Positions 1 to 64,000 of a DNA stretch of 64,000 bases are shown here, one piece after another. Source of the DNA: Syntrophomonadaceae bacterium (GTDB taxonomy: Bacteria > Bacillota > Dethiobacteria > DTU022 > UBA8154); the NCBI GenBank assembly GCA_003556225.1, contig PWRN01000041.1, positions 7,209 through 71,208 on the forward strand. The letters run 5' to 3'. Position 1 is the stretch's first letter; each line of letters starts with the position of its first letter. The notes beneath the pieces were generated by a model. The model had not been told where the DNA came from, did no database searches, and saw only the letters and a program-made list of their open reading frames with translations. Made by a program: the position numbers and the translations under genes.

Positions 1-638
1 TGCCGGTCTTGGAAGATTTGGGCAGCGGGGTCCTGGTGGACCTCTCCCGCTACGGCCTGCCCCATGAGCCCACGGTCCAGGAATCCGTTTCTGCGGGAGC
101 CGACCTGGTCATGTTCAGCGGAGACAAGCTCCTGGGAGGCCCGCAGGCAGGGTTTATCGTGGGGAAGAAACGTTACGTGGAGATGATTAAAAACAACCAG
201 CTGGCCCGGGCCCTGCGTGTGGACAAGTTTGCCCTGGCCGGACTGGAGGCCACCCTGCGTCTCTACCTGGATGAAAAAACGGCTCTCCGGGAAATCCCCA
301 TTTTGCGCATGCTGACCACCTCAACGGAAGACTTGGAACAGCGGGCAGCCCGCTTACTGGAGAAAATCTCCCCCCTGCTGCACGAGGGCTTCCAGGTAGG
401 GCTCCTTCGGGAAAAAGCCCGGGTTGGCGGTGGATCTCTGCCCCTGGTTGCCCTGCCTAGCTGCCAGGTCTTTATCGAGCCCCACCACATGAATGCCGGG
501 GCCTTTGCCGCTAAACTCCGCAAGGCAAAGAGGCCCATCATCGCCCGGGTGCGCAAAGACAGGGTATTGCTGGACCTGCGCTCCGTGCTGGAGCAAGAAG
601 ACGACCAGCTGCTGAGCAGCCTGGAAAGCGTGATCTAA
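1..638 (+). CDS. selA: L-seryl-tRNA(Sec) selenium transferase, C-terminal part (5' end outside the window)
   Basis: ORF 9..638 is open to the window edge; the translation has the SelA-type PLP-enzyme C-terminus (…GGPQAGFIVGKK…); it is immediately followed by selB. Confidence 0.75.
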   Translation, partial: PVLEDLGSGVLVDLSRYGLPHEPTVQESVSAGADLVMFSGDKLLGGPQAGFIVGKKRYVEMIKNNQLARALRVDKFALAGLEATLRLYLDEKTALREIPILRMLTTSTEDLEQRAARLLEKISPLLHEGFQVGLLREKARVGGGSLPLVALPSCQVFIEPHHMNAGAFAAKLRKAKRPIIARVRKDRVLLDLRSVLEQEDDQLLSSLESVI

Positions 639-670
639 AGCTCTACATGCTGAAGGGATGATGGTTTGCA

Positions 671-2593
671 ATGATTATCGGGACAGCGGGACACGTGGAT
701 CATGGTAAAACTGAATTAATCAAGGCCCTGACGGGCATCGATACCGATCGCTTACATGAAGAAAAGGAGCGAGGGATTTCCATTGATATCGGTTTTGCTC
801 CTTATCGACTTCCCGACGGGAAGCTGGCAGGGGTTATTGATGTGCCTGGTCACGAGAAATTTATTCATAACATGCTGGCCGGCATCGGGGGGATCGATTT
901 GGTTTTACTGGTGATCGATGCCACCGAAGGGGTAATGCCCCAGACCAGAGAACATCTAGATATTTTGAACCTGCTGCAAGTGCAAAAAGGGCTGGTTGTG
1001 ATCACCAAGGTTGACCTGGTGGAAGAAGAGTGGTTGGAAATGGTGAAAGAAGATGTGGAGCAGGCTGTGAAAGGCTCCTTTTTGGAAGGTGCCTCCGTGC
1101 ACGTTGTTTCCTCGGTGACCGGCCTGGGGCTGGAAGAGCTGCGCAAGGCGATCGACGAGCTGGCGGAAGCCGTGGTGGAAAAAGATACGGCAGCCCCTTT
1201 ACGTGTTCCGGTGGATCGCATCTTTTCCGCTTCCGGTTTCGGCACCGTGATCACCGGGACGATCCTGGGAGGAACGGTTGTCCCGGGACAACGGGTAGAA
1301 GTGCTGCCTCCCGGGAAAGAGTGCCGCGTGCGGGGGGTGCAGGTACACGGCAGGCAGGTGGAGAAAGCGGTCGCGGGCCAGCGGGTAGCCCTGAACCTGG
1401 CAGGACTGGAAAAAAAAGATGTAGTGCGGGGAAGCGTGGTGGCTGAACCGGGCTATTTTCACCTGACTCGTTACTGCGACGCCCGGCTGGTGCTGTTACC
1501 TTCGGCGCCGCGCCCTTTGATCAACATGGCCCCCGTGCATTTTTACCTGGGGACGACGCGGGTGGTCTCGCGTATGCGCCTGCTGGGCTGTGAAGAACTG
1601 GCTCCAGGGGAAACGGGGTTCGCACAATGTCGCCTGGATCGAGCGGTGGTGGCCCGGCGGGGAGACCCTTTTATTATCCGCTCTTATTCTCCCATGCGGA
1701 CCATTGGGGGCGGCGTTGTCTTGGACGAAAACCCGGTTCGCCATAAAAGGTTCCGCCAGGATGTCCTGGAAAGGCTAAAAGAGCTGGAAAAAGAGGATCC
1801 GCTTCCTTTTGTGCTTCAGAAGCTGGGAGAAAAACACTATGCCACCTTGCAGGACCTGGCACTGCTGACCCAGTTGGGTCAGCAGTCCTTGCGGGAGATC
1901 ATGGAGCGGGCGCTGGAGCAAGGCGAAGTGATGCTGTTGGATGATCTGTACGTGCGCCGCCCGGTAGTGGAGCGTTGGGAGAAGGCGATTTTGCAGGAAC
2001 TGGAAGCTTTTCACCGGGCCAGGCCCCTGCAGCGGGGGATGCAGAAAGCCCGGGTATTCGGGCTGCTCCCCGGCAAAACCCCTCAACGCTTGTTCGATGC
2101 ACTGATCGAGCGCTTGCGCGACCAGGGCCGGTTGGAAACTTCCCGGGAGTTCGTCTTTAAAAGCGGCTTTCAACCCGAACCCGGCACACGGCAGGAGGAG
2201 CAGCTAAGGCGCGTGGAAGCACTTTTTAAAGAGGCCGGCCTAAACAGCCCCGCAGGAAAAGAGATCGGCCAGATGCTGGGACTAAAAAATGATGAGGAAG
2301 AGGAATTGCTGGACTACCTGCAGCACAGAGGTGTCCTGGTCAAAGTGGCTGAGGACATGTACCTGCACCGGGATGTCTACAAGCGGGGCCTGCAGGCCCT
2401 GGCCCGACATTTTCAGGATCATCCGACCTTAACCCTGGCCCAGTATCGCGACATTCTGCAGACGTCTCGCAAGCTCGCCCAGATCCTGCTGGAGCATTTT
2501 GACGCCATGAAATACACGCGACGGGTTGAAGATGAGCGGGTTCCCTGGAAAGTCCCTACCGGCAGTGATGCCACCGAAGCTGAAAAGAACTAA
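671..2593 (+). CDS. selB: selenocysteine-specific translation elongation factor SelB
   Basis: 640 aa; N-terminal GTPase G1 motif AGHVDHGKT plus DxPGH; long C-terminal winged-helix extension typical of SelB; sits after selA. Confidence 0.9.
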
Positions 2594-2662
2594 AAATATT
2601 TAACAATGTAAAATAAATCATGAAAAATCCGAGAAAAAAGCAGGACTTTATTTTAACGATGT

Positions 2663-2700
2663 CGAAATGAAGTGTGGTCATTTCGCAAGCACGGCCTTGC
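2663..2700 (+). terminator. two adjacent stem-loops after selB (CGAAATGA-n7-TCATTTCG, then GCAAGC-n4-CTTGC followed by TGTTTC); possible weak terminator or protein-binding palindrome
   Basis: perfect 8-nt inverted repeat read directly in the AT-rich spacer; the U-tract is poor. Confidence 0.25.
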
Positions 2701-3017
2701 TGTTTCATGGAAAGCGACGGATGGGGCAGGGTTGCTCATTTCTTTTTGCTTTTTAGCTGTTACTTTTTTCTTTCCTGCTAAAACTTCTCTAAAAAGAGCG
2801 GGGAGGTGTTAAGGGCCAGAAACTATTTTCTATATTCAGATCTTGTCGCAATGATGATGTCGAAGATGAACCAGCGGTTCGCTGCAGTGAGCAGGCATGA
2901 GCAGCACGGATTTTAGTATTTGGCGTCAATATTTTCACAGCAAAAATAATAAAGGGCATCAACGAACAGTTCAACAATTCTGGAAGGGATGGAAAAAAAC
3001 TACATCTCTAGCGAGGT

Positions 3018-4157
3018 ATGAAGATGACTGAAGAACTGCAGAGCTTTATTGAAAAATACGATTTATTGGGCTGCATCCAGTGCGGGAGATGTACCGGGGG
3101 ATGTCCGGTAACGGTTCGTACGGACTTAAACGTCCGCCGGTTTGTTTACGACACGGTGGATGAAGAAGCCCTGGAAGAATTGGCCAAGATGCCGGAGGTA
3201 TGGGACTGTACCGCCTGTAATACCTGTGCCGTGAGGTGCCCCAAGGGGCTCAAACCCGTTGAAGTCTTAATCGGGCTCAGAAATATCATGGTGGAGAGCG
3301 GCGTGGTGCAGCCGACCGTCCGGGACGCCCTGGAAAGTGTTTTCCGCGAGGGGAACCCCTGGGATAAATCCCGGGCCACACGTAACGACTGGATGAAGGA
3401 TTTGGAAGTGAAAATGGCCGAACCGGGTGAGCCGGTGGAAAACCTGATTTTTGTTTGCTGCACCATTGCCTATGACCCCAAGCTTCAGGTCGTTGCACAG
3501 AACCTGGTGAAACTGCTCAACAAGGCCGGAGTGGACTACGGTTTCATGGATACCAGCGAAACCTGCTGCTCCAGCGAGGTCCATAACCTGGGTGAAGAGG
3601 GCCTGTTTGAAATGATGGTGGAGGATAATACGGAACTTCTGAACGAGTATGCAGCCAAGCGCCTGGTGGCCATTTCTCCCCATTGCTACTCCGTGTTTAA
3701 AAACCAGTACCCCGACCTCAAGGCCGAAGTGCTGCACTACACTCACCTGGTCGGGGAAATTTTGGAAGACAAGAAACTCGAGCTGACCAGGGAACTTCCC
3801 GAAAAAATCGTTTTCCATGATCCCTGTTTCCTGGGTAAGCAGAACAACGTCTATGATGAACCCCGCTATGTCCTGGGCCAGATTCCCGGCGCGGAACTCC
3901 TGGAATTTGACCGCAGCCGCGAGCGCAGCCTTTGTTGTGAAGGAGGCGGCGGGAAAATGTGGGTGGAAACAGAATCCAAGAAAGAACGCCTGTCTGAAAC
4001 CCGGGTGAAGGACGCAAAAGAATTGGGCGCGACGGTCCTGGCCGTAGCCTGTCCTTTTTGCGTGCTGACCCTGGACGATTCCTTGAAAGCCAAGGGCTTC
4101 GAAGAGGAAATGCGGGTAGCTGAGATCCTGGAACTTTTAGGAGAAGCGCTGGATTAA
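3018..4157 (+). CDS. HdrD/GlcF-like soluble Fe-S oxidoreductase (HdrC-like 2x[4Fe-4S] N-terminus fused to two HdrB-like CCG domains)
   Basis: 379 aa; CIQCGRCTGGCP and CTACNTCAVRCP ferredoxin motifs; C-terminal canonical CCG domain (C-x~35-CCEGGGG-x~38-CPFC); N-terminal CCG-like domain is divergent (VCC…TCCSS…HCYS); no long hydrophobic segments. Confidence 0.8.
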   Translation: MKMTEELQSFIEKYDLLGCIQCGRCTGGCPVTVRTDLNVRRFVYDTVDEEALEELAKMPEVWDCTACNTCAVRCPKGLKPVEVLIGLRNIMVESGVVQPTVRDALESVFREGNPWDKSRATRNDWMKDLEVKMAEPGEPVENLIFVCCTIAYDPKLQVVAQNLVKLLNKAGVDYGFMDTSETCCSSEVHNLGEEGLFEMMVEDNTELLNEYAAKRLVAISPHCYSVFKNQYPDLKAEVLHYTHLVGEILEDKKLELTRELPEKIVFHDPCFLGKQNNVYDEPRYVLGQIPGAELLEFDRSRERSLCCEGGGGKMWVETESKKERLSETRVKDAKELGATVLAVACPFCVLTLDDSLKAKGFEEEMRVAEILELLGEALD

Positions 4158-4305
4158 GCTGTCCTGGAGATTTTAGACCCGGATTTTTTATTTCTACCGT
4201 ATAAAGGGGGTCTGCCAAAACAGGAACACGCTTTTTGAAGGATCGAAGATTGAACAAGATAAGAAAGCGAACATTCATTTAACGTTACAGGAGGTGGGTT
4301 TATTT

Positions 4306-5097
4306 ATGAAAACATTTGTCTGTATCAAAAGGGTGCCGGACACCTCGGAGGCGGAAGTGAAGGTAGACGCCACCGGCAAAGAAGTCGACAGCAGCAGGTT
4401 TTCTTTTGACATAAACGATGCTGATAATTACGCTGTCGAAGAGGCCATTTTGATTAAAGAAGCCAAGGAGGGGACGGTGCAAGTTATCTGCCTGGGTCCA
4501 AAAGATGCTGATGTGATGATCCGCATGGCCCTGGCAAAGGGAGGAGACAGCGCCATCCGGGTGGAGGACCCGCGAATTTTCGCCAAGGATCCCCTGCAGG
4601 TAGCCAAGGTCCTGGCGGCGACGATCAAGCAGGAAGGGGACTTTGACCTGGTGCTGACCGGCTGCATGTCGGCGGATAACTGGAACATGGCCGTCGGTGT
4701 CGCCCTGGCGGAAGAGCTGGGCGTCCCCCATGCCGCCATGGTAAACAAAGTGGAAGTGTTAGATGGGAAAGTCAAGGTCAACCGCGAACTGGAAGGCGGC
4801 CTCTCGGAAGTCCTGGAGGTGAGTCTTCCCGCTGTTCTCACCATACAGACGGGGATTAACGAGCCGCGTTATGCGCCCATCCGGGGTATTCGTGCGGCGC
4901 AGAAGAAGGAACTGAAAGTGCTCGGCCTGGACGATCTGGGTGTGGCAGAAGATGAAGTCAGCGAAGCGAACTCCCTGATCGAACTGATGCAGATGTACGT
5001 ACCCGAGCTGGAGTCCAAGGCGGAGATTATCGAAGGAGAGCCCGAAGAAAAAGCAGAAATCATGGCTCAAAAGCTGGTGAAAGGGGGGCTACTGTAA
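4306..5097 (+). CDS. etfB: electron transfer flavoprotein beta subunit
   Basis: MKTFVCIKRVPDTSE… is a typical EtfB N-terminus; RBS GGAGGTGGG lies 7 nt upstream of ATG 4306 (ORF track starts at GTG 4294). Confidence 0.85.
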   Translation: MKTFVCIKRVPDTSEAEVKVDATGKEVDSSRFSFDINDADNYAVEEAILIKEAKEGTVQVICLGPKDADVMIRMALAKGGDSAIRVEDPRIFAKDPLQVAKVLAATIKQEGDFDLVLTGCMSADNWNMAVGVALAEELGVPHAAMVNKVEVLDGKVKVNRELEGGLSEVLEVSLPAVLTIQTGINEPRYAPIRGIRAAQKKELKVLGLDDLGVAEDEVSEANSLIELMQMYVPELESKAEIIEGEPEEKAEIMAQKLVKGGLL

Positions 5098-5098
5098 A

Positions 5099-6073
5099 AT
5101 GGGAGACCTGTTTGTATTAGCTGAACACCGTCAGGGTGAACTGCGTGAAATAACTTTCGAGATGCTTTCCAAGGCCCCGGAAGTGGCCAAAGAACTGGGA
5201 GGCGATGTTGTTACTGTTTTGCTGGGCAGCGGCGTCGATGCTTTTGCAGAAAAACTGGCTGCCTACAGCGACAAAGTACTGTATGTCGATGACCCGCTCT
5301 TTGCGGATTACAATTCTGACAAGTATCAAAAGGTGCTGGCGGAACTGCTCAAAACCCACAAGCCAGATGTTTTCATGGTGGGTCACACGACCCAGGGGGT
5401 GGACATGGCCCCGGCATTGGCCGTGGAACTGAAGCTGCCCATGGTCACCGATGTGATGGATATTCATTTTAGCGATGGAAAGCTCTCGCCGGTTCGCCAG
5501 TACTACTCGGGCAAGGTCAACGCCGATTTTGGTTTCAAGGGAGACCCCCCGTACCTGCTAACGATCCGGGAAGCCAGTTTCGAGATCGTGGAAGGCAGCA
5601 AGCAGGGAGCCATCGAAAAGGTGGAATCTCCCCTGAAGGAAGATCTCGATTACCGCCGGTTTATTGAATACATCGAGGCCGAGGTGGGCGATGTGGATAT
5701 CACCCAGTCGGAAATCCTCGTTGCGGTCGGGCGGGGAATCCGGGAAGACAAGAACATGACTTTGATCGAAGATTTGGCCAAGGCCATCGGAGCGGATATC
5801 TGCGGCTCTCGCGCTGCTACAGACGCCGGCTGGCTGCCCCATGACCGCCAGGTGGGCACCTCGGGCAGAGTCGTGAAGCCCAAGCTGTATATCGCCATCG
5901 GCATATCCGGTGCGTTCCAACACCTGGCCGGCATGAAAGGGGCCAAGACCATCGTGGCCATCAACAAAGACCCCGATGCCCCGATTTTCACCGAGGCGGA
6001 TTATGCCATTATCGATGACCTGTTTAAGGTAGTCCCCAAGTTAACGGAAAAGATCACCGAGCTGAAAGGGTAA
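5099..6073 (+). CDS. etfA: electron transfer flavoprotein alpha subunit
   Basis: 324 aa; C-terminal FAD-binding region (…PKLYIAIGISGAFQHLAGMKGAKTIVAINKDPDAPIF…); starts 1 nt after the etfB stop. Confidence 0.85.
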   Translation: MGDLFVLAEHRQGELREITFEMLSKAPEVAKELGGDVVTVLLGSGVDAFAEKLAAYSDKVLYVDDPLFADYNSDKYQKVLAELLKTHKPDVFMVGHTTQGVDMAPALAVELKLPMVTDVMDIHFSDGKLSPVRQYYSGKVNADFGFKGDPPYLLTIREASFEIVEGSKQGAIEKVESPLKEDLDYRRFIEYIEAEVGDVDITQSEILVAVGRGIREDKNMTLIEDLAKAIGADICGSRAATDAGWLPHDRQVGTSGRVVKPKLYIAIGISGAFQHLAGMKGAKTIVAINKDPDAPIFTEADYAIIDDLFKVVPKLTEKITELKG

Positions 6074-6145
6074 CCCTGCTCTAGACTCTAGATAGAGGGA
6101 GAAACTAATGAACGTTACTCTGGTGTTGGAGGATGAAAGAGAGCC

Positions 6146-8143
6146 ATGAACAATAAACCAAGAATTGGTGTATATGTCTGTCACTGCGGGATCAACATCG
6201 CGAAAACAGTGGAGATCGATCCCGTTACAGAGTATGCTTCGCAATTGCCAAATGTCAAGGTCGCTCGCAACTACTCCTACATGTGCTCCGATCCTGGCCA
6301 GCTCCTGATCCGGGAAGATATCGAAAAAGAGGGCTTGAATCGCATTGTCGTGGCTTCCTGCTCTCCCCGGATGCACGAATTGACCTTCCGCAAAACCCTG
6401 GCGGAAGCGGGCTTGAACCCTTATTTCCTGGAGATGGCCAATATTCGGGAGCAGTGTTCCTGGGTGCACGAGGACGTGGAAGAAGCTACCGCCAAGGCCA
6501 GGAAGCTGGTGGCGTCCTCGGTGGCGAAAGCGCGGCTGCTGGAGCCCCTGGAAGAGAAGGAAGTCGACGTGGAGCCGGCAACCCTGGTCATCGGCGGTGG
6601 TATCGCCGGGATCCAGGCGGCCCTGGATATCGCCAATGCCGGTTTCAAGGTCTACATGGTGGAGAAAACGCCTTCTGTAGGGGGAACCATGGCCCAGCTG
6701 GATAAGACCTTCCCCACCCTGGATTGTTCGGCCTGTATTTTAACACCCAAGATGGTTGATGTGGCCAGCCATCCCAATATTGAGTTGATGACCTATTCTC
6801 AGGTCGAGGAAATAACGGGCTACGTGGGCAACTTCGAGGTGAAGGTGCGCAAGAAAGCGCGCTATATTGATATGGAAAAGTGCACCGGGTGTGGCATTTG
6901 TGCCGAAGAGTGCCGGCTGAAAAACCGGATTCCCAGTGAATTTGACGTGGGGGTGGGAAAACGCTCGGCCGTTTACCTGCCTTTCCCCCAGGCCGTACCG
7001 GCCAAGTATACCGTAGACCCGGAACGCTGCCTCTTCTTAACCCGGGGGAAATGCGGTGAGTCGCCCAAGTGTGCCGATGCCTGCCCGTCCCAGGCTTTTG
7101 ATTTCGAGCAGGCCGACGAAATGGTCGAATTCAAGGTGGGGGCGGTCATCGTTGCCACCGGGTTCGATGTCTTCGACGCCTCCAGGAAGCCCGAGTACGG
7201 TTATGCCGACTATGATAACGTGCTCACGGCGCTGGAAATGGAGCGCCTGGTTTCCGCCTCGGGGCCAACGGGCGGAAAAATTGTCCTCGGCAAGGGAGAT
7301 GAAGCGTACACCCCCAAGGATATTGCCTTTATTAAATGTGTCGGTTCCCGGGACGAGAGCGTGGGAAACGAGTACTGTTCCAGGGGCTGCTGCATGTACA
7401 CGGCCAAGCTGGCCCACCTGGTCCACGAAAAAATACCCGATGCCAACGTGCGCATTTACTACATGGACGTGCGGGCCTTTGGCAAGGGTTTTGAAGAGTT
7501 TTATGACCGGGTACGCCGGGAGGGCGTCCGTTACATTCGCGGCAACCCTTCGGAAATCTTTAAACGGGGCGATAAGCTGGTGATCAAGGTAGAGGATACC
7601 TTAACGGCGAAAGCCCTGGAGGATGAAGTGGACCTGGTGGTGCTGGCCGTGGGCCTGGAGCCCCGGAAAGATGTCCGGGAAATCATCGACCTGCTGCGGC
7701 TGTCCCAGTCGGGAGACCGTTTTTTCCTGGAGGCCCATCCCAAGCTGGCCCCGGTGGATACGGCAACCGATGGTGTATACCTGGCCGGCTGCGCCCAGGG
7801 ACCCAAGGATATCCCCGACACGGTAGCCCAGGCCAAGGGCGCCGCATCCTCGGCGTTAATCTTGCTTTCCAGCGGGAAAGTGAAAGTGCAGGCCCAAATC
7901 GCCATTGTCAATGAAGCCACCTGCCGGAGCTGCGGATACTGCGTGGAGATCTGTCCCTATGGGGCGATTGAAATGGTCGAAGCCAACCGCATGGGTCACA
8001 TCGTTTCCGTGGCCCGGGTCAACGAGGCCCTCTGCAAGGGCTGCGGGGCCTGTGTCGCGGGCTGTTTCTCCGGCTCAATCCAGCAAAAATCTTTCAAGGA
8101 CGCGCAAATCTTGCCGCAGCTTGCTGTACTGGGGGTTAAGTAA
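6146..8143 (+). CDS. hdrA: heterodisulfide reductase subunit A-like flavoprotein (FAD, multiple [4Fe-4S])
   Basis: 665 aa; N-terminal Cys cluster VYVCHCGINIAK…CSPRM; FAD-binding GGGIAGIQAALD; inserted ferredoxin CTGCGICAEEC; C-terminal CRSCGYCVEICP and CKGCGACVAGC; the reading frame is uninterrupted, so this is a Cys-type (non-Sec) HdrA. Confidence 0.85.
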   Translation: MNNKPRIGVYVCHCGINIAKTVEIDPVTEYASQLPNVKVARNYSYMCSDPGQLLIREDIEKEGLNRIVVASCSPRMHELTFRKTLAEAGLNPYFLEMANIREQCSWVHEDVEEATAKARKLVASSVAKARLLEPLEEKEVDVEPATLVIGGGIAGIQAALDIANAGFKVYMVEKTPSVGGTMAQLDKTFPTLDCSACILTPKMVDVASHPNIELMTYSQVEEITGYVGNFEVKVRKKARYIDMEKCTGCGICAEECRLKNRIPSEFDVGVGKRSAVYLPFPQAVPAKYTVDPERCLFLTRGKCGESPKCADACPSQAFDFEQADEMVEFKVGAVIVATGFDVFDASRKPEYGYADYDNVLTALEMERLVSASGPTGGKIVLGKGDEAYTPKDIAFIKCVGSRDESVGNEYCSRGCCMYTAKLAHLVHEKIPDANVRIYYMDVRAFGKGFEEFYDRVRREGVRYIRGNPSEIFKRGDKLVIKVEDTLTAKALEDEVDLVVLAVGLEPRKDVREIIDLLRLSQSGDRFFLEAHPKLAPVDTATDGVYLAGCAQGPKDIPDTVAQAKGAASSALILLSSGKVKVQAQIAIVNEATCRSCGYCVEICPYGAIEMVEANRMGHIVSVARVNEALCKGCGACVAGCFSGSIQQKSFKDAQILPQLAVLGVK

Positions 8144-8146
8144 GAG

Positions 8147-8578
8147 ATGAACGATAAATTCGAACCCAATATTGTTGCCTTTTTGTGTAACTGGTGTTCT
8201 TATGCCGGTGCAGACCTGGCTGGCACCAGCCGCATTCAGTACCCGGCTAACCTGAATATCATCCGGGTGATGTGTACCGGCCGTGTCAACCCGCTTTTCG
8301 TCTTGAATGCTTTTCAACAGGGAGCTGACGGGGTGTTGGTTTCCGGGTGCCATCCTGGCGACTGTCACTATATGGAGGGGAATTATTACGCCCGACGCCG
8401 CTTCACGCTCATGCGTGAACTGTTGGAGTACGTGGGCGTTGATCCCCGCCGCTTCCACATGAGCTGGGTCTCGGCTTCGGAGGGCGCCAAGTGGAAAGAA
8501 GTCGTCGAAGAAGTGGTTGAAAATGCAAAAGCTGTCGGGCCTTTTGACCAGTTCCGGCGGAACAAGATCAACTGGTAG
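8147..8578 (+). CDS. mvhD: MvhD/FlxD-like [2Fe-2S] protein (methyl-viologen-reducing hydrogenase delta subunit family)
   Basis: 143 aa; IVAFLCNWCSYAGADLAG…MCTGRV…VSGCHPGDCHY is the MvhD/FlpD signature; starts 3 nt after hdrA. Confidence 0.8.
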   Translation: MNDKFEPNIVAFLCNWCSYAGADLAGTSRIQYPANLNIIRVMCTGRVNPLFVLNAFQQGADGVLVSGCHPGDCHYMEGNYYARRRFTLMRELLEYVGVDPRRFHMSWVSASEGAKWKEVVEEVVENAKAVGPFDQFRRNKINW

Positions 8579-8591
8579 AGGAGGAGAACGC

Positions 8592-9578
8592 TTGGTAGAT
8601 CTCGATAAACTCAGAACCGTAGCCAAGGAGACTGTCTCCCGTGATGACGTGAAGTATCTCATCGGCTGGAGCCAGGGTACCTTCGGGTATCGTGTTTCTC
8701 CGCATTTTGTCAAAACCCCTCAGGAGGTTGACAGCCTCACGTTCTCGCCCCTTTGCAGCAATAATTTGGCGACCTACCTCACCCTGACCGAGAAGCTTCC
8801 TGTACCCCGGGGAGAGGAGCCTGATACCCGCAAGGTAGCGCTTATGGTCAAAGGCTGTGACAGCCGCGCCGTTGTGCAGCAGCTGATCGAACAGGGGATA
8901 ACGCGGGAACAGGTCTATATCATCGGCTGCCCCTGCCAGGGGGTTGTTGACCTGCAAAAAGTTGATGAAAAGCTGGGTGAAGGGGTGGAACCCGCTCAAG
9001 CCAGCTGGGAAAACGGTCAGATTTCCTTCCAGCTTCCTGACGGGAAGACAGAGGCTTTTCCCCGGGAAGACGTGCTGGCCGACAAATGTATAACCTGCCG
9101 CTACCCCAACCCGGTGCTTTCCGATATTTTACTATGGGATGAAGTTGAAGTTTGGGGAAGTGATGATTACGAGGATGTAAAGGAACTGGATAGCAAGTCG
9201 CCCGAAGAGAAGTGGGCCTTCTGGCAGGACAAGTTTTCCAGCTGCATCCGGTGTTATTCCTGCAGGAACGTCTGTCCCATGTGTTACTGCGAGGACTGTA
9301 TACTGGACCGGCTCAATCCTACCTGGATGTTCCGCTCAAACAACGTGGTGGAAAACACGGCATTTCAGGTGGCCAGGGCATTCCACCTGGCGGGGCGCTG
9401 TATAGAATGCGGGGAATGTGAAAGGGTCTGCCCGGTAGACATTCCGCTGATGAAGATCAATCGCAAACTTTACAAGGAAGTTCGAGAAAAGTACGAATTT
9501 GAGCCCGGGCTGGATCCTGAATCCAAACCGCTCCAGGCCAGTTATCGTCCCGACGACGAAGAAGACTTCATACTCTAG
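8592..9578 (+). CDS. AsrA/HydB-like iron-sulfur protein (FlxC-like; sulfhydrogenase beta family)
   Basis: ORF track starts at TTG 8517 and overlaps mvhD by 60 nt; the likely real start is TTG 8592, 5 nt after GGAGGAG. Motifs: KVALMVKGCDSRAV, CITCRYPNP, CIRCYSCRNVCPMCYCEDC, CIECGECERVCP. Confidence 0.6.
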   Translation: MVDLDKLRTVAKETVSRDDVKYLIGWSQGTFGYRVSPHFVKTPQEVDSLTFSPLCSNNLATYLTLTEKLPVPRGEEPDTRKVALMVKGCDSRAVVQQLIEQGITREQVYIIGCPCQGVVDLQKVDEKLGEGVEPAQASWENGQISFQLPDGKTEAFPREDVLADKCITCRYPNPVLSDILLWDEVEVWGSDDYEDVKELDSKSPEEKWAFWQDKFSSCIRCYSCRNVCPMCYCEDCILDRLNPTWMFRSNNVVENTAFQVARAFHLAGRCIECGECERVCPVDIPLMKINRKLYKEVREKYEFEPGLDPESKPLQASYRPDDEEDFIL

Positions 9579-9589
9579 AGGTGGGTGCT

Positions 9590-10606
9590 ATGGAAAGTTT
9601 GAAACTAAGCAAAGAGAAACTTGGTGATTTTGTTTCCAAGTTGACCGACAAGGAACTGCTTGTGCCCCAGAAGGAAGGGGAGGCCTTGAAGTTTGCCCCC
9701 CTTGCAGGCGAAGATATGCCTGAACTGGATTATGAAAATACCAGTGTGCCGCCGAAAAATGCTGTTTTTCCCCATACGGAGACGATGCTCCAGTTTGAAC
9801 TGGGGAAAATGGATATGCAGGTGGCTGCTGGCGATGAAAAGGAAAAGGTGCTCCTGGGTGTGAGGCCCTGCGACGCCCGGGCCATGGTGATCATCGACAA
9901 CCTGTTCACCTGGGATGTGGACGATCCATACTACGTGGATAAAAGGGAAAAATCAACCGTGGTGGGATTGGCTTGCCATGAACCCTGCAGTAACTGTTTT
10001 TGCACCTCCGTGGGGGGCGGCCCGGCTTCCACCGAGGGTCTGGATGTGCTTTTGACGGATCTGGGAGACAGTTACCTGGTCCAGCCCCTTTCGGAAAAAG
10101 GAGAAGTCCTTTGCCAGGCCGGTGCCGATGTCCTGGAAAAAGCCTCGGATGCCGACATTCAAGGGGCTGAGAAAGCCCACGAAGAGGCCGCGAATAAGAT
10201 CTCTCGCCACATCGATACCGCTGGCATTCCAGAAAACCTTCCTTCCTTGTGGGAGCATGAATTGTGGGAAGAGGTTTCCCGTTCCTGTCTGGGCTGCGGT
10301 ATCTGCACCTTCCTTTGCCCCCCCTGCCACTGCTTTGATATGCAGGATGAAGTGGAGGGCTTCGAAGGCCGGAGATGCCGGACCTGGGATTCCTGCATGT
10401 TTTCGGAATACACCATGCATGCTTCCGGGCATAATCCCCGGCATTCTCGCCGGGAACGTACCCGCAACCGGATCAATCACAAGTATTCCTATTACGTGGA
10501 CAAGTTTGATGTCATCGCCTGCGTGGGTTGTGGCCGGTGCATCAACCTTTGCCCGGTCAACATCGATATTCTCGACATTCTATCAAAGGTCAGGGAGGCA
10601 CTATGA
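9590..10606 (+). CDS. AsrA/HydB-like iron-sulfur protein (FlxB-like; anaerobic sulfite reductase subunit A family)
   Basis: Can be aligned by eye to Salmonella AsrA: …HTETMLQFE…VLLGVRPCDARAM…CSNCFC…CLGCGICTFLCPPCHCFD…RCRTWDSCMF…CVGCGRCINLCP; ATG 9590 lies after RBS AGAGGTGGG. Confidence 0.65.
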   Translation: MESLKLSKEKLGDFVSKLTDKELLVPQKEGEALKFAPLAGEDMPELDYENTSVPPKNAVFPHTETMLQFELGKMDMQVAAGDEKEKVLLGVRPCDARAMVIIDNLFTWDVDDPYYVDKREKSTVVGLACHEPCSNCFCTSVGGGPASTEGLDVLLTDLGDSYLVQPLSEKGEVLCQAGADVLEKASDADIQGAEKAHEEAANKISRHIDTAGIPENLPSLWEHELWEEVSRSCLGCGICTFLCPPCHCFDMQDEVEGFEGRRCRTWDSCMFSEYTMHASGHNPRHSRRERTRNRINHKYSYYVDKFDVIACVGCGRCINLCPVNIDILDILSKVREAL

Positions 10607-11451
10607 GAGAGAACGGCAATCCGTATAAACCGCATGTAGCATCCATTGAAGATGCCTGGTACGAAACCTACGGAGATCGCGCCATTAAAACGTTTAAAGT
10701 CGTCTTCGATGATGAGGAAATCAAGGAAAGTTGGGAGCATCGTCCGGGCCAGTGCGCCATGATCGGGCTGCCGGGCGTGGGCGAAAGCATGATCTCTATT
10801 TCCTCTTCCCCCACGGAAGGAAAATTCTTACGGTTTTCCGTCATGCGGATGGGTAAAGTAACCCAGGCGTTGCACGAGCTGGAGCCGGGGGATAAAATAA
10901 CCGTTCGCGGCCCTTACGGGAACAGCTTCCCCGTAGACGAATGGAAAGGGAAAAAGATCATTACCATCGGTGGTGGGATTGGTCAGGCGCCGCTGCGGCC
11001 CATTATCGAGTATGTCAAAGCAAACCGCGCTGACTATGAGGATCTCACGATTATTTACGGGTCCAGGACATCGGGCGATCTTTGCTTCAAGGGTGAACTG
11101 GAAGAAGTGACCAGCACAGATGATGTGAGTTGCCACCTTTCCATCGACGTGGAAGAGGAGAACTGGCAGCATTACGTGGGTTTTGTTCCCTCTTTGTTGA
11201 TGGAAGTCAATCCATCGCCAGAAAATGCCATTGCCATTACCTGCGGCCCGCCGATCATGATTCGCTTTGTCCTGGAAAACCTGAAGAAGCTGAATTTCGA
11301 AGATGAGCAGATCTACACCACCCTGGAAAACCGTATGAAGTGCGGAATTGGCAAATGCGGCCGCTGTAATGCCGGCAACCTCTATGTCTGCAAAGATGGC
11401 CCTGTCTTCAACTACGCAACCTTAAAGCAGGTCCCGGAATCCTTTGCCTGA
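10603..11451 (+). CDS. AsrB/HydG/PyrK-like NAD(P)H:FAD oxidoreductase with a C-terminal [2Fe-2S] site (FlxA-like)
   Basis: The ATG overlaps the upstream stop (ATGA); FAD/NAD-binding ferredoxin-reductase fold (RPGQCAM…ITIGGGIGQAPL…CGPPIM) and C-terminal CGIGKCGRCNAG. Confidence 0.7.
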   Translation: MRENGNPYKPHVASIEDAWYETYGDRAIKTFKVVFDDEEIKESWEHRPGQCAMIGLPGVGESMISISSSPTEGKFLRFSVMRMGKVTQALHELEPGDKITVRGPYGNSFPVDEWKGKKIITIGGGIGQAPLRPIIEYVKANRADYEDLTIIYGSRTSGDLCFKGELEEVTSTDDVSCHLSIDVEEENWQHYVGFVPSLLMEVNPSPENAIAITCGPPIMIRFVLENLKKLNFEDEQIYTTLENRMKCGIGKCGRCNAGNLYVCKDGPVFNYATLKQVPESFA

Positions 11452-11483
11452 TCCTTGCAGGAGAGGGTCCAGGAGGTTATTTT

Positions 11484-11523
11484 AAGCAGGCTGTCTCCAG
11501 TCAGGGAGGTAGCCTGCTTTTTC
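11484..11523 (+). terminator. rho-independent terminator ending the hdr-etf-flx operon
   Basis: AAGCAGGCT-n18-AGCCTGCTTTTTC: GC-rich hairpin plus a U-run, 30 nt after the flxA-like stop. Confidence 0.6.
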
Positions 11524-11697
11524 GGTGGGGTGCTGCGCCGCGTGGAATATCCCTTGCAGCAAGAGAACTTGCGGGTGGATGGTGCCACAAGTAGAAGATG
11601 ATCAACCGGATCTAACCGGTTTGCGGTTGAAAGCTGCCGGAGCGGTTCACAGTGCCTTACGCCCGGTTGGTAGTAATTCGCTCCTTGCGCTATGCCC

Positions 11698-11726
11698 TTG
11701 ATTTTTGCTGCGGTAGGCCCTATACT
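11698..11726 (+). promoter_or_regulatory. sigma-A type promoter (TTGATT-17-TATACT) for the rseC-like gene
   Basis: hexamers with 17-nt spacing read directly, about 65 nt upstream of ATG 11790. Confidence 0.5.
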
Positions 11727-11789
11727 ATAAATAATCTCAGCATTGTTTAGCTGGTATGAACTGATCTTCACGGGGGATGTGAACCGGAG

Positions 11790-12296
11790 ATGGAACAGTA
11801 TGGACAGGTTGTGGATCAAACGGGTCATCAGAGGGCCCTGGTGCGGGTGAGACAGCACCTTTCCTGTGCCAGTTGCGGCAAGTGTGGCGGCACGTTTTTG
11901 GGTGATCCCGGCAAGCGGAGTGATAACCTGGTCGAGGTCTTAAACCCCATTGGCGCGGGAAAAGGAGCACTGGTGCGGCTGGAAGCCCGGCCGAGCGAAA
12001 TGATCCTGGCCGCTTTTCTTTTGTATATCCTTCCTCTCCTGGTCCTGCTGGCGGGCCTTTTTACCGGCAGAAATCTTGCGGCCAGCCAGGGATTTGCTGG
12101 ACACCCCGACCTTTGGGGAGCGATCCTTGGCGGTGTGCTTATGGTTGTTGTTTTCGCGGTACTCAAAGCCAAGGATGCCCAATTTTCAAGCAGCAAGCGC
12201 TTTAAAGCGGTGATTACGGCCGTAATCGACGAAGATGATATCCCCAAAGATTTTCTGCCGGAAAAAGGCGGCGGAGATCAAGAGTGCGAGGATTAA
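11790..12296 (+). CDS. RseC/MucC-family membrane protein (SoxR-reducing system RseC-like)
   Basis: 168 aa; N-terminal G-x-V-x…RxSaCxSCxxCGG motif (…RQHLSCASCGKCGG…) followed by two hydrophobic helices; RBS GGAG. Confidence 0.6.
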   Translation: MEQYGQVVDQTGHQRALVRVRQHLSCASCGKCGGTFLGDPGKRSDNLVEVLNPIGAGKGALVRLEARPSEMILAAFLLYILPLLVLLAGLFTGRNLAASQGFAGHPDLWGAILGGVLMVVVFAVLKAKDAQFSSSKRFKAVITAVIDEDDIPKDFLPEKGGGDQECED

Positions 12297-12359
12297 AGAT
12301 TGTGCGGGTGGTTGTTTCCCTACGGGATAAGACTGCCGATCTCCCCGCCCGGGGTATGA

Positions 12360-12388
12360 TTGCAAATAATACCCGGTTGTGTTAAAAT
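12360..12388 (+). promoter_or_regulatory. sigma-A type promoter (TTGCAA-17-TAAAAT) for the lys leader
   Basis: read directly. Confidence 0.5.
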
Positions 12389-12394
12389 ACCTTG

Positions 12395-12610
12395 CAAATT
12401 CAATAATGCCTCATCTCTCTCAGGCAGCGGGGTGGGGTAGAGGTGCGGTTGGCAAAGAGTATGGCCGGGGAAAGTCGGTCCTTGATGATCCGGGCAAAAA
12501 GGGGCCGCCGCCGAAGTTTTTGGTGGAAGACCGCGGGCCAAAAACTGGTTTGCCAGTGAACAACTGGTAAATTGTCACCCGTCGGAAAGGCCCGTTTCCC
12601 GGGTGGAGCG
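12395..12610 (+). promoter_or_regulatory. candidate lysine riboswitch (L-box) in the leader of lysA-dapF-dapL-asd-lysC
   Basis: 330-nt untranslated leader before lysA containing L-box-like blocks GGUAGAGGUGCGG, GGGGAAAG, GCCGCCGAAG, AUUGUCACCCGUCGG; followed by a hairpin plus U-run (~12640-12692) that could act as the terminator expression platform. Confidence 0.55.
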
Positions 12611-12716
12611 CTATCTCGCTTTGGGCACTTAGAGGGTTGCTTTTGCTGTATAAAGCGGTTGGCGGATTTGCTGTCAGCCGTTTTTTGTTTAATTATTTCC
12701 CCAGGGAGGTAGAGGT

Positions 12717-14021
12717 ATGATACTGGCTGGATCCATGGAGATCAACACCAAAGGGAACCTGGAAATTGGAGGCTGCGATACCGTTGAGCTTGCCAGGCAG
12801 TTTGGCACACCTTTATTCGTCATGGATGAAGCGCTCATCCGGAACAACTGCCGGCGCTACGTGAACGCGTTGAAAACCCATTATCCCAGGGGGATGGTCC
12901 TTTTTGCCGGCAAGGCGTTTCTAACCCTGGCCATGTCCCGGCTGATCCAGGAGGAGAACATGGGGATGGATGTGGTCTCGGGGGGGGAACTCTTCACCGC
13001 TGTGAATGCAGATTTTCCGGCCGAGCGGATCTATTTTCACGGGAACAACAAATCCACCCGGGAACTGATCGATGCGATCAAGCTGGGCGTAGGCCGGATT
13101 GTCGTGGACAGCGTGCCGGAGTTGGAAGAAATTAGGGAACTGGCGGTCCAATTCGCAGAAAACAAGGTGGCGGTGCTCCTGCGGGTGAAACCGGGCGTGG
13201 AAGCCCATACCCACGATTTTATCCGGACGGGACAGGAGGATTCCAAGTTCGGTTTTGGGATCGAGGACAACAGCGCCCGGGAGGCCGTGGAGCTTTGTCT
13301 CCAGGCGGCGGATATCATTGACCTGGCTGGCTTCCACTGCCACATCGGTTCGCAGATCTTTCAGTTGGAACCTTTCTCTGTTGCTGCACAAATCATGGTT
13401 GAATTCATGGCCGGGGTGAGGGAGCAGACGGGTTTTGTTGCCAGGGAACTGGACCTGGGCGGTGGCCTTGGCATCCGTTATCAGAGAGAGGATAAGCCTC
13501 CGTCCATTGAAAGATTCGTGGAGAACCTGGCGCTGAGCTTGAAGAGCGCCCTGCAGAAATGGGACTACCCCCTGCCGGAGCTTTTACTGGAACCGGGCCG
13601 TTCCATCACCGGAGAGGCCGGGGTAACCCTTTACACCGTGGGTGTGATCAAAGATGTGCCCGGCATTCGCCGCTACGTGTCGGTGGACGGGGGAATGATG
13701 GACAATATCCGTCCGGCCCTCTACCAGGCCCAATACGAGGCGGCAATTTGCAATAAGATGACCCGGGAACCTGGAGAAATAGTCACCCTGGCCGGTAAGG
13801 CCTGCGAGTCGGGCGATATTTTAATTAAAGACATTGAGCTTCCGGCAGCGGAAAGCGGGGATATCGTGGCGGTATTCAGCACCGGGGCGTATTGTTATTC
13901 CATGAGCAGCAACTACAACCGGAATCCCCGCCCGGCGGTCATCTTTGTTCGTGATGGTGAGCCGAGGATCGTTGTGCGGCGGGAGTCCTACGAGGATCTG
14001 ATCGCGCTGGATGTGCTGTAA
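12717..14021 (+). CDS. lysA: diaminopimelate decarboxylase
   Basis: 434 aa; Orn/DAP/Arg decarboxylase family 2 (…ESGD…, …GAYCYSMSSNYN…); RBS GGGAGGTAGAGG. Confidence 0.9.
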   Translation: MILAGSMEINTKGNLEIGGCDTVELARQFGTPLFVMDEALIRNNCRRYVNALKTHYPRGMVLFAGKAFLTLAMSRLIQEENMGMDVVSGGELFTAVNADFPAERIYFHGNNKSTRELIDAIKLGVGRIVVDSVPELEEIRELAVQFAENKVAVLLRVKPGVEAHTHDFIRTGQEDSKFGFGIEDNSAREAVELCLQAADIIDLAGFHCHIGSQIFQLEPFSVAAQIMVEFMAGVREQTGFVARELDLGGGLGIRYQREDKPPSIERFVENLALSLKSALQKWDYPLPELLLEPGRSITGEAGVTLYTVGVIKDVPGIRRYVSVDGGMMDNIRPALYQAQYEAAICNKMTREPGEIVTLAGKACESGDILIKDIELPAAESGDIVAVFSTGAYCYSMSSNYNRNPRPAVIFVRDGEPRIVVRRESYEDLIALDVL

Positions 14022-14049
14022 CCATCCTTTGAGGAAGGGGGTAATCGTA

Positions 14050-14886
14050 TTGGATTTTACCAAGATGCACGGCCTCGGCAATGATTTTATCATTGTCGAC
14101 AACCTGGAAGGCCTGTATTCACCTGAAGAGATGGCGGGAAAAGCCCCCCGGTTGTGTCACCGCAATTTCGGGATCGGCGGGGATGGGTTGGTCCTGTTGA
14201 ACCGGTCTGAAGCAGCGGCTTTCCAGATGCAGATTTTTAACCCTGATGGCAGTGAAGCAGAAATGTGCGGGAATGCGATCCGTTGCCTGGGCAAGTACGT
14301 CTGGGAGCGCAAGCTGATCCAGGAAGAGGCCGTGGCTTTTGAAACGGGGGCGGGCGTGAAAGAGGTCCTCTTACATATCGAGGAGGGCAGCGTGCAGTCC
14401 GTCCGGGTGAAGATGGGCCAACCTGTGATGGAAAGCGACCGGGTTCCCCTGGAGGGGCCCCGGCGGAAAGCGGTTAACGAGCCCATCAAGGTCGGTGACA
14501 GGAAGTTTGAGTTTACGGCCGTAAGCATGGGTAACCCCCACTGCGTGATTTTCCTGGATGCCGTGGAAGCGTTCCCCTGGAAAACCTGGGGTGCGGAGCT
14601 GGAAAACCACTCCTTGTTTCCACGGCGAACCAACGTGGAATTCGTGGAAGTGCTGGGGCCCGGCGAGATCCGGGTCAAGGTGTGGGAACGGGGAGCCGGT
14701 CCCACCCTGGCCTGTGGAACCGGGGCGTGTGCGGCTACCGTGGCGGGAGTGGTTACGGGCCGCTTGCGGGAGAAGGTGGCGGTGCACCTGCCCGGGGGGA
14801 CGCTGCAGATCCACTGGGAAGACAGGGGAACGGTCTTCATGGAGGGTCCAGCGGAGGAAGTTTTCCACGGAGAAATCAAGCTCTAA
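14050..14886 (+). CDS. dapF: diaminopimelate epimerase
   Basis: MDFTKMHGLGNDFIIVD… matches the DapF N-terminus (E. coli MQFSKMHGLGNDF); second active-site region GNPHCVIF; start TTG 14050 (ORF track 14011 overlaps lysA). Confidence 0.85.
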   Translation: MDFTKMHGLGNDFIIVDNLEGLYSPEEMAGKAPRLCHRNFGIGGDGLVLLNRSEAAAFQMQIFNPDGSEAEMCGNAIRCLGKYVWERKLIQEEAVAFETGAGVKEVLLHIEEGSVQSVRVKMGQPVMESDRVPLEGPRRKAVNEPIKVGDRKFEFTAVSMGNPHCVIFLDAVEAFPWKTWGAELENHSLFPRRTNVEFVEVLGPGEIRVKVWERGAGPTLACGTGACAATVAGVVTGRLREKVAVHLPGGTLQIHWEDRGTVFMEGPAEEVFHGEIKL

Positions 14887-15019
14887 AGCTCATCACGGGA
14901 ACCGGGCCGGGGGCCCTGGGAGAGGTTCCCGTGGGTTGCTCCCTTGCCCCCCTTGTAAGTGTTTGCAGGGGTGAGGGGAGTCAGCTTGCCAGATCGTTAA
15001 TTAAAGGAGGCAATGCCCT

Positions 15020-16201
15020 GTGAAGGAACTCACGTCGGAAAGAATTCGACAACTGCCCCGTTACTTGTTTGCCGAGATTGACAAAAAAATTCGCGAAGCC
15101 GTCGCCAAAGGCGTAGATGTAATCAAGCTGGGGATCGGGGATCCCGATACCCCGACACCGGACTACATTATTGCCCGGATGCAGGAAGAAGTAACCAAGG
15201 CGCACAACCACACGTATCCCCCCGATGAGGGACTCAAGGAGTTCCGTGACGCGGTGGCTGCGTATTACCAGAAAAGGCACAACGTCGACCTGGACCCGGA
15301 TACGGAGGTCCTGCCCCTGATCGGTTCCAAAGAAGGCATCGCCCACATTTCCTATTGCTTCACCGACCCTGGAGATGTCAACCTGATTCCGGACCCGGGC
15401 TACCCGGTTTACGGCATCGGGACAAAGTTTGCCGGGGGTATGCCGCACTTGATGCCCCTGGTCAAAGAAAACGACTTTCTGCCGATGTTTGACCAGGTCC
15501 CCGGCGACGTGGCTCGTAAAAGCAAGTTGATGTTCTTGAATTATCCCAACAACCCCACCGGCGCAGTGGCCACCCGGGAATTTTTCCAGGAAGCCGTGGA
15601 GTTTGCCAGAAAATTTAACCTGATTATTTGCCACGATGCCGCCTACAGTGAAGTGGCCTTCGATGATTACGAACCGCTGAGCTTCCTTGAAGTCGACGGG
15701 AGCAAAGACGTGGCCATTGAGTTTGGTTCACTTTCCAAGACCTTTAACATGACCGGCTGGAGGATCGGTTATGCCGTGGGCTCCCGCCAGGCGATCGAAG
15801 CCCTCTACCGCTTTAAGACCAACGTAGATTCGGGTCTCTTCAAGGCCATCCAGTATGTCGGCGTCGAGGCCCTGAGCAACCCCAAGATGGAGTCTTTTGT
15901 CAAAGGGCTAAGGGAGATGTACCGCGAAAGGCGGGATGTGGTGATCCAGGGGCTGCGCCAGGCGGGCTGGCCCATTGAACCGCCCCGGGGAACCTTTTAT
16001 GTTTGGGCCCCTGTCCCCCGAGGGTATACCTCCCAGGATTTTGTGGCTCACCTGCTGGAAGAAACGGGCGTGGTGGTGACCCCGGGTCGGGGATTCGGCG
16101 AGCACGGCGAAGGATATTTCCGCATCGCCCTTACCGTCGACAAGGAGCGGATGTGCGAGGCCATGGAACGAATTCAAGCCACAGTTCAATTCACCTCGTA
16201 A
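15020..16201 (+). CDS. dapL: LL-diaminopimelate aminotransferase (DapL-type class I aminotransferase)
   Basis: 393 aa; IKLGIGDPDTPTP motif and PLP-lysine region SLSKTFNMTGWRIGY; sits in the lysine/DAP operon between dapF and asd. Confidence 0.65.
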   Translation: MKELTSERIRQLPRYLFAEIDKKIREAVAKGVDVIKLGIGDPDTPTPDYIIARMQEEVTKAHNHTYPPDEGLKEFRDAVAAYYQKRHNVDLDPDTEVLPLIGSKEGIAHISYCFTDPGDVNLIPDPGYPVYGIGTKFAGGMPHLMPLVKENDFLPMFDQVPGDVARKSKLMFLNYPNNPTGAVATREFFQEAVEFARKFNLIICHDAAYSEVAFDDYEPLSFLEVDGSKDVAIEFGSLSKTFNMTGWRIGYAVGSRQAIEALYRFKTNVDSGLFKAIQYVGVEALSNPKMESFVKGLREMYRERRDVVIQGLRQAGWPIEPPRGTFYVWAPVPRGYTSQDFVAHLLEETGVVVTPGRGFGEHGEGYFRIALTVDKERMCEAMERIQATVQFTS

Positions 16202-16249
16202 CGACGCGTAAGCATGGAATACAGACCATGAGAAAAGGAGCGAATAGCT

Positions 16250-17269
16250 ATGGCGGGCTATAATGTAGCCATCGTCGGCGTAACGGGTAATGTGGGCCAG
16301 GTTTTGATCGAAGTGTTGCTTGAAAGGAAGTTTCCGGTAAAAGGATGGAAGCTTCTAGCTTCTGCACGGTCAGTCGATAAGGTCATCCGCATTGATGGGA
16401 AAGACTACCCGGTGGAAGAGGCCAGGCCGGGGGCTTTCTCCGGGATTGATTACGCGTTTTTTAGCGCCGGGGGTGATATCAGTAAAGACCTGGCTCCCGA
16501 GGCGGTGAGGAAGGGTGCAGTGGTAGTTGATAACAGCAGTGCCTTCCGCATGGACCCCGATGTTCCCCTGGTCGTGCCTGAAGTGAACCCGGAAGCCGCG
16601 AAAGGCCACAAGGGGCTGATTGCCAACCCCAACTGCTCGACCATCCAGATGGTTGTGGCGCTGCAGCCCCTGCACCTGGCTGCAGGGCTGAAGCGGGTTG
16701 TCGTGGCAACCTACCAGTCTGTTTCCGGGGCCGGGAAAGAAGCCATCGATGAGCTGTTGGAACAGAGCCGCGCAATTTTGGAAGACCGGGAGTTCGTGAA
16801 AGAGCGTATCCCCTACAAAGGTGCGGCCAAAAACCACCAGATCGCCTTTAACATGGTCCCGCATATTGATGTATTTGAAGAAGATGACTACACCAAGGAA
16901 GAAATGAAAATGGTGCGGGAAACCCGTAAAATAATGGGCATTCCCGGGCTGCCCATTACGGCGACCACGGTTCGCGTACCCGTTGTCAACGGGCACAGCG
17001 AAGCGGTCAACGTGGAGCTGCAGGCGCCGCTGTCCCCGGAAAAAGCCCGGGATATCCTGGAGAAAGCTCCGGGCATCGTGGTTTGGGACCAGCCGGCAGA
17101 ACTGCTCTACCCTATGCCCATCGATACGGCAGGTCGGGATGAAGTTTTCATTGGTCGGATCCGGGTAGACCGGTCGGTGCCGCATGGGCTGAACATGTGG
17201 GTTGTGGCGGATAACATTCGCAAAGGCGCAGCAACCAATTCCATCCAGATTGCAGAACTCTTGATCTAG
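16250..17269 (+). CDS. asd: aspartate-semialdehyde dehydrogenase
   Basis: 339 aa; N-terminal VAIVGVTGNVGQ Rossmann fold and active-site NPNCSTI. Confidence 0.9.
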   Translation: MAGYNVAIVGVTGNVGQVLIEVLLERKFPVKGWKLLASARSVDKVIRIDGKDYPVEEARPGAFSGIDYAFFSAGGDISKDLAPEAVRKGAVVVDNSSAFRMDPDVPLVVPEVNPEAAKGHKGLIANPNCSTIQMVVALQPLHLAAGLKRVVVATYQSVSGAGKEAIDELLEQSRAILEDREFVKERIPYKGAAKNHQIAFNMVPHIDVFEEDDYTKEEMKMVRETRKIMGIPGLPITATTVRVPVVNGHSEAVNVELQAPLSPEKARDILEKAPGIVVWDQPAELLYPMPIDTAGRDEVFIGRIRVDRSVPHGLNMWVVADNIRKGAATNSIQIAELLI

Positions 17270-17287
17270 AGAAATGGAGAAAAATCA

Positions 17288-18535
17288 GTGTTGCGGGGTG
17301 AGCATAAATTGAAAATTGTCGTCCAAAAGTTTGGCGGGACTTCTGTATCGACCCCGGAGAAGCGTCAAAACGTGGTCAAATGTGTCCAGGAGTCCCTTGA
17401 CCAGGGCTACCGCGTGGTCGTGGTGGTTTCGGCCATGGGGCGCCAGGGGGATCCCTATGCCACGGATACCCTGAAGGCCCTGGCGCTGGATGAATGCGCG
17501 GATATTTCGCTGCGGGAGCTTGACCTGATCATGTCCTGCGGAGAAACGATTTCCGCCGTTGTGATGGCTGCAAATTTGTCCAACCAGGGGATCCCCTCCT
17601 CTGCCATGAGCGGTATGCAGGCCGGCTTTATCACTGACGGACATTACAGTGAGGCCGAAGTGGTGGACTGCCAGCCTACCCGGGTGAAAGATAAGCTGCT
17701 GGAAGGAACAATCCCGGTGGTCGCGGGCTTCCAGGGCGCGGATGTTAGCGGGGAGGTCAACACCCTGGGCCGCGGGGGAAGTGATACATCGGCCGTCATT
17801 TTGGGTGCCGCCCTCGACGCGGAAAAAGTGGAAATCTATACCGATGTTTTGGGGATCATGACGGCTGATCCCAACCTGCTGAAAGAGGCCCGCGTGATCC
17901 AGCAGATCACGTACGGGGAAGTCTGCCAGCTGGCCTATGAAGGCGCGCGGGTGATCCATCCCCGGGCCGTAGAAGTCGCCATGCGGAACAATGTCTCGGT
18001 CGTTGTCAAAAACCCGGACAATTCCGGTCCAGGAACGCTGATTACGGGGGAATCTTCATTGCGAGACGGAAATTACAGCACCCGGGGCCGGCGGGCCGTT
18101 ACCGGGATTGCTCATGCCACGGACCTGGTACAATTTATCATTCGCTTCGAAGAACCGGATTCGGAGCGGGAATTAAAGGTTTTTCAGTCTATCGGTGAAG
18201 CCGGGGTGAATATCGATCTGATCAGCGTCTTCCCGGATATGAATGCATTTATCGTGAAAAAAGAACACAGCTACAAGGTGGAGAGCATTTTAAAAAACCT
18301 GGTCATCCCTTACCAGGTGGCCTGGGACTGCGCCAAGGTTTCGGTTGTCGGGGTCGGCATGCACAGCATGCCGGGGGTGATGGCCCGGGTGGTGAAAGCG
18401 CTCAACCAACAAAACATTGAAATTTTGCAATCCGGGGATTCCAACATTACCATTTCCTTGTTGCTCAAACAGGCGGATCTTCCCCTGGCCGTGCAAACTT
18501 TGCACGAAAATTTTCACCTGGCAGAGCAGGGCTAA
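17288..18535 (+). CDS. lysC: aspartokinase (catalytic domain plus ACT domains)
   Basis: IVVQKFGGTSV…VVVVSAMG kinase motifs and C-terminal tandem ACT domains; last gene of the L-box operon; the start could be GTG 17288 or TTG 17315. Confidence 0.85.
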   Translation: MLRGEHKLKIVVQKFGGTSVSTPEKRQNVVKCVQESLDQGYRVVVVVSAMGRQGDPYATDTLKALALDECADISLRELDLIMSCGETISAVVMAANLSNQGIPSSAMSGMQAGFITDGHYSEAEVVDCQPTRVKDKLLEGTIPVVAGFQGADVSGEVNTLGRGGSDTSAVILGAALDAEKVEIYTDVLGIMTADPNLLKEARVIQQITYGEVCQLAYEGARVIHPRAVEVAMRNNVSVVVKNPDNSGPGTLITGESSLRDGNYSTRGRRAVTGIAHATDLVQFIIRFEEPDSERELKVFQSIGEAGVNIDLISVFPDMNAFIVKKEHSYKVESILKNLVIPYQVAWDCAKVSVVGVGMHSMPGVMARVVKALNQQNIEILQSGDSNITISLLLKQADLPLAVQTLHENFHLAEQG

Positions 18536-18543
18536 AATAAAGC

Positions 18544-18572
18544 TTGACAAAGGCTTCAAGCAGCCTTACAAT
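18544..18572 (+). promoter_or_regulatory. near-consensus sigma-A promoter (TTGACA-17-TACAAT)
   Basis: read directly, 9 nt after the lysC stop. Confidence 0.65.
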
Positions 18573-18579
18573 AGCTTTT

Positions 18580-18906
18580 AACAACAACAGATGAAAAGTC
18601 GAAGATGGGGAGAAGTACGCGAGCGGGTCAAGCTCCAGAGAGCCGGGAAAGCTGTGAACCGGTGCCGGGCCTTCGCCGAAATACACCCCGGAGAAGCAGA
18701 CTGAAAGCAGAGGCATCCATGTTGGTTGCAGCTGCCGGTAGGCTCTGACGGGAGCTTCAGCCGTTACAGTGAAGGGGATATAAGGCCTGAGTTTACAAGC
18801 AGGTCCGTATCCTTAAGGTGAGGTGGGGCCTGCACAATTGGGGCTCAACCAGGGTGGTACCGCGTGAAGCATAAGCTTCCGTCCCTGAGGGGATGGGAGC
18901 TTTTTT
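18580..18906 (+). promoter_or_regulatory. T-box leader (riboswitch), probably tyrosine-specific, controlling aroF-tyrA-aroA
   Basis: conserved T-box sequence AACCAGGGUGGUACCGCG at 18847-18864; AGAGAG box in stem I; candidate specifier UAC followed by A at 18682-18685 (GAAAUACACC); terminator hairpin follows. Confidence 0.7.
18874..18906 (+). terminator. T-box terminator hairpin (AGCUUCCGUCCC…GGGAUGGGAGCUUUUUU)
   Basis: GC-rich stem plus a U6 run; its 5' arm overlaps the T-box antiterminator sequence. Confidence 0.65.
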
Positions 18907-18971
18907 CGTCAAAAGAGCGATTTGGGAGGATTCTTTCGTGCCAGTTAAATAATATGAGGAGGTTATTTGGG

Positions 18972-19985
18972 ATGATTGTCGTGCTGAACCCGGGTGTGGA
19001 TGAGGTAGAAATTAAGGAAGTGGAAGACAGGTTAAAAAGGTTGGGTTTCGGTGTGCACCGCTCCACGGGGGAAAATCGCACCATCCTGGGAGCGATTGGC
19101 GCGCCCAAGGAAGATGCGCGGGATGCCCTGCAGGTCATGCCCTGCGTGGAAAAAGTTGTGATTATATCCCAACCCTTTAAGTTGGTGAGCCGGGAATATA
19201 AGCGGCAAAAAACGGAATTCGAAGCAGGGGGCGCGATAGTGGGAGGCGACAAGGTGATCCTGGTAGCCGGCCCCTGTGCCGTTGAAGGGCGGGAGGCGTT
19301 TCTGGAAGCGGCGGAGCGGGCCAAGGAAGCCGGGGCGAATTTTTTGCGGGGTGGGGCATACAAGCCCCGGACTTCGCCGTACAGTTTCCAGGGCCTGGAG
19401 GAAGAAGGTTTGAAAATTATGGCGGAAGCGCGGGACCTAACAGGTTTGCCCATTGTGACTGAAGTGCTCGACCAACATTCCGTGGAGGTCGTGGCCCGCT
19501 ACGCAGATATTGTCCAGGTGGGCACCCGAAACATGCAAAACTTCAGGCTGTTAAGTGAGCTGGGCCGGATCGATCGCCCGATTTTGCTCAAGCGAGGGAT
19601 GTCGGCTACAATCGAAGAATGGCTGATGGCTGCAGAGTATATTGTCAGCGGGGGTAACCCCCGGGTTATTCTCTGCGAACGAGGGATTCGAACCTTTGAA
19701 ACTTATACCCGCAATACGCTGGACATCAGTGCTGTTCCCATCGCCAAGGAGTTGAGCCATCTTCCCGTATTTGTTGATCCCAGCCACGGGACCGGTGACT
19801 GGCGCTGGGTTACCCCGATGAGTTTGGCTGCCGTTGCTGCCGGCGCCGATGGCCTCATGGTGGAAGTGCATCCCCGGCCCCAGGAAGCCCTTTCCGACGG
19901 TGCCCAGTCTTTGACCCCGGAAAAATTTGTCGATCTGATCAGAATGGCGGAAAGGGTGGCGCAAAGTATTGGGAGAACAATCTGA
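18972..19985 (+). CDS. aroF: 3-deoxy-7-phosphoheptulonate (DAHP) synthase, Thermotoga type, with an N-terminal ferredoxin-like regulatory domain
   Basis: [28 protein letters not shown]… then …KPYKLVSREY…GPCAVEGRE…[17 protein letters not shown]…VDPSH… align along the full length with T. maritima DAHPS; RBS GAGGAGG. Confidence 0.85.
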
Positions 19986-21087
19986 AATCCCTTTGTTCAC
20001 AAAATGCTGTATCATTGGTCTGGGCCTGATGGGCGGTTCCCTGGGGATGGCGCTGGGTCGATACGGGGTTGTTGAAGAACGCTGGGGTTATGATCGTGAT
20101 GAAAATGTCATGGATGAAGCACGGAACCGGGATGCTGTGGATCGGACCGGCGAGCTGCCTGAGGCCCTGGAGGCAGCGGACCTGGTCGTCCTGGCGCTGC
20201 CGGTGCGGCAAGCAACGGAGATGGTCCGGCAGATTGCGCCCCTGTTAAAGCCTGGCGCGCTGGTCACGGATTTGGGAAGCACGAAAAGAACCCTGCTTGA
20301 TGCCATGAACCACTGGCTTCCCCGGGGAGTGGACGCCGTGGGTGGCCACCCCATGGCGGGATCAGAAAAGGCGGGTATCCAGGCGGCAGACCCGCTGCTG
20401 CTGGAAAACGCCGTGTATTTGCTAACACCGGCTGCCGGGACACCTCGCCAGGCGGTGATGACCATGGAAAAAATGGTGCAATCCATCAAGGCGCATCCTA
20501 TCGTGCTGGAGGCCGAAGAGCACGATCAGCTGGTAGCCCTGGTAAGTCATCTACCCCACTTGCTGGCCGTAGCCCTGGTCAACACGGTGCGGCACACCGG
20601 GGAAGAACAGGAACTGATCAAACTTTTGGCCGGGGGAGGTTTCCGAGACACCACGCGGATAGCCTTGGGCAACACGGCGGTCTGGTATGATATTTTTTCC
20701 ACTAACTCCCGCCATTTAAAGAAAGCTTTGCAAAGATTCCAGGAAGAGTTAAAGGCCTTGTGGCTGCTATTGGAGAAAGAAGAAGGGGCCGCCCACATGG
20801 CCCTGGAAGAGGCAAAGGCCTTTCGGCGTGCCATGCCTTACCGCGGAAAAGGCATGCTGCCGGAAATCTTCCAGTTAATCCTGGCGCTCCCCGATGTGCC
20901 TGGAATTATCGGTAAAGTGGCTACTTTGATCGGTGATGCCGGTTTGAATATCAGTGAAATTGAAGTATTAAAGAACCGGGAAGAAGAGGGCGGAAGCATT
21001 CGCCTGGGCTTTAGCCTGCTGGAGGAACGGGACCAGGCCCTGCAGGTCCTGGAGGACCAGGGCTTCCGCTGCTGGAAAAAAGGTTAG
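19969..21087 (+). CDS. tyrA: prephenate dehydrogenase with a C-terminal ACT domain
   Basis: IIGLGLMGGSLGMAL NAD-binding fold; dehydrogenase core; C-terminal ACT domain (PDVPGIIGKVATLIGDAGLNISEIEVL); start uncertain (TTG 19969 or 19993). Confidence 0.8.
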   Translation: MGEQSEIPLFTKCCIIGLGLMGGSLGMALGRYGVVEERWGYDRDENVMDEARNRDAVDRTGELPEALEAADLVVLALPVRQATEMVRQIAPLLKPGALVTDLGSTKRTLLDAMNHWLPRGVDAVGGHPMAGSEKAGIQAADPLLLENAVYLLTPAAGTPRQAVMTMEKMVQSIKAHPIVLEAEEHDQLVALVSHLPHLLAVALVNTVRHTGEEQELIKLLAGGGFRDTTRIALGNTAVWYDIFSTNSRHLKKALQRFQEELKALWLLLEKEEGAAHMALEEAKAFRRAMPYRGKGMLPEIFQLILALPDVPGIIGKVATLIGDAGLNISEIEVLKNREEEGGSIRLGFSLLEERDQALQVLEDQGFRCWKKG

Positions 21088-21276
21088 GGATCGCGCCAGA
21101 AAGTAATGAAAAGGAAGAAAAAAGCAAGGAAACGGGAAACGCCCGGGCAAATATGAAGTTCAGCCTTATGCTGCCGGGTTTGGGAGACTATACGGCAGCT
21201 TCGAGAGCGGGAACGAATCAAAGCATGATCCGGATCTTCCCGGGTGTGAAGCGAACAAAAAGGGGTGCAATAAACG

Positions 21277-22569
21277 ATGCAAATAAAGATCGAGCCTGCG
21301 GAACATTGTCGGGGAGCTCTTTCAGTTCCCGGAGATAAGTCCATCTCTCACCGGGCGATTATCCTGGCCTCCCTGACAGAAGAGGTCGTGGGCATCGAAG
21401 GGTTTTTAGATGCGGAAGACCCCAGGTCTACTCTGGTGTGTATGCAGGCGTTGGGGGTAAAGATCGAGCAGCAGGGAACGCTAATCCGGGTCCACGGCGC
21501 CGGCATAAATGGTCTAAGAGAGCCATCCACCATCCTCGATGCGGGCAATTCCGGCACGACGGCCCGGTTATTGACGGGCCTTTTGGCCGGACGACCTTTC
21601 TATGCCGTTTTGACCGGCGATAGTTCTTTGAGAATGCGTCCCATGGCCAGGGTGACCGAGCCTTTAAAAAGAATGGGCGCCTGCATTGACGGCAGGGAGA
21701 GCGGAAGACTTTTGCCGCTTTCCATCCGGGGGGGCGGCCTTACTCCCCTGGTCTTTCATTCCCCTGTCGCCAGTGCCCAGGTCAAGTCCGCCGTTCTCCT
21801 GGCGGCGCTGCAGGCCGGGGGTAGAACGGAGATCACAGAGCCGGGCATATCCAGGGACCATACGGAAAGGATGCTCCAGCATTTTGGCGTGCCTCTCAGG
21901 TGGGGAAAACAGGGAGAAATTATCCTGGAAGGACCGGTAAAAAGCCTCAAGGCAGAGCAGGTCAGGGTGCCGGGCGATATTTCTTCCGCCGCCTTTTTCC
22001 TGGTGGCAGGGGCCCTGGCTCCTGCGGGAGAGCTGCTGATCCACGAGGTGGGTCTGAACCCGACCCGTACCGGCCTGCTGGATGTGCTGGATCGCATGGG
22101 GGCCCAAATTACCATTTTAAATCAGCAAGAGAACAATGGAGAACCCGTGGGTGACATTTTAGTCAGGGGCGGAAAAAGGCTTGTAGGGGTTGATATCACC
22201 GCGGAGATGATCCCCAGGCTCATCGATGAAATCCCGGTGCTGGCGGTGGCAGCGGCTTTTGCCCGGGGAACAACCCGGATAGAGGGTGCCGGAGAGCTCA
22301 GGGTCAAAGAAAGTGACCGCCTGCATGTATTGAGCCAGGAGCTGGGTAAACTGGGGGCACAAATTGAAGAGCTACCCGACGGCCTCACTATCCAGGGCAG
22401 CAGGGCGATCTCCGGCGGAAGTGTTTCCAGCCACGGAGATCACCGCATTGCCATGGCCCTGGCGGTAGCCGGCTTGTTTGCGGAAAAAGAGACGATTATT
22501 GACGGGGTGGAGTCGGTCCAGGTCTCTTTTCCCGGTTTTTTCGACCGGTTAAAAGATATTACCCGCTAA
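21277..22569 (+). CDS. aroA: 3-phosphoshikimate 1-carboxyvinyltransferase (EPSP synthase)
   Basis: 430 aa; VPGDKSISHRA…, LDAGNSGTTARLL and LRVKESDR motifs. Confidence 0.9.
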   Translation: MQIKIEPAEHCRGALSVPGDKSISHRAIILASLTEEVVGIEGFLDAEDPRSTLVCMQALGVKIEQQGTLIRVHGAGINGLREPSTILDAGNSGTTARLLTGLLAGRPFYAVLTGDSSLRMRPMARVTEPLKRMGACIDGRESGRLLPLSIRGGGLTPLVFHSPVASAQVKSAVLLAALQAGGRTEITEPGISRDHTERMLQHFGVPLRWGKQGEIILEGPVKSLKAEQVRVPGDISSAAFFLVAGALAPAGELLIHEVGLNPTRTGLLDVLDRMGAQITILNQQENNGEPVGDILVRGGKRLVGVDITAEMIPRLIDEIPVLAVAAAFARGTTRIEGAGELRVKESDRLHVLSQELGKLGAQIEELPDGLTIQGSRAISGGSVSSHGDHRIAMALAVAGLFAEKETIIDGVESVQVSFPGFFDRLKDITR

Positions 22570-22617
22570 TGTTCATTCGAAAAAGAGGATTTATCTTTAA
22601 AAAACAGAATAACTATT

Positions 22618-24195
22618 ATGCTATCGGGTGTAATCAGTCTTCGCGACCGTTTACCTGATGTTTGCGCTTATTTTTCTTCTGACGAGAAAGGCGGCCTGAC
22701 CTTCCCGGTAAAGGTTGGCCAATTCTTATCACTACAGCGAAAGGATATGCTAGATATGTTTTCATCGGTTCGGGACCTGGGTAGACTCTATCCGGCCTTC
22801 TTTGTGCGCTACCTGCAAAAAGACCCCGAAATTATGCAGCACCTTTCGAAGCCATACCAGCACGTGGAGAGCTATCGCGACCTGGCAGAAACGTTGACCC
22901 GGTGGCAGCGTTCCTGGAATACGCCCCGGGACCTCCTGGCAGAGCAGAATGCAGGGAACCAGCAGGCCGCGTCGGCGGGGCTGCTGGATAAAATCAAGGA
23001 TAACAATACAGTGTTTGTCATTACCGGTCAGCAGCCGGGCCTGCTGACCGGTCCACTTTACGGCATTTATAAAGCGATCACAGCGGTAAAGCTGGCCGAA
23101 CGCCTGGAAACAGTCCTGCAAAAACCGGTCCAGCCCCTGTTTTGGGTAGCCAACGAGGATCATAACGTGTTTGACCTCTTCAGGTTCTACTTGCAAAACC
23201 ACACGGGCAAAATTTCCCGGATCCGCATGTCCTTTCCCGGGTTCGGCCTGCCGGTGGGAGAAATCCAGTTGGTGAAAGACCGCATGTTCACCGTGCTGGA
23301 GCGTTTGCAAGAACTGACTCCACAGACTGCGTATAAGAAAGAAGTGATGGAAGACCTGCACGAGATTACGACCCGTTCCAGCACCTTGTCGGACTGGTTT
23401 ATTCATTTGATGCAGCAGCTTTTCCACCACCGGGAGCTGGGTTTTATTGATCCCCTGCAGCTCTCCAAAAAGGGAGCGTATACCTCTTTACTGCTCAAAA
23501 CCCTGGAAGTAGGTCCCCAGATACACCAGGCCATCGCTGAGGCGGAGAAGCAGCTGGAAACAAGTGGCTTCACGCCGCAGGTGAGGAGAACTGGACAGGA
23601 ATCCTTTATCATGATAGTCTGGAAAGGAAGACGGTACGCCCTTAATCGGGACAAAGAACAATTCTTCACGGCCAAGGGCGAGCTTTCCCTGACCCGTTAC
23701 GAGCTCATGTCCATGATTCAAGAGAACCCGGGTTCATTCAGCCCTAACGTGCTGCTGAGGCCGATCTTCCAGGACAGCCTTTTCCCGAACCTGGCCTATG
23801 TCCCTGGGCCGGGAGAGTTGGCCTATTTTGCACAAATTCCAGGCGTTTACCGCCTCTTCGGCCTTGACATGCCGGTTTTGTTTCCTCGCCTGGGGGTGAC
23901 CTTGCGGGGAGCCCGGCAGCAGCGGCAACTCCAGGCGCAGGGCCTTACCTTCGAGGAGACCCTGGCTTACGCCCAATCTGTGTGTGAAAACCCCGAAAAG
24001 AAAGCGGGGGAATCCCCCCGGCAGGAGGAAATCCGGGAGTACTTCTGGCCCCGGTGCAGCCCCCAGGAAAGAGTTTTTACGCTATTTCCGTATTTAATCG
24101 AATATGGCTATTCCTTTTGGGATCGCTTCTGTAAAGAATTCCCTGTGGAAGAAGGACATTACATCTATGATCTTGGGGAGAGTGAGATTTCATGA
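22618..24195 (+). CDS. bshC: bacillithiol biosynthesis cysteine-adding enzyme BshC (YllA family)
   Basis: Can be aligned by eye to B. subtilis BshC: TGQQPGLLTGPLYGIYK / GGQQAGLLTGPLYTIHK; PLFWVANEDHN / PIFWVAGEDHD; NVLLRPIFQDSLFPNLAYVPGPGE / [24 protein letters not shown]. Confidence 0.8.
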   Translation: MLSGVISLRDRLPDVCAYFSSDEKGGLTFPVKVGQFLSLQRKDMLDMFSSVRDLGRLYPAFFVRYLQKDPEIMQHLSKPYQHVESYRDLAETLTRWQRSWNTPRDLLAEQNAGNQQAASAGLLDKIKDNNTVFVITGQQPGLLTGPLYGIYKAITAVKLAERLETVLQKPVQPLFWVANEDHNVFDLFRFYLQNHTGKISRIRMSFPGFGLPVGEIQLVKDRMFTVLERLQELTPQTAYKKEVMEDLHEITTRSSTLSDWFIHLMQQLFHHRELGFIDPLQLSKKGAYTSLLLKTLEVGPQIHQAIAEAEKQLETSGFTPQVRRTGQESFIMIVWKGRRYALNRDKEQFFTAKGELSLTRYELMSMIQENPGSFSPNVLLRPIFQDSLFPNLAYVPGPGELAYFAQIPGVYRLFGLDMPVLFPRLGVTLRGARQQRQLQAQGLTFEETLAYAQSVCENPEKKAGESPRQEEIREYFWPRCSPQERVFTLFPYLIEYGYSFWDRFCKEFPVEEGHYIYDLGESEIS

Positions 24196-24905
24196 ACCTG
24201 GATTTGCTGGCTTTCGGCCCCCACCCCGATGATGTCGAAATTGGTGCAGGGGGGATCCTGGCCCGTCATGCGGAATGGGGCTATCGCTGCGGAATCGTAG
24301 ACCTGACGGCCGGCGAGATGTCCAGCAACGGGACAGTGGAAGAGCGAAAAATCGAGGCGCAGAACGCTAAAGAGGTGCTGGGGTGTTTGCTCCGGGACTG
24401 CCTTCACCTGCCCGATGCCCACCTGGAAACAAACCAAGATAGTATCTACAAGGTAATTTCTGCATTGAGGAAACATCGGCCCCGGGTCGTGTTGGCCCCT
24501 TACTACAAGGATGATCGACACCCGGACCACAGTACAGCGGGGGAACTGGTGCGGCGAGCCGTTTATCTTTCCGGCCTGAAACGCCTCCCCCTGGGGGGGG
24601 AACCCTTTCGGCCCGGCAAGCTTTACTTTTTCTTGCTATCGGTGCAGCGTGAACCGGACTTCATCGTGGATATTTCATCGGTTTATGAAAAAAAAGAAGA
24701 GGCCATCCGGGCTCACCTGAGCCAGTTTTACCATCATCGATCGGACCGCAAGCCGACCCTGGTGAACGATCCATTTTTTATCCGTTATATCAAGAGCCGA
24801 GACAGCTACCTGGGGTCGCTGATCGGTACGGCCCAGGGGGAAGGACTGGTTGCCCACGAGATACCGGCCGTCTCTGATCTCGTGCAATGGAGTGAGCTAG
24901 AATGA
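24192..24905 (+). CDS. bshB: LmbE/PIG-L family N-acetylglucosaminyl-malate deacetylase (BshB)
   Basis: LAFGPHPDDVEIGAGG… and HPDH metal-site motifs; 4-nt overlap with bshC. Confidence 0.8.
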   Translation: MNLDLLAFGPHPDDVEIGAGGILARHAEWGYRCGIVDLTAGEMSSNGTVEERKIEAQNAKEVLGCLLRDCLHLPDAHLETNQDSIYKVISALRKHRPRVVLAPYYKDDRHPDHSTAGELVRRAVYLSGLKRLPLGGEPFRPGKLYFFLLSVQREPDFIVDISSVYEKKEEAIRAHLSQFYHHRSDRKPTLVNDPFFIRYIKSRDSYLGSLIGTAQGEGLVAHEIPAVSDLVQWSELE

Positions 24906-26050
24906 AAATCGGGATTTTGTGTTTTCCCACGCCCGGCGGCAGCGGGGTCGTGGCGACGGAACTGGGCAAAGAGCTGTCCCGCAGGGGGCATGAGATCCAC
25001 ATCATCGCTTACGAGACTCCTTTTCGCCTCGAGAATACAGATCACATTCACTTTCACCAGGTCAACCTGAGGGAATACCCGCTTTTCCCTCACCCCTTCC
25101 TAACCATCGAAATCACGGCAAAACTGGTCGAGGTGCTGGACAGGTATTCCCTGGATATCATTCACGTGCATTATGCCCTGCCAAATGCCCTTTCCGCGGT
25201 TCTGGCCCGGGAAATAGCTGGAAAGGTGCGCATCGTTACCACCGTGCACGGCACCGATGTGACCGTTTGGGGGAAAGAGCCCTCCCTGCAGCCGGTCATT
25301 CGCTACGGCTTGGAACAGAGCGATGCCGTAAGTGCGGTATCTCACGACCTGAAGAATGAAGTCTATTCATCTTTTGGCCTGGATAAAGGGGTGCAGGTGA
25401 TCCCAAATTTTGTGGACACCCGCGCGTTTTCCAGGCTGCCCGACAGTTCCCTGCGGTCCCAGCTGGCCCGGGACGGCGAAAAAATCATCCTGCACGTTTC
25501 CAATTTCCGCCCCGTGAAGCGGCTCCAGGACTTGATCACAGCTTTTTTTCGGCTGCAGCGGTGCAACCCCGGGACCAGGCTGGTGCTGGCGGGGGATGGC
25601 GCAGAGCGAGAGCCGGCGGAGAAGCTGGTGCATGACCTGGGTTTAGCCTCCCAGGTGATTTTCCTGGGAACCCGGGCTGAGCTGGTTCAGCTCTATTCGG
25701 CCGCGGACTTGTTTGTGCTCCCCTCGGAGAAAGAAAGTTTCGGGTTGTCCGCGCTGGAAGCCATGGCTTGCCGTGTGCCTGTTGTGGCGACCGAGACAGG
25801 GGGGTTGCCGGAGGTTGTCGAGCATGGAAAAACCGGACTGCTGGTCCCCGTTGGCGATACTGAAGCGCTGTCCGCATCCATGGCGACCTTGCTGGGAAAC
25901 CCGATTTTACACGCGCAGATGGCTGCCCGGTCCCGGGAGAAGGCCGAGAAATTTTCTCCAGAGAATATTGTTCCCCAGTATGAAGCGTTTTACCAGCGGG
26001 TATTTTCCGCGCTGGGACTTCAAGGCTCCACGGGAAACCCTACTGGATAA
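24902..26050 (+). CDS. bshA: GT4 glycosyltransferase, bacillithiol biosynthesis BshA
   Basis: [35 protein letters not shown]… is very similar to the B. subtilis BshA N-terminus ([34 protein letters not shown]); C-terminal EX7E GT4 motif. Confidence 0.85.
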
Positions 26051-26096
26051 ACACACCTGGTTTTTACATCGACGATACAGGGAGGCGGCACACAAC

Positions 26097-26723
26097 TTGA
26101 TCGCAGTAGTTGACTACGGCATAGGGAATGTTACCAGCGTGCAAAACGCTTTTGAGCTGCTGGGGATTGAAACGGTTTTGACCCACGACAGGGAGCTGTT
26201 GGACCAGTGTTCGGGAATTGTTGTCCCCGGGGTCGGCGCCTTCGGGTGGGCTGCCCAGGACTTGGAGCAAAAAGGGTTGGTGCAATATTTGAAATACCGG
26301 GAAAGTACAAAAACATTTATCCTGGGCATTTGCCTGGGGCTGCAGTTGTTTTTCGAGGAGAGCGAAGAGGATCCGGGTTTTGAGGGGATACACTTTTTCC
26401 CGGGGAAAGTCGTCCGCTTTCCCGCTGACGTAAAGGTGCCCCACATGGGCTGGAACCGGATATTTTTTAACCGGCCCGATCCGCTTTTTGCAGACGTTCC
26501 CGATGCCAGCCATTTTTATTTTGCCCACTCGTATTATGCCAGCCCGGAAAACGAGGAATTCGCGCTGGCACATTGTCACTACGGCACCTCTTTTGCTGCA
26601 GCCGTAAAGCGAAACACGGTCTACGGGCTGCAGTTTCACCCCGAAAAAAGCGGCGGGGTGGGGCTGAAGATTTTACGAAATTTTGAAAGGATGGTATCTC
26701 ATGCAGCTGATTCCCGCCATTGA
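26097..26723 (+). CDS. hisH: imidazole glycerol phosphate synthase, glutamine amidotransferase subunit
   Basis: LIAVVDYGIGNV… start (TTG 26097 after GGGAGG); catalytic GICLGLQ; the ORF-track start 25713 is an in-frame overlap with bshA. Confidence 0.85.
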   Translation: MIAVVDYGIGNVTSVQNAFELLGIETVLTHDRELLDQCSGIVVPGVGAFGWAAQDLEQKGLVQYLKYRESTKTFILGICLGLQLFFEESEEDPGFEGIHFFPGKVVRFPADVKVPHMGWNRIFFNRPDPLFADVPDASHFYFAHSYYASPENEEFALAHCHYGTSFAAAVKRNTVYGLQFHPEKSGGVGLKILRNFERMVSHAADSRH

Positions 26724-27432
26724 CCTGCACGGAGGCAAATGCGTGCGACTCCTCATGGGCCAAAGGGAAAAAGAAACGATTTACAGCGATAATCCGGCCG
26801 AGATGGCCTGGAAATGGGAAAGGGAAGGCGCACATCGCCTCCACGTGGTCGACCTGGACGGTGCATTCGATGGCGCGCCGGCCAACACCGTGTTGATCAA
26901 GGAGATGGCTTCCCGCTTAACCATCCCGCTGCAGCTGGGCGGCGGCATACGCAGCCGCGAGGTGGCCGAAAGCGCTTTTAAGCTGGGTATTCAGCGGGTG
27001 ATCCTGGGGACCGTAGCCGTGGAGCAGCCCCAACTGGTTCGTGAGCTGGTCCAAACCTACGCAGACAGGATTATCGTGGGAATTGACGCCCGGGATGGTC
27101 TGGTGGCGATCAAGGGTTGGGTGCAGGGAGCAGGCCTTGACGCGGTCGAGTTCGCCCGCAGCATGCAGGATTACGGGGTGCAGGAGATCATATACACGGA
27201 TATCGCACGGGACGGCACGCTCCAAGGCCCCAACCTGCCCGCGCTAGAGAACCTGGCCCGGGAGTTGGATATATCCATTATTGCCTCAGGAGGTATTGCA
27301 ACCCTGGAAGATTTGAGAAAGGTGAAAGGCCTCGAACCCCTGGGGGTTCGAGGAGTGATCGTGGGCCAGGCCCTCTATGCGGGCAAATTTACCCTGCAGG
27401 AAGCCCTGGCCGCGCTGCAAAACAGCGCGTAA
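26701..27432 (+). CDS. hisA: 1-(5-phosphoribosyl)-5-[(5-phosphoribosylamino)methylideneamino]imidazole-4-carboxamide isomerase
   Basis: [17 protein letters not shown]… and (βα)8 HisA motifs; overlaps the hisH end. Confidence 0.85.
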
Positions 27433-27472
27433 GGCAGGCCTATCTTTTTGTATTTATTGGAGGGATGATCAG

Positions 27473-28237
27473 GTGTTGGCAAAGCGCATTGTGCCTTGCT
27501 TGGATGTGAAAGACGGCAGAGTGGTAAAAGGGGTGCAGTTTGTTGATCTCAAAGATGCCGGGGATCCTGTAGAACTGGCCCGGTTTTATGATGGTTCCGG
27601 GGCGGACGAGTTGGTTTTCCTGGATATCACGGCATCGTACGAACAGAGAGAGACCATGGTTGATGTGGCCCGCAGGACCGCACGGGAAGTTTTTATTCCT
27701 TTTATCGTAGGTGGGGGGATCAACAACATTGAGCATATTCGCGTGATTTTAAAAGCGGGTGCGGATAAAATATCCTTAAACACATCGGCGGTAGAAAACC
27801 CCGATTTGATCAGGGAAGGAGCTAATACCTTCGGCAGCCAGTGCATCGTGGTGGCCATTGATGCTCGCTGGAATGAAACGCTGGAGGACTGGGAAGTCTA
27901 TACCCACGGGGGAAGAACCCCTACCGGGTCCTCCGCCCTGTTGTGGGCGGAGAAAGTGGAAAGCCTGGGAGCGGGTGAAATTCTCCTTACCAGCATGGAT
28001 GCCGACGGAGGGAAAACCGGGTATGATATCCCCCTGAACCGTGCGGTGGCGCAGCGGGTGAATATCCCCGTGATTGCCTCGGGAGGTGCGGGTAAAATGG
28101 AGCACTTTGCGGAGGTTTTAACGGAGGGAAAAGCTGATGCAGCCCTGGCGGCCTCGGTATTTCACTATCGCCATTTTTCTGTCATGGACGTGAAAAACTA
28201 TTTAAAAGAAAAGGGTGTGGAGGTGCGCTTGGTATAA
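27473..28237 (+). CDS. hisF: imidazole glycerol phosphate synthase cyclase subunit
   Basis: [19 protein letters not shown]…; start GTG 27473 after GGAGGGA (ORF-track start 27377 overlaps hisA). Confidence 0.85.
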
Positions 28238-28926
28238 TGTCTAGAGAGAAGACGGGAGAAATTGAGGAGATCGCTTTCCAAAAGCAGGAGTTAATTCCCG
28301 CGATTATCCAGGATGCCACAACGGGCGAGGTATTGATGCTGGCCTACATGAACCGGCAGAGCCTGGAAAAAACTCTGCAGACCGGGCTGACCTGGTTCTG
28401 GAGCCGCAGCCGCCAGCAGTTTTGGCAAAAAGGAGAAACATCAGGACATATCCAGCAAGTTCAAGAAATCCGTTACGATTGTGATGCCGATACACTGTTG
28501 ATCCAGGTTCAACAGCGGGGTCCCGCTTGTCATACAGGGGCGCGGAGCTGTTTTTTCAACAGGCTTGACCTGGGGAAAACAGCAGATGAACACGTTCCCC
28601 CGGGGGAACAATCCGGCACCGGGATCGAAGAGGAAGAAGAGCTCTTGCCCTGGTTGACGGAGATCATCCAAGAACGTGTGGCCAACAGGCCCCCCGGCTC
28701 CTACATTGCTTCCTTGCTGCAGGAGGGGTCCGACCGACTCTTACTGAAACTGGCAGAAGAGGCCGCCGAGGTTATGATCGCCTCCAAGAATGGCTCACGG
28801 GAAGAAGTGGTGCATGAAGCGGCGGACCTGCTTTTTCATCTCCTGGTTTTACTGGAGACGTCCGGGGTATCGAGTCGCGAAGTAACCAAAGAACTAAGAG
28901 CCAGGAGGGGGGGGAAACCATGTTAA
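28237..28926 (+). CDS. hisI: bifunctional phosphoribosyl-AMP cyclohydrolase / phosphoribosyl-ATP pyrophosphatase
   Basis: N-terminal HisI (…[17 protein letters not shown]…C…D…) fused to a C-terminal HisE (MazG-like EEAAEV…[14 protein letters not shown]). Confidence 0.85.
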
Positions 28927-29369
28927 AGCTGTCAACGCGCGGGGAATACGGGGTCCGGGCCATGATCGAACTGGGGTTGTCCGGAGACGATCCTGTAACG
29001 GTGCAAGAAGTTGCCAACAGGCAAGCGATTTCTGCGAAATACCTGGAACACCTTTTCGCCCTCTTAAAAAAGGCGGAACTGGTCCAGAGCGAACGAGGCC
29101 CCAGGGGAGGTTATCGCCTCTCCAGGCCTTCCAACGAAATAAACCTGGCTGAGATCCTGTTTGCCCTGGAAGGAAATGGCGCCGTGGTAAATTGCTTGCG
29201 GGAGCATGCCGATCGGGCCCAAATGTGCATCTGGCAGGAAAAATGTGCACTGCAAACGGTTTGGCTCGACATTCACGAAGAGATCAAGCAGCTTCTCATG
29301 AGTATTACCCTGCAAGAGATTGTCGAAAAACAAAAAGGAATCCAGGATAAAACCCTGTATCATATTTAG
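28920..29369 (+). CDS. Rrf2-family transcriptional regulator with a three-Cys putative Fe-S/redox site
   Basis: [19 protein letters not shown]… winged-helix N-terminus; C-x10-C-x5-C ([19 protein letters not shown]); its start overlaps the hisIE stop by 7 nt. Confidence 0.75.
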
Positions 29370-29390
29370 TGCAGGAAAGAGGAGACAATC

Positions 29391-30587
29391 ATGCGTTACC
29401 TGACCGGGGGAGAATCTCACGGGCCTGCTTTGACGGGTATTATTGAAGGTCTGCCCGCCGGTTTGCCGGTGGAGATTGGATTCATTCAGCAGCAGTTGGC
29501 CCGTCGGCAGGGCGGGTACGGCCGGGGAGGCCGGATGGCGATTGAAAAAGATCGGGTGCAGTTTTTGTCCGGCATCCGGTTTGGGAAAACACTGGGAAGC
29601 CCCCTGACGATGCAGATCGAAAACAAGGATTGGGTTAACTGGCAGGATGTCATGTCCACTGCTGCTGGTGCAAGCGAAGGGCTCAGAATCGTGGACAGCC
29701 CCCGGCCGGGTCATGCAGACCTGGCCGGAGGGATCAAATATGGCCACCGGGATCTGCGTAACGTCCTGGAGCGGGCCAGTGCCAGGGAAACGGCTATGCG
29801 TGTTGCCATTGGAGCCGTCGCGAGTTTGCTGTTGCAGGAATTCCAGGTAGAGATAACCAGCTTTGTGCTGTCCATTGGTGGAATAGAAGCCAAAGCTCCG
29901 GAGAGCAGCTGCGCAGCAAGCCAGCTCAGGGAAAAAACCCTGCATTCCGAGCTCTACTGTCCTGACCGGGAAGCAACTCAAAAAATGATCAACGCCATAG
30001 ATCAGGCACGCCGTGACGGGGACACCCTGGGTGGCGTTTTCGAGGTCTGGGTTGACGGCCTTCCTCCGGGGCTTGGCAGCTACGTGCATCCTGATCGGCG
30101 GCTGGATGGACGGTTGGCCGGGGCGTTGATGAGTATTCCGGGCATCAAGGGCGTGGAAATAGGCTTGGGATTTCAAGCCGCCCTGCGCGGCGGATCCCAG
30201 GTGCATGATGCCATCAAGGTAGATGAAGCCAGGCGGATTTACCGGCAGACCAACCGCGCCGGCGGCCTGGAAGGGGGCGTGACCAACGGAGAAAGATTGG
30301 TGGTGCGGGCTGGTATGAAACCGATCCCCACGCTGCTTCAGGCCCTTTCCAGCGTGCGCCTGGGCAGCCTTGAACCTGTCAAGGCAGCGGTAGAGCGCTC
30401 TGACATTTGTGCGGTCCCGGCCGCCTCGGTCGTGGGTGAGGCTGCCGTGACCTGGGAAGTGGCCCGCGCCTTTTGCGAAAAATTTGCCGGGGATTCCCTG
30501 CAGGAAATCCAGCAGTCTTTTGAGCACTACCGCCAGAAAATCAAACGATACCTGGAGAACAGCGCCGATGCTGAAAGTTCAAATTGA
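29391..30587 (+). CDS. aroC: chorismate synthase
   Basis: 398 aa; [24 protein letters not shown]… and GRSSARETA-type motifs ([12 protein letters not shown]). Confidence 0.9.
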
Positions 30588-31686
30588 CACCCGGAGTAAA
30601 AGCTACCCCGTTTACATTGGGGATCACCTTTTAAGCAGGATGGGCCCGGTGCTCAAGAACCATCTCGATGCCCGGGCCATTCTGGTTGTCAGTGATGCCC
30701 ATGTGGCGCATCTATATGCAGGCAGGTGCTGGGAAACGCTCCGGCAGGCCGGCTATCGCGTGGAGCTGGCGGAGATCGCGGGCGGTGAACCGCACAAGTC
30801 CCTGGAATCTGCCACAGGACTCTATGACCGTGCCATCGCGGCGGGTTTACACCGTGGCGACGCCGTCCTGGCCCTGGGAGGAGGCATTACGGGGGACCTG
30901 GCCGGCTTTGTTGCCGCGACGTATTTGCGGGGGATTTCCTTTGTCCAGGTTCCCACGACCCTGCTGGCCATGGTTGACAGCAGCGTGGGGGGGAAGGTTG
31001 CAGTCAATCACCCCCGGGGGAAAAACCTGATCGGAGCTTTTTACCAGCCTGACGCGGTTTTTGCCGATACGGCCGTACTGCAGACCCTTCCGGAGCGGGA
31101 GTTTTATGCTGGCCTGGCCGAGGTCGTGAAGTGCGGCCTGATCGGTGATCCAGGACTGTTTCTCCGCCTGGAAGCGCTCAGCCGACGCAGCAGGGAGGGA
31201 GAAAAGAAGGTCCTGGATCCTTCAGGTCTGCTGGTGAAGAAGCTCATCGCCCGGGCGATCCTGCTGAAACGAAACGTGGTTTGCCAGGATGAAAGAGAAG
31301 AAGATTTGCGGAGAGTGCTCAACCTGGGTCATACCTTTGGTCACGCCCTGGAGACCTCCACCGGTTATACCCACTACCTGCACGGGGAAGCGGTTGCCTG
31401 GGGCCTGGCCCTGGCTGCCCGCCTGGCTCGCCGCTTGAACCTGCTTCAAGAACTGGATGAGCAGCGAATCATCCGCATCGTCCGTTGGCTGGGCCCGCCC
31501 GCCGCTCCTGGCTTTTTAACCCGGGATAGCCTGCTGGAGGCCCTGCAGTTTGATAAGAAGAGGGAAGGAGTTGATTCCATTTTTGTTTTGCCCCTGAGGA
31601 TCGGGCGCGTGAGTTTTTTTCGTTCTCCCCCCCTGGATGCCCTCCAGGCCACCTTTGATGATTTTCTCCAAGGACGACTGGCCTAA
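30568..31686 (+). CDS. aroB: 3-dehydroquinate synthase
   Basis: [18 protein letters not shown]… and [20 protein letters not shown] nucleotide-binding region; ATG 30568 overlaps the aroC end (ORF-track start 30484 is an extension). Confidence 0.85.
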
Positions 31687-31921
31687 CCGCTTTGGGCTTA
31701 AATGAAACCCTTTGCAAGGAGAAGAAAAAAAGATACAATAGGGCTATGAAGTTGAACCAGGTTTCACTGTCGTTTCCCTGCTTGCCCCTGGCGAACCTCA
31801 AATTTGCCTGGATCGAAACGCACGCAGGGGTTTCAGCAAAGTAGCCCCAATTTGTTTGACCGACCGTAGCCAGGGAGTTTTTGGAGGGGCATCTTTTAAA
31901 TTGAAAAAGTGGGTGTTGAGG

Positions 31922-32608
31922 ATGAAACATCAAAAAACTGAAAAAAAATTATTGACCCTGGAAGATGTCCAGGGACACCCTGCCGTCGTTGCCTATATTC
32001 GCAAAGCCAATGAGAACCTGGGTGTCCTGGGCTATACAGAACACGGGTTTCGACATACGGATATGGTGGCCCAGACGGCCTACCGCGTGATCAAGGAAAT
32101 GGGCTTTAGCCAACGAGAAGCCGAGCTGGCCGCCATTGCCGGTTACCTGCACGACATCGGCAACGTGGTGGAACGCAGCCACCACTATTACACCGGTTCG
32201 ATCATCTCCATGGGACTGCTGCGTGAGATGGGCATGGATGAACTGGAAATTGCCGACGTAGCTGCGGCCATTGGGAATCACGATGAGATTAACGGCCGAC
32301 CGGTCAGCAACGTTTCAGCTGCGGTTATCCTGGCGGATAAAGCAGACGTGCACCGTTCCCGGGTGCGCAACCGGGATTTTGCCACTTTTGATATTCACGA
32401 CCGGGTAAACTATGCCGTGGAAGCGTCGATGCTGGAGCTGGAGCCCGAGCGCAGGATTATCACCTTAAAATTGACGATCGATACCCAGATCAGCGGTGTC
32501 ATGGAATACTTTGAAATCTTTTTATCCAGGATGATTTTGTGCCGCAGGGCGGCTGATTTCTTAGCAGCGCGCTTTGCCCTGGTGATCAATGAAGCTCAGC
32601 TACTGTAA
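31922..32608 (+). CDS. HD-domain metal-dependent phosphohydrolase
   Basis: H…HD(IGN) metal-binding motifs (GFRHTD…YLHDIGN…NHDE). Confidence 0.6.
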   Translation: MKHQKTEKKLLTLEDVQGHPAVVAYIRKANENLGVLGYTEHGFRHTDMVAQTAYRVIKEMGFSQREAELAAIAGYLHDIGNVVERSHHYYTGSIISMGLLREMGMDELEIADVAAAIGNHDEINGRPVSNVSAAVILADKADVHRSRVRNRDFATFDIHDRVNYAVEASMLELEPERRIITLKLTIDTQISGVMEYFEIFLSRMILCRRAADFLAARFALVINEAQLL

Positions 32609-32631
32609 ACCGCAAGAGGAGGAATTGTCAT

Positions 32632-33864
32632 TTGGCGCGCAAGAAAAAGACGAAAACCGGCCGTTTTATTTTTATCATTTTATCCGTGCTGCTGGTTTCC
32701 GGGTCCATTTACTTCCTGGCCAACTGGGAAGATTACTTGAGGAAAGGTTTGGACCTGGAGGGCGGGGTTTATGTGCTCCTGGAGGCCCAGGCTGCGGAAG
32801 ATGAAGACCTGGATCACGATGCCATTCAACGGGCCATGACCATTATCCGCAGCCGTATTGACGAGCTGGGCGTGGTGGAACCCACGCTGCAGCGAGAAGG
32901 TGAAAGGCGCCTGCGCATCGAGCTGCCGGGCATAGAAGACCAGGCCCAGGCCATGGAAGTGATCGGCCGCACGGCCCAGCTCACCTTCCGCAGCCCCGCA
33001 GGCGAAGAGCTCTTAACGGGGGCCCACCTCAGGACAGCTTACTTCACACGGGGGCAGTACAATGAGCCCCTGGTCGCCCTGGAGTTTGACCCCGAGGGTG
33101 CCGCACGATTTGCCCAGGCGACGAGAGAATTCCTGGGTGACGTTATCTACATCTACCTGGACGATGAAGTTGTCTCGGCTCCCGTGGTGGAAAGTGTGAT
33201 CGCCGACGGTAACGCCGTGATCACGGGCATCCCTACGGCAGAAGAAGCCAGGGATATCTCCATCATGCTGCGCTCGGGCGCCCTGCCCGTTGACCTGGTG
33301 GAGTTGGAAACGCGCTCGGTTGGCCCCGTCCTTGGTGAAAACGCGCTGCACCTGAGTTTTTCTGCAGGGATCATTGGCTTGAGCATCGTGATGCTGTTTA
33401 TGCTGTTTTTCTACCGCCTGGCCGGCCTGGTTGCCGACATCAGCCTTTTCGTTTACCTGGCCCTGGTCTTTGCCATTCTGGCTGCGGTGAACGCGACATT
33501 GACCCTCCCCGGGATCGCGGGATTAATCCTCTCCATCGGCATGGCCGTTGATGCCAATATCCTGATCTTCGAACGGATCAAGGAAGAGCTGGTCAGTGGA
33601 AAAACAACCCTGGTGGCGATTAATTCCGGTTTTGAGCGGGCCTTCCGCGCCATTATTGATGCCAATATCACGACCGTGATCGCTGCCCTGGTGCTGTTTA
33701 TCGTGGCCAGCGGCCCCGTGCGCGGCTTTGCTGTCGTCCTGTTGATCGGCATTCTCTGCAGTGTCTTCTCCGCGATATTCTTGACGCGATTCTTGCTGCG
33801 CCTGGCGGCGCGCTCCAAGATGATCAAAAGCCCGGCGTACCTGGGATTTAAGGGGGGGAGTTAA
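32632..33864 (+). CDS. secD: protein translocase subunit SecD
   Basis: N-terminal TM helix, periplasmic P1 domain, six C-terminal TM helices; immediately followed by secF. Confidence 0.85.
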   Translation: MARKKKTKTGRFIFIILSVLLVSGSIYFLANWEDYLRKGLDLEGGVYVLLEAQAAEDEDLDHDAIQRAMTIIRSRIDELGVVEPTLQREGERRLRIELPGIEDQAQAMEVIGRTAQLTFRSPAGEELLTGAHLRTAYFTRGQYNEPLVALEFDPEGAARFAQATREFLGDVIYIYLDDEVVSAPVVESVIADGNAVITGIPTAEEARDISIMLRSGALPVDLVELETRSVGPVLGENALHLSFSAGIIGLSIVMLFMLFFYRLAGLVADISLFVYLALVFAILAAVNATLTLPGIAGLILSIGMAVDANILIFERIKEELVSGKTTLVAINSGFERAFRAIIDANITTVIAALVLFIVASGPVRGFAVVLLIGILCSVFSAIFLTRFLLRLAARSKMIKSPAYLGFKGGS

Positions 33865-33867
33865 GGT

Positions 33868-34794
33868 ATGCATAAGCCGAATTTCGATTTTTTACAGCAC
33901 CGCACCAGGGGATTTATTTTCTCCGGGGCTCTCATCCTCCTGGGGTTGATTTCCCTGCTCTTTAATGGCCTCAACCTGGGCATCGATTTTACCGGGGGGA
34001 CGATTTTGCACCTGCGCCTGGAGAGTGGCTACCAGATGGATGAAGTACGCCAGGTCCTGGAGCCTTATGAGCTGGCGGGTGTGCCCCTGCAGCGGGTTGG
34101 GCGGGCCGACGACCCTGCGGCCAATGAAGTGATTGTCAAGGCGCCCCATTTGGATGAACAGACCCGGCGGGAAATCCTCGCCTCTTTCCAGGAGCGCTGG
34201 ACGGAGATGACCCCCCAGGATATTTTACGGGTTGATAACGTGGGTGCAGTCATCGGCAGAGAATTGACACGGGAAGCTTTTTTTGCACTGTTGATCGCTG
34301 CCGCGGGCATGGTCCTCTACATCACGTTCAGGTTTGAATTCAAATTTGCCCTGGCGGCCATCCTGGCGCTGCTCCATGACGCGTTTTTGATTATCACCAT
34401 TTTTTCCCTTTTCCAACTGGAAATAAACAGCCCGTTTATCGCGGCGGTACTGACGATTATCGGGTATTCCATCAACGACACCATCGTAGTTTTCGACCGG
34501 GTACGGGAAAACCTCAAGTATCGCAGGAAGCGAACCCTCAAAGAAGTGGTGAACGACAGCATTAATGAGAACCTGGTTCGCTCCGTGAACACCTCTCTCA
34601 CCACGCTGATCGTCCTCCTTTCACTTTTCATCGCGTTTAATTATTTCGTAGGGGGGGTGGACCTGCGGCTCTTTGCCCTGGCCTTGTTAGTTGGGATCGT
34701 GAGCGGAACGTATTCATCTATCTTTATCGCCAGCCCCGTCTGGTTTTCCTGGCGCTCAAAAGATGAGAATTACAGGGAAAAAGCGCCTGTTTAA
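33868..34794 (+). CDS. secF: protein translocase subunit SecF
   Basis: 308 aa; SecF-type TM core; 3 nt after secD. Confidence 0.85.
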   Translation: MHKPNFDFLQHRTRGFIFSGALILLGLISLLFNGLNLGIDFTGGTILHLRLESGYQMDEVRQVLEPYELAGVPLQRVGRADDPAANEVIVKAPHLDEQTRREILASFQERWTEMTPQDILRVDNVGAVIGRELTREAFFALLIAAAGMVLYITFRFEFKFALAAILALLHDAFLIITIFSLFQLEINSPFIAAVLTIIGYSINDTIVVFDRVRENLKYRRKRTLKEVVNDSINENLVRSVNTSLTTLIVLLSLFIAFNYFVGGVDLRLFALALLVGIVSGTYSSIFIASPVWFSWRSKDENYREKAPV

Positions 34795-34883
34795 AAATGT
34801 TCATTAGAGGATAATTACAACATAACAGCGAATTATGACAAGAGAAGTCGAGAATGTCATTAAACCCATGGAGGTGAACCCGT

Positions 34884-35348
34884 TTGAGCCAGTTTGGTGT
34901 AATTTTAGCCCTCATCTTTAGTTTAATCATTGCGATTTTTGCCATTGCCAACAATCAGCCGATTGAAGTGAACTACCTCTACGGCAAGGCGGAAGTTTCG
35001 GCGATTGTCGTGATCCTCGGGGCGGCGATTTTGGGTGCGCTGGTGATCTTTCTGCTGAGCATGTTTCGACAGATCCGGATCAGTTTCCAGATCCGCAATT
35101 TGCGCAATGAAGTGGAAAACTATAAAAACAAGACCACAGAGCTGGAAAAAGAGCGGGAACGGCTCCTGGCCCAGGTGGAACAGCTTTCTGAGCTCTCTGC
35201 GGGCGGGCCGATGGCTGTGACCGGGGAACAGGACAAAGAAGGCGGAATTCCCGCCCGGGACTTCCAGGAATCAGAGGAAAGCCCGGGCGATCATGAAGCC
35301 CCTCAGGTTGATGCAGCGGGCGATGAAGAGGATGAGGACCATACCTAA
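34884..35348 (+). CDS. LapA-domain (DUF1049) membrane protein with an acidic coiled-coil tail (YrvD-like)
   Basis: …IAIFAIANNQPIEVNYLYGKAEVSAIVVILGAAILGALVIFLL… hairpin TM motif; same location (secDF-x-recJ) as B. subtilis yrvD. Confidence 0.55.
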   Translation: MSQFGVILALIFSLIIAIFAIANNQPIEVNYLYGKAEVSAIVVILGAAILGALVIFLLSMFRQIRISFQIRNLRNEVENYKNKTTELEKERERLLAQVEQLSELSAGGPMAVTGEQDKEGGIPARDFQESEESPGDHEAPQVDAAGDEEDEDHT

Positions 35349-35374
35349 GACAGAAAGCGAGCATCGAAAAGATC

Positions 35375-37849
35375 ATGGCAGCTTCTGGACAACTGCATAA
35401 GCACCACTGGCGCCTCTATCCTCAGCAGCAAAATGTCGTGGAAGAGCTGGCCCGGGGATTGAACATTCCAGGGCCCGTGGCCCAGGTATTGATGAACAGG
35501 GGAATTAAAACCGTAGAGGAAGGAAAGCGTTTTTTGAATCCATGTCTTTCACGGCTTTATTCCCCTTTTTCCATGAAAGACATGGATCGCGCGGTGCTGC
35601 GGATTCAGCAGGCCCTCAAGAAAGGTGAAAAAATTGCCGTCTACGGGGATTACGACGTCGACGGCGTAACCGCAACAGCGCTCCTGTATGACTTCGTGCA
35701 AAGGCTCCAGGGCGATGTGGTCAGCTATCTTCCCCATCGACTGCACGAAGGCTACGGTCTGAACCTGCCGGCCCTGGAAGAGTTGAAAAAGCAGGGAGTG
35801 TCCCTGGTAATTACCGTGGACTGCGGCATCAGTTCCCGGGAAGAGATTGCGAGCGCGAAAGCAGGGATGGTCGATGTCATCGTCACTGATCATCACCCCC
35901 CCCCGGAGCGCCTGCCGGATGCTGCGGCGGTGATTAATCCATTGAGGCCGGACTGTGTCTATCCCTTTAAACAGCTGAGCGGCGTGGGGATGGCTTTTAA
36001 GCTGGTCCAGGGGCTGGCTGAAGAAATGGGGGCCGATCCAGAGATCTGGGATTACCTGGACCTGGTTGCCCTGGGAACCATTGCCGATGTTTGCCCCCTG
36101 TTGGGAGAGAACCGCATCCTGGTTGCTTACGGTTTGGAAGCAATGGAGAGAGCACTGCGTCCCGGTATCCAGGCCCTTTGCCAGGTCGCGGGATTAAGTC
36201 GACCGACGCTCACCACGGAAGATGTGGCTTACATCCTCTCCTCCCGGTTGAATGCCGCGGGACGCCTGGGGAATGCAGATATGGCTTTGAACCTGCTGTT
36301 GATGAAGAACCTGGAAGAGGCCATACCTGTCGCCAGGCACCTGCACCAGGAAAACAGCCGGAGACAAAAGCTGGAGGCCGATATCCTGGCCGAAGCTCAT
36401 ACCCTGGCGGAATATAGTTTTGGGGAAGATCCTGAAAGAAAGTTTCTCCTTTTAGCGCGGGAAGGATGGCACCAGGGTGTGCTGGGCATCGTAGCCAGCC
36501 GCATGACAGAGAAATACCGGCTTCCCGTGATGCTCCTCGCCCTGCAAGAAGGCCTGGGGCGGGGGTCGGGAAGAAGCGCGGGCGGTTTCAGCCTCATTGA
36601 AGCCCTGGAAAACTGCCAGGATCTCCTGGCCGGGTTTGGCGGCCATGACGCCGCAGCTGGCGTAACCGTGGAAGCCGGGGTAATCCCTGCCCTTGCTGCC
36701 TGCTTGGAACGGCAGGCCCACCTTTATTTTTCCGGGCAGGAGCCCCAACCGGACCTGTTTCTTGACGCCTTGGTTGAGCCCGAGGACTTAAGTCCTGGGC
36801 TGGTTCAGTCCCTGGAGATGCTGGAACCTTTTGGGCATGGCAATCCCCGACCTTTTTTCCTGGGAACCAACTGGTCCCTGGAGCACAAAAGGGAAGTGGG
36901 AAAAGGGAAAAACCATCTACAGCTGCAAGTGAAAAAAAACGGCAAGCTTTTTCGCGGGATTTGTTTCAATGGAAAAACCAGGCTGGAAGAAGCAGACTTG
37001 CTGAGAGAAATGGACCTGGTTTTTTCGCTTTCCTTTGACCGGTGGCGCGGCAGTGATAACTTGCAGCTGGAAATCCACCAGAGTGCGTATCGAGATGAAT
37101 TTCCTGGAAAACCTTCCACCCTGGTCGATCGTCGGGGGATTAAAGCGAAAAATCGGTACCTGGACAGCCTGCTGGATAAAAAAGAAACGATTCTTGTGGT
37201 CGTGAACACCCGAAAACGGCTGAAGCAGCTGCAGCACCAGTTCAGCGGGCGAACGGGCATTGCCTATAGCCATCAAGGCGAAGTGCCGCCCCACGGGGCC
37301 ATGAGTGATCCTGCCCACCTGGTCCTTTATGATTTGCCCCTGGGCGAAGAAAAACTTATCCGCCTGGTTGATCACCTGGTGGAGTTCGCTGCAGGGACAG
37401 AAACGACCCGGATCCACTTGCTCTATCATGAACAGGACTACCAGGATAATTTGAAGCTTTTTGCCGCGACCCTCCCCTCCCTGGCCTCCATTGAGCAGGT
37501 TTTCCACCTGCTCCAGGAAATCACGGCAGGCCAACCGACCTCATGGTCCGAATTGAAAAGACACTTGAGCCAGCGCCTGCCATTCGCTTATACTTCCTGC
37601 CTGCTGGAAAGCTGCCTGTCCCTTTTGAAGCAAGCGGATTACATAACACCTGACCATGATGGTCTTTATCGCCTGCAGCCGCAAAAAACAGCAGACTATT
37701 GTTTGCTGTTGAAAGAAGTGGCCAGGACGGAAGACTTTCTCCAGGTGGCAAAAAACTGGCAGCAATCTATCGCCTGGCAGCGATACCTCCTGGAGACACC
37801 GGGAAAAGAAATCGCCGCAAGGTTGACAGGTCCGTCGCCCGGGAGTTAG
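35375..37849 (+). CDS. recJ: single-stranded-DNA-specific exonuclease RecJ
   Basis: 824 aa; DHH motifs (GDYDVDGVTA…, VTDHH) plus a DHHA1 domain and a long C-terminal OB-fold region. Confidence 0.85.
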   Translation: MAASGQLHKHHWRLYPQQQNVVEELARGLNIPGPVAQVLMNRGIKTVEEGKRFLNPCLSRLYSPFSMKDMDRAVLRIQQALKKGEKIAVYGDYDVDGVTATALLYDFVQRLQGDVVSYLPHRLHEGYGLNLPALEELKKQGVSLVITVDCGISSREEIASAKAGMVDVIVTDHHPPPERLPDAAAVINPLRPDCVYPFKQLSGVGMAFKLVQGLAEEMGADPEIWDYLDLVALGTIADVCPLLGENRILVAYGLEAMERALRPGIQALCQVAGLSRPTLTTEDVAYILSSRLNAAGRLGNADMALNLLLMKNLEEAIPVARHLHQENSRRQKLEADILAEAHTLAEYSFGEDPERKFLLLAREGWHQGVLGIVASRMTEKYRLPVMLLALQEGLGRGSGRSAGGFSLIEALENCQDLLAGFGGHDAAAGVTVEAGVIPALAACLERQAHLYFSGQEPQPDLFLDALVEPEDLSPGLVQSLEMLEPFGHGNPRPFFLGTNWSLEHKREVGKGKNHLQLQVKKNGKLFRGICFNGKTRLEEADLLREMDLVFSLSFDRWRGSDNLQLEIHQSAYRDEFPGKPSTLVDRRGIKAKNRYLDSLLDKKETILVVVNTRKRLKQLQHQFSGRTGIAYSHQGEVPPHGAMSDPAHLVLYDLPLGEEKLIRLVDHLVEFAAGTETTRIHLLYHEQDYQDNLKLFAATLPSLASIEQVFHLLQEITAGQPTSWSELKRHLSQRLPFAYTSCLLESCLSLLKQADYITPDHDGLYRLQPQKTADYCLLLKEVARTEDFLQVAKNWQQSIAWQRYLLETPGKEIAARLTGPSPGS

Positions 37850-37897
37850 CAAGGAGCGCTGTTATGGCGGAATTCCCCTAAAGGAGAGCAGCACGGG

Positions 37898-40114
37898 ATG
37901 AGTTTGCAGTTATTAAAAAATCGGGTTTTAAAATATAACAGCCGGGAAGAGGACTGGGCCCTGATTCGCAAAGCGTACGATTTTGCGCTGCAGGCGCATT
38001 CCGGGCAGACGCGAGTTTCCGGCAGTTCTTACATTACCCACCCCCTGGGTGTTGCGCTGCTCTTGACCGAATTGGAACTGGACCTGGTGACCCTGATGAC
38101 CGGGTTATTGCACGATGTCCTGGAAGACACCAACATTACGTACGAGGAAATTGAAAAAGAATTCGGGGAGGAAGTTGCGTACCTGGTAGACGGGGTGACG
38201 AAATTAAGCCGTATGGAATTCCGGTCCAAGGAAGAACATCAGGCCGAAACCTGGCGCAAAATGTTCGTTGCCATGGACAAGGACATCCGGGTCATCCTGG
38301 TTAAACTGGCAGATCGCACCCACAACATGCGCACCCTGCGACACCTGAATCCCGAGAAGCAGAAGGAAGTAGCCAGGGAAACCCTGGAAATCTATGCGCC
38401 CCTGGCCCACCGCCTGGGGATCTACAAGATCAAGTGGGAGCTGGAGGACCTCGCGTTCCGTTACATGAACACCAGGGACTACTATGACCTGGTGGAGAAG
38501 CTGGCCAAAAATCGTCAAGAGCGGGAAGAGATTATCCAGCAGGCCATGAACATATTAAAAGAAAAATTAGAAGATGCCGGCATTGAGGGTGATATCAGCG
38601 GCCGACCCAAGCACCTTTACAGCATCTATACCAAGATGAAAGAGCAGGGGAAAGATCTTAACGAGATCTATGACCTCACAGCGGTGCGGGTTATTGTGAA
38701 CACTGTGAAGGACTGCTATGCCGCCCTGGGGATTGTGCACACCCTCTGGAAACCCATCCCCGGACATTTTAACGATTATATCGCCATGCCAAAATCCAAC
38801 ATGTATCAATCCCTGCATACCACGGTGGTATTCGCGGAAAATGAGCTTCTGGAAGTGCAAATCCGCACATGGGACATGCATCGCACGGCAGAATATGGGA
38901 TTGCCGCCCACTGGCGCTACAAGGAAAAGGCCCGGGATGACCGCGAGTTTGAAGAGAAGCTTTCCTGGTTGAGACAGCTCCTGGAGTGGCAGCAGGAACT
39001 GAAAGATGCCCACGAATTCATGGAGCATGTAAAAATTGACCTTTTCACCGATGAAGTATTTGTTTTTACGCCAAGGGGAGATGTGATCGACCTGCCCGCG
39101 GGTTCCATCCCCCTGGATTTTGCCTACAAGATCCACACCGATATCGGCAACCGCTGCGTGGGCGCCAAGGCCAACGGGCGGATTGTCCCCCTGGACTACC
39201 AGCTCAAAACGGGGGACATCATTGAAATTATCACCAGCAAGAGTGGAACGCCCAGCCGTGACTGGTTAAAGATGGTGAAGAGTTCCCAGGCCAAGAGCAA
39301 GATCCGGGCCTGGTTTAAAAAGGAACGCCGGGAAGAGAACATTTCCAAGGGGAAAGAGAGCCTGGAACGGGAGTTGCGCCGTCTCCACCTGGACTCCAGG
39401 GCCCTACTCAAGGAGCAGCTGGTGGAAGAAGTGGGCAAACGGTTTAACTTGCTCTCCGAGGAAGACGTTTATGCCGCGGTAGGTTACGGCGGGGTTTCTG
39501 TGCAGCAGGTTATCTCGAAACTGCGGGAGGAATACCGCAGGCTCTATGGGGACGAAGATGAGGCCCCCCCAGTTGAAATTAAGCCCTGGAAAGGTGCTGC
39601 CAAGGCAGCCCACGGGATCAAAGTGCAGGGTGTGGACAACCTGCTGGTCCGTTTTTCCAAGTGCTGCAATCCGCTGCCCGGTGATGATATAATCGGTTTT
39701 ATTACCCGGGGTCGCGGGGTTTCGATTCACCGCAGGGATTGTTCCAACATCCAGGGAGCAAGCGGCGACAACGATCGCTATATCAATGTTTTTTGGGAGA
39801 CAGACAGCGACCTTTCATACCCCGTTGAAATTGAAATTACTGCCATGGACCGGGCTAACCTCCTGGCCGAACTGATGAATGTTGTCAGCGAAAGCAAGGT
39901 AAATATTACAGCGGTAAATGGCCGCACCTCTAAGGATAAAGTGGCGATCATCCACCTGACCTTCGTGGTAAAGGACCTGGATCACCTGGAGTTTATCATG
40001 AATCGCTTGAAACGAGTCAAAGACGTGTTTTCCGTGAGACGGCATACCGGCGCAACGGCCGATAAAGAGAAATCGTCGCGCGGCAAGCACCGGAAAGGCG
40101 GTCGAGGAACCTGA
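37898..40114 (+). CDS. relA: bifunctional (p)ppGpp synthetase/hydrolase RelA/SpoT
   Basis: 738 aa; HD hydrolase domain (HPLGVA…HDVLED), RelA_SpoT synthetase domain, TGS and C-terminal ACT. Confidence 0.9.
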
Positions 40115-40563
40115 TGCGGGCAGTTGTGCAGCGAGCCGGACCCTCCAGGGTCGAGGTAAAAGGGGAGACGGTAGGAAGGATTGAAAAAGGACTGGTCGTC
40201 TTTGCCGGGGTCGGTCAAGGTGACGACTCGGCCGACTGCAGCTACCTGGCCGAAAAAATTGCCGGGCTGCGCATCTTTGAAGACGAACAAGGTAAGATGA
40301 ACCGGTCCCTGCAGCAAGTCGGGGGCGAGGTGCTCTGCATCTCCCAGTTCACCCTCTACGGTGATACCCGCAAGGGACGCAGGCCCAGCTTTGTGCAGGC
40401 CGCAAATCCGGAAAAAGCGGAAGAGCTCTACAGCATGCTCTGTCAACTGCTCCGTGAAAAAGGAATCCGTGTAGCTGCAGGGATCTTCCAGGCCGCGATG
40501 CGGGTTTTTGTAGAAAACGACGGCCCGGTGACCATCTTGATTGACAGCAAGAAGCAGGTCTAA
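40114..40563 (+). CDS. dtd: D-aminoacyl-tRNA deacylase
   Basis: 149 aa; MRAVVQRA…-type N-terminus and SQFTLYGD motif; ATG overlaps the relA stop. Confidence 0.85.
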
Positions 40564-40629
40564 GGAAGCCTGGTGATCACGCCTGTCCAGGAATAAAGAC
40601 TCATTTCCTTGCCTGCCCTCAACCCCGAG

Positions 40630-40659
40630 TTGACAAGGGCCGGGCAAGTGGCTTAAAAT
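40630..40659 (+). promoter_or_regulatory. sigma-A promoter (TTGACA-18-TAAAAT) for hisS-aspS
   Basis: read directly; the leader is too short (~45 nt) for a T-box. Confidence 0.5.
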
Positions 40660-40704
40660 CTAAGTTGTGTACGGAAAATTGTTCGCGTCGGACGGAGGCC
40701 AGCA

Positions 40705-41979
40705 ATGAAACACAAAGCACCGCGGGGAACCAAGGATGTTCTGCCCACTGATATGCCCGCCTGGCATCATCTGGAAAATGTATTTGAAGCATTATGCCGC
40801 GCCTATGGTTATGCGGAGATACGGACGCCAATCTTTGAAGATGTGGAGGTTTTCATCCGTAGTGTGGGGGAAGAGAGCGATGTGGTCCAAAAAGAAATGT
40901 ATACCTTCACTGATCGGGGGGGAAGGGTTTTAGCCCTGAGGCCGGAATGCACGGCAGGTGTTTCCAGGGCCTTTATCGAGCACGGCTTTCATAACCTGCC
41001 CCAGCCCGTGAAACTTTATTACCGGGGTCCGATGTTCAGGTACGACCGTCCGCAGGCCGGACGACAGCGGCAGTTCTACCAGATGGGAATCGAGCTGTTC
41101 GGCTCCACGGACCCCGGGTCCGATCTAGAAGTGATCAAGTTTACTTCTGCATTTTTTGATCGCCTCGGTTTCAAAGGGCTGCAGCTGCATTTAAACAGCG
41201 TGGGTTGCAGGGAATGCAGGCCGCCTTACCAGGAGCGATTGAAAGAGGTCGTCGAGCCTCGCAAGGCGGCACTGTGTCCTGATTGTCAAAAACGCCTGCA
41301 GGATAATCCCCTGCGTTTATTGGACTGCAAGGTGCCCGGTTGCCAGGTAGCCTTGCAAGGCGTTCCCCGCATCGATGAGCACTTGTGTGCATTCTGCGCC
41401 GCCCACTTTGAAGCGGTAAAAACCAGGCTGGATTTGCTGGGAATTGATTATCTATTGGATCCTCGCCTGGTCCGGGGACTGGATTATTATACCCATACGG
41501 CATTTGAATTTGTTTCGCAATCTTTGGGCTCGCAGTATTCCCTGGGCGGCGGCGGGCGTTATGATGACCTGATCGAAGCCTTTGCAGGACCCCCCACACC
41601 CGGGGTCGGCATGGCCGTGGGGGTGGAGCGGATTTTGCTGGCCATGGAAAAGGAAGGTCTTTCCCTGCCGCCGGCCGAACTGGAGGGCGTCTTCATCGCG
41701 GCAGCCCCGGCTGCCATGGCAAACGAGGGGCTGGTATTATTATACCGGCTCCGGGAAGCCGGCCTGAGAGCGGAAGCGGATTACATGGGTCGCAGCCTCA
41801 AGGCGATGATGAAACATGCCCACCGCGGCAAATACCGCTTTGCTGTCATTTTGGATGAAGAAACCAGGGAGAGAGGCGTTTGGAAAATCAGGGATATGGC
41901 CGTGGGAGCACAGCGGGAATACAGCTACGAAGAACTGCTGGCGTATCTTTTGGGTCAGCGGGTTGAAGACAGAGCATAA
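40705..41979 (+). CDS. hisS: histidine--tRNA ligase
   Basis: 424 aa; class II aaRS motifs and HisRS signature (…RYDRPQAGRQRQFYQ…; GGGRYD). Confidence 0.9.
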   Translation: MKHKAPRGTKDVLPTDMPAWHHLENVFEALCRAYGYAEIRTPIFEDVEVFIRSVGEESDVVQKEMYTFTDRGGRVLALRPECTAGVSRAFIEHGFHNLPQPVKLYYRGPMFRYDRPQAGRQRQFYQMGIELFGSTDPGSDLEVIKFTSAFFDRLGFKGLQLHLNSVGCRECRPPYQERLKEVVEPRKAALCPDCQKRLQDNPLRLLDCKVPGCQVALQGVPRIDEHLCAFCAAHFEAVKTRLDLLGIDYLLDPRLVRGLDYYTHTAFEFVSQSLGSQYSLGGGGRYDDLIEAFAGPPTPGVGMAVGVERILLAMEKEGLSLPPAELEGVFIAAAPAAMANEGLVLLYRLREAGLRAEADYMGRSLKAMMKHAHRGKYRFAVILDEETRERGVWKIRDMAVGAQREYSYEELLAYLLGQRVEDRA

Positions 41980-42030
41980 TATTTTTCAGGGATCATGGAA
42001 GGGGGCGTGCAGCCAAAGGGGCTGGAGAAA

Positions 42031-43809
42031 ATGCGATTAAAAAGGACATTTCACTGCGGAAAGCTGGATAAAAATTATATCGGTAATCGGGTCGTTGTTG
42101 CCGGCTGGGTGCAGGGGCGCCGTGACCACGGAGGGCTCATTTTCATCGACCTCAGGGATCGTTACGGGATTATCCAGGTGGTTTTTGACCAGCAAAAAAA
42201 TGCAGACTTTTTTTCCCAGGCGGAAAAGCTGCGTGCGGAATACGTGATTGCGGTGGCGGGCCAGGTCGTGGCCCGCTCGGAGGAGACTGTGAATCCGAAA
42301 CTTCCGACGGGAGAGATTGAAATCACCACGGAAGACATGGAGGTCTTCAGCACATCTCGCACACCGCCTTTTTATATTGAAGACCAGCTGGATACCGACG
42401 AAAATATACGTTTATCTTATCGCTACCTGGACCTGCGTCGACCTGAGATGCAGCGGTCGCTGGAGCTCAGGCACAGGGTTTCCCTGGCAACCCGGGAGTA
42501 CCTGGATGCGGCGGGGTTCTGGGAAATCGAAACCCCGTTTTTGACGCGTAGCACCCCTGAAGGCGCGAGGGATTACCTGGTTCCCAGCCGTACGGCACCG
42601 GGCAATTTTTTCGCGTTACCGCAATCCCCCCAGCTGTTCAAGCAGCTTCTCATGGTTTCCGGTGTTGATCGATATTTCCAGATTGTGCGCTGTTTTCGAG
42701 ATGAAGACCTGCGGGCGGATCGGCAGCCGGAATTTACCCAGATTGACATGGAAATGAGTTTTTGTGACCGAAGAGATATCATGGAAGAAGTCGAAAACCT
42801 GGTTTGCAGCTTGTTTGCCAGGGTGCTCGGCAAAAAACTACACAGCCCCTTCCCGGTACTCACCTATGCTGAGGCCATGGAACGCTATGGCAGCGATCGA
42901 CCCGATAGACGCTTTGGCATGGAGCTAAAGGATATCTCGGATATTGCTGCGCGCTGCGGATTTAACGTCTTTAAAAAGGTCGTAGAAAGAAACGGCGCAG
43001 TCAAGGGTCTCCTGGTTCAAGAAGGCGGATCCTTCAGCCGGAAGGAGCTCGATGACCTCACGGCCCTGGTCCAGTCTTGGGGAACCGGTGGGCTGGCCTG
43101 GATGATCGTTACCGAGGATGAAGTAAAATCTCCTATCAGCAAGTTCTTCACGTCGGAGCAATTGGCGGACTTGAGCAGGAGGCTGGAAGGAAAGCCTGGC
43201 GACGTGCTGCTCTTCGTGGCCGACAAGAAAGAACTCGCGTTAAAAGTGTTGGGCCAGCTGCGACTTCACCTGGCGCACAAGTTAGGGCGGATTCCTGGGG
43301 ATGTCGATGACTTTCTCTGGGTGGTCGATTTCCCGCTCTTTGTCTACGACGATGAAGAAGAAAGATTTGCCGCCAACCACCATCCCTTTACGGCCCCCCT
43401 TCCGGAGGACCTCACCATGCTGGAGGACAGCCCGCTGAAGGCGCGTTCCCAGGCCTACGACCTGGTCTACAACGGCATCGAGGTAGCGGGAGGAAGCATT
43501 CGTATCCACGATCGGGCAACCCAGGAGCGAATTTTCGGTTTGCTGCAAATGACCCCCGAGGAGGCCGTAGAGAAGTTTGGTTTCCTCCTGCAGGCCTTCG
43601 AGTACGGTGCTCCCCCCCACGGCGGCATTGCGTTTGGGCTGGACCGCTTATTGATGCTCATGGCGGGCGACACCAGCATCCGAAATGTAATCCCCTTTCC
43701 GAAGACAGCATCTGGGAATTGCTTGTTGACAGGCGCGCCGGCTCCGGTTACGCCCGCCCAACTCCGGGAACTGCATATTTCTTTGTGTAAAAACGAAAAA
43801 CAACCATGA
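42031..43809 (+). CDS. aspS: aspartate--tRNA ligase
   Basis: MRLKRTFHCGKL…GWVQGRRDHGGLIFIDLRD is the AspRS anticodon-binding N-terminus; QSPQLFKQ and class II motifs; start ATG 42031 (ORF track 41995). Confidence 0.9.
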   Translation: MRLKRTFHCGKLDKNYIGNRVVVAGWVQGRRDHGGLIFIDLRDRYGIIQVVFDQQKNADFFSQAEKLRAEYVIAVAGQVVARSEETVNPKLPTGEIEITTEDMEVFSTSRTPPFYIEDQLDTDENIRLSYRYLDLRRPEMQRSLELRHRVSLATREYLDAAGFWEIETPFLTRSTPEGARDYLVPSRTAPGNFFALPQSPQLFKQLLMVSGVDRYFQIVRCFRDEDLRADRQPEFTQIDMEMSFCDRRDIMEEVENLVCSLFARVLGKKLHSPFPVLTYAEAMERYGSDRPDRRFGMELKDISDIAARCGFNVFKKVVERNGAVKGLLVQEGGSFSRKELDDLTALVQSWGTGGLAWMIVTEDEVKSPISKFFTSEQLADLSRRLEGKPGDVLLFVADKKELALKVLGQLRLHLAHKLGRIPGDVDDFLWVVDFPLFVYDDEEERFAANHHPFTAPLPEDLTMLEDSPLKARSQAYDLVYNGIEVAGGSIRIHDRATQERIFGLLQMTPEEAVEKFGFLLQAFEYGAPPHGGIAFGLDRLLMLMAGDTSIRNVIPFPKTASGNCLLTGAPAPVTPAQLRELHISLCKNEKQP

Positions 43810-44318
43810 AATTCGCGTAATCCCCCGGGGAAAAGTCGAGGGATCTGAACCTGATCAGGTAAGGAAACCATGCTGCGGTTATTCCCGGTTTTTCCCCCTT
43901 GCCAGACGAGGGGATTTGTGCTATCATAATATTGCAAAAACGAATGAGAAATACCCTGCTGTGCGCGTGACAAACCGCGAATGTTTTGAGCTAACACTAA
44001 CGAAATGGGAGCCTGCCTTTACGTGTGGCGCAGATGCCTCGATGTAAGCGAGGACCTGTAAAGCAAGTAAGAGGGCACCCACCTTGAGAGAGGGCGTTCA
44101 AAACAAGCGGACCACGGTACGGTGGGGTTGTTTTTTTGTGATTGCCCTCCACGGCTGTTGTCTCGGAAAAGAAAAATGTTATAATGTCAATGGAACAGGC
44201 AGGATTATATCCCTTTCATTCCCCATTTATTTAAGTTCAACGGGGTTGGCTGCAAGCTTCCGCGGTTGGCTCGCGGGGATCATGAACGGGTTTTAGACTT
44301 ATCGCCGGGGGTGATACA

Positions 44319-45647
44319 ATGGCTGCTCGCACCATCCAGGAAACCCTGACCCAGATCTTGCTGCAGGTGAAAGAAGGCACTCATCCCAGCGACTTGGCCG
44401 AACTGGTTGATGAACTCAGCGATGAGCAGAAAAAAGAGCTGTTTGACCTGCTTTCCGATGAAGACGCGGCACTGATCATACAGGAAATGGAAGACTTTGA
44501 CCAGGTATCCCTGCTGCGCCTGTTGACCCGGCACAAAGCTTCGGCGATTCTGCGGGAGATGTCCGTGGATGACGCCACCGACCTGGTGGGCGATCTTCCC
44601 ATCGAAGAAGCCAGGGAATTGCTTTCGCTGATCGATGAAGAAGCAGAAGAAATCAAAGGCTTGCTGAAATACCCGGAAGACTCCGCTGGCGGCATTATGA
44701 CGACCGAGTTCATTGCTCTTCCCGAGGATATCCCCGTCGAAGAGGCCATTTCCCGCCTGCGCGAAGTTGCCCCCGATGCGGAGATCGTCTACTATGTATA
44801 CGTCGTCGATCCTCAGACCCGGCTGACGGGTGTCCTTTCCCTGCGAGACCTGATCGCTGCCGATGACGGCACGCTCCTGCAGGATATCATGTATCGCAAT
44901 CTCATCACCGTGCAGGCGGAGACGGACCAGGAAGAAGTGGCCCGGGTCGTCTCCCGCTATGACCTCCTGGCCGTACCGGTCGTGGATGAAGAAAACCGGC
45001 TGCTTGGCATCATCACGGTCGATGACATCCTCGACGTGATCGAAGAAGAGGCCACAGAGGATATTTACCGGCTTACCGGGACGGGTGAAGTGACCGGGGT
45101 CGATATCCTGGAAGCTACTGTCTTTGGCCTGGCCCGCAAGCGAATGCCCTGGCTGCTGATCAGCCTCATGGGTGGACTTATCTCCGGCAGCGTCATCGGG
45201 GCGTTTGAGCACACCCTGGAGACGATTGTGATTCTCGCCGTGTTTATTCCCGTGATCATGGACATGGGGGGCAATGTGGGGACACAATCTTCCACGCTTT
45301 TCGTGCGGGGGCTGGCCACGGGCGAGATCAGTCCCGCTGATGTCTGGCGCTATTTTTTTCGTGAAACCCGGGTTGGTTTAACCATGGGGATCTTGAACGG
45401 GTTCTTTGTGGCGCTGGTAGCCACCCTCTGGCAGGGCATGCCCCTGCTGGGCGTGGTGGTGGGCATTGCCATGTTCAGCACCATTACCCTGGCGGCCCTG
45501 ATCGGCACCTTGGTTCCCATGTTTTTTAATTATTACGGCATCGATCCTGCCATTACCGCGGGTCCCTTTGTCACGACCATTAAAGATGTAACCGGGCTGC
45601 TGATCTATTTTTGGATCGCCACGGCATTTATGAGCCACCTCATCTAG
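44319..45647 (+). CDS. mgtE: magnesium transporter MgtE (N-terminal domain, tandem CBS, C-terminal TM domain)
   Basis: 442 aa; MgtE N-domain, CBS pair, five TM helices with a GNVGTQ-type motif. Confidence 0.85.
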   Translation: MAARTIQETLTQILLQVKEGTHPSDLAELVDELSDEQKKELFDLLSDEDAALIIQEMEDFDQVSLLRLLTRHKASAILREMSVDDATDLVGDLPIEEARELLSLIDEEAEEIKGLLKYPEDSAGGIMTTEFIALPEDIPVEEAISRLREVAPDAEIVYYVYVVDPQTRLTGVLSLRDLIAADDGTLLQDIMYRNLITVQAETDQEEVARVVSRYDLLAVPVVDEENRLLGIITVDDILDVIEEEATEDIYRLTGTGEVTGVDILEATVFGLARKRMPWLLISLMGGLISGSVIGAFEHTLETIVILAVFIPVIMDMGGNVGTQSSTLFVRGLATGEISPADVWRYFFRETRVGLTMGILNGFFVALVATLWQGMPLLGVVVGIAMFSTITLAALIGTLVPMFFNYYGIDPAITAGPFVTTIKDVTGLLIYFWIATAFMSHLI

Positions 45648-45710
45648 AGCGTCTTGAGCTTCTTGGCTCCTTGATCAGCACACAAAAAAAGTATGATCAC
45701 CATTGTTTCC

Positions 45711-45745
45711 AGGTGCAGGCCTTTTCTTTGCCTGCACCTTTTACT
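45711..45745 (+). terminator. rho-independent terminator after mgtE
   Basis: AGGTGCAGGC-n10-CCTGCACCTTTT. Confidence 0.6.
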
Positions 45746-45946
45746 TGTGTTATTGCAAATTCCATGGCGGAGAGCAAGCGGGGAAAAAAGAGTTTATTCC
45801 CGGGCAAGCCTGATCACCGGGTAAAGAAATGCAATGTTCGGGGCTGCAGAAATTTTTGAAGCAGGTGAATCGAAAATCCGGTAAACGAACGTGTCCGGGG
45901 AAGCAAAAAGGGATGCTGAGGGACTGGATATCCCGGCTAGAGCGTA

Positions 45947-45986
45947 AGGAGAAAGCTCCTCAATAAAAATCTTTCTCCTTTTTTTA
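45947..45986 (+). terminator. hairpin plus U-run (GGAGAAAG…CTTTCTCCTTTTTTT) just upstream of the mraZ promoter
   Basis: read directly. Confidence 0.4.
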
Positions 45987-46005
45987 AATTTTTTTACGAT
46001 TTTAC

Positions 46006-46034
46006 TTGCAGGAAATTAAAAAAGAGGGTAGAAT
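46006..46034 (+). promoter_or_regulatory. sigma-A type promoter of the dcw cluster (TTGCAG-17-TAGAAT)
   Basis: read directly; the MraZ boxes lie immediately downstream. Confidence 0.5.
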
Positions 46035-46045
46035 ATATAAAAAAA

Positions 46046-46069
46046 GTGGTTCAAAGTGGTTTAAAGTGG
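46046..46069 (+). promoter_or_regulatory. MraZ operator: three direct GTGG repeats with 10-bp periodicity (AAGTGGttcAAAGTGGtttAAAGTGGag)
   Basis: read directly; matches the known MraZ binding-site architecture (tandem GTGG(G/T) repeats spaced 10 bp) upstream of mraZ. Confidence 0.6.
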
Positions 46070-46113
46070 AGAACAGGGTCGGCAAACTCCCTGGGAAGTG
46101 GAGAATGAGCGCG

Positions 46114-46545
46114 ATGTTAATGGGAGAATACATACATACGCTGGATAAAAAGGGTCGGTTTATTGTTCCCTCCCGCTTTCGAGAAGAGCTGGGAGAGCGG
46201 TTTATTATCACCCGGGGACTGGATCGCTGCCTTTTTCTCTATCCGCGCAGGGAGTGGGCCAACCTGGAGAACCGGCTCAAGGAGCTTCCCCTGGCCAAGG
46301 CGGAAGCGAGAAAATTCACGCGTATCTTTTTTTCCGGCGCTTCCGAGGTAGAAATTGATAAACAGGGCCGCACCTTGATCCCTCCACAGTTGAGAGAGCA
46401 TGCTGATTTACATAAAGAAGTCGTGATTATCGGGGTTTCCAACCGGGCTGAAATTTGGAGCAAGGAAAACTGGGATGCGTACAGTAATGAATCGGATCTA
46501 TCTTTTGAGCAGGTTGCTGAAAAGATGATTGATTTTCAGTTTTAA
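46114..46545 (+). CDS. mraZ: transcriptional regulator MraZ
   Basis: [24 protein letters not shown]… closely matches the B. subtilis MraZ N-terminus; two DXXXR repeats. Confidence 0.85.
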
Positions 46546-46566
46546 CAGGCATGGGAGAGACAAGAT

Positions 46567-47547
46567 ATGGGCCCCGGGATTAACGGCAGCGGCTTTAAAC
46601 ATCATCCAGTTCTTTTAGGGGAAGCGGTTCACCTATTAAACCCGCATCCCGGGGCCATCATGGTTGACGCGACGCTGGGCGGCGGCGGCCACGCCGAAGC
46701 GATCCTGCAGAAAATTATGCCGGGAGGAACTTTGATCGGGATTGACGTGGATCCGGAGGCCCTTGATGCCGCCCGGGAAAGGTTAAAGCCGTTTGGAAAA
46801 GCATTCGTGGCCGTGCTGGATAATTTTGCTAACCTGCAGCCTGTCCTGGCGGAACTGGGCCTGCAGCGCCTGGACGGCATCTTGATGGATCTGGGCGTAT
46901 CTTCTCACCAGCTGGATCGTGCCGAACGAGGATTTTCTTACCAGGCAGATGTCTTCCTGGATATGCGCATGGATCCGGGCCTGGAACAGACGGCCACAGA
47001 TCTTTTAGGAAGGTTATCCAGGGAAGAATTGACGACTCTGTTCAAAACCCTGGGAGAGGAAAAATGGTCGAGCCGCATTGCCTCATTTATCGAGGCTTAT
47101 CGCTTGCAAAAAGGTTCGATAACACGCAGTTCACAGCTGGTCGAGATCATCAAGCAGGCGATCCCGGCTTCATCACGGCGCAAGGGTGGACATCCAGCGA
47201 AAAGAATTTTCCAGGCGCTGCGCATGGCCGTGAACAGGGAGCTGGATAATTTGCAGCAGGGGCTGCAGCAAGGCATTGCTAGCTTGAAACCGGGGGGGCG
47301 TATGGTTGTCATTGCCTATCACTCCCTGGAAGATGGCCTGGTAAAACGGTATTTCCAGGAGCTGGCCCAACCCTGCATTTGTCATCCGAGATTTCCGGTG
47401 TGCCAGTGTGGTCGCCTTCCACAAGTGCAATGGCTAACCCCTAAGGTTATTTTCCCGGGGGCCCGGGAAATTCAGGCCAATCCCCGGGCTCGAAGTGCCC
47501 GATTAAGAACAGTGGAAAAGCTTGACGCGGGAAGCAGGAAAACGTAA
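46567..47547 (+). CDS. rsmH: 16S rRNA (cytosine1402-N4)-methyltransferase
   Basis: HHPVLL…, VDATLGGGGHA and ILMDLGVSSHQLD motifs. Confidence 0.9.
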   Translation: MGPGINGSGFKHHPVLLGEAVHLLNPHPGAIMVDATLGGGGHAEAILQKIMPGGTLIGIDVDPEALDAARERLKPFGKAFVAVLDNFANLQPVLAELGLQRLDGILMDLGVSSHQLDRAERGFSYQADVFLDMRMDPGLEQTATDLLGRLSREELTTLFKTLGEEKWSSRIASFIEAYRLQKGSITRSSQLVEIIKQAIPASSRRKGGHPAKRIFQALRMAVNRELDNLQQGLQQGIASLKPGGRMVVIAYHSLEDGLVKRYFQELAQPCICHPRFPVCQCGRLPQVQWLTPKVIFPGAREIQANPRARSARLRTVEKLDAGSRKT

Positions 47548-47568
47548 AAGATTCAACAAGACGGGCAG

Positions 47569-47976
47569 GTGAAAACCTTGATCGTAACGAAAGAAAAAGC
47601 CAGGGCGGGTTACCCCCTCCAGCAAAAACCGGCCCAAAAGCGAAGACCTCCCGGGCAGGAACGGGCCCAGCCCTCTTCCCGGGCCAGGACTGCGGGAAGG
47701 CCCGCAGAAAGCTTACTCCTGTGTGTATTAATCCTGCTTTTGATCGCTGTCAGCATCGGTTTAATCGCGCAATACAGTCAAGTTTTGGCCCTTAATTACC
47801 AGATTCAGCAGGTCGATCAGCAAATTGCGCAATTGCAAAAAGAAAATGAACGACTTGCCCTGGAAGTCAGGAGTATGAGCTCCCTGGAGCGGATTGAGAG
47901 CATTGCGGTTCATGATCTGGGACTGCAGTATCCGGAACAAAAGCAGTGGCTGAGATTATCTGCCAGGGGAGATTAG
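47569..47976 (+). CDS. ftsL: cell division protein FtsL
   Basis: 135 aa; basic N-terminus, single TM helix, then a coiled-coil (QVDQQIAQLQKENERLALEV); positioned between rsmH and the PBP gene. Confidence 0.7.
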   Translation: MKTLIVTKEKARAGYPLQQKPAQKRRPPGQERAQPSSRARTAGRPAESLLLCVLILLLIAVSIGLIAQYSQVLALNYQIQQVDQQIAQLQKENERLALEVRSMSSLERIESIAVHDLGLQYPEQKQWLRLSARGD

Positions 47977-47983
47977 GATCCCA

Positions 47984-50110
47984 GTGCCAGGAGATAACAT
48001 GACGAGAGAAAAAAAAGCGGTTCAGCAAATCAGGCGACGTCTATTGACGGTTTTCTTCTTTACCGTTCTGCTCATGGCGGCGCTCGTTTTTCGGCTGGGT
48101 TGGATCCAGTTTGTGATGGCCGAAGAACTGCAGTCAAAGGCCTGGGAGCAGTGGAACCGCAGCATCCCTGCCCGGTCGTCCCGGGGCGATATCTTTGATG
48201 CGAACGGCAACCTCCTGGCCGGTAGTGCCAGCGTGGAAACGGTCGTGGCCATTCCGCCTCAGATCAACGACCCTCTTTTTACCGCACGGGCACTGGCACC
48301 CGTGCTGGACATGACCGAGGAGCGAATTATCGAATTGATCACCCAGGAACGGGCCGCGGTCTATTTAAAACGCCGGGTCGATGAAGACGTGTCCCGTGAG
48401 GTCCGACTCCTGGGCTTGTCGGGGATTAGCTTTACCCTGGAACCCAAACGCTACTATCCCAATGCCAACCTTTTCTCCCAGCTTTTGGGGTTCGTGGGCA
48501 CCGATCAGGGTTGGGCGGGCCTGGAAATATTTTACGAAGAAGAACTGGAGGGACAGGATGGCAGCCTGATCTTTCCCACAGACAACAAGGGCCGCGAAAT
48601 CCCGGGTGTCCGCAGTTTTGTTCCTCCCAGGGAAGGAAAAGATCTCTACCTTACCGTAGATGAAACCATCCAGTTTATCGTAGAAAGGGAACTGTCCCGA
48701 GCCATGGTGGAGTATAAGCCGAAGCGCGCCATGGCCCTTGCCGTCAATCCCCAGACCGGGGAAGTGCTCGCTGCTGCCTCCAAGCCCGATTTTGATCCAA
48801 ATCGCTACAACGAATACAATAAGGAATACTGGCGCCTTTTCCCGGTTACGGATACATTTGAACCCGGGTCGACCTTAAAATTGATCACCTTAAGCGCCGC
48901 CCTGGAAGAGAACCTCTTTCCAGCAGCAGCCCACCTGGAATGTACGGGTTCGATCCAGGTGGCCGGTCGAACCGTCCGCTGCTGGACTTCCGACCGGGGA
49001 GGGCACGGCCGGATTACCTATGCCGAATCGGTATACCACTCCTGCAATATCTCGTTTATCTATTTGGGACAGGAGCTGGGTGCGGAAACGCTGTTCAAGT
49101 ATTTCCGGGCATTTGGACTGGGTTCCGCGACGGGGGTTGACTATCCCGGAGAAGGACAGGGCCAGTTATTTCGGCCGGACCAGATCGGGCCCCTCGAACT
49201 GGCCACCTCGTCCTTTGGCCAGGGCATTTCGGTTACCCCCATGCAGCAGGTCATGGCTGTTTCTGCTTTCGCCAACGGTGGTTACCTGATGCGCCCTTAT
49301 TTTGTCAAAGAAATTATCGATCGGGAGGGCAGCACGGTATTCCGACAGGAACCCAAGGTCATCCGCCAGGTTACTTCCGAGGAGACGGCAAAAAATGTGG
49401 CTCGCCTCATGGAAGGGACCGTCGTGGAAGGAAGCGGCGCGAATGCCGCTATTGAAGGCTACAGGGTTGCAGGGAAGACGGGAACGGCGCAAAAGGTTTC
49501 CGGGGGAAGTTATGTCCCGGGAGAATACGTGCTTTCCTTTATCGGCTTTGCGCCTGCTGATGACCCACAGGTTTTGCTCTATGTGGCGGTTGATGGGGCG
49601 CAACGCGGACCCCAGTGGGGCTCGCAGGTCAGTGCCCCGCTCTTTAATGTCATCATGAAGGATGTACTTTCATACCTGGAAATTCCTCCAGACCATCTTC
49701 CCGAGGAGGAAAACCTGGAAGCGGCCCGCCTGGTTGACGTTCCCGACCTGTCGGGTTTGAGCATCGATGAAGCGGGGGCCTTGCTGGATAACAAGGGACT
49801 GCTGGTGCGGCTGGTGGGCGAAGAAGGCCTGATCATGGCGCAGCAACCGCAGGCCGGAACCCAGGTGCCCGTACAGTCGAGGATCATGCTCTACCTGGAT
49901 GATCTCTTTGCCGGGGATGAGTTGGAATCCGTCAAGGTTCCAGACCTGCAGGGTATGACGATCAAGGAGGTAGGCGAAATCCTTGCCTACATCGGGCTGA
50001 AAATGGAAAAAGAGGGCTCGGGCATTGTTTTTGAGCAGGAGCCTGCTCCGGGCACCCGTGTGAGCCAGGGTTCCAGCATTATGGTACACTTCTCATCTCC
50101 ACTGAATTAA
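47984..50110 (+). CDS. spoVD: class B penicillin-binding transpeptidase with two C-terminal PASTA domains (SpoVD/FtsI-like)
   Basis: 708 aa; dimerisation domain, STLK active site, SCN and KTGT motifs; two PASTA repeats (VDVPDLSGLSIDEA…; VKVPDLQGMTIKEV…). Confidence 0.8.
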   Translation: MPGDNMTREKKAVQQIRRRLLTVFFFTVLLMAALVFRLGWIQFVMAEELQSKAWEQWNRSIPARSSRGDIFDANGNLLAGSASVETVVAIPPQINDPLFTARALAPVLDMTEERIIELITQERAAVYLKRRVDEDVSREVRLLGLSGISFTLEPKRYYPNANLFSQLLGFVGTDQGWAGLEIFYEEELEGQDGSLIFPTDNKGREIPGVRSFVPPREGKDLYLTVDETIQFIVERELSRAMVEYKPKRAMALAVNPQTGEVLAAASKPDFDPNRYNEYNKEYWRLFPVTDTFEPGSTLKLITLSAALEENLFPAAAHLECTGSIQVAGRTVRCWTSDRGGHGRITYAESVYHSCNISFIYLGQELGAETLFKYFRAFGLGSATGVDYPGEGQGQLFRPDQIGPLELATSSFGQGISVTPMQQVMAVSAFANGGYLMRPYFVKEIIDREGSTVFRQEPKVIRQVTSEETAKNVARLMEGTVVEGSGANAAIEGYRVAGKTGTAQKVSGGSYVPGEYVLSFIGFAPADDPQVLLYVAVDGAQRGPQWGSQVSAPLFNVIMKDVLSYLEIPPDHLPEEENLEAARLVDVPDLSGLSIDEAGALLDNKGLLVRLVGEEGLIMAQQPQAGTQVPVQSRIMLYLDDLFAGDELESVKVPDLQGMTIKEVGEILAYIGLKMEKEGSGIVFEQEPAPGTRVSQGSSIMVHFSSPLN

Positions 50111-50211
50111 TCGTCGTCGCAAACGAAACATGCTTGTCAAGACTTCTCTGAACGGGTGCCGCGCATGGGGTAAAGGAAGCCCTGGAATCGCGCGACGTTC
50201 GCCAGCAGCTT

Positions 50212-51732
50212 GTGAGAAAGGAGAAGCAGATGGAAGCGATCAAACATTTAGACACGTTGTTAAATTTTATCCATACAATTGAGGTCCAAGGGAACAAAGA
50301 CCTGCCTGTGCGCGGCCTGGCGTACCACACGGAACGCGTAGAACCCGGGTTTCTTTTTTTCTGCCTGGAGGGAACCCGTTTTGATGGCCATGACTTTATA
50401 CCCCAGGCCATCCAGGCGGGTGCTTCTGCCATCGTGATGGAAAAAAACGCCGAGGTGAGAGGGGCGACGAAAATTCTTGTCCCTCACGTCCGGACGGCCA
50501 TGGCTGCCTTTGCCCAGCTGTTTTATGGGAACCCCTCCCAAAAGATGCGGCTCATCGGTGTGACGGGAACCAACGGGAAGACGACAACGACCCATTTGAT
50601 CGAAGCCATAGCGGTATCTCACGGTAAAAACACGGGCCTGCTGGGCACCATTCAATACAAAATTGCCGGGAAAAACTACCCTGTCCTGGCGACCACGCCG
50701 GAAGCCCCCGACCTGCAGAAAATGTTGTGGACCATGCGGGAAAAAGAAGTAGATTATGCCGTGATGGAAGTCTCTTCCCATGCCCTGGAGTTAAATCGGG
50801 TTTCCGGGTGTGACTTTGATATTGCCGTCCTGACAAATGTGACGGCAGATCACCTGGATTTTCACGGCGAGTTTGCCCGCTATCTCTCCGCCAAGGGAAA
50901 GCTTTTTGCTCAACTGGGAGGCAGTTTCCTCAAGCAAGCCTCCCCTCGCTATGCCGTGATCAACGCGGATGATAAAAACGCAAGCTTTTTCCAGCGGCAA
51001 GCAACAACCCAGTGGGTCACCTACGGCATGAATCAACCCGCCGTCGTGTCTGCGAAAAACATCGTCATCCGTAACGAGGGCGTGAGCTTCCAGCTCATTT
51101 CTCCCTGGGGTGAAGCAGCTTTTTCTCTCAAGCTTACGGGCAATTTCAGCGTTTACAACGCCCTGGCAGCAAGCACCGTCGGCCTGCTGGAGGGCATCCC
51201 CTTATCCCGGATCAAAGATGTCCTGGAAAGTATCGAAGGGATTCCCGGGCGATTTGAAAAAATTGACCGGGGGCAGGATTTTCTTGTTATAATAGATTAT
51301 GCCCACACCCCCGACGGACTGGAAAACGTCCTCCAGGCGGCCCGGGGTTTTGCCGGGGGAAAAATTATTACCGTTTTTGGATGCGGGGGCGAACGAGATC
51401 GCGCCAAGCGACCGGTGATGGGGCAGATTGCCGGTCATTACAGCGATTATTGTATTTTAACGTCTGATAATCCCCGGGGTGAGGACCCCTGGCAAATTAT
51501 TCATGAGGTACAAGTCGGCCTGCAGGAAGAGAAGACCTTTGGCAGCGGCTATGCTGTGCAGGCGGATCGGCGCGAAGCGATCAAACTGGCCGTTGAACTG
51601 GCCAGGCCCGGCGATATCGTAATCATTGCAGGTAAGGGACACGAAGATTATCAAATCTTTGCCGATTATACCGTTCCATTCAGCGACCGTGAGGTTGCCT
51701 CGGAACTGATTTTACAAAGGGTGAACCCTTGA
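50212..51732 (+). CDS. murE: UDP-N-acetylmuramoyl-L-alanyl-D-glutamate--2,6-diaminopimelate ligase
   Basis: GVTGTNGKTTTTHLI P-loop; Mur ligase central and C-terminal domains; DNPR motif typical of meso-DAP-adding MurE. Confidence 0.85.
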   Translation: MRKEKQMEAIKHLDTLLNFIHTIEVQGNKDLPVRGLAYHTERVEPGFLFFCLEGTRFDGHDFIPQAIQAGASAIVMEKNAEVRGATKILVPHVRTAMAAFAQLFYGNPSQKMRLIGVTGTNGKTTTTHLIEAIAVSHGKNTGLLGTIQYKIAGKNYPVLATTPEAPDLQKMLWTMREKEVDYAVMEVSSHALELNRVSGCDFDIAVLTNVTADHLDFHGEFARYLSAKGKLFAQLGGSFLKQASPRYAVINADDKNASFFQRQATTQWVTYGMNQPAVVSAKNIVIRNEGVSFQLISPWGEAAFSLKLTGNFSVYNALAASTVGLLEGIPLSRIKDVLESIEGIPGRFEKIDRGQDFLVIIDYAHTPDGLENVLQAARGFAGGKIITVFGCGGERDRAKRPVMGQIAGHYSDYCILTSDNPRGEDPWQIIHEVQVGLQEEKTFGSGYAVQADRREAIKLAVELARPGDIVIIAGKGHEDYQIFADYTVPFSDREVASELILQRVNP

Positions 51733-51743
51733 AGGGAAGGGCC

Positions 51744-53180
51744 ATGCATTTCTCGACGAAAGACCTGGTCAACATCACAGGGGGTCGTTTGCTTTCCGGT
51801 CCGGTGGAAGCATGGTTTTCCGGAGCGGTGATTGACTCCCGGAAAGCCCAACCGGGCGACCTTTTTGTCCCCCTGCAGGGAGAAAAAGAAAACGGTCATC
51901 AGTATATTCTCGCGGCCCTGGAACAGGGCGCGGCCGGCTCGCTGCTGGAATACGGGGAAATAACAGGGTTTTCCGGGTTGGAATTTCCCCCCGGGAAAGT
52001 CATCCTGGCGGTTGAAAATGCCCTGCAGGCCTTGCAGCGGCTTGCTCGTGCCCATCGCCAAAAGTTTAATTTACCCGTCGTGGCGGTAACCGGCAGCAAC
52101 GGGAAGACCACGACGAAAGACTTTATCGCCGCGGTGCTTGCCGTTAGCTTTCCTGTATTGAAAACAGAGGGAAACCTGAACAACCACATCGGCCTGCCGT
52201 TAATGCTGCTGCGTATCAAGGGAGAACATCAAGGGGTTGTTCTGGAAATGGGCATGAGCGGATACGGGGAAATTGCCCTGTTAACCTCGCTGTGCAGCCC
52301 CAACCTGGGAGTTATTACTAATATCGGAGAAGCGCACCTGGAAATGCTGGGGAGCCGCGCAAATATTGCCCGGGCCAAGGGTGAGCTCCTGGAAGAGATG
52401 GCCCCCGGCAGCACGGCGTTTTTAAATGCCGATGACCCTTTTTTACGACCCATGGGTGCGCGGTTTCCCGGCCAGGTCTGCACCTTTGGTTTTGCCGAAG
52501 AGGCAGATTTCCGCGCGCTTCACTGCGGTTTTGAAGCATCGGGGTATTATTTTACAGCCAGGACCCTCTCCCGGGAAGACGCGGAATCTTATTGGATTCC
52601 CTTGCCGGGGAGACATAATGTCTATAATGCCCTTGCGGCGTTGGCGGTGGGGATACACCTGCAGCTCACACCGCGAGAGATTCGTGCCGGCTTGGCTGCT
52701 GCTGAAGTCTCAGCCATGAGAATGGAACGCTCTTTTGCCGGAAGCGGTTTCTGGATTGTCAATGATGCGTACAATGCCAGCCCCACATCGGTCCAGTATG
52801 CACTGGACTACCTGGTGGAATGGGCGGGTGCGCAGAGGAAAATTGCTGTCCTGGGGGATATGTTAGAATTGGGAGAGGCCTCAGAGACGGCTCACCGGGC
52901 CGTGGGCCGTTATGCCGCCGAAATAGGGGTTGATGTTGTCTTTACCCTGGGTGAACGGGCGAAGCTGGTGGCAGAAGGCGCCCTGCAGGCAGGTATTTCC
53001 CCGGAACACGTATTTGCCTGCACGGATTGTGAAGAAATCCTGCATCGGCTGGAAAGGTTCGTGGAAAAAGGTGTGACGATCTTAATCAAGGGTTCCCGGG
53101 GGATGAAAATGGAACGAATCGCTGCAACACTGCAGGCGAGGTATCCCTTCATAGCAGAGAAAGAGCCCGGCAATTCATAA
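51744..53180 (+). CDS. murF: UDP-N-acetylmuramoyl-tripeptide--D-alanyl-D-alanine ligase
   Basis: VAVTGSNGKTTTKDFIAAVL P-loop; start ATG 51744 after GAAGGGAAGGG (ORF-track TTG 51729). Confidence 0.85.
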   Translation: MHFSTKDLVNITGGRLLSGPVEAWFSGAVIDSRKAQPGDLFVPLQGEKENGHQYILAALEQGAAGSLLEYGEITGFSGLEFPPGKVILAVENALQALQRLARAHRQKFNLPVVAVTGSNGKTTTKDFIAAVLAVSFPVLKTEGNLNNHIGLPLMLLRIKGEHQGVVLEMGMSGYGEIALLTSLCSPNLGVITNIGEAHLEMLGSRANIARAKGELLEEMAPGSTAFLNADDPFLRPMGARFPGQVCTFGFAEEADFRALHCGFEASGYYFTARTLSREDAESYWIPLPGRHNVYNALAALAVGIHLQLTPREIRAGLAAAEVSAMRMERSFAGSGFWIVNDAYNASPTSVQYALDYLVEWAGAQRKIAVLGDMLELGEASETAHRAVGRYAAEIGVDVVFTLGERAKLVAEGALQAGISPEHVFACTDCEEILHRLERFVEKGVTILIKGSRGMKMERIAATLQARYPFIAEKEPGNS

Positions 53181-53195
53181 GAACGGGAGGTAAGC

Positions 53196-54155
53196 ATGGG
53201 ACCGGAGTTTTTCGCCGCGCTGGTTGCGTTCCTGGTCAGTGCGGCCCTTGCGCCGCTATACATCGCGGTTTCAAAAAAATATCACTTTGGGCAGCAGGTC
53301 AGGCTGGATGGTCCCAGTCAGCACTTAGAAAAGGCAGGGACACCGACCATGGGAGGGATTATTTTCCTTCTTTCCTTCATCGTCACTGCTGTTGTCTTCA
53401 CGCCAAAAACACCGCTGTTTTTCCTTATCGTGGTGATCATTCTTTTCAGTGCGCTCCTGGGGTTTATCGATGATTATCAGAAAGTCGTCCGCCATCATTC
53501 ACTTGGCTTGAAGGCCCGGCATAAGCTCCTGGGGCAGCTGGTCGTTTCCCTGGGCTTTTACCTGGCACTCATGCAGCTGGGGCATGATACGTTTGTTTCT
53601 GTTCCTTTTGTGGGATTACACCTGGAGCTGGGTATACTTTATCCCCTTTTAATTTTTTTGATGGTGATTGGAACGTCCAATGCAGTGAACCTGACAGATG
53701 GAATCGACGGGCTGGCGGCCGGCACGGTGATCCTGGCGCTGCTGCCTTTTTTGTATATGGCCATCGCCCAGGGTTTTCAGGAGATGGTTTATCTCTGCGG
53801 GATTTTTGTGGGGGCCTGCCTGGGATTTTTGCTGTTTAATGTCAACCCGGCAAAAGTGTTCATGGGGGATGTGGGCTCTCTATCCCTGGGAGCGGCCCTG
53901 GCCGTCACAGCCATTATTTTAAAGGCGGAGCTTATTCTCGTGGTGATCGGCGGGGTTTTTGTCCTGGAAGCGCTTTCTGTGATGATCCAGGTGATTTCCT
54001 TTCGCTTAACGGGAAAAAGGGTGTTCTTAATGAGCCCTTTGCACCACCACTTTGAGCTAAAAGGGTGGTCCGAATGGCAAGTCGTTTCGGGTTTTTGGAT
54101 CCTGGGCTTATGTTTTGCCCTGCTGGGCCTCCTGGATTATGCGCTCTATTCTTGA
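53196..54155 (+). CDS. mraY: phospho-N-acetylmuramoyl-pentapeptide transferase
   Basis: 319 aa; polytopic; NAVNLTDGIDGLA and FMGDVGSLSLG motifs. Confidence 0.9.
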   Translation: MGPEFFAALVAFLVSAALAPLYIAVSKKYHFGQQVRLDGPSQHLEKAGTPTMGGIIFLLSFIVTAVVFTPKTPLFFLIVVIILFSALLGFIDDYQKVVRHHSLGLKARHKLLGQLVVSLGFYLALMQLGHDTFVSVPFVGLHLELGILYPLLIFLMVIGTSNAVNLTDGIDGLAAGTVILALLPFLYMAIAQGFQEMVYLCGIFVGACLGFLLFNVNPAKVFMGDVGSLSLGAALAVTAIILKAELILVVIGGVFVLEALSVMIQVISFRLTGKRVFLMSPLHHHFELKGWSEWQVVSGFWILGLCFALLGLLDYALYS

Positions 54156-54207
54156 AACAGCGGATCCGCACGGCAGTTGTTCCGGTAGAATGGTGGAGGT
54201 GCGAGAA

Positions 54208-55614
54208 GTGAAAGAACAGATCAAGGGGAAAAATATCTTGGTTCTTGGCCTGGCTCGCAGCGGGCAGGCGGCCATCAAACTCCTGCTGAAAGCAGGCGCC
54301 TCAAAGATCATCGGCAATGACCAGAAGGGCCTGTTAGAACTTGCAGCTGAAATGAAAGATCTTTGCCGAAACAGCCGGGTAACCCTGGTGGGAGGCGGGC
54401 ACCCGGAGAACCTGGTAGATGAGGTTTCCCTGGTGATCAAGAGCCCCGGGATTAAACCAGATTTGCCCCTTCTGCGGAGTGCCTCTGCCCGCGGGATCCC
54501 CGTTTATGCAGAAATTGAGCTGGCTTACTGGTTCAGTGCTGCAGAGATTATCGGTATTACGGGAACCAATGGGAAAACAACAACAACCTCGCTGGTCGGT
54601 GAGATCTTGCAGGGACAACTGCCGCAGGTTTTCGTCGCAGGAAATATCGGACATCCCCTTTGCGAAGCGGTTGCTGCAGCCGGGCGGGGCGACTTGATCG
54701 TAGCCGAGCTGAGCAGTTTTCAATTAGAAAACATCGATAGCTTCCGGGCGCCCATCGCCGCCGTGTTGAACATCTCTTCCGACCATCTGGATTACCATGG
54801 CACGATGCCGCGATACATTCAAGCCAAATCCAGGCTGCTGGCGAACCAGCAAAAGACGGACATGGCTGTTTTGAACTATGACGACGAAAACGTGCGCGAC
54901 CTGCGGGATCAAGTGCAGGGCCACCTGCAATTTTTTAGCCGCAAGCATCTCCTGGAAACGGGGGTATGCTTGCACCAGGGCCGTATTGTGATCAGGGAAA
55001 AGGGCAGGGAAGAATTGGTTTGTCACGCTGCTGATTTGCTGATCCCGGGTCCTCATAACCTGGAAAACGCCCTGGCCGCCGTGGCGGTGGCCAGGGCCAG
55101 GGGAGTTCGCAGGGAGCAGATTGCCCGGACGCTGAAAACATTCCGGGGTGTGCCCCATCGCCTCGAATTTGTCTCGGAAATAAACGGGGTGCGCTATGTG
55201 AATGATTCCAAGGGAACAAACGAGGAAGCAACCCTCACCGCCCTGAAAGCTCTCCAGGGTTCCAAGATCCTGGTTGCGGGAGGGATGGACAAGGGGAGTT
55301 CTTTTCATAACCTGGCCGCAGCGCTGGAGCGCGAAAAAGTATCCTGGCTGATCTTACTGGGTGAAACCGCCCCGCTCCTGCAAAAAAGGGCCCTGGAGGC
55401 AGGCTTCTCCCGTGTTGTGCTCGCTGCTGACCTCCCCGAAGCCGTGCATAAAGCTTACCTCCAAGCGGTAACAGGGGATACCGTTTTACTTTCGCCAGCC
55501 TGTGCCAGCTGGGATATGTTCTCCAGCTATGAAGAACGTGGAGACGTTTTTAAGTCCGAGGTCGGCAGATTAAAGGAGGGCTTGTCGCATGGGAAAAGCC
55601 CCCGCCGAGGGTGA
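54208..55614 (+). CDS. murD: UDP-N-acetylmuramoylalanine--D-glutamate ligase
   Basis: KNILVLGLARSG Rossmann fold; GITGTNGKTTTTSLV P-loop; GTG 54208 after GGAGG (ORF-track start 54115 overlaps mraY). Confidence 0.85.
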   Translation: MKEQIKGKNILVLGLARSGQAAIKLLLKAGASKIIGNDQKGLLELAAEMKDLCRNSRVTLVGGGHPENLVDEVSLVIKSPGIKPDLPLLRSASARGIPVYAEIELAYWFSAAEIIGITGTNGKTTTTSLVGEILQGQLPQVFVAGNIGHPLCEAVAAAGRGDLIVAELSSFQLENIDSFRAPIAAVLNISSDHLDYHGTMPRYIQAKSRLLANQQKTDMAVLNYDDENVRDLRDQVQGHLQFFSRKHLLETGVCLHQGRIVIREKGREELVCHAADLLIPGPHNLENALAAVAVARARGVRREQIARTLKTFRGVPHRLEFVSEINGVRYVNDSKGTNEEATLTALKALQGSKILVAGGMDKGSSFHNLAAALEREKVSWLILLGETAPLLQKRALEAGFSRVVLAADLPEAVHKAYLQAVTGDTVLLSPACASWDMFSSYEERGDVFKSEVGRLKEGLSHGKSPRRG

Positions 55615-56707
55615 AGCAAAAAAGTCTCCGGACTACGCCATTTTTTTTACTGTCCTGATCCTGGCAGGATTTGGCCTGGTGATGGTCTTCAGCGCCAGCT
55701 ACATCAGTGCGCTGGAGTCCAGGGGGGATGCCTTCTTTTTCCTCCGCCGCCAGGCGTTCTGGCTGGTCCTGGGCCTGGTCGGCATGCTGACGGCATCCCG
55801 GTTTGATTACTGGAAATGGCGGAAACTGCTTCCGCTGCTCCTGTTCTCCAATTTTCTGCTGCTCCTGCTGGTTTTTGTCCCGGAAATCGGCGTGGAAGTG
55901 AATGAGGCCCGCAGGTGGATCGGGATCGGCGGTTTCAATATCCAACCCGCCGAATTTACCAAGCTGGTGGTCATCATTTTCTCCGCTGCTTTTTTAAGTA
56001 AAGCCCGTTTAAATATCAAGGATTTTTGGAGCAGCAGCTTCATCCCCCTGGCGGTCATGGGCGCTTCCTTTTTCTTGATCCTGCTGCAGCCTGACCTGGG
56101 AACGGCCCTGGCCCTGGCCATGGTCGCCCTGGTGATCGTTTTCGCTGCTGGGACGCCCCTGAAGCACTTTATTGCCTTTCTATCAGCCGGAGTGCCCCTG
56201 GCCGTCTATTTGATGATCAGCGAGCCCTACCGCCTGCAGCGTCTCTTCTCCTATCGTGACCCCTGGGCGGATCCGCTGCGTTCCGGCTATCAAATTATCC
56301 AGTCCCTTTATGCCCTGGGGCCGGGAGGGCTTTTCGGCGTCGGATTGGGAAGAAGCAAGCAGAAGCTTTATTACCTTCCCGAGCCTCAAAACGATTTTAT
56401 TTTTGCCATTGTCGGGGAGGAGCTGGGCTTCTTAGGCGCCCTAACGGTGATCCTGTTGTTTTTCATCCTGGTCTGGAGAGGTTTCAAGGTATCCCTCCAG
56501 GCGCCGGATACGTTCGGAAACTTGATGGCGGCAGGCATTACGGCCATGGTTGCCATTCAAATGCTGATCAACATCGGCGTCGTGACCGGCTCGATCCCCA
56601 TTACGGGGATTAATTTGCCCTTGATCAGCGCCGGAGGCAGTTCCCTGTTTTTCACCCTGGTGGCCATGGGAATCTTAATGAATATTTCTAAACACGCCAG
56701 TCCATAA
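55589..56707 (+). CDS. ftsW: SEDS-family peptidoglycan glycosyltransferase FtsW/SpoVE
   Basis: 372 aa; 10-TM FtsW/RodA family; located between murD and murG. Confidence 0.85.
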   Translation: MGKAPAEGEAKKSPDYAIFFTVLILAGFGLVMVFSASYISALESRGDAFFFLRRQAFWLVLGLVGMLTASRFDYWKWRKLLPLLLFSNFLLLLLVFVPEIGVEVNEARRWIGIGGFNIQPAEFTKLVVIIFSAAFLSKARLNIKDFWSSSFIPLAVMGASFFLILLQPDLGTALALAMVALVIVFAAGTPLKHFIAFLSAGVPLAVYLMISEPYRLQRLFSYRDPWADPLRSGYQIIQSLYALGPGGLFGVGLGRSKQKLYYLPEPQNDFIFAIVGEELGFLGALTVILLFFILVWRGFKVSLQAPDTFGNLMAAGITAMVAIQMLINIGVVTGSIPITGINLPLISAGGSSLFFTLVAMGILMNISKHASP

Positions 56708-56727
56708 AAAATATCCAGGAGGATAAC

Positions 56728-57828
56728 GTGCGCGTGATCATCACCGGCGGGGGGACAGGGGGTCATATCTACCCCGCCCTGGCCATGGCCAGAACCATCC
56801 GGAGAAACGACCCCACAGCGGAGATCTTGTTCGTAGGCGCCGCGGGCGGTATGGAAGAAAAAATCGTACCCGCTGCCGGGTTTTCATTGGAAACGCTGCC
56901 GGTTAGGGGTTTTTCCCGCCGAAAGCTGCTGCAGGCGTTTCCCACGCTGTTTTTTTTGGCCCGCTCGTGGCGCCAGGCCCAAACGCTCATGCGGCGTTTC
57001 CGGCCGGACCTGGTGTTTGGCACCGGCGGGTTTGCCGCTGCGCCCGCCCTGCTGGCTGCCCTGGCGGGAAAGAAACGCGTGATCATCCATGAACAGAACC
57101 TCTTTCCCGGGGTTACTAATCGTTTCCTGGCCCCCTGGGTGGAAAGCGTTTGCCTCTCGTTTGAAGCATCGAAAAAGTATTACAGGAAACAAAGCAATCT
57201 TGTTGTCACGGGGAATCCCCGGGCCAGTGAAATGGTCGATCTTGAGAAAACCGCAGCCCGGGAGCGTTTGAAGCTGCACAAAGAGATGCCTCTCCTGGTG
57301 GCATGCGGCGGCAGCAGGGGGGCAGCCCGCATCAACCAATGCATGGTGGAATACCTGGAGCAGGTTGACGATCACCTGGGTATACAGGTCTTGTATATTA
57401 CCGGTGAAATATATTATGATCAGATCAAAGCGCGGCTGCATCAAAACCGCGTCCTTGAAAGGTTTGGCGGTCATTTAACAGTGAAAGCGTACCAGGAAGA
57501 AATGCCCCTGGCCCTGGCGGCTGCAGACCTGGTGATCAGCCGGGCAGGGGCCACGACTTTGGCGGAAATAACAGCCCTGGGTGTCCCGGCGATCTTGATT
57601 CCCTCACCTAACGTTGTCCATGATCACCAGCGGATGAATGCCCTGACCCTGGCGGAAGCGCGGGCGGCTGTGATGTTGGAAGAAAAAGATTTGGGTCCAG
57701 AGATTTTCAAAGATCAGGTCGATACATTGCTGTCTAACCCCTTGAAGCGGAAAGAATTAAGCCAAAACAGCCGCATGCTGGGCAAACCGGATGCCGCGGA
57801 ACAGATCTTCGCATTAATGGTCTCTTAA
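56728..57828 (+). CDS. murG: UDP-GlcNAc:undecaprenyl-PP-MurNAc-pentapeptide GlcNAc transferase
   Basis: VIITGGGTGGHIYPALA glycine-rich N-terminus; GT28 family; RBS AGGAGG. Confidence 0.9.
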   Translation: MRVIITGGGTGGHIYPALAMARTIRRNDPTAEILFVGAAGGMEEKIVPAAGFSLETLPVRGFSRRKLLQAFPTLFFLARSWRQAQTLMRRFRPDLVFGTGGFAAAPALLAALAGKKRVIIHEQNLFPGVTNRFLAPWVESVCLSFEASKKYYRKQSNLVVTGNPRASEMVDLEKTAARERLKLHKEMPLLVACGGSRGAARINQCMVEYLEQVDDHLGIQVLYITGEIYYDQIKARLHQNRVLERFGGHLTVKAYQEEMPLALAAADLVISRAGATTLAEITALGVPAILIPSPNVVHDHQRMNALTLAEARAAVMLEEKDLGPEIFKDQVDTLLSNPLKRKELSQNSRMLGKPDAAEQIFALMVS

Positions 57829-57908
57829 CGTCAACGCAAGGGTTTCTTTTTCCCTAAGAGTTGCGGCGCTTTTTCGGTCCAGGGCCCCTGACGAGATCAA
57901 GATTCGGG

Positions 57909-58838
57909 GTGAGAAAGATAGACTGGAAGGCAAAAATTACAAAGATCTTGAGCACTCCGCCCATGCTCGACGAGCCCATGCGTTTTCATACGTCTCTGCG
58001 CATCGGGGGGCCTGCCGAAATGCTCGTCTTTCCTTCCAGCCGGGATGAACTAAAAGGGATCCTGGCCATCGCCCACAGCGCAGGCGTGCCGTTATTCCTG
58101 ATCGGGCAGGGAACAAACCTCCTGGTTAAAGACGAAGGGATTAAAGGGGTCGTGGTTAACCTGGCGCGGTTCGACCCGGAGATCCGCTTTCTGTCCGACC
58201 ACACCGTGAAATCCGGGCCGGGTGTTCCGGTTGTGAAATTGGCCCGCGAAGCGATAAACAGGGGGCTGGGTGGGCTGGAGTTCGCGATCGGCATTCCCGG
58301 CAGCCTGGGCGGCGCTTTATACATGAATGCCGGCGCGTACGGATTCTCTATTGGTGAAAGGGTAACGGAGGTTGCCACCCTGGATTTTCTGGGAAATGAA
58401 AGGATTCGCTCCAGGGAGGAATTAGAATTCTTCTACCGCAAGAGCACTTTTCAAGACGAAAAGAGCATCATTGTGGAAATATTTCTGGCCCTTTATCCAG
58501 CTAACCGTGAAGAATTGCAAACGAAAGCGGCCCAGATACAAAAAATGCGCCGCAGCAAGCAGCCCCATAAGCCCAGTGCAGGAAGCGTTTTTCGCAATCC
58601 CCCGGGAAATCCTGCGGGGCTCCTGATTGAAAAAGCCGGGGTTAAAGGTCACGTGATCGGCGGCGCCCAGGTTTCCACCCTGCACGGCAATTTTATTGTT
58701 AACACCGGGGGAGCTACGGCTGAAGACGTCTTGAACCTGGTGGAATGGATGCGCACCAGGGTCAGGGAGACCCAGGGGACGGAGCTGGAGCTGGAAATCA
58801 AGGTTGTGGGCAGAGATGGCATCGAACGGGGGAGGTAA
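57909..58838 (+). CDS. murB: UDP-N-acetylenolpyruvoylglucosamine reductase
   Basis: …LDEPMRFHTSLRIGGPAEML… FAD-binding N-terminus; C-terminal GSVFRNP motif; start uncertain (GTG 57909 or ATG 57963; ORF track 57861). Confidence 0.8.
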   Translation: MRKIDWKAKITKILSTPPMLDEPMRFHTSLRIGGPAEMLVFPSSRDELKGILAIAHSAGVPLFLIGQGTNLLVKDEGIKGVVVNLARFDPEIRFLSDHTVKSGPGVPVVKLAREAINRGLGGLEFAIGIPGSLGGALYMNAGAYGFSIGERVTEVATLDFLGNERIRSREELEFFYRKSTFQDEKSIIVEIFLALYPANREELQTKAAQIQKMRRSKQPHKPSAGSVFRNPPGNPAGLLIEKAGVKGHVIGGAQVSTLHGNFIVNTGGATAEDVLNLVEWMRTRVRETQGTELELEIKVVGRDGIERGR

Positions 58839-58840
58839 AC

Positions 58841-60115
58841 ATGGAGGAGTTTATTGTTGAGGGCGGACACAAGTTAAGCGGTTCCCTGCAGGTGAAAGGG
58901 GCAAAGAATTCCATGCTTCCGATAATGGCCGCCTCTGTATTGAACAGCAGTGATGGAAGCGTCGTTCTGCATAACATACCGAACATCTACGATCTGCACG
59001 TGATGAAGAACATCCTGGATTCCCTGGGTTTTAAAGTGGAATACCAGGGAGACACATTGCAGATTACACCGGGTGAGGAGATCCATTACGTCATTCCCGA
59101 TGACTTCATGAGGGAGATGCGGTCATCGATATTTCTCATGGGGCCGCTGCTGGCGAGGATCGGAAAAGTCAAATTGACGTACCCCGGGGGGTGCTCCATC
59201 GGGCCCAGGCCCATCGATCTGCACCTCAAGGGGCTGGCTTCCCTGGGGGTCCAGGTTCGCGAAGAAAACGGGTATATTGAAGCATCAGCGGAGAAACTGC
59301 TGGGAACCGATATTCACCTGGACTATCCCAGCGTAGGCGCCACGGAGAACCTGATCATGGCTGCAGTCCTGGCTCACGGGAAAACGACCATATATAACGC
59401 GGCCAAAGAACCTGAGATCGTCGATCTGCAAAATTTTTTAAATGCCATGGGCTGCCAGGTTAGAGGCGCGGGCACGGAAAAGATCCGCATTGAGGGGGTT
59501 CCTGCCGCGGGGAAATGTCATTATCGCATTATTCCTGACCGCATCGTTGCCGGTACATACCTGATGGCCGCCGCGATCACCGGGGGGGAGGTTACGCTCC
59601 ATGAAATCATCCCTTCGCACCTGGATGCCGTCGTGGCCAAGTTGAAAGAAGCGGGCGTGGAAATCCAGGGAACGGAAGACAGCTTGACAGTGAAAGACGG
59701 ATCTTTAAGGGCCGTGGAAACGCTCAGAACACTCCCCTACCCGGGATTTCCTACGGATCTCCAGGCTCCCATGTCGGCCCTGCTGACGAAAGCGAGGGGA
59801 GACAGCCTGATCGTGGAGAACGTCTTTGAAGCCCGCTTTCAGCACATGGAAGAACTGATTAAAATGAATGCCCAGGTCAATGTTAAGGATCGAAACGCTT
59901 TGATCACGGGCGTGGAACGCCTGGTCGGTGCCCGGGTAAACGCCACGGACTTGCGGGCCGGGGCCGCCCTTGTCCTGGCTGCCCTGGCCGCTGAAGGAAC
60001 GTCGGTTATTCAACATGTTTGGCATATCGATCGGGGTTATGAATCCATGGAGAAGGCGCTGAAACAGCTGGGAGCGCGCATAGAAAGAGCGGGTGGCCCT
60101 GATCCTTCCCCGTAA
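58841..60115 (+). CDS. murA: UDP-N-acetylglucosamine 1-carboxyvinyltransferase
   Basis: [24 protein letters not shown]… EPT-family N-terminus; active-site Cys in …[15 protein letters not shown]…; ATG 58841 after GGGGGAGG, 3 nt past the murB stop. Confidence 0.9.
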
Positions 60116-60226
60116 GCGCTCAAAGATATTTTTCCCCGGGTTCATAGAGCAGGCGTGCCTTTCCACAACGCGAACCCGGGAATCAAGATCAACGACAGAT
60201 TCCTCATTGTCATGGGGGTGCAGCAA

Positions 60227-61027
60227 ATGATGCAGCGAAAGCAGCTTACCCAAGGCGGCTCCTCGAGCCCACAAACCCGGGAGGTAGAGCCCAGTCACCA
60301 CAAAAAAAAGAAAGGCCTGCTCCTTTTTATCTTGCTCCTGGCGGCCTGCACCCTTTCTTTTGGCTTGTTTTTGCGTTCCTCCCTATTTACCCTCGAACGG
60401 ATCGAGATTCGGGGGCTGGACAAAGTGCCCGCGGAGGAATTCCGAAGGACCACCCGGCTCCAGGAGGGTATGAATATCTGGAGTATAAACCCCCCGCTAT
60501 TTCGCGAGAAAGCCCTGGCGATCCCGCGGGTTCAATCCGTGCAGGTTGAGCGCGATCTCCCTGCGGCGCTGGTGGTTCATGTTGAAGAGAAGTGCCCAGC
60601 GGCCCTGGTTTCTTATCACGGCTACTACCTGGAGCTGGCGCCTGACGGCACATTCATCGGGATACAGAATCACTACACGGGAGATCTTCCCCTGATCAAC
60701 GGGTTGTTGTGGGGCCAGATGGATGTTGGTTCTTCCATCCCCGATCGGCCCCGGGGTGAAATCATCGAGGTGTTTTTGGAAGCCTTGGCGGAGCGGCCGG
60801 CGCTTCCCCTGGCGGAAATCAACGTGGAGAACCCCCAGCAAATCACCGTTTATACCTGGGAAGGAATGGAAGTCTGGATGGGCGGCAAGCATGATCTGGC
60901 AAGAAAAATAGATCTTTTGCATTCCATCTACATCCGGTTGAAGCAGAACCGTGATGAGCTCCTGGCGGGCTGCCTGGACTTGCGTGTGGTGGAAACCCCC
61001 GTTTTCCGTCCCTTTCGCGACCAATAG
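60227..61027 (+). CDS. ftsQ: cell division protein FtsQ/DivIB
   Basis: basic N-terminus, one TM helix (LLLFILLLAACTLSFGLFL), POTRA domain (FTLERIEIRGL…) and FtsQ C-terminal domain; start estimated at ATG 60227 after GGGGGTG. Confidence 0.7.
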   Translation: MMQRKQLTQGGSSSPQTREVEPSHHKKKKGLLLFILLLAACTLSFGLFLRSSLFTLERIEIRGLDKVPAEEFRRTTRLQEGMNIWSINPPLFREKALAIPRVQSVQVERDLPAALVVHVEEKCPAALVSYHGYYLELAPDGTFIGIQNHYTGDLPLINGLLWGQMDVGSSIPDRPRGEIIEVFLEALAERPALPLAEINVENPQQITVYTWEGMEVWMGGKHDLARKIDLLHSIYIRLKQNRDELLAGCLDLRVVETPVFRPFRDQ

Positions 61028-61313
61028 GGCGATCTATTGGAAAACTGTTAGCTTGTTGCCAAGCTTGGGAGGAGGGAAGAACACGAAAGTTTAAAACAAT
61101 CATGCCGTTGCACCAGGGTTCTTCCCGGCTTCTTGCTCTCCCAGCAGGAAGAGGATTTGTGGAAATGAACAGCAATGCCGGGGTCTCAGTTTCGCTGCCT
61201 CCACGATCAGGGTAAGCTGGAAAAATAATTTACCTTGAAAAAGGAAATGTTTTAATCATGTGGAATATGTAAAAAGAATCTGTTTTTGAAGGTCGTTACA
61301 AGGGGGTGTAGGG

Positions 61314-62543
61314 TTGACCAGTCGAGAGATCGTGGCCGGGATGGACATCGGGACATCTAATGTGCGCATCATCGTGGGTGAAATTGTCACGGACCGTGCG
61401 GTGAACATTGTTGGTGTCGGAACGAGTCCCTCGGAAGGTATTCGCAAAGGCGTGATCATCGATTTAGAACGGACTGTTGAATCCATTAGCAAGGCCGTAG
61501 CGGAAGCGGAACGAATGGTCGGTTCTAAGATTACCGAGGTGAATGTAGGGATCGTCGGCTCCAATATCGGCTTGGCCAACAATCGCGGAGTCGTTGCCGT
61601 GTCCCGTGATGATAAAGAAATCACCGAACAGGATGTTGAGCGGGTGCTGCAGGCCGCGAGGGTGATCGCCTTGCCCCAGGACCGTGAAATTATTGACGTG
61701 ATTCCCCGGGAATTTATCGTGGACGGTTACGATGGTATTCGCGACCCGGTGGGCATGCTGGGTGTCCGGTTGGAAGTTGAAGCCATGATCATTACCGGCT
61801 CCATGACCTCCTTGAGAAACCTGATGCGCTGTATCAACGTTTCCGGGCATGAAATCAATGCGCTCATCTTGAACGCACTGGCAAACGGCGAAGTGTGCCT
61901 TTCCCGGGATGAAAAAGAACTGGGTGCATTTTTAATTGACCTGGGCGGTGGGACCACAGAAGTTGCCCTTTATAAAGATGGCGCTTTAAAAGATATTGCA
62001 GTTCTGCCTGTGGGTGGGGATCACATTACCAATGACATGGCGGTGGGTATGCGGACAACTTTCCAGCTGGCCGAGAAGGTGAAAACCGAGTACGGTTCGG
62101 CCGTGGCCGGCAGCGCGAGTGATGACCGGGAGATCGAGATCGAGGGCATCAGCGGCAAAGAGAAGCGAACCATAACGGCCCGCGAACTGTCAACATTTAT
62201 TGAGCCCCGTATCCAGGAAATCATGCAGCTGTGTAAAAACGAAATGGGAAAAATGGGTTACAGCCAAATGCCCCCCGGGGGCGTGGTCTTAACCGGAGGG
62301 GTTTCCCTCATGCAGGGCATCACTGAACTGGCCGAATCTTTTTTTAACTCCACGGTGCGCATTGCCCAGCCAGATTACCTCGGCGTCAAAAGCCCCATTT
62401 ATTCCACGGCTGTGGGGATCATTCACTACGTGATCCGACACCAGGGTGCAGGTGCGCAGTACCGCCAGCAGGATGGGAAAGCCGGTTTTCTCGGGAATTT
62501 ATGGAAAAAAATCAAAACGTTTCTGTCCGATATCTGGGACTAG
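61314..62543 (+). CDS. ftsA: cell division protein FtsA
   Basis: actin-like ATPase; …IVAGMDIGTSNVR… N-terminus and DLGGGTTEVA phosphate-2 motif; TTG start after AGGGGGTG. Confidence 0.9.
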   Translation: MTSREIVAGMDIGTSNVRIIVGEIVTDRAVNIVGVGTSPSEGIRKGVIIDLERTVESISKAVAEAERMVGSKITEVNVGIVGSNIGLANNRGVVAVSRDDKEITEQDVERVLQAARVIALPQDREIIDVIPREFIVDGYDGIRDPVGMLGVRLEVEAMIITGSMTSLRNLMRCINVSGHEINALILNALANGEVCLSRDEKELGAFLIDLGGGTTEVALYKDGALKDIAVLPVGGDHITNDMAVGMRTTFQLAEKVKTEYGSAVAGSASDDREIEIEGISGKEKRTITARELSTFIEPRIQEIMQLCKNEMGKMGYSQMPPGGVVLTGGVSLMQGITELAESFFNSTVRIAQPDYLGVKSPIYSTAVGIIHYVIRHQGAGAQYRQQDGKAGFLGNLWKKIKTFLSDIWD

Positions 62544-62610
62544 GGCCTTTTGATCGCACCGCGTTTGCCTGCTCGGCATGAATGTTAATGAACAGGGAGG
62601 CCTGGAAGCC

Positions 62611-63666
62611 ATGATCGAGTATGAAATAGAAATGGAGCTGTTTGCCCAGATAAAAGTAATCGGTGTCGGCGGGGGGGGGAATAATGCCGTTAACCGCATG
62701 ATTGCCGCCGGTTTAAAGGGAGTGGACTTTATTTCCGTCAATACGGACGCCCAGGCCCTGGAACTGGCCAAATCAGGAACCAAGCTGCAAATCGGCGCGA
62801 AATTAACCAAGGGGTTAGGTTCGGGTGGGAACCCGGAGATCGGCCGCCAGGCGGCAGAGGAGAGCAGGGACGAGATTGAAGCTGTTTTGAAAAGCTCCGA
62901 CATGGTTTTTATTACGGCAGGGATGGGGGGAGGCACCGGAACCGGCGCCGCCCCGATCATCGCGGAAATTGCCAAAAGCCTTGGAGCTTTAACCGTCGGG
63001 GTTGTGACAAGACCCTTTACGTTTGAGGGCCGCAGGCGCATGGTCCAGGCGGAGGAAGGGATCACCTCGCTCAAGGAAAAGGTGGATACACTAATCATCA
63101 TCCCGAACGATAAGCTACTCCAGGTTGTGGACAAGCGGACGCCTCTGGTGGAAGCGTTTCGCATTGCCGATGATGTACTGCGGCAGGGAGTGCAGGGTAT
63201 TTCTGACCTTATCGCCATCCCCGGTTTGATTAACCTGGACTTCGCCGACGTCCGGACGATTATGCAGGAAACGGGAACGGCCCTGATGGGAGTCGGCACG
63301 GCCAGCGGAGAAAACAGCACCATTGACGCCGCCAAAAACGCAATTTTTAGCCCTCTTTTGGAAACTTCCATTGAAGGCGCACGCAGTGTCTTGATTAACG
63401 TGACCGGCGGCAGCGGGCTCAGCCTTTTCGAGGCCAATGAGGCCGCTGAAACGATTATTAATGAAGCGGATCCCGATGCCAACATTATTTTTGGTGCGGT
63501 GATCGACGAAAGTTTACAGGAAGAAGCGAGGGTAACCGTGATTGCGACAGGATTCGAAAAGGCTGCTTTCTCCCCCAAACAGGAGGACACCTCATCCGAG
63601 GCGCCCATCAACGATGTAGATATCGATATCCCGGCTTTTTTAAGGCGCCGCCGTTCAGGCCAGTGA
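62611..63666 (+). CDS. ftsZ: cell division GTPase FtsZ
   Basis: tubulin signature GGGTGTG and [17 protein letters not shown]; conserved C-terminal peptide [11 protein letters not shown]. Confidence 0.95.
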
Positions 63667-63704
63667 GGAAAGCTTCGAGTCGATCGCCCTGGTTTCGGGT
63701 TGGA

Positions 63705-63733
63705 AAAAGTATGGGTAAAACCATACTTTTTTT
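63705..63733 (+). terminator. rho-independent terminator after ftsZ
   Basis: AAGTATGG-gtaaaa-CCATACTTTTTTT. Confidence 0.65.
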
Positions 63734-63901
63734 GTGCTCCGCAACCCTGCTAAAGGGCCTGAAAACGCAGCGACATGGCTTGAAGGAGCCGAGCCGGCTG
63801 TAAGGTCGAGTTTTCTCGCCGGCTCTATGCATCAAGGGGTTTTTATAATATAATACAAATTACGGACCCGGGTTAGCGGGTACCTGGAGGAGGAGAGCGA
63901 G

Positions 63902-64000
63902 ATGCGCCTGACGGATCTGCGAGACCGAGACGTGGTCAATGTCAACGACGGCAAGCGGCTGGGTGTGATTAGTGACGTAGAACTTGACGTGGAGCAGGGG
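63902..64000 (+). CDS. ylmC: YlmC/YmxH-family PRC-barrel sporulation protein, N-terminal fragment (runs off the window)
   Basis: MRLTDLRDRDVVNVNDGKRLGVISDVELD is a typical YlmC/YmxH start; RBS GGAGGAGG. Confidence 0.6.
   Translation, partial: MRLTDLRDRDVVNVNDGKRLGVISDVELDVEQG

Follow-up and report, generated by a model that had tools for sequence, protein, structure and literature searches.

A conserved eight-gene HdrD-like/EtfBA/HdrA/Flx-like operon as a candidate soluble electron-bifurcating complex with an ETF as its proposed high-potential substrate

The operon is located in a 64,000-nt window, the whole stretch of DNA analyzed, on contig PWRN01000041.1 of a Syntrophomonadaceae bacterium. 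It is composed of eight genes on the plus strand (3024–11451), in the 5ʹ to 3ʹ order hdrD-like, etfB, etfA, hdrA, mvhD/flxD-like, flxC-like, flxB-like, and flxA-like (Table 1). All eight ORFs were verified by Pfam and NCBIfam domain searches, which bore out the co-directional genes and the domains named in a preliminary description made from the sequence alone. The gene starts were refined from ribosome-binding sites and homologue lengths; etfB, for example, starts with the ATG after AGGAGG.

Table 1. Features of the eight-gene operon and its boundaries
Feature	Coordinates	Strand	Evidence or remark
Upstream intergenic region, presumed promoter region	2594..3023, 430 nt	+	role inferred from position only
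hdrD-like, fused HdrC/HdrB-type protein, 377 aa	3024..4157	+	Pfam Fer4_8 + CCG x2
etfB, electron-transfer flavoprotein small subunit, 263 aa	4306..5097	+	Pfam ETF
etfA, electron-transfer flavoprotein large subunit, FAD domain, 324 aa	5099..6073	+	Pfam ETF + ETF_alpha
hdrA, full-length HdrA-type bifurcating flavoprotein, 665 aa	6146..8143	+	NCBIfam HdrA2 and HdrA; 5odc_A match
mvhD/flxD-like, [2Fe-2S] adaptor, 143 aa	8147..8578	+	Pfam FlpD 6e-56, full profile
flxC-like Fe-S protein, 328 aa, TTG start after GAGGAGGAG	8592..9578	+	Fer4 dicluster
flxB-like Fe-S protein, sulfhydrogenase beta/AsrA type, 338 aa	9590..10606	+	Pfam Fer4_22; NCBIfam ShyB, HydB, AsrA
flxA-like NAD(P)H:FAD/[2Fe-2S] flavoprotein, 282 aa	10603..11451	+	Pfam FAD_binding_6, NAD_binding_1, DHODB_Fe-S_bind
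Terminator-like hairpin closing the operon	11484..11523	+	15-bp perfect stem, 6-nt loop, then TTTTC

The genes had been described as separated by short spacers or overlaps. This held for five junctions, with spacers of 1 nt (etfB/etfA), 3 nt (hdrA/mvhD), 13 nt (mvhD/flxC-like), and 11 nt (flxC-like/flxB-like) and a 4-nt overlap that puts the flxA ATG on the flxB stop codon (ATGA), but not for the hdrD-like/etfB and etfA/hdrA spacers of 148 and 72 nt. Folding of these two spacers was no better than that of shuffled sequence (z about 0), and terminator-like structure was absent from both. The terminator claimed after flxA was confirmed as a hairpin, and the 109-nt stretch holding it folded at -47 kcal/mol (z -2.66 relative to shuffled sequence); the consensus terminator scan, which needs 5 T, counted only 4 T and did not report it. 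Because of the 1–13 nt spacers, the ATGA overlap, the unstructured internal spacers, and the one strong hairpin after flxA, the eight genes were read as a single unit. No ORF or Rfam match was found in the upstream intergenic region, where a consensus scan gave only a weak sigma-70-like site at 2600–2628 (9/12 matches); a Rex-box match was likewise absent.

The full-length HdrA and the Flx-like proteins were recognized as such in the preliminary description, and both assignments stood. HdrA matched 5odc_A with 832 bits (E 3e-249, residues 4–659 on 3–646), Lys421 lined up with Lys409 of that structure, and there was no internal stop, so that by sequence comparison the protein is of the canonical full-length bifurcating type. 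The mvhD/flxD-like protein has five Cys and, as its gene has no internal stop, no selenocysteine. In the flxC-like protein, the Fer4 dicluster lies at residues 215–284 and FrhB_FdhB_C was sub-threshold (E 0.006); the dicluster domain alone (1e-6) is common to the flxC-like and flxB-like proteins. The flxB-like and flxA-like proteins matched the beta (PDB 9nez_B, 2.2e-53) and gamma (PDB 9nez_C, 2.8e-66) subunits of sulfhydrogenase I, the gamma and beta subunits being those that oxidize NAD(P)H.

The HdrD-like protein carries motifs for two cubane [4Fe-4S] clusters, along with a non-cubane-cluster domain (two CCG), and Pfam and the transmembrane check agreed with its earlier description as a soluble fused HdrC/HdrB-type protein. 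Its proposed role as a heterodisulfide-reducing module was not supported. The best PDB match was EtfD (9ojn_A, E 1.4e-51), an ETF:menaquinone oxidoreductase, compared with 1e-13 to 4e-15 for HdrC and a marginal 1e-4 for HdrB; for the N-terminal CCG domain alone, EtfD was the sole match, and 9ojn was the top Foldseek match of the structure model (1.9e-19), in which the HdrC-like N-terminal domain was of low confidence. Across 82 orthologues, the ligands of the proximal cluster and the xPHC His were invariant, and the distal motif was changed (Cys to Ser) and variable. The same ligand pattern, intact proximal and altered variable distal, is found in EtfD (PMC13083937), SaEMO (bioRxiv 10.64898/2026.08.18.745454), and BamD (bioRxiv 10.64898/2026.04.10.717634), and in all three the His sits in and blocks the heterodisulfide site (same sources). 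The protein is thus EtfD/EMO/BamD-like in character, and we propose it as the ETF-docking, high-potential output subunit. Nor did the single non-cubane site suggested for it agree with the N-terminal CCG domain, which keeps five Cys (CC..CC..SxxC) in all Bacillota-like and most Actinomycetota loci and looks less like an empty site than like the variable distal cluster found in EMO and BamD.

As for the ETF, the best PDB match of EtfB was the beta subunit of W3A1 ETF (1o94_C, 5e-47), with bifurcating CarD at 3e-31; in bit scores, W3A1 ETF beta reached 164 and bifurcating EtfBs 86–112. We take the Methylophilus W3A1 protein to be an AMP-containing, non-bifurcating ETF. EtfB lacks the GRQAIDGDTAQVG motif of the two bifurcating EtfB structures with alignments shown (CarD and A. 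fermentans EtfB) and has a variable xDDGxMxxG-like segment instead; this region reads GCMSADNWNMAVG here, varies among orthologues, and is never DGDTAQVG. EtfA matched CarE (5e-62) and W3A1 alpha (5e-60) about equally, and the CarE match starts at CarE residue 71, which means that EtfA has no counterpart of the CarE N-terminal ferredoxin domain. Judged by these comparisons, the EtfAB of the operon is probably of the AMP-binding, non-bifurcating type.

The preliminary description had suggested looking for etfBA inside hdr-flx loci of other genomes, and such loci were found in two phyla, Bacillota (Dethiobacteria-like) and Actinomycetota. All eight genes were complete and in the same order in 51 of 82 related loci from species-level genomes; a contig end cuts another 30, whose remaining prefix is consistent in order, and a single locus is an exception. 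Such strict synteny is far beyond chance. No flanking gene family common to both phyla was found, so the eight genes themselves are the conserved unit. Farther soluble relatives of the CCG protein (about 40%–43% identity; loci L085 and L087) adjoin etfAB and HdrA-like genes, in other gene orders or with other input modules. The absence of a neighboring dehydrogenase or DsrC-like gene, as described, was borne out: no dehydrogenase partner for the ETF is encoded nearby or conserved in the flanks of related loci, and no DsrC-, TusA-, or LbpA-like gene was present in the window neighborhood or conserved in any flank. Many anaerobes of both phyla have this gene order. Full-text literature searches found no published account of the cluster, in line with its having been called a candidate uncharacterized complex; the eight-gene architecture is uncharacterized, yet made up of known modules.

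With moderate confidence, we propose that the product of the operon is a soluble flavin-based electron-bifurcating complex of the HdrA type, whose high-potential substrate is the operon-encoded ETF, not a heterodisulfide. The acceptor had been left open; as the CCG subunit is EtfD/EMO-like with a blocking His and EtfB is of the non-bifurcating type, the ETF most likely replaces the heterodisulfide in this role. We infer that the proteins assemble into one complex on which EtfAB docks. FlxA (FAD, [2Fe-2S]) would oxidize NAD(P)H; the Fe-S proteins FlxB and FlxC, followed by the [2Fe-2S] adaptor MvhD/FlxD, would relay the electrons to HdrA and its bifurcating FAD. From there, the low-potential electron would leave through the HdrA ferredoxin domains to ferredoxin, and the high-potential electron would reach the FAD of docked EtfAB by way of the HdrD-like subunit, with its two cubane clusters and its non-cubane cluster(s). 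The net reaction, reversible, would be 2 NADH + 2 Fd(ox) + ETF(ox) -> 2 NAD+ + 2 Fd(red) + ETF(red). Flavin dehydrogenases encoded elsewhere, acyl-CoA dehydrogenases for example, would exchange reduced ETF with the complex. With NADH at -320 mV, ferredoxin at about -450 mV, and the ETF at about 0 to +16 mV, the value for BamOP in the BCRII preprint, bifurcation would be exergonic by about 20 kJ per NADH.

A tentative alternative, which we regard as possible, is that the same enzyme runs in reverse in syntrophic or acetate-/fatty-acid-oxidizing hosts, reduced ETF and reduced ferredoxin merging at HdrA to reduce NAD+. Bifurcating enzymes are in principle reversible, all eight proteins lack transmembrane segments, and the operon occurs in Dethiobacteria-like Bacillota and Wood-Ljungdahl Actinomycetota. 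A Dethiobacteria MAG with a complete beta-oxidation pathway has been proposed as a syntrophic acetate oxidizer (PMC7334858), and an acyl-CoA mutase operon lies directly upstream in 7–9 of 25 Actinomycetota loci. However, confurcation would be endergonic by about 20 kJ per NADH at standard potentials and call for a strongly reduced ferredoxin pool, the neighborhood of the cluster has no conserved dehydrogenase, and the sequence itself gives no clue to the direction. If true, it would yield NADH without quinones or a membrane, a soluble route in place of the EMO reverse redox loop, with reduced ETF supplied by acyl-CoA or other flavin dehydrogenases.

It is improbable that the operon encodes a classical Flx-Hdr NADH dehydrogenase/heterodisulfide reductase whose fused HdrCB-type subunit reduces some disulfide, for example that of a DsrC-like protein or of a lipoyl or TusA-type carrier, or bacillithiol disulfide, with Etf as accessory input or output. 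Flx-like and HdrA modules are present as in the Desulfovibrio Flx-Hdr system, the genome encodes bacillithiol synthesis (bshCBA), and the C-terminal CCG domain, like the N-terminal one, has five Cys. With its five Cys, the distal site in the N-terminal domain could still hold a reactive cluster. Furthermore, the best NCBIfam model for the CCG protein, far below its cut-off, was the thiol-reactive enzyme TfrB (thiol:fumarate reductase); TfrB-like and other membrane-anchored relatives also carry the xPHC His, which is therefore not specific to ETF-reactive proteins. Against this stand the marginal HdrB match, the pocket-filling His, the Ser that replaces the first Cys of CxxC in 82 of 82 orthologues, the lack of a DsrC-, TusA-, or LbpA-like gene in the window neighborhood or conserved in a flank, and the invariable presence of etfBA, which would be superfluous in a disulfide reductase.

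The two bifurcating flavins suggested in the preliminary description, with EtfAB itself a two-FAD, NADH-binding bifurcating protein, seem very unlikely. At its N terminus, EtfB has the C(I/V)K(x)VPDT motif that CarD and A. fermentans EtfB also have and that human, Paracoccus, and W3A1 ETF proteins lack, so EtfAB may yet hold a second FAD, and EtfA is about as close to CarE as to W3A1 alpha; but the GRQAIDGDTAQVG motif is replaced, W3A1 ETF is by far the best solved match, the Flx proteins already provide an NAD(P)H module, and the ETFs docking on EMO and BamD are non-bifurcating (bioRxiv 10.64898/2026.08.18.745454; 10.64898/2026.04.10.717634). Least probable of all is that a soluble HdrD-like/EtfBA pair merely adjoins a separate HdrA-FlxDCBA NADH:ferredoxin module: the two longest spacers do lie either side of etfBA, yet they hold no terminator-like structure, most homologous loci have spacers of about 30–60 nt, the order is invariant in the complete loci of both phyla, each part would be incomplete (HdrA would lack an HdrBC-type partner, and the HdrD-like protein a source of electrons), and L085 and L087 likewise group ETF, HdrD-like, and HdrA genes.

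The proposed complex, with its own ETF as acceptor, has a direct precedent. In class II benzoyl-CoA reductase, an ETF was recently shown by cryo-ET to be the BamD-bound high-potential acceptor of the HdrA-type protein BamE (bioRxiv 10.64898/2026.08.18.745454; 10.64898/2026.04.10.717634); the operon described here would place an ETF in the same position.

Eight consecutive open reading frames were called on the forward strand between 3018 and 11451, with start codons refined by ribosome-binding sites and homologue lengths, and every domain that the preliminary description had named for them was confirmed with Pfam and NCBIfam. The first six gene junctions have spacers of 148, 1, 72, 3, 13 and 11 nt, in this order, and at the last junction the genes overlap by 4 nt (ATGA); etfBA lies between the two longer spacers (148 and 72 nt). 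Folding of the internal spacers revealed no hidden terminator, the two longer ones being at the level of shuffled sequence. The terminator earlier placed at 11484-11523 proved to be a perfect 15-bp hairpin followed by TTTTC, which a consensus scan had overlooked solely through its T-count rule; the promoter and terminator matches of that scan, including its other terminator-like sites, were at chance level. Considering that selAB lies adjacent, the use of selenocysteine was examined for the operon and rejected, because none of the eight frames contains an in-frame stop. A Rex operator, which would indicate NADH-responsive control, was sought upstream and not found, the sole match in the window lying elsewhere and at chance level. 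The sole match of an Rfam scan of 2400-12800 was the lysine riboswitch of the downstream lysA operon. As this riboswitch and a hairpin head the lysA run, the downstream genes form a separate lysine-controlled unit, and since the neighbouring genes are unrelated to the operon, its boundaries are clear.

Features of the operon and its surroundings (domain content of the operon genes from Pfam and NCBIfam)
Feature	Position	Strand	Content or remark
selA	9-638	+	upstream of operon, cut by window edge
selB	671-2593	+	directly upstream of operon
hdrD-like	start 3024	+	4Fe-4S dicluster and two CCG domains
etfB	start 4306	+	ETF domain
etfA	start 5099	+	ETF and ETF_alpha
hdrA	start 6146	+	HdrA, 665 aa
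mvhD/flxD	start 8147	+	MvhD/FlpD protein
flxC-like	start 8592 (TTG)	+	Fer4 protein
flxB-like	start 9590	+	Fer4_22, AsrA/HydB-like
flxA-like	start 10603	+	FAD_binding_6, NAD_binding_1, DHODB_Fe-S_bind
RseC/MucC-family membrane protein	11790-12296	+	three hydrophobic segments, Cys-rich N-terminal stretch
lysine riboswitch	12430-12621	+	Rfam RF00168, 92.7 bits, E 6e-24
terminator-like hairpin	12652-12684		after lysine riboswitch
lysA	12717-14021	+	then dapF, aminotransferase, asd, aspartokinase (lysC)
bshC, PIG-L deacetylase (bshB-like), GT4 glycosyltransferase (bshA-like)	22618-26050	+	in a row

Some of these neighbours recur in related loci. The Bacillota flanks carried selA-selB-(selD) upstream and RseC downstream: selA-selB, often together with selD, preceded the cluster in 35-40 of 58 Bacillota-like loci (those with the handles L002-L055 among them), and the RseC/MucC gene followed it in at least 28 Bacillota-like loci and was absent from the Actinomycetota loci. 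In the window, the RseC/MucC gene lies 3ʹ of the operon hairpin and has its own promoter-like site at 11698-11726; a link of its product with the complex, for example in cofactor maturation, is possible. Farther downstream, bshC, bshB-like and bshA-like genes are lined up, and on this ground the organism probably makes bacillithiol.

Relatives of the hdrD-like CCG protein were numerous. A large protein collection held more than 2,400 of them at E <= 1e-20, with identities of 68-98% for the best 120, and at least 585 genome stretches encoded a relative in a scan of one genome per species. The closest among the matches listed, at 97% identity, came from a soda-lake MAG labelled Syntrophomonadaceae bacterium CSSed11_70. 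Other Bacillota carriers were Dethiobacter, Dethiobacteria and unclassified anaerobic-digester Bacillota (including DTU022), and the Actinomycetota carriers comprised Ca. Geothermincola, Ca. Solincola, Anoxymicrobiaceae and others. The operon is also present in a MAG of Dethiobacter alkaliphilus (L008). The loci for comparison were taken from the best 80 of these at least 585 stretches, and synteny was tested by tblastn with the eight window proteins. The complete set of eight, in an unchanged order, was present at 51 loci, of which 37 were Bacillota-like and 14 from Actinomycetota; a further 30 ended at a contig edge with the correct gene prefix, and one, L001, was an exception. In every locus extending far enough, etfB came next after the hdrD-like gene, and the window proteins were 55-78% identical to the Actinomycetota copies. 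In L001 (GCA_900198705.1, FZPS01000036.1), unrelated URO-D and pilin-like genes take the place of etfA-hdrA-flx after the hdrD-like gene (84%) and etfB (82%); either this copy has been rearranged or has decayed, or the 3.3-Mb record contains an assembly artefact.

When the flanking ORFs were clustered, no family was common to the Bacillota and Actinomycetota loci, and hence the conserved functional unit is the eight genes. No partner dehydrogenase common to both phyla was found in the flanks of 82 loci, and neither the surroundings of the operon in the window nor the conserved flanks contained a DsrC-like gene. The earlier remark that no partner gene is adjacent was confirmed, and among the conserved neighbours neither kind of gene accompanies the cluster. 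Directly upstream and co-directional in 7-9 of 25 Actinomycetota loci were genes for a corrinoid adenosyltransferase, a methylmalonyl-CoA-mutase-family large subunit and a B12-binding small subunit (for example 5745-9188 of locus L061 and 5751-9748 of locus L067), which hints at a role of the cluster in the acyl-CoA metabolism of those Actinomycetota.

The CCG protein had been described as a heterodisulfide-reducing module. Its top match among PDB sequences, however, was M. smegmatis EtfD, an ETF:(methyl)menaquinone oxidoreductase or EMO (9ojn_A; E 1.4e-51, residues 58-371), compared with 1e-13 to 4e-15 for HdrC chains and only 1e-4 for HdrB, and EtfD was the sole PDB match when the N-terminal CCG domain was searched alone. 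The AlphaFold model of the protein had a mean pLDDT of 69, with most of the non-cubane domain above 85; we used it for the non-cubane domain alone and left the N-terminal part out of the conclusions. In Foldseek, the model again matched 9ojn best (1.9e-19), followed by LutA and HdrB at 1e-7. The protein also contains CIQCGRCTGGCP and CTACNTCAVRCP, which are conserved in orthologues and match a feature of EMO/EtfD.

We then placed the published EtfD ligands (PMC13083937) on the 9ojn_A alignment, in the numbering of the 377-aa protein. All proximal non-cubane cysteines are present, namely C268, C304, C305, C343 and C346 (C637, C672, C673, C709 and C712 of EtfD), and the coordinating His583 of EtfD corresponds to H220, so that the pocket His is there as well. 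At the distal site, C503, C538 and C584 of EtfD are C146, C181 and C221, T539 is C182, C581 is S218, and an extra cysteine, C145, precedes C146; the N-terminal motif of this site reads CC..CC..SxxC. Since these five cysteines are retained besides the proximal ligands, the single non-cubane site suggested earlier is not supported. The proximal ligands and the S-P-H-C motif were invariant in 82 orthologues, and about 10 of the 25 Actinomycetota orthologues (from loci L056-L083) have KHCGSE or SDCGSE at the second distal 'CC' (C181/C182). Because the second 'CC' varies while the proximal site is invariant, the type of distal cluster probably differs between lineages. The distal non-cubane cluster is a linear [3Fe-4S] in EtfD (PMC13083937) and a [4Fe-5S] in the S. 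aciditrophicus EMO, SaEMO (bioRxiv 10.64898/2026.08.18.745454); in BamD, a Cys-to-Ser exchange results in a modified [3Fe-4S], and His230 lies in the CoM-S-S-CoB site (bioRxiv 10.64898/2026.04.10.717634). The sequence pattern of the hdrD-like protein thus recurs in all three, which combine a conserved proximal cluster and a pocket-filling His with a variable distal cluster, and the authors argue against disulfide chemistry for each of them (PMC13083937; 10.64898/2026.08.18.745454; 10.64898/2026.04.10.717634). Judged by its matches and ligands, the hdrD-like protein is EtfD/EMO/BamD-like and not HdrB-like, and the heterodisulfide-reducing assignment is not supported.

Transmembrane segments were predicted in none of the eight operon proteins. 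The hdrD-like protein starts 16 residues ahead of its first cluster motif, and its maximal 19-residue hydropathy of 1.61 falls inside a CCG strand. Among representatives clustered at 50% identity, it had 1,480 matches at <= 1e-30, and the best 150 of these divided into 105 long forms (>580 aa), 17 of about 520 aa and 28 short soluble ones. An N-terminal extension of about 286 aa with 4-5 transmembrane or hydrophobic segments was found in 89 of the 105 long forms; among those sampled, one has a NarI-like domain and another follows a molybdopterin oxidoreductase. The sampled member of the class of about 520 aa (6092-9380 of the related stretch L089) is a TfrB/SdhB-E-like fusion of [2Fe-2S], dicluster and CCG domains that adjoins an FrdA-type flavoprotein; CoA-transferases, fumarase and malic enzyme are encoded in the vicinity, and L089 looks like a soluble fumarate-reductase-like system from a hydrocarbon metagenome. 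The His of the xPHC motif is common to the long, ~520-aa and short soluble classes. Its use as an ETF-specific marker is weakened, as TfrB-like and other anchored relatives carry the same His; being common to all classes, it is a subfamily trait.

For EtfB, the top solved match was the Methylophilus W3A1 ETF beta subunit (164 bits), from an ETF that we take to be AMP-containing and non-bifurcating. The scores were 86-112 bits against bifurcating EtfBs (CarD, A. fermentans, T. maritima, C. difficile and LctB) and 105-110 bits against the human and Paracoccus proteins. In pairwise alignments the bifurcating proteins share GRQAIDGDTAQVG, and the window EtfB has GCMSADNWNMAVG instead. We defined this motif by two aligned bifurcating structures and by the classification of Garcia Costas et al. 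2017, who reportedly divided Etfs into groups, group 2 being bifurcating and its GRQAIDGDTAQVG segment binding beta-FAD and NADH. The same segment is variable (xDDGxMxxG) in orthologues, for example GCMASDDGHMSTG and GALTDDDGYAAVP, and DGDTAQVG occurred in none of 79. CarE and LctC begin with a ferredoxin domain that EtfA does not have. The operon's Etf is thus probably non-bifurcating, which speaks against the two bifurcating flavins proposed earlier for the complex. EtfB keeps an N-terminal KxVPDT motif otherwise seen in bifurcating proteins, and for this reason a second FAD, though less likely, is conceivable.

The HdrA and Flx modules appear canonical in their sequences. HdrA matched M. 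thermolithotrophicus HdrA (5odc_A) with 832 bits, residues 4-659 aligning on 3-646, and has the full domain set of N-terminal cluster, TrxR-like FAD domain, and inserted and C-terminal ferredoxin domains. Its K421 aligns with K409 of 5odc_A, a lysine that, according to Wagner et al. 2017, is said to contact flavin N5. The description of BamE names the lysine as a hallmark of Hdr-type bifurcating flavins (bioRxiv 10.64898/2026.04.10.717634). Another structure, 6tjr, matched only residues 331-573 of HdrA. FlxD, whose gene starts 3 nt past hdrA, gave an FlpD match of 6e-56. The FlxA-like protein matched the gamma subunit of P. furiosus sulfhydrogenase I (9nez_C, 2.8e-66), and the FlxB-like protein, with its Fer4_22 domain, the beta subunit (9nez_B, 2.2e-53); the characterisation of Flx proteins by Ramos et al. 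2015 is reportedly consistent with both matches. A dicluster domain is the sole part shared by the FlxC-like and FlxB-like proteins. No hydrogenase catalytic subunit follows the Flx genes.

The operon unites a soluble subunit of BamD/EMO-like character with etfBA of its own, a canonical HdrA plus MvhD adaptor, and a Flx module for NAD(P)H oxidation. Read most simply, HdrA would bifurcate the electrons of NAD(P)H, sending them to ferredoxin at low potential and to ETF at high potential. We consider this NADH:ETF/ferredoxin bifurcation model somewhat probable. At standard potentials (NADH -320 mV, Fd ~-450 mV, ETF ~0 to +16 mV), bifurcation would be exergonic by about 20 kJ per NADH; confurcation, the reverse, would depend on ferredoxin being kept strongly reduced. 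Two structures from 2026 offer direct precedents for the proposed mechanism. In SaEMO-ETF, docking occurs via EtfB and the FAD swings to 12-13 Å of the non-cubane clusters (bioRxiv 10.64898/2026.08.18.745454), and in the benzoyl-CoA reductase the high-potential electron passes from the HdrA-type BamE through BamD to a bound non-bifurcating ETF (bioRxiv 10.64898/2026.04.10.717634). Acyl-CoA dehydrogenases are weakly indicated as the ETF partners by the mutase-family neighbourhood in Actinomycetota and by a report that a Dethiobacteria MAG is capable of beta-oxidation (PMC7334858). It is possible, and we propose it tentatively, that the operon encodes a widespread stand-alone HdrA-type bifurcating NADH:ETF/ferredoxin oxidoreductase for the quinone- and membrane-independent coupling of ETF-linked dehydrogenases with NADH and ferredoxin. 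The coupled dehydrogenases would be those of acyl-CoA oxidation or reduction and possibly other flavin dehydrogenases, in hosts that belong to the Wood-Ljungdahl and syntrophic members of the Bacillota and Actinomycetota.

Soluble but remoter relatives of the CCG protein also occur in other ETF/HdrA settings, with about 40-43% local identity (related loci L085 and L087) and 43-49% over the full match (L085-L087). The genes are ordered HdrD-like, EtfB, EtfA, a 903-aa HdrA/GltD-like fusion and HdrA-like in L085 (679-7985), EtfA, EtfB, then HdrA and HdrD-like in L087 (594-6427), and HdrA-like, HdrD-like and HdrA-like in L086 (1-3096). ETF-linked HdrA complexes may accordingly form a wider family. 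As L085 and L087 keep the trio in other arrangements, they support a conserved core of ETF, HdrD-like protein and HdrA with interchangeable NAD(P)H input modules.

As the preliminary description had supposed, the cluster seems undescribed: the full-text literature searched, with subscription papers mostly outside it, contained no account of it, and the sole 'Etf-Hdr' string was 'metF-HdrABC'. In PMC7325909, fix, hdr and mvhD are named in the legend to a figure of gene neighbourhoods in an actinobacterium, and the text does not discuss them. The operon is a real, widespread and uncharacterised enzyme architecture, the parts and logic of which are already known. Known bifurcating complexes built on HdrA include those with a heterodisulfide, DsrC, methylene-THF or benzoyl-CoA branch. 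For an HdrA-type module, ETF is not known to have been observed as the high-potential acceptor before 2026, when the one-megadalton benzoyl-CoA reductase was described (bioRxiv 10.64898/2026.04.10.717634). If the proposed bifurcation is true, the operon would be a minimal, self-contained form of that principle, with NADH in, ferredoxin and ETF out and the etf genes built in, and would join bifurcating EtfAB and EtfABCX as a third means of coupling NADH, ferredoxin and ETF. It would also mean that HdrB-type non-cubane domains were repeatedly converted from disulfide catalysis to ETF docking, and would provide a testable candidate for redox-carrier balance in syntrophic acetate and fatty-acid oxidisers. 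Should the complex run in reverse in vivo, it would give syntrophs a soluble route of ETF re-oxidation, a task otherwise solved by the EMO reverse redox loop. Likely mis-annotations of operon genes as 'heterodisulfide reductase' or 'group 3b hydrogenase subunits' are corrected as well.

Among known systems, BamDEF with the ETF of the class II benzoyl-CoA reductase of Geobacter metallireducens (bioRxiv 10.64898/2026.04.10.717634) likewise has a soluble fused HdrBC-type subunit. By its published description, BamD shares the distal Cys-to-Ser exchange and the His in the heterodisulfide pocket, and an HdrA-type bifurcating flavoprotein and an MvhD-type adaptor are attached in BamDEF and would be so here; a non-bifurcating ETF docks on the non-cubane clusters of BamDEF and takes the high-potential electron, and by analogy we propose the same here. 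However, the window HdrA is a single canonical copy and not a fused dimer like BamE, its MvhD is short and without selenocysteine, its input is the sulfhydrogenase beta/gamma-like Flx instead of the HydBC-like BamGHI, and its etf genes lie inside the operon. Neither an AFOR nor a NuoEF/HydBC-type gene, the counterparts of BamB/BamC and BamGHI, was found in the operon or its immediate flanks, and a class II benzoyl-CoA reductase was rejected on the lack of BamBC and BamGHI. Since there is no tungsten BamBC output here, ferredoxin is presumed to be the low-potential acceptor.

EMO/EtfD (M. smegmatis 9OJN, PMC13083937; S. aciditrophicus, bioRxiv 10.64898/2026.08.18.745454) is the closest solved structure by sequence and fold, with two cubane clusters, a non-cubane domain, the invariant proximal site, the xPHC His, the variable distal site and a gene adjoining etfBA. 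EMO has a NarI-like five-helix haem b membrane domain, which the window protein lacks; electrons therefore cannot reach menaquinone, and HdrA would replace the quinone pool as the partner. An EMO identity was rejected on the missing membrane domain.

Desulfovibrio vulgaris FlxABCD-HdrABC, reportedly characterised by Ramos et al. 2015 and cited in PMC6687939, appears to share FlxA-, FlxB-, FlxC- and FlxD-like proteins and HdrA with the operon, and its proposed reaction is NADH-driven bifurcation to ferredoxin. Judged from domains and sulfhydrogenase structures, the AsrA/HydB likeness is clear for the FlxB-like protein, and for the FlxC-like protein it is limited to the dicluster domain. The order here is hdrA-flxDCBA, one 377-aa EtfD-like fusion stands in place of separate HdrB and HdrC with two canonical CCG motifs (CX31-39CCX35-36CXXC), etfBA is inserted, and a link to DsrC or alcohol dehydrogenase is missing. 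Strict membership was rejected on the fused subunit, the inserted etf genes and the lack of a DsrC link near the operon and in the conserved flanks.

The bifurcating EtfAB-butyryl-CoA dehydrogenase and EtfABCX have the same predicted chemistry, in which NADH reduces ferredoxin and a high-potential ETF-linked acceptor, but bifurcation here would occur at the HdrA FAD and not at the EtfB beta-FAD; without the group-2 GRQAIDGDTAQVG motif, a bifurcating Etf system was rejected. Type II sHdr clusters (shdrC1B1AHB3-etfAB-emo; PMC11094781) also link an Hdr-like complex to etfAB and a fused HdrCB-type protein, but sHdrA is short and non-bifurcating whereas the window HdrA is full-length, 6tjr covering just its residues 331-573. 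Genes for sHdrH, a lipoate-binding protein, a sulfur transferase and a membrane EMO were not seen among the annotated window genes at 9-34794 or the conserved flank families, and this identity was dismissed on the full-length HdrA and the lack of sulfur-carrier genes among the annotated neighbours. By analogy, the operon would most closely resemble, in its way of working, the BamDEF-ETF part of benzoyl-CoA reductase, with a Flx module supplying the electrons.
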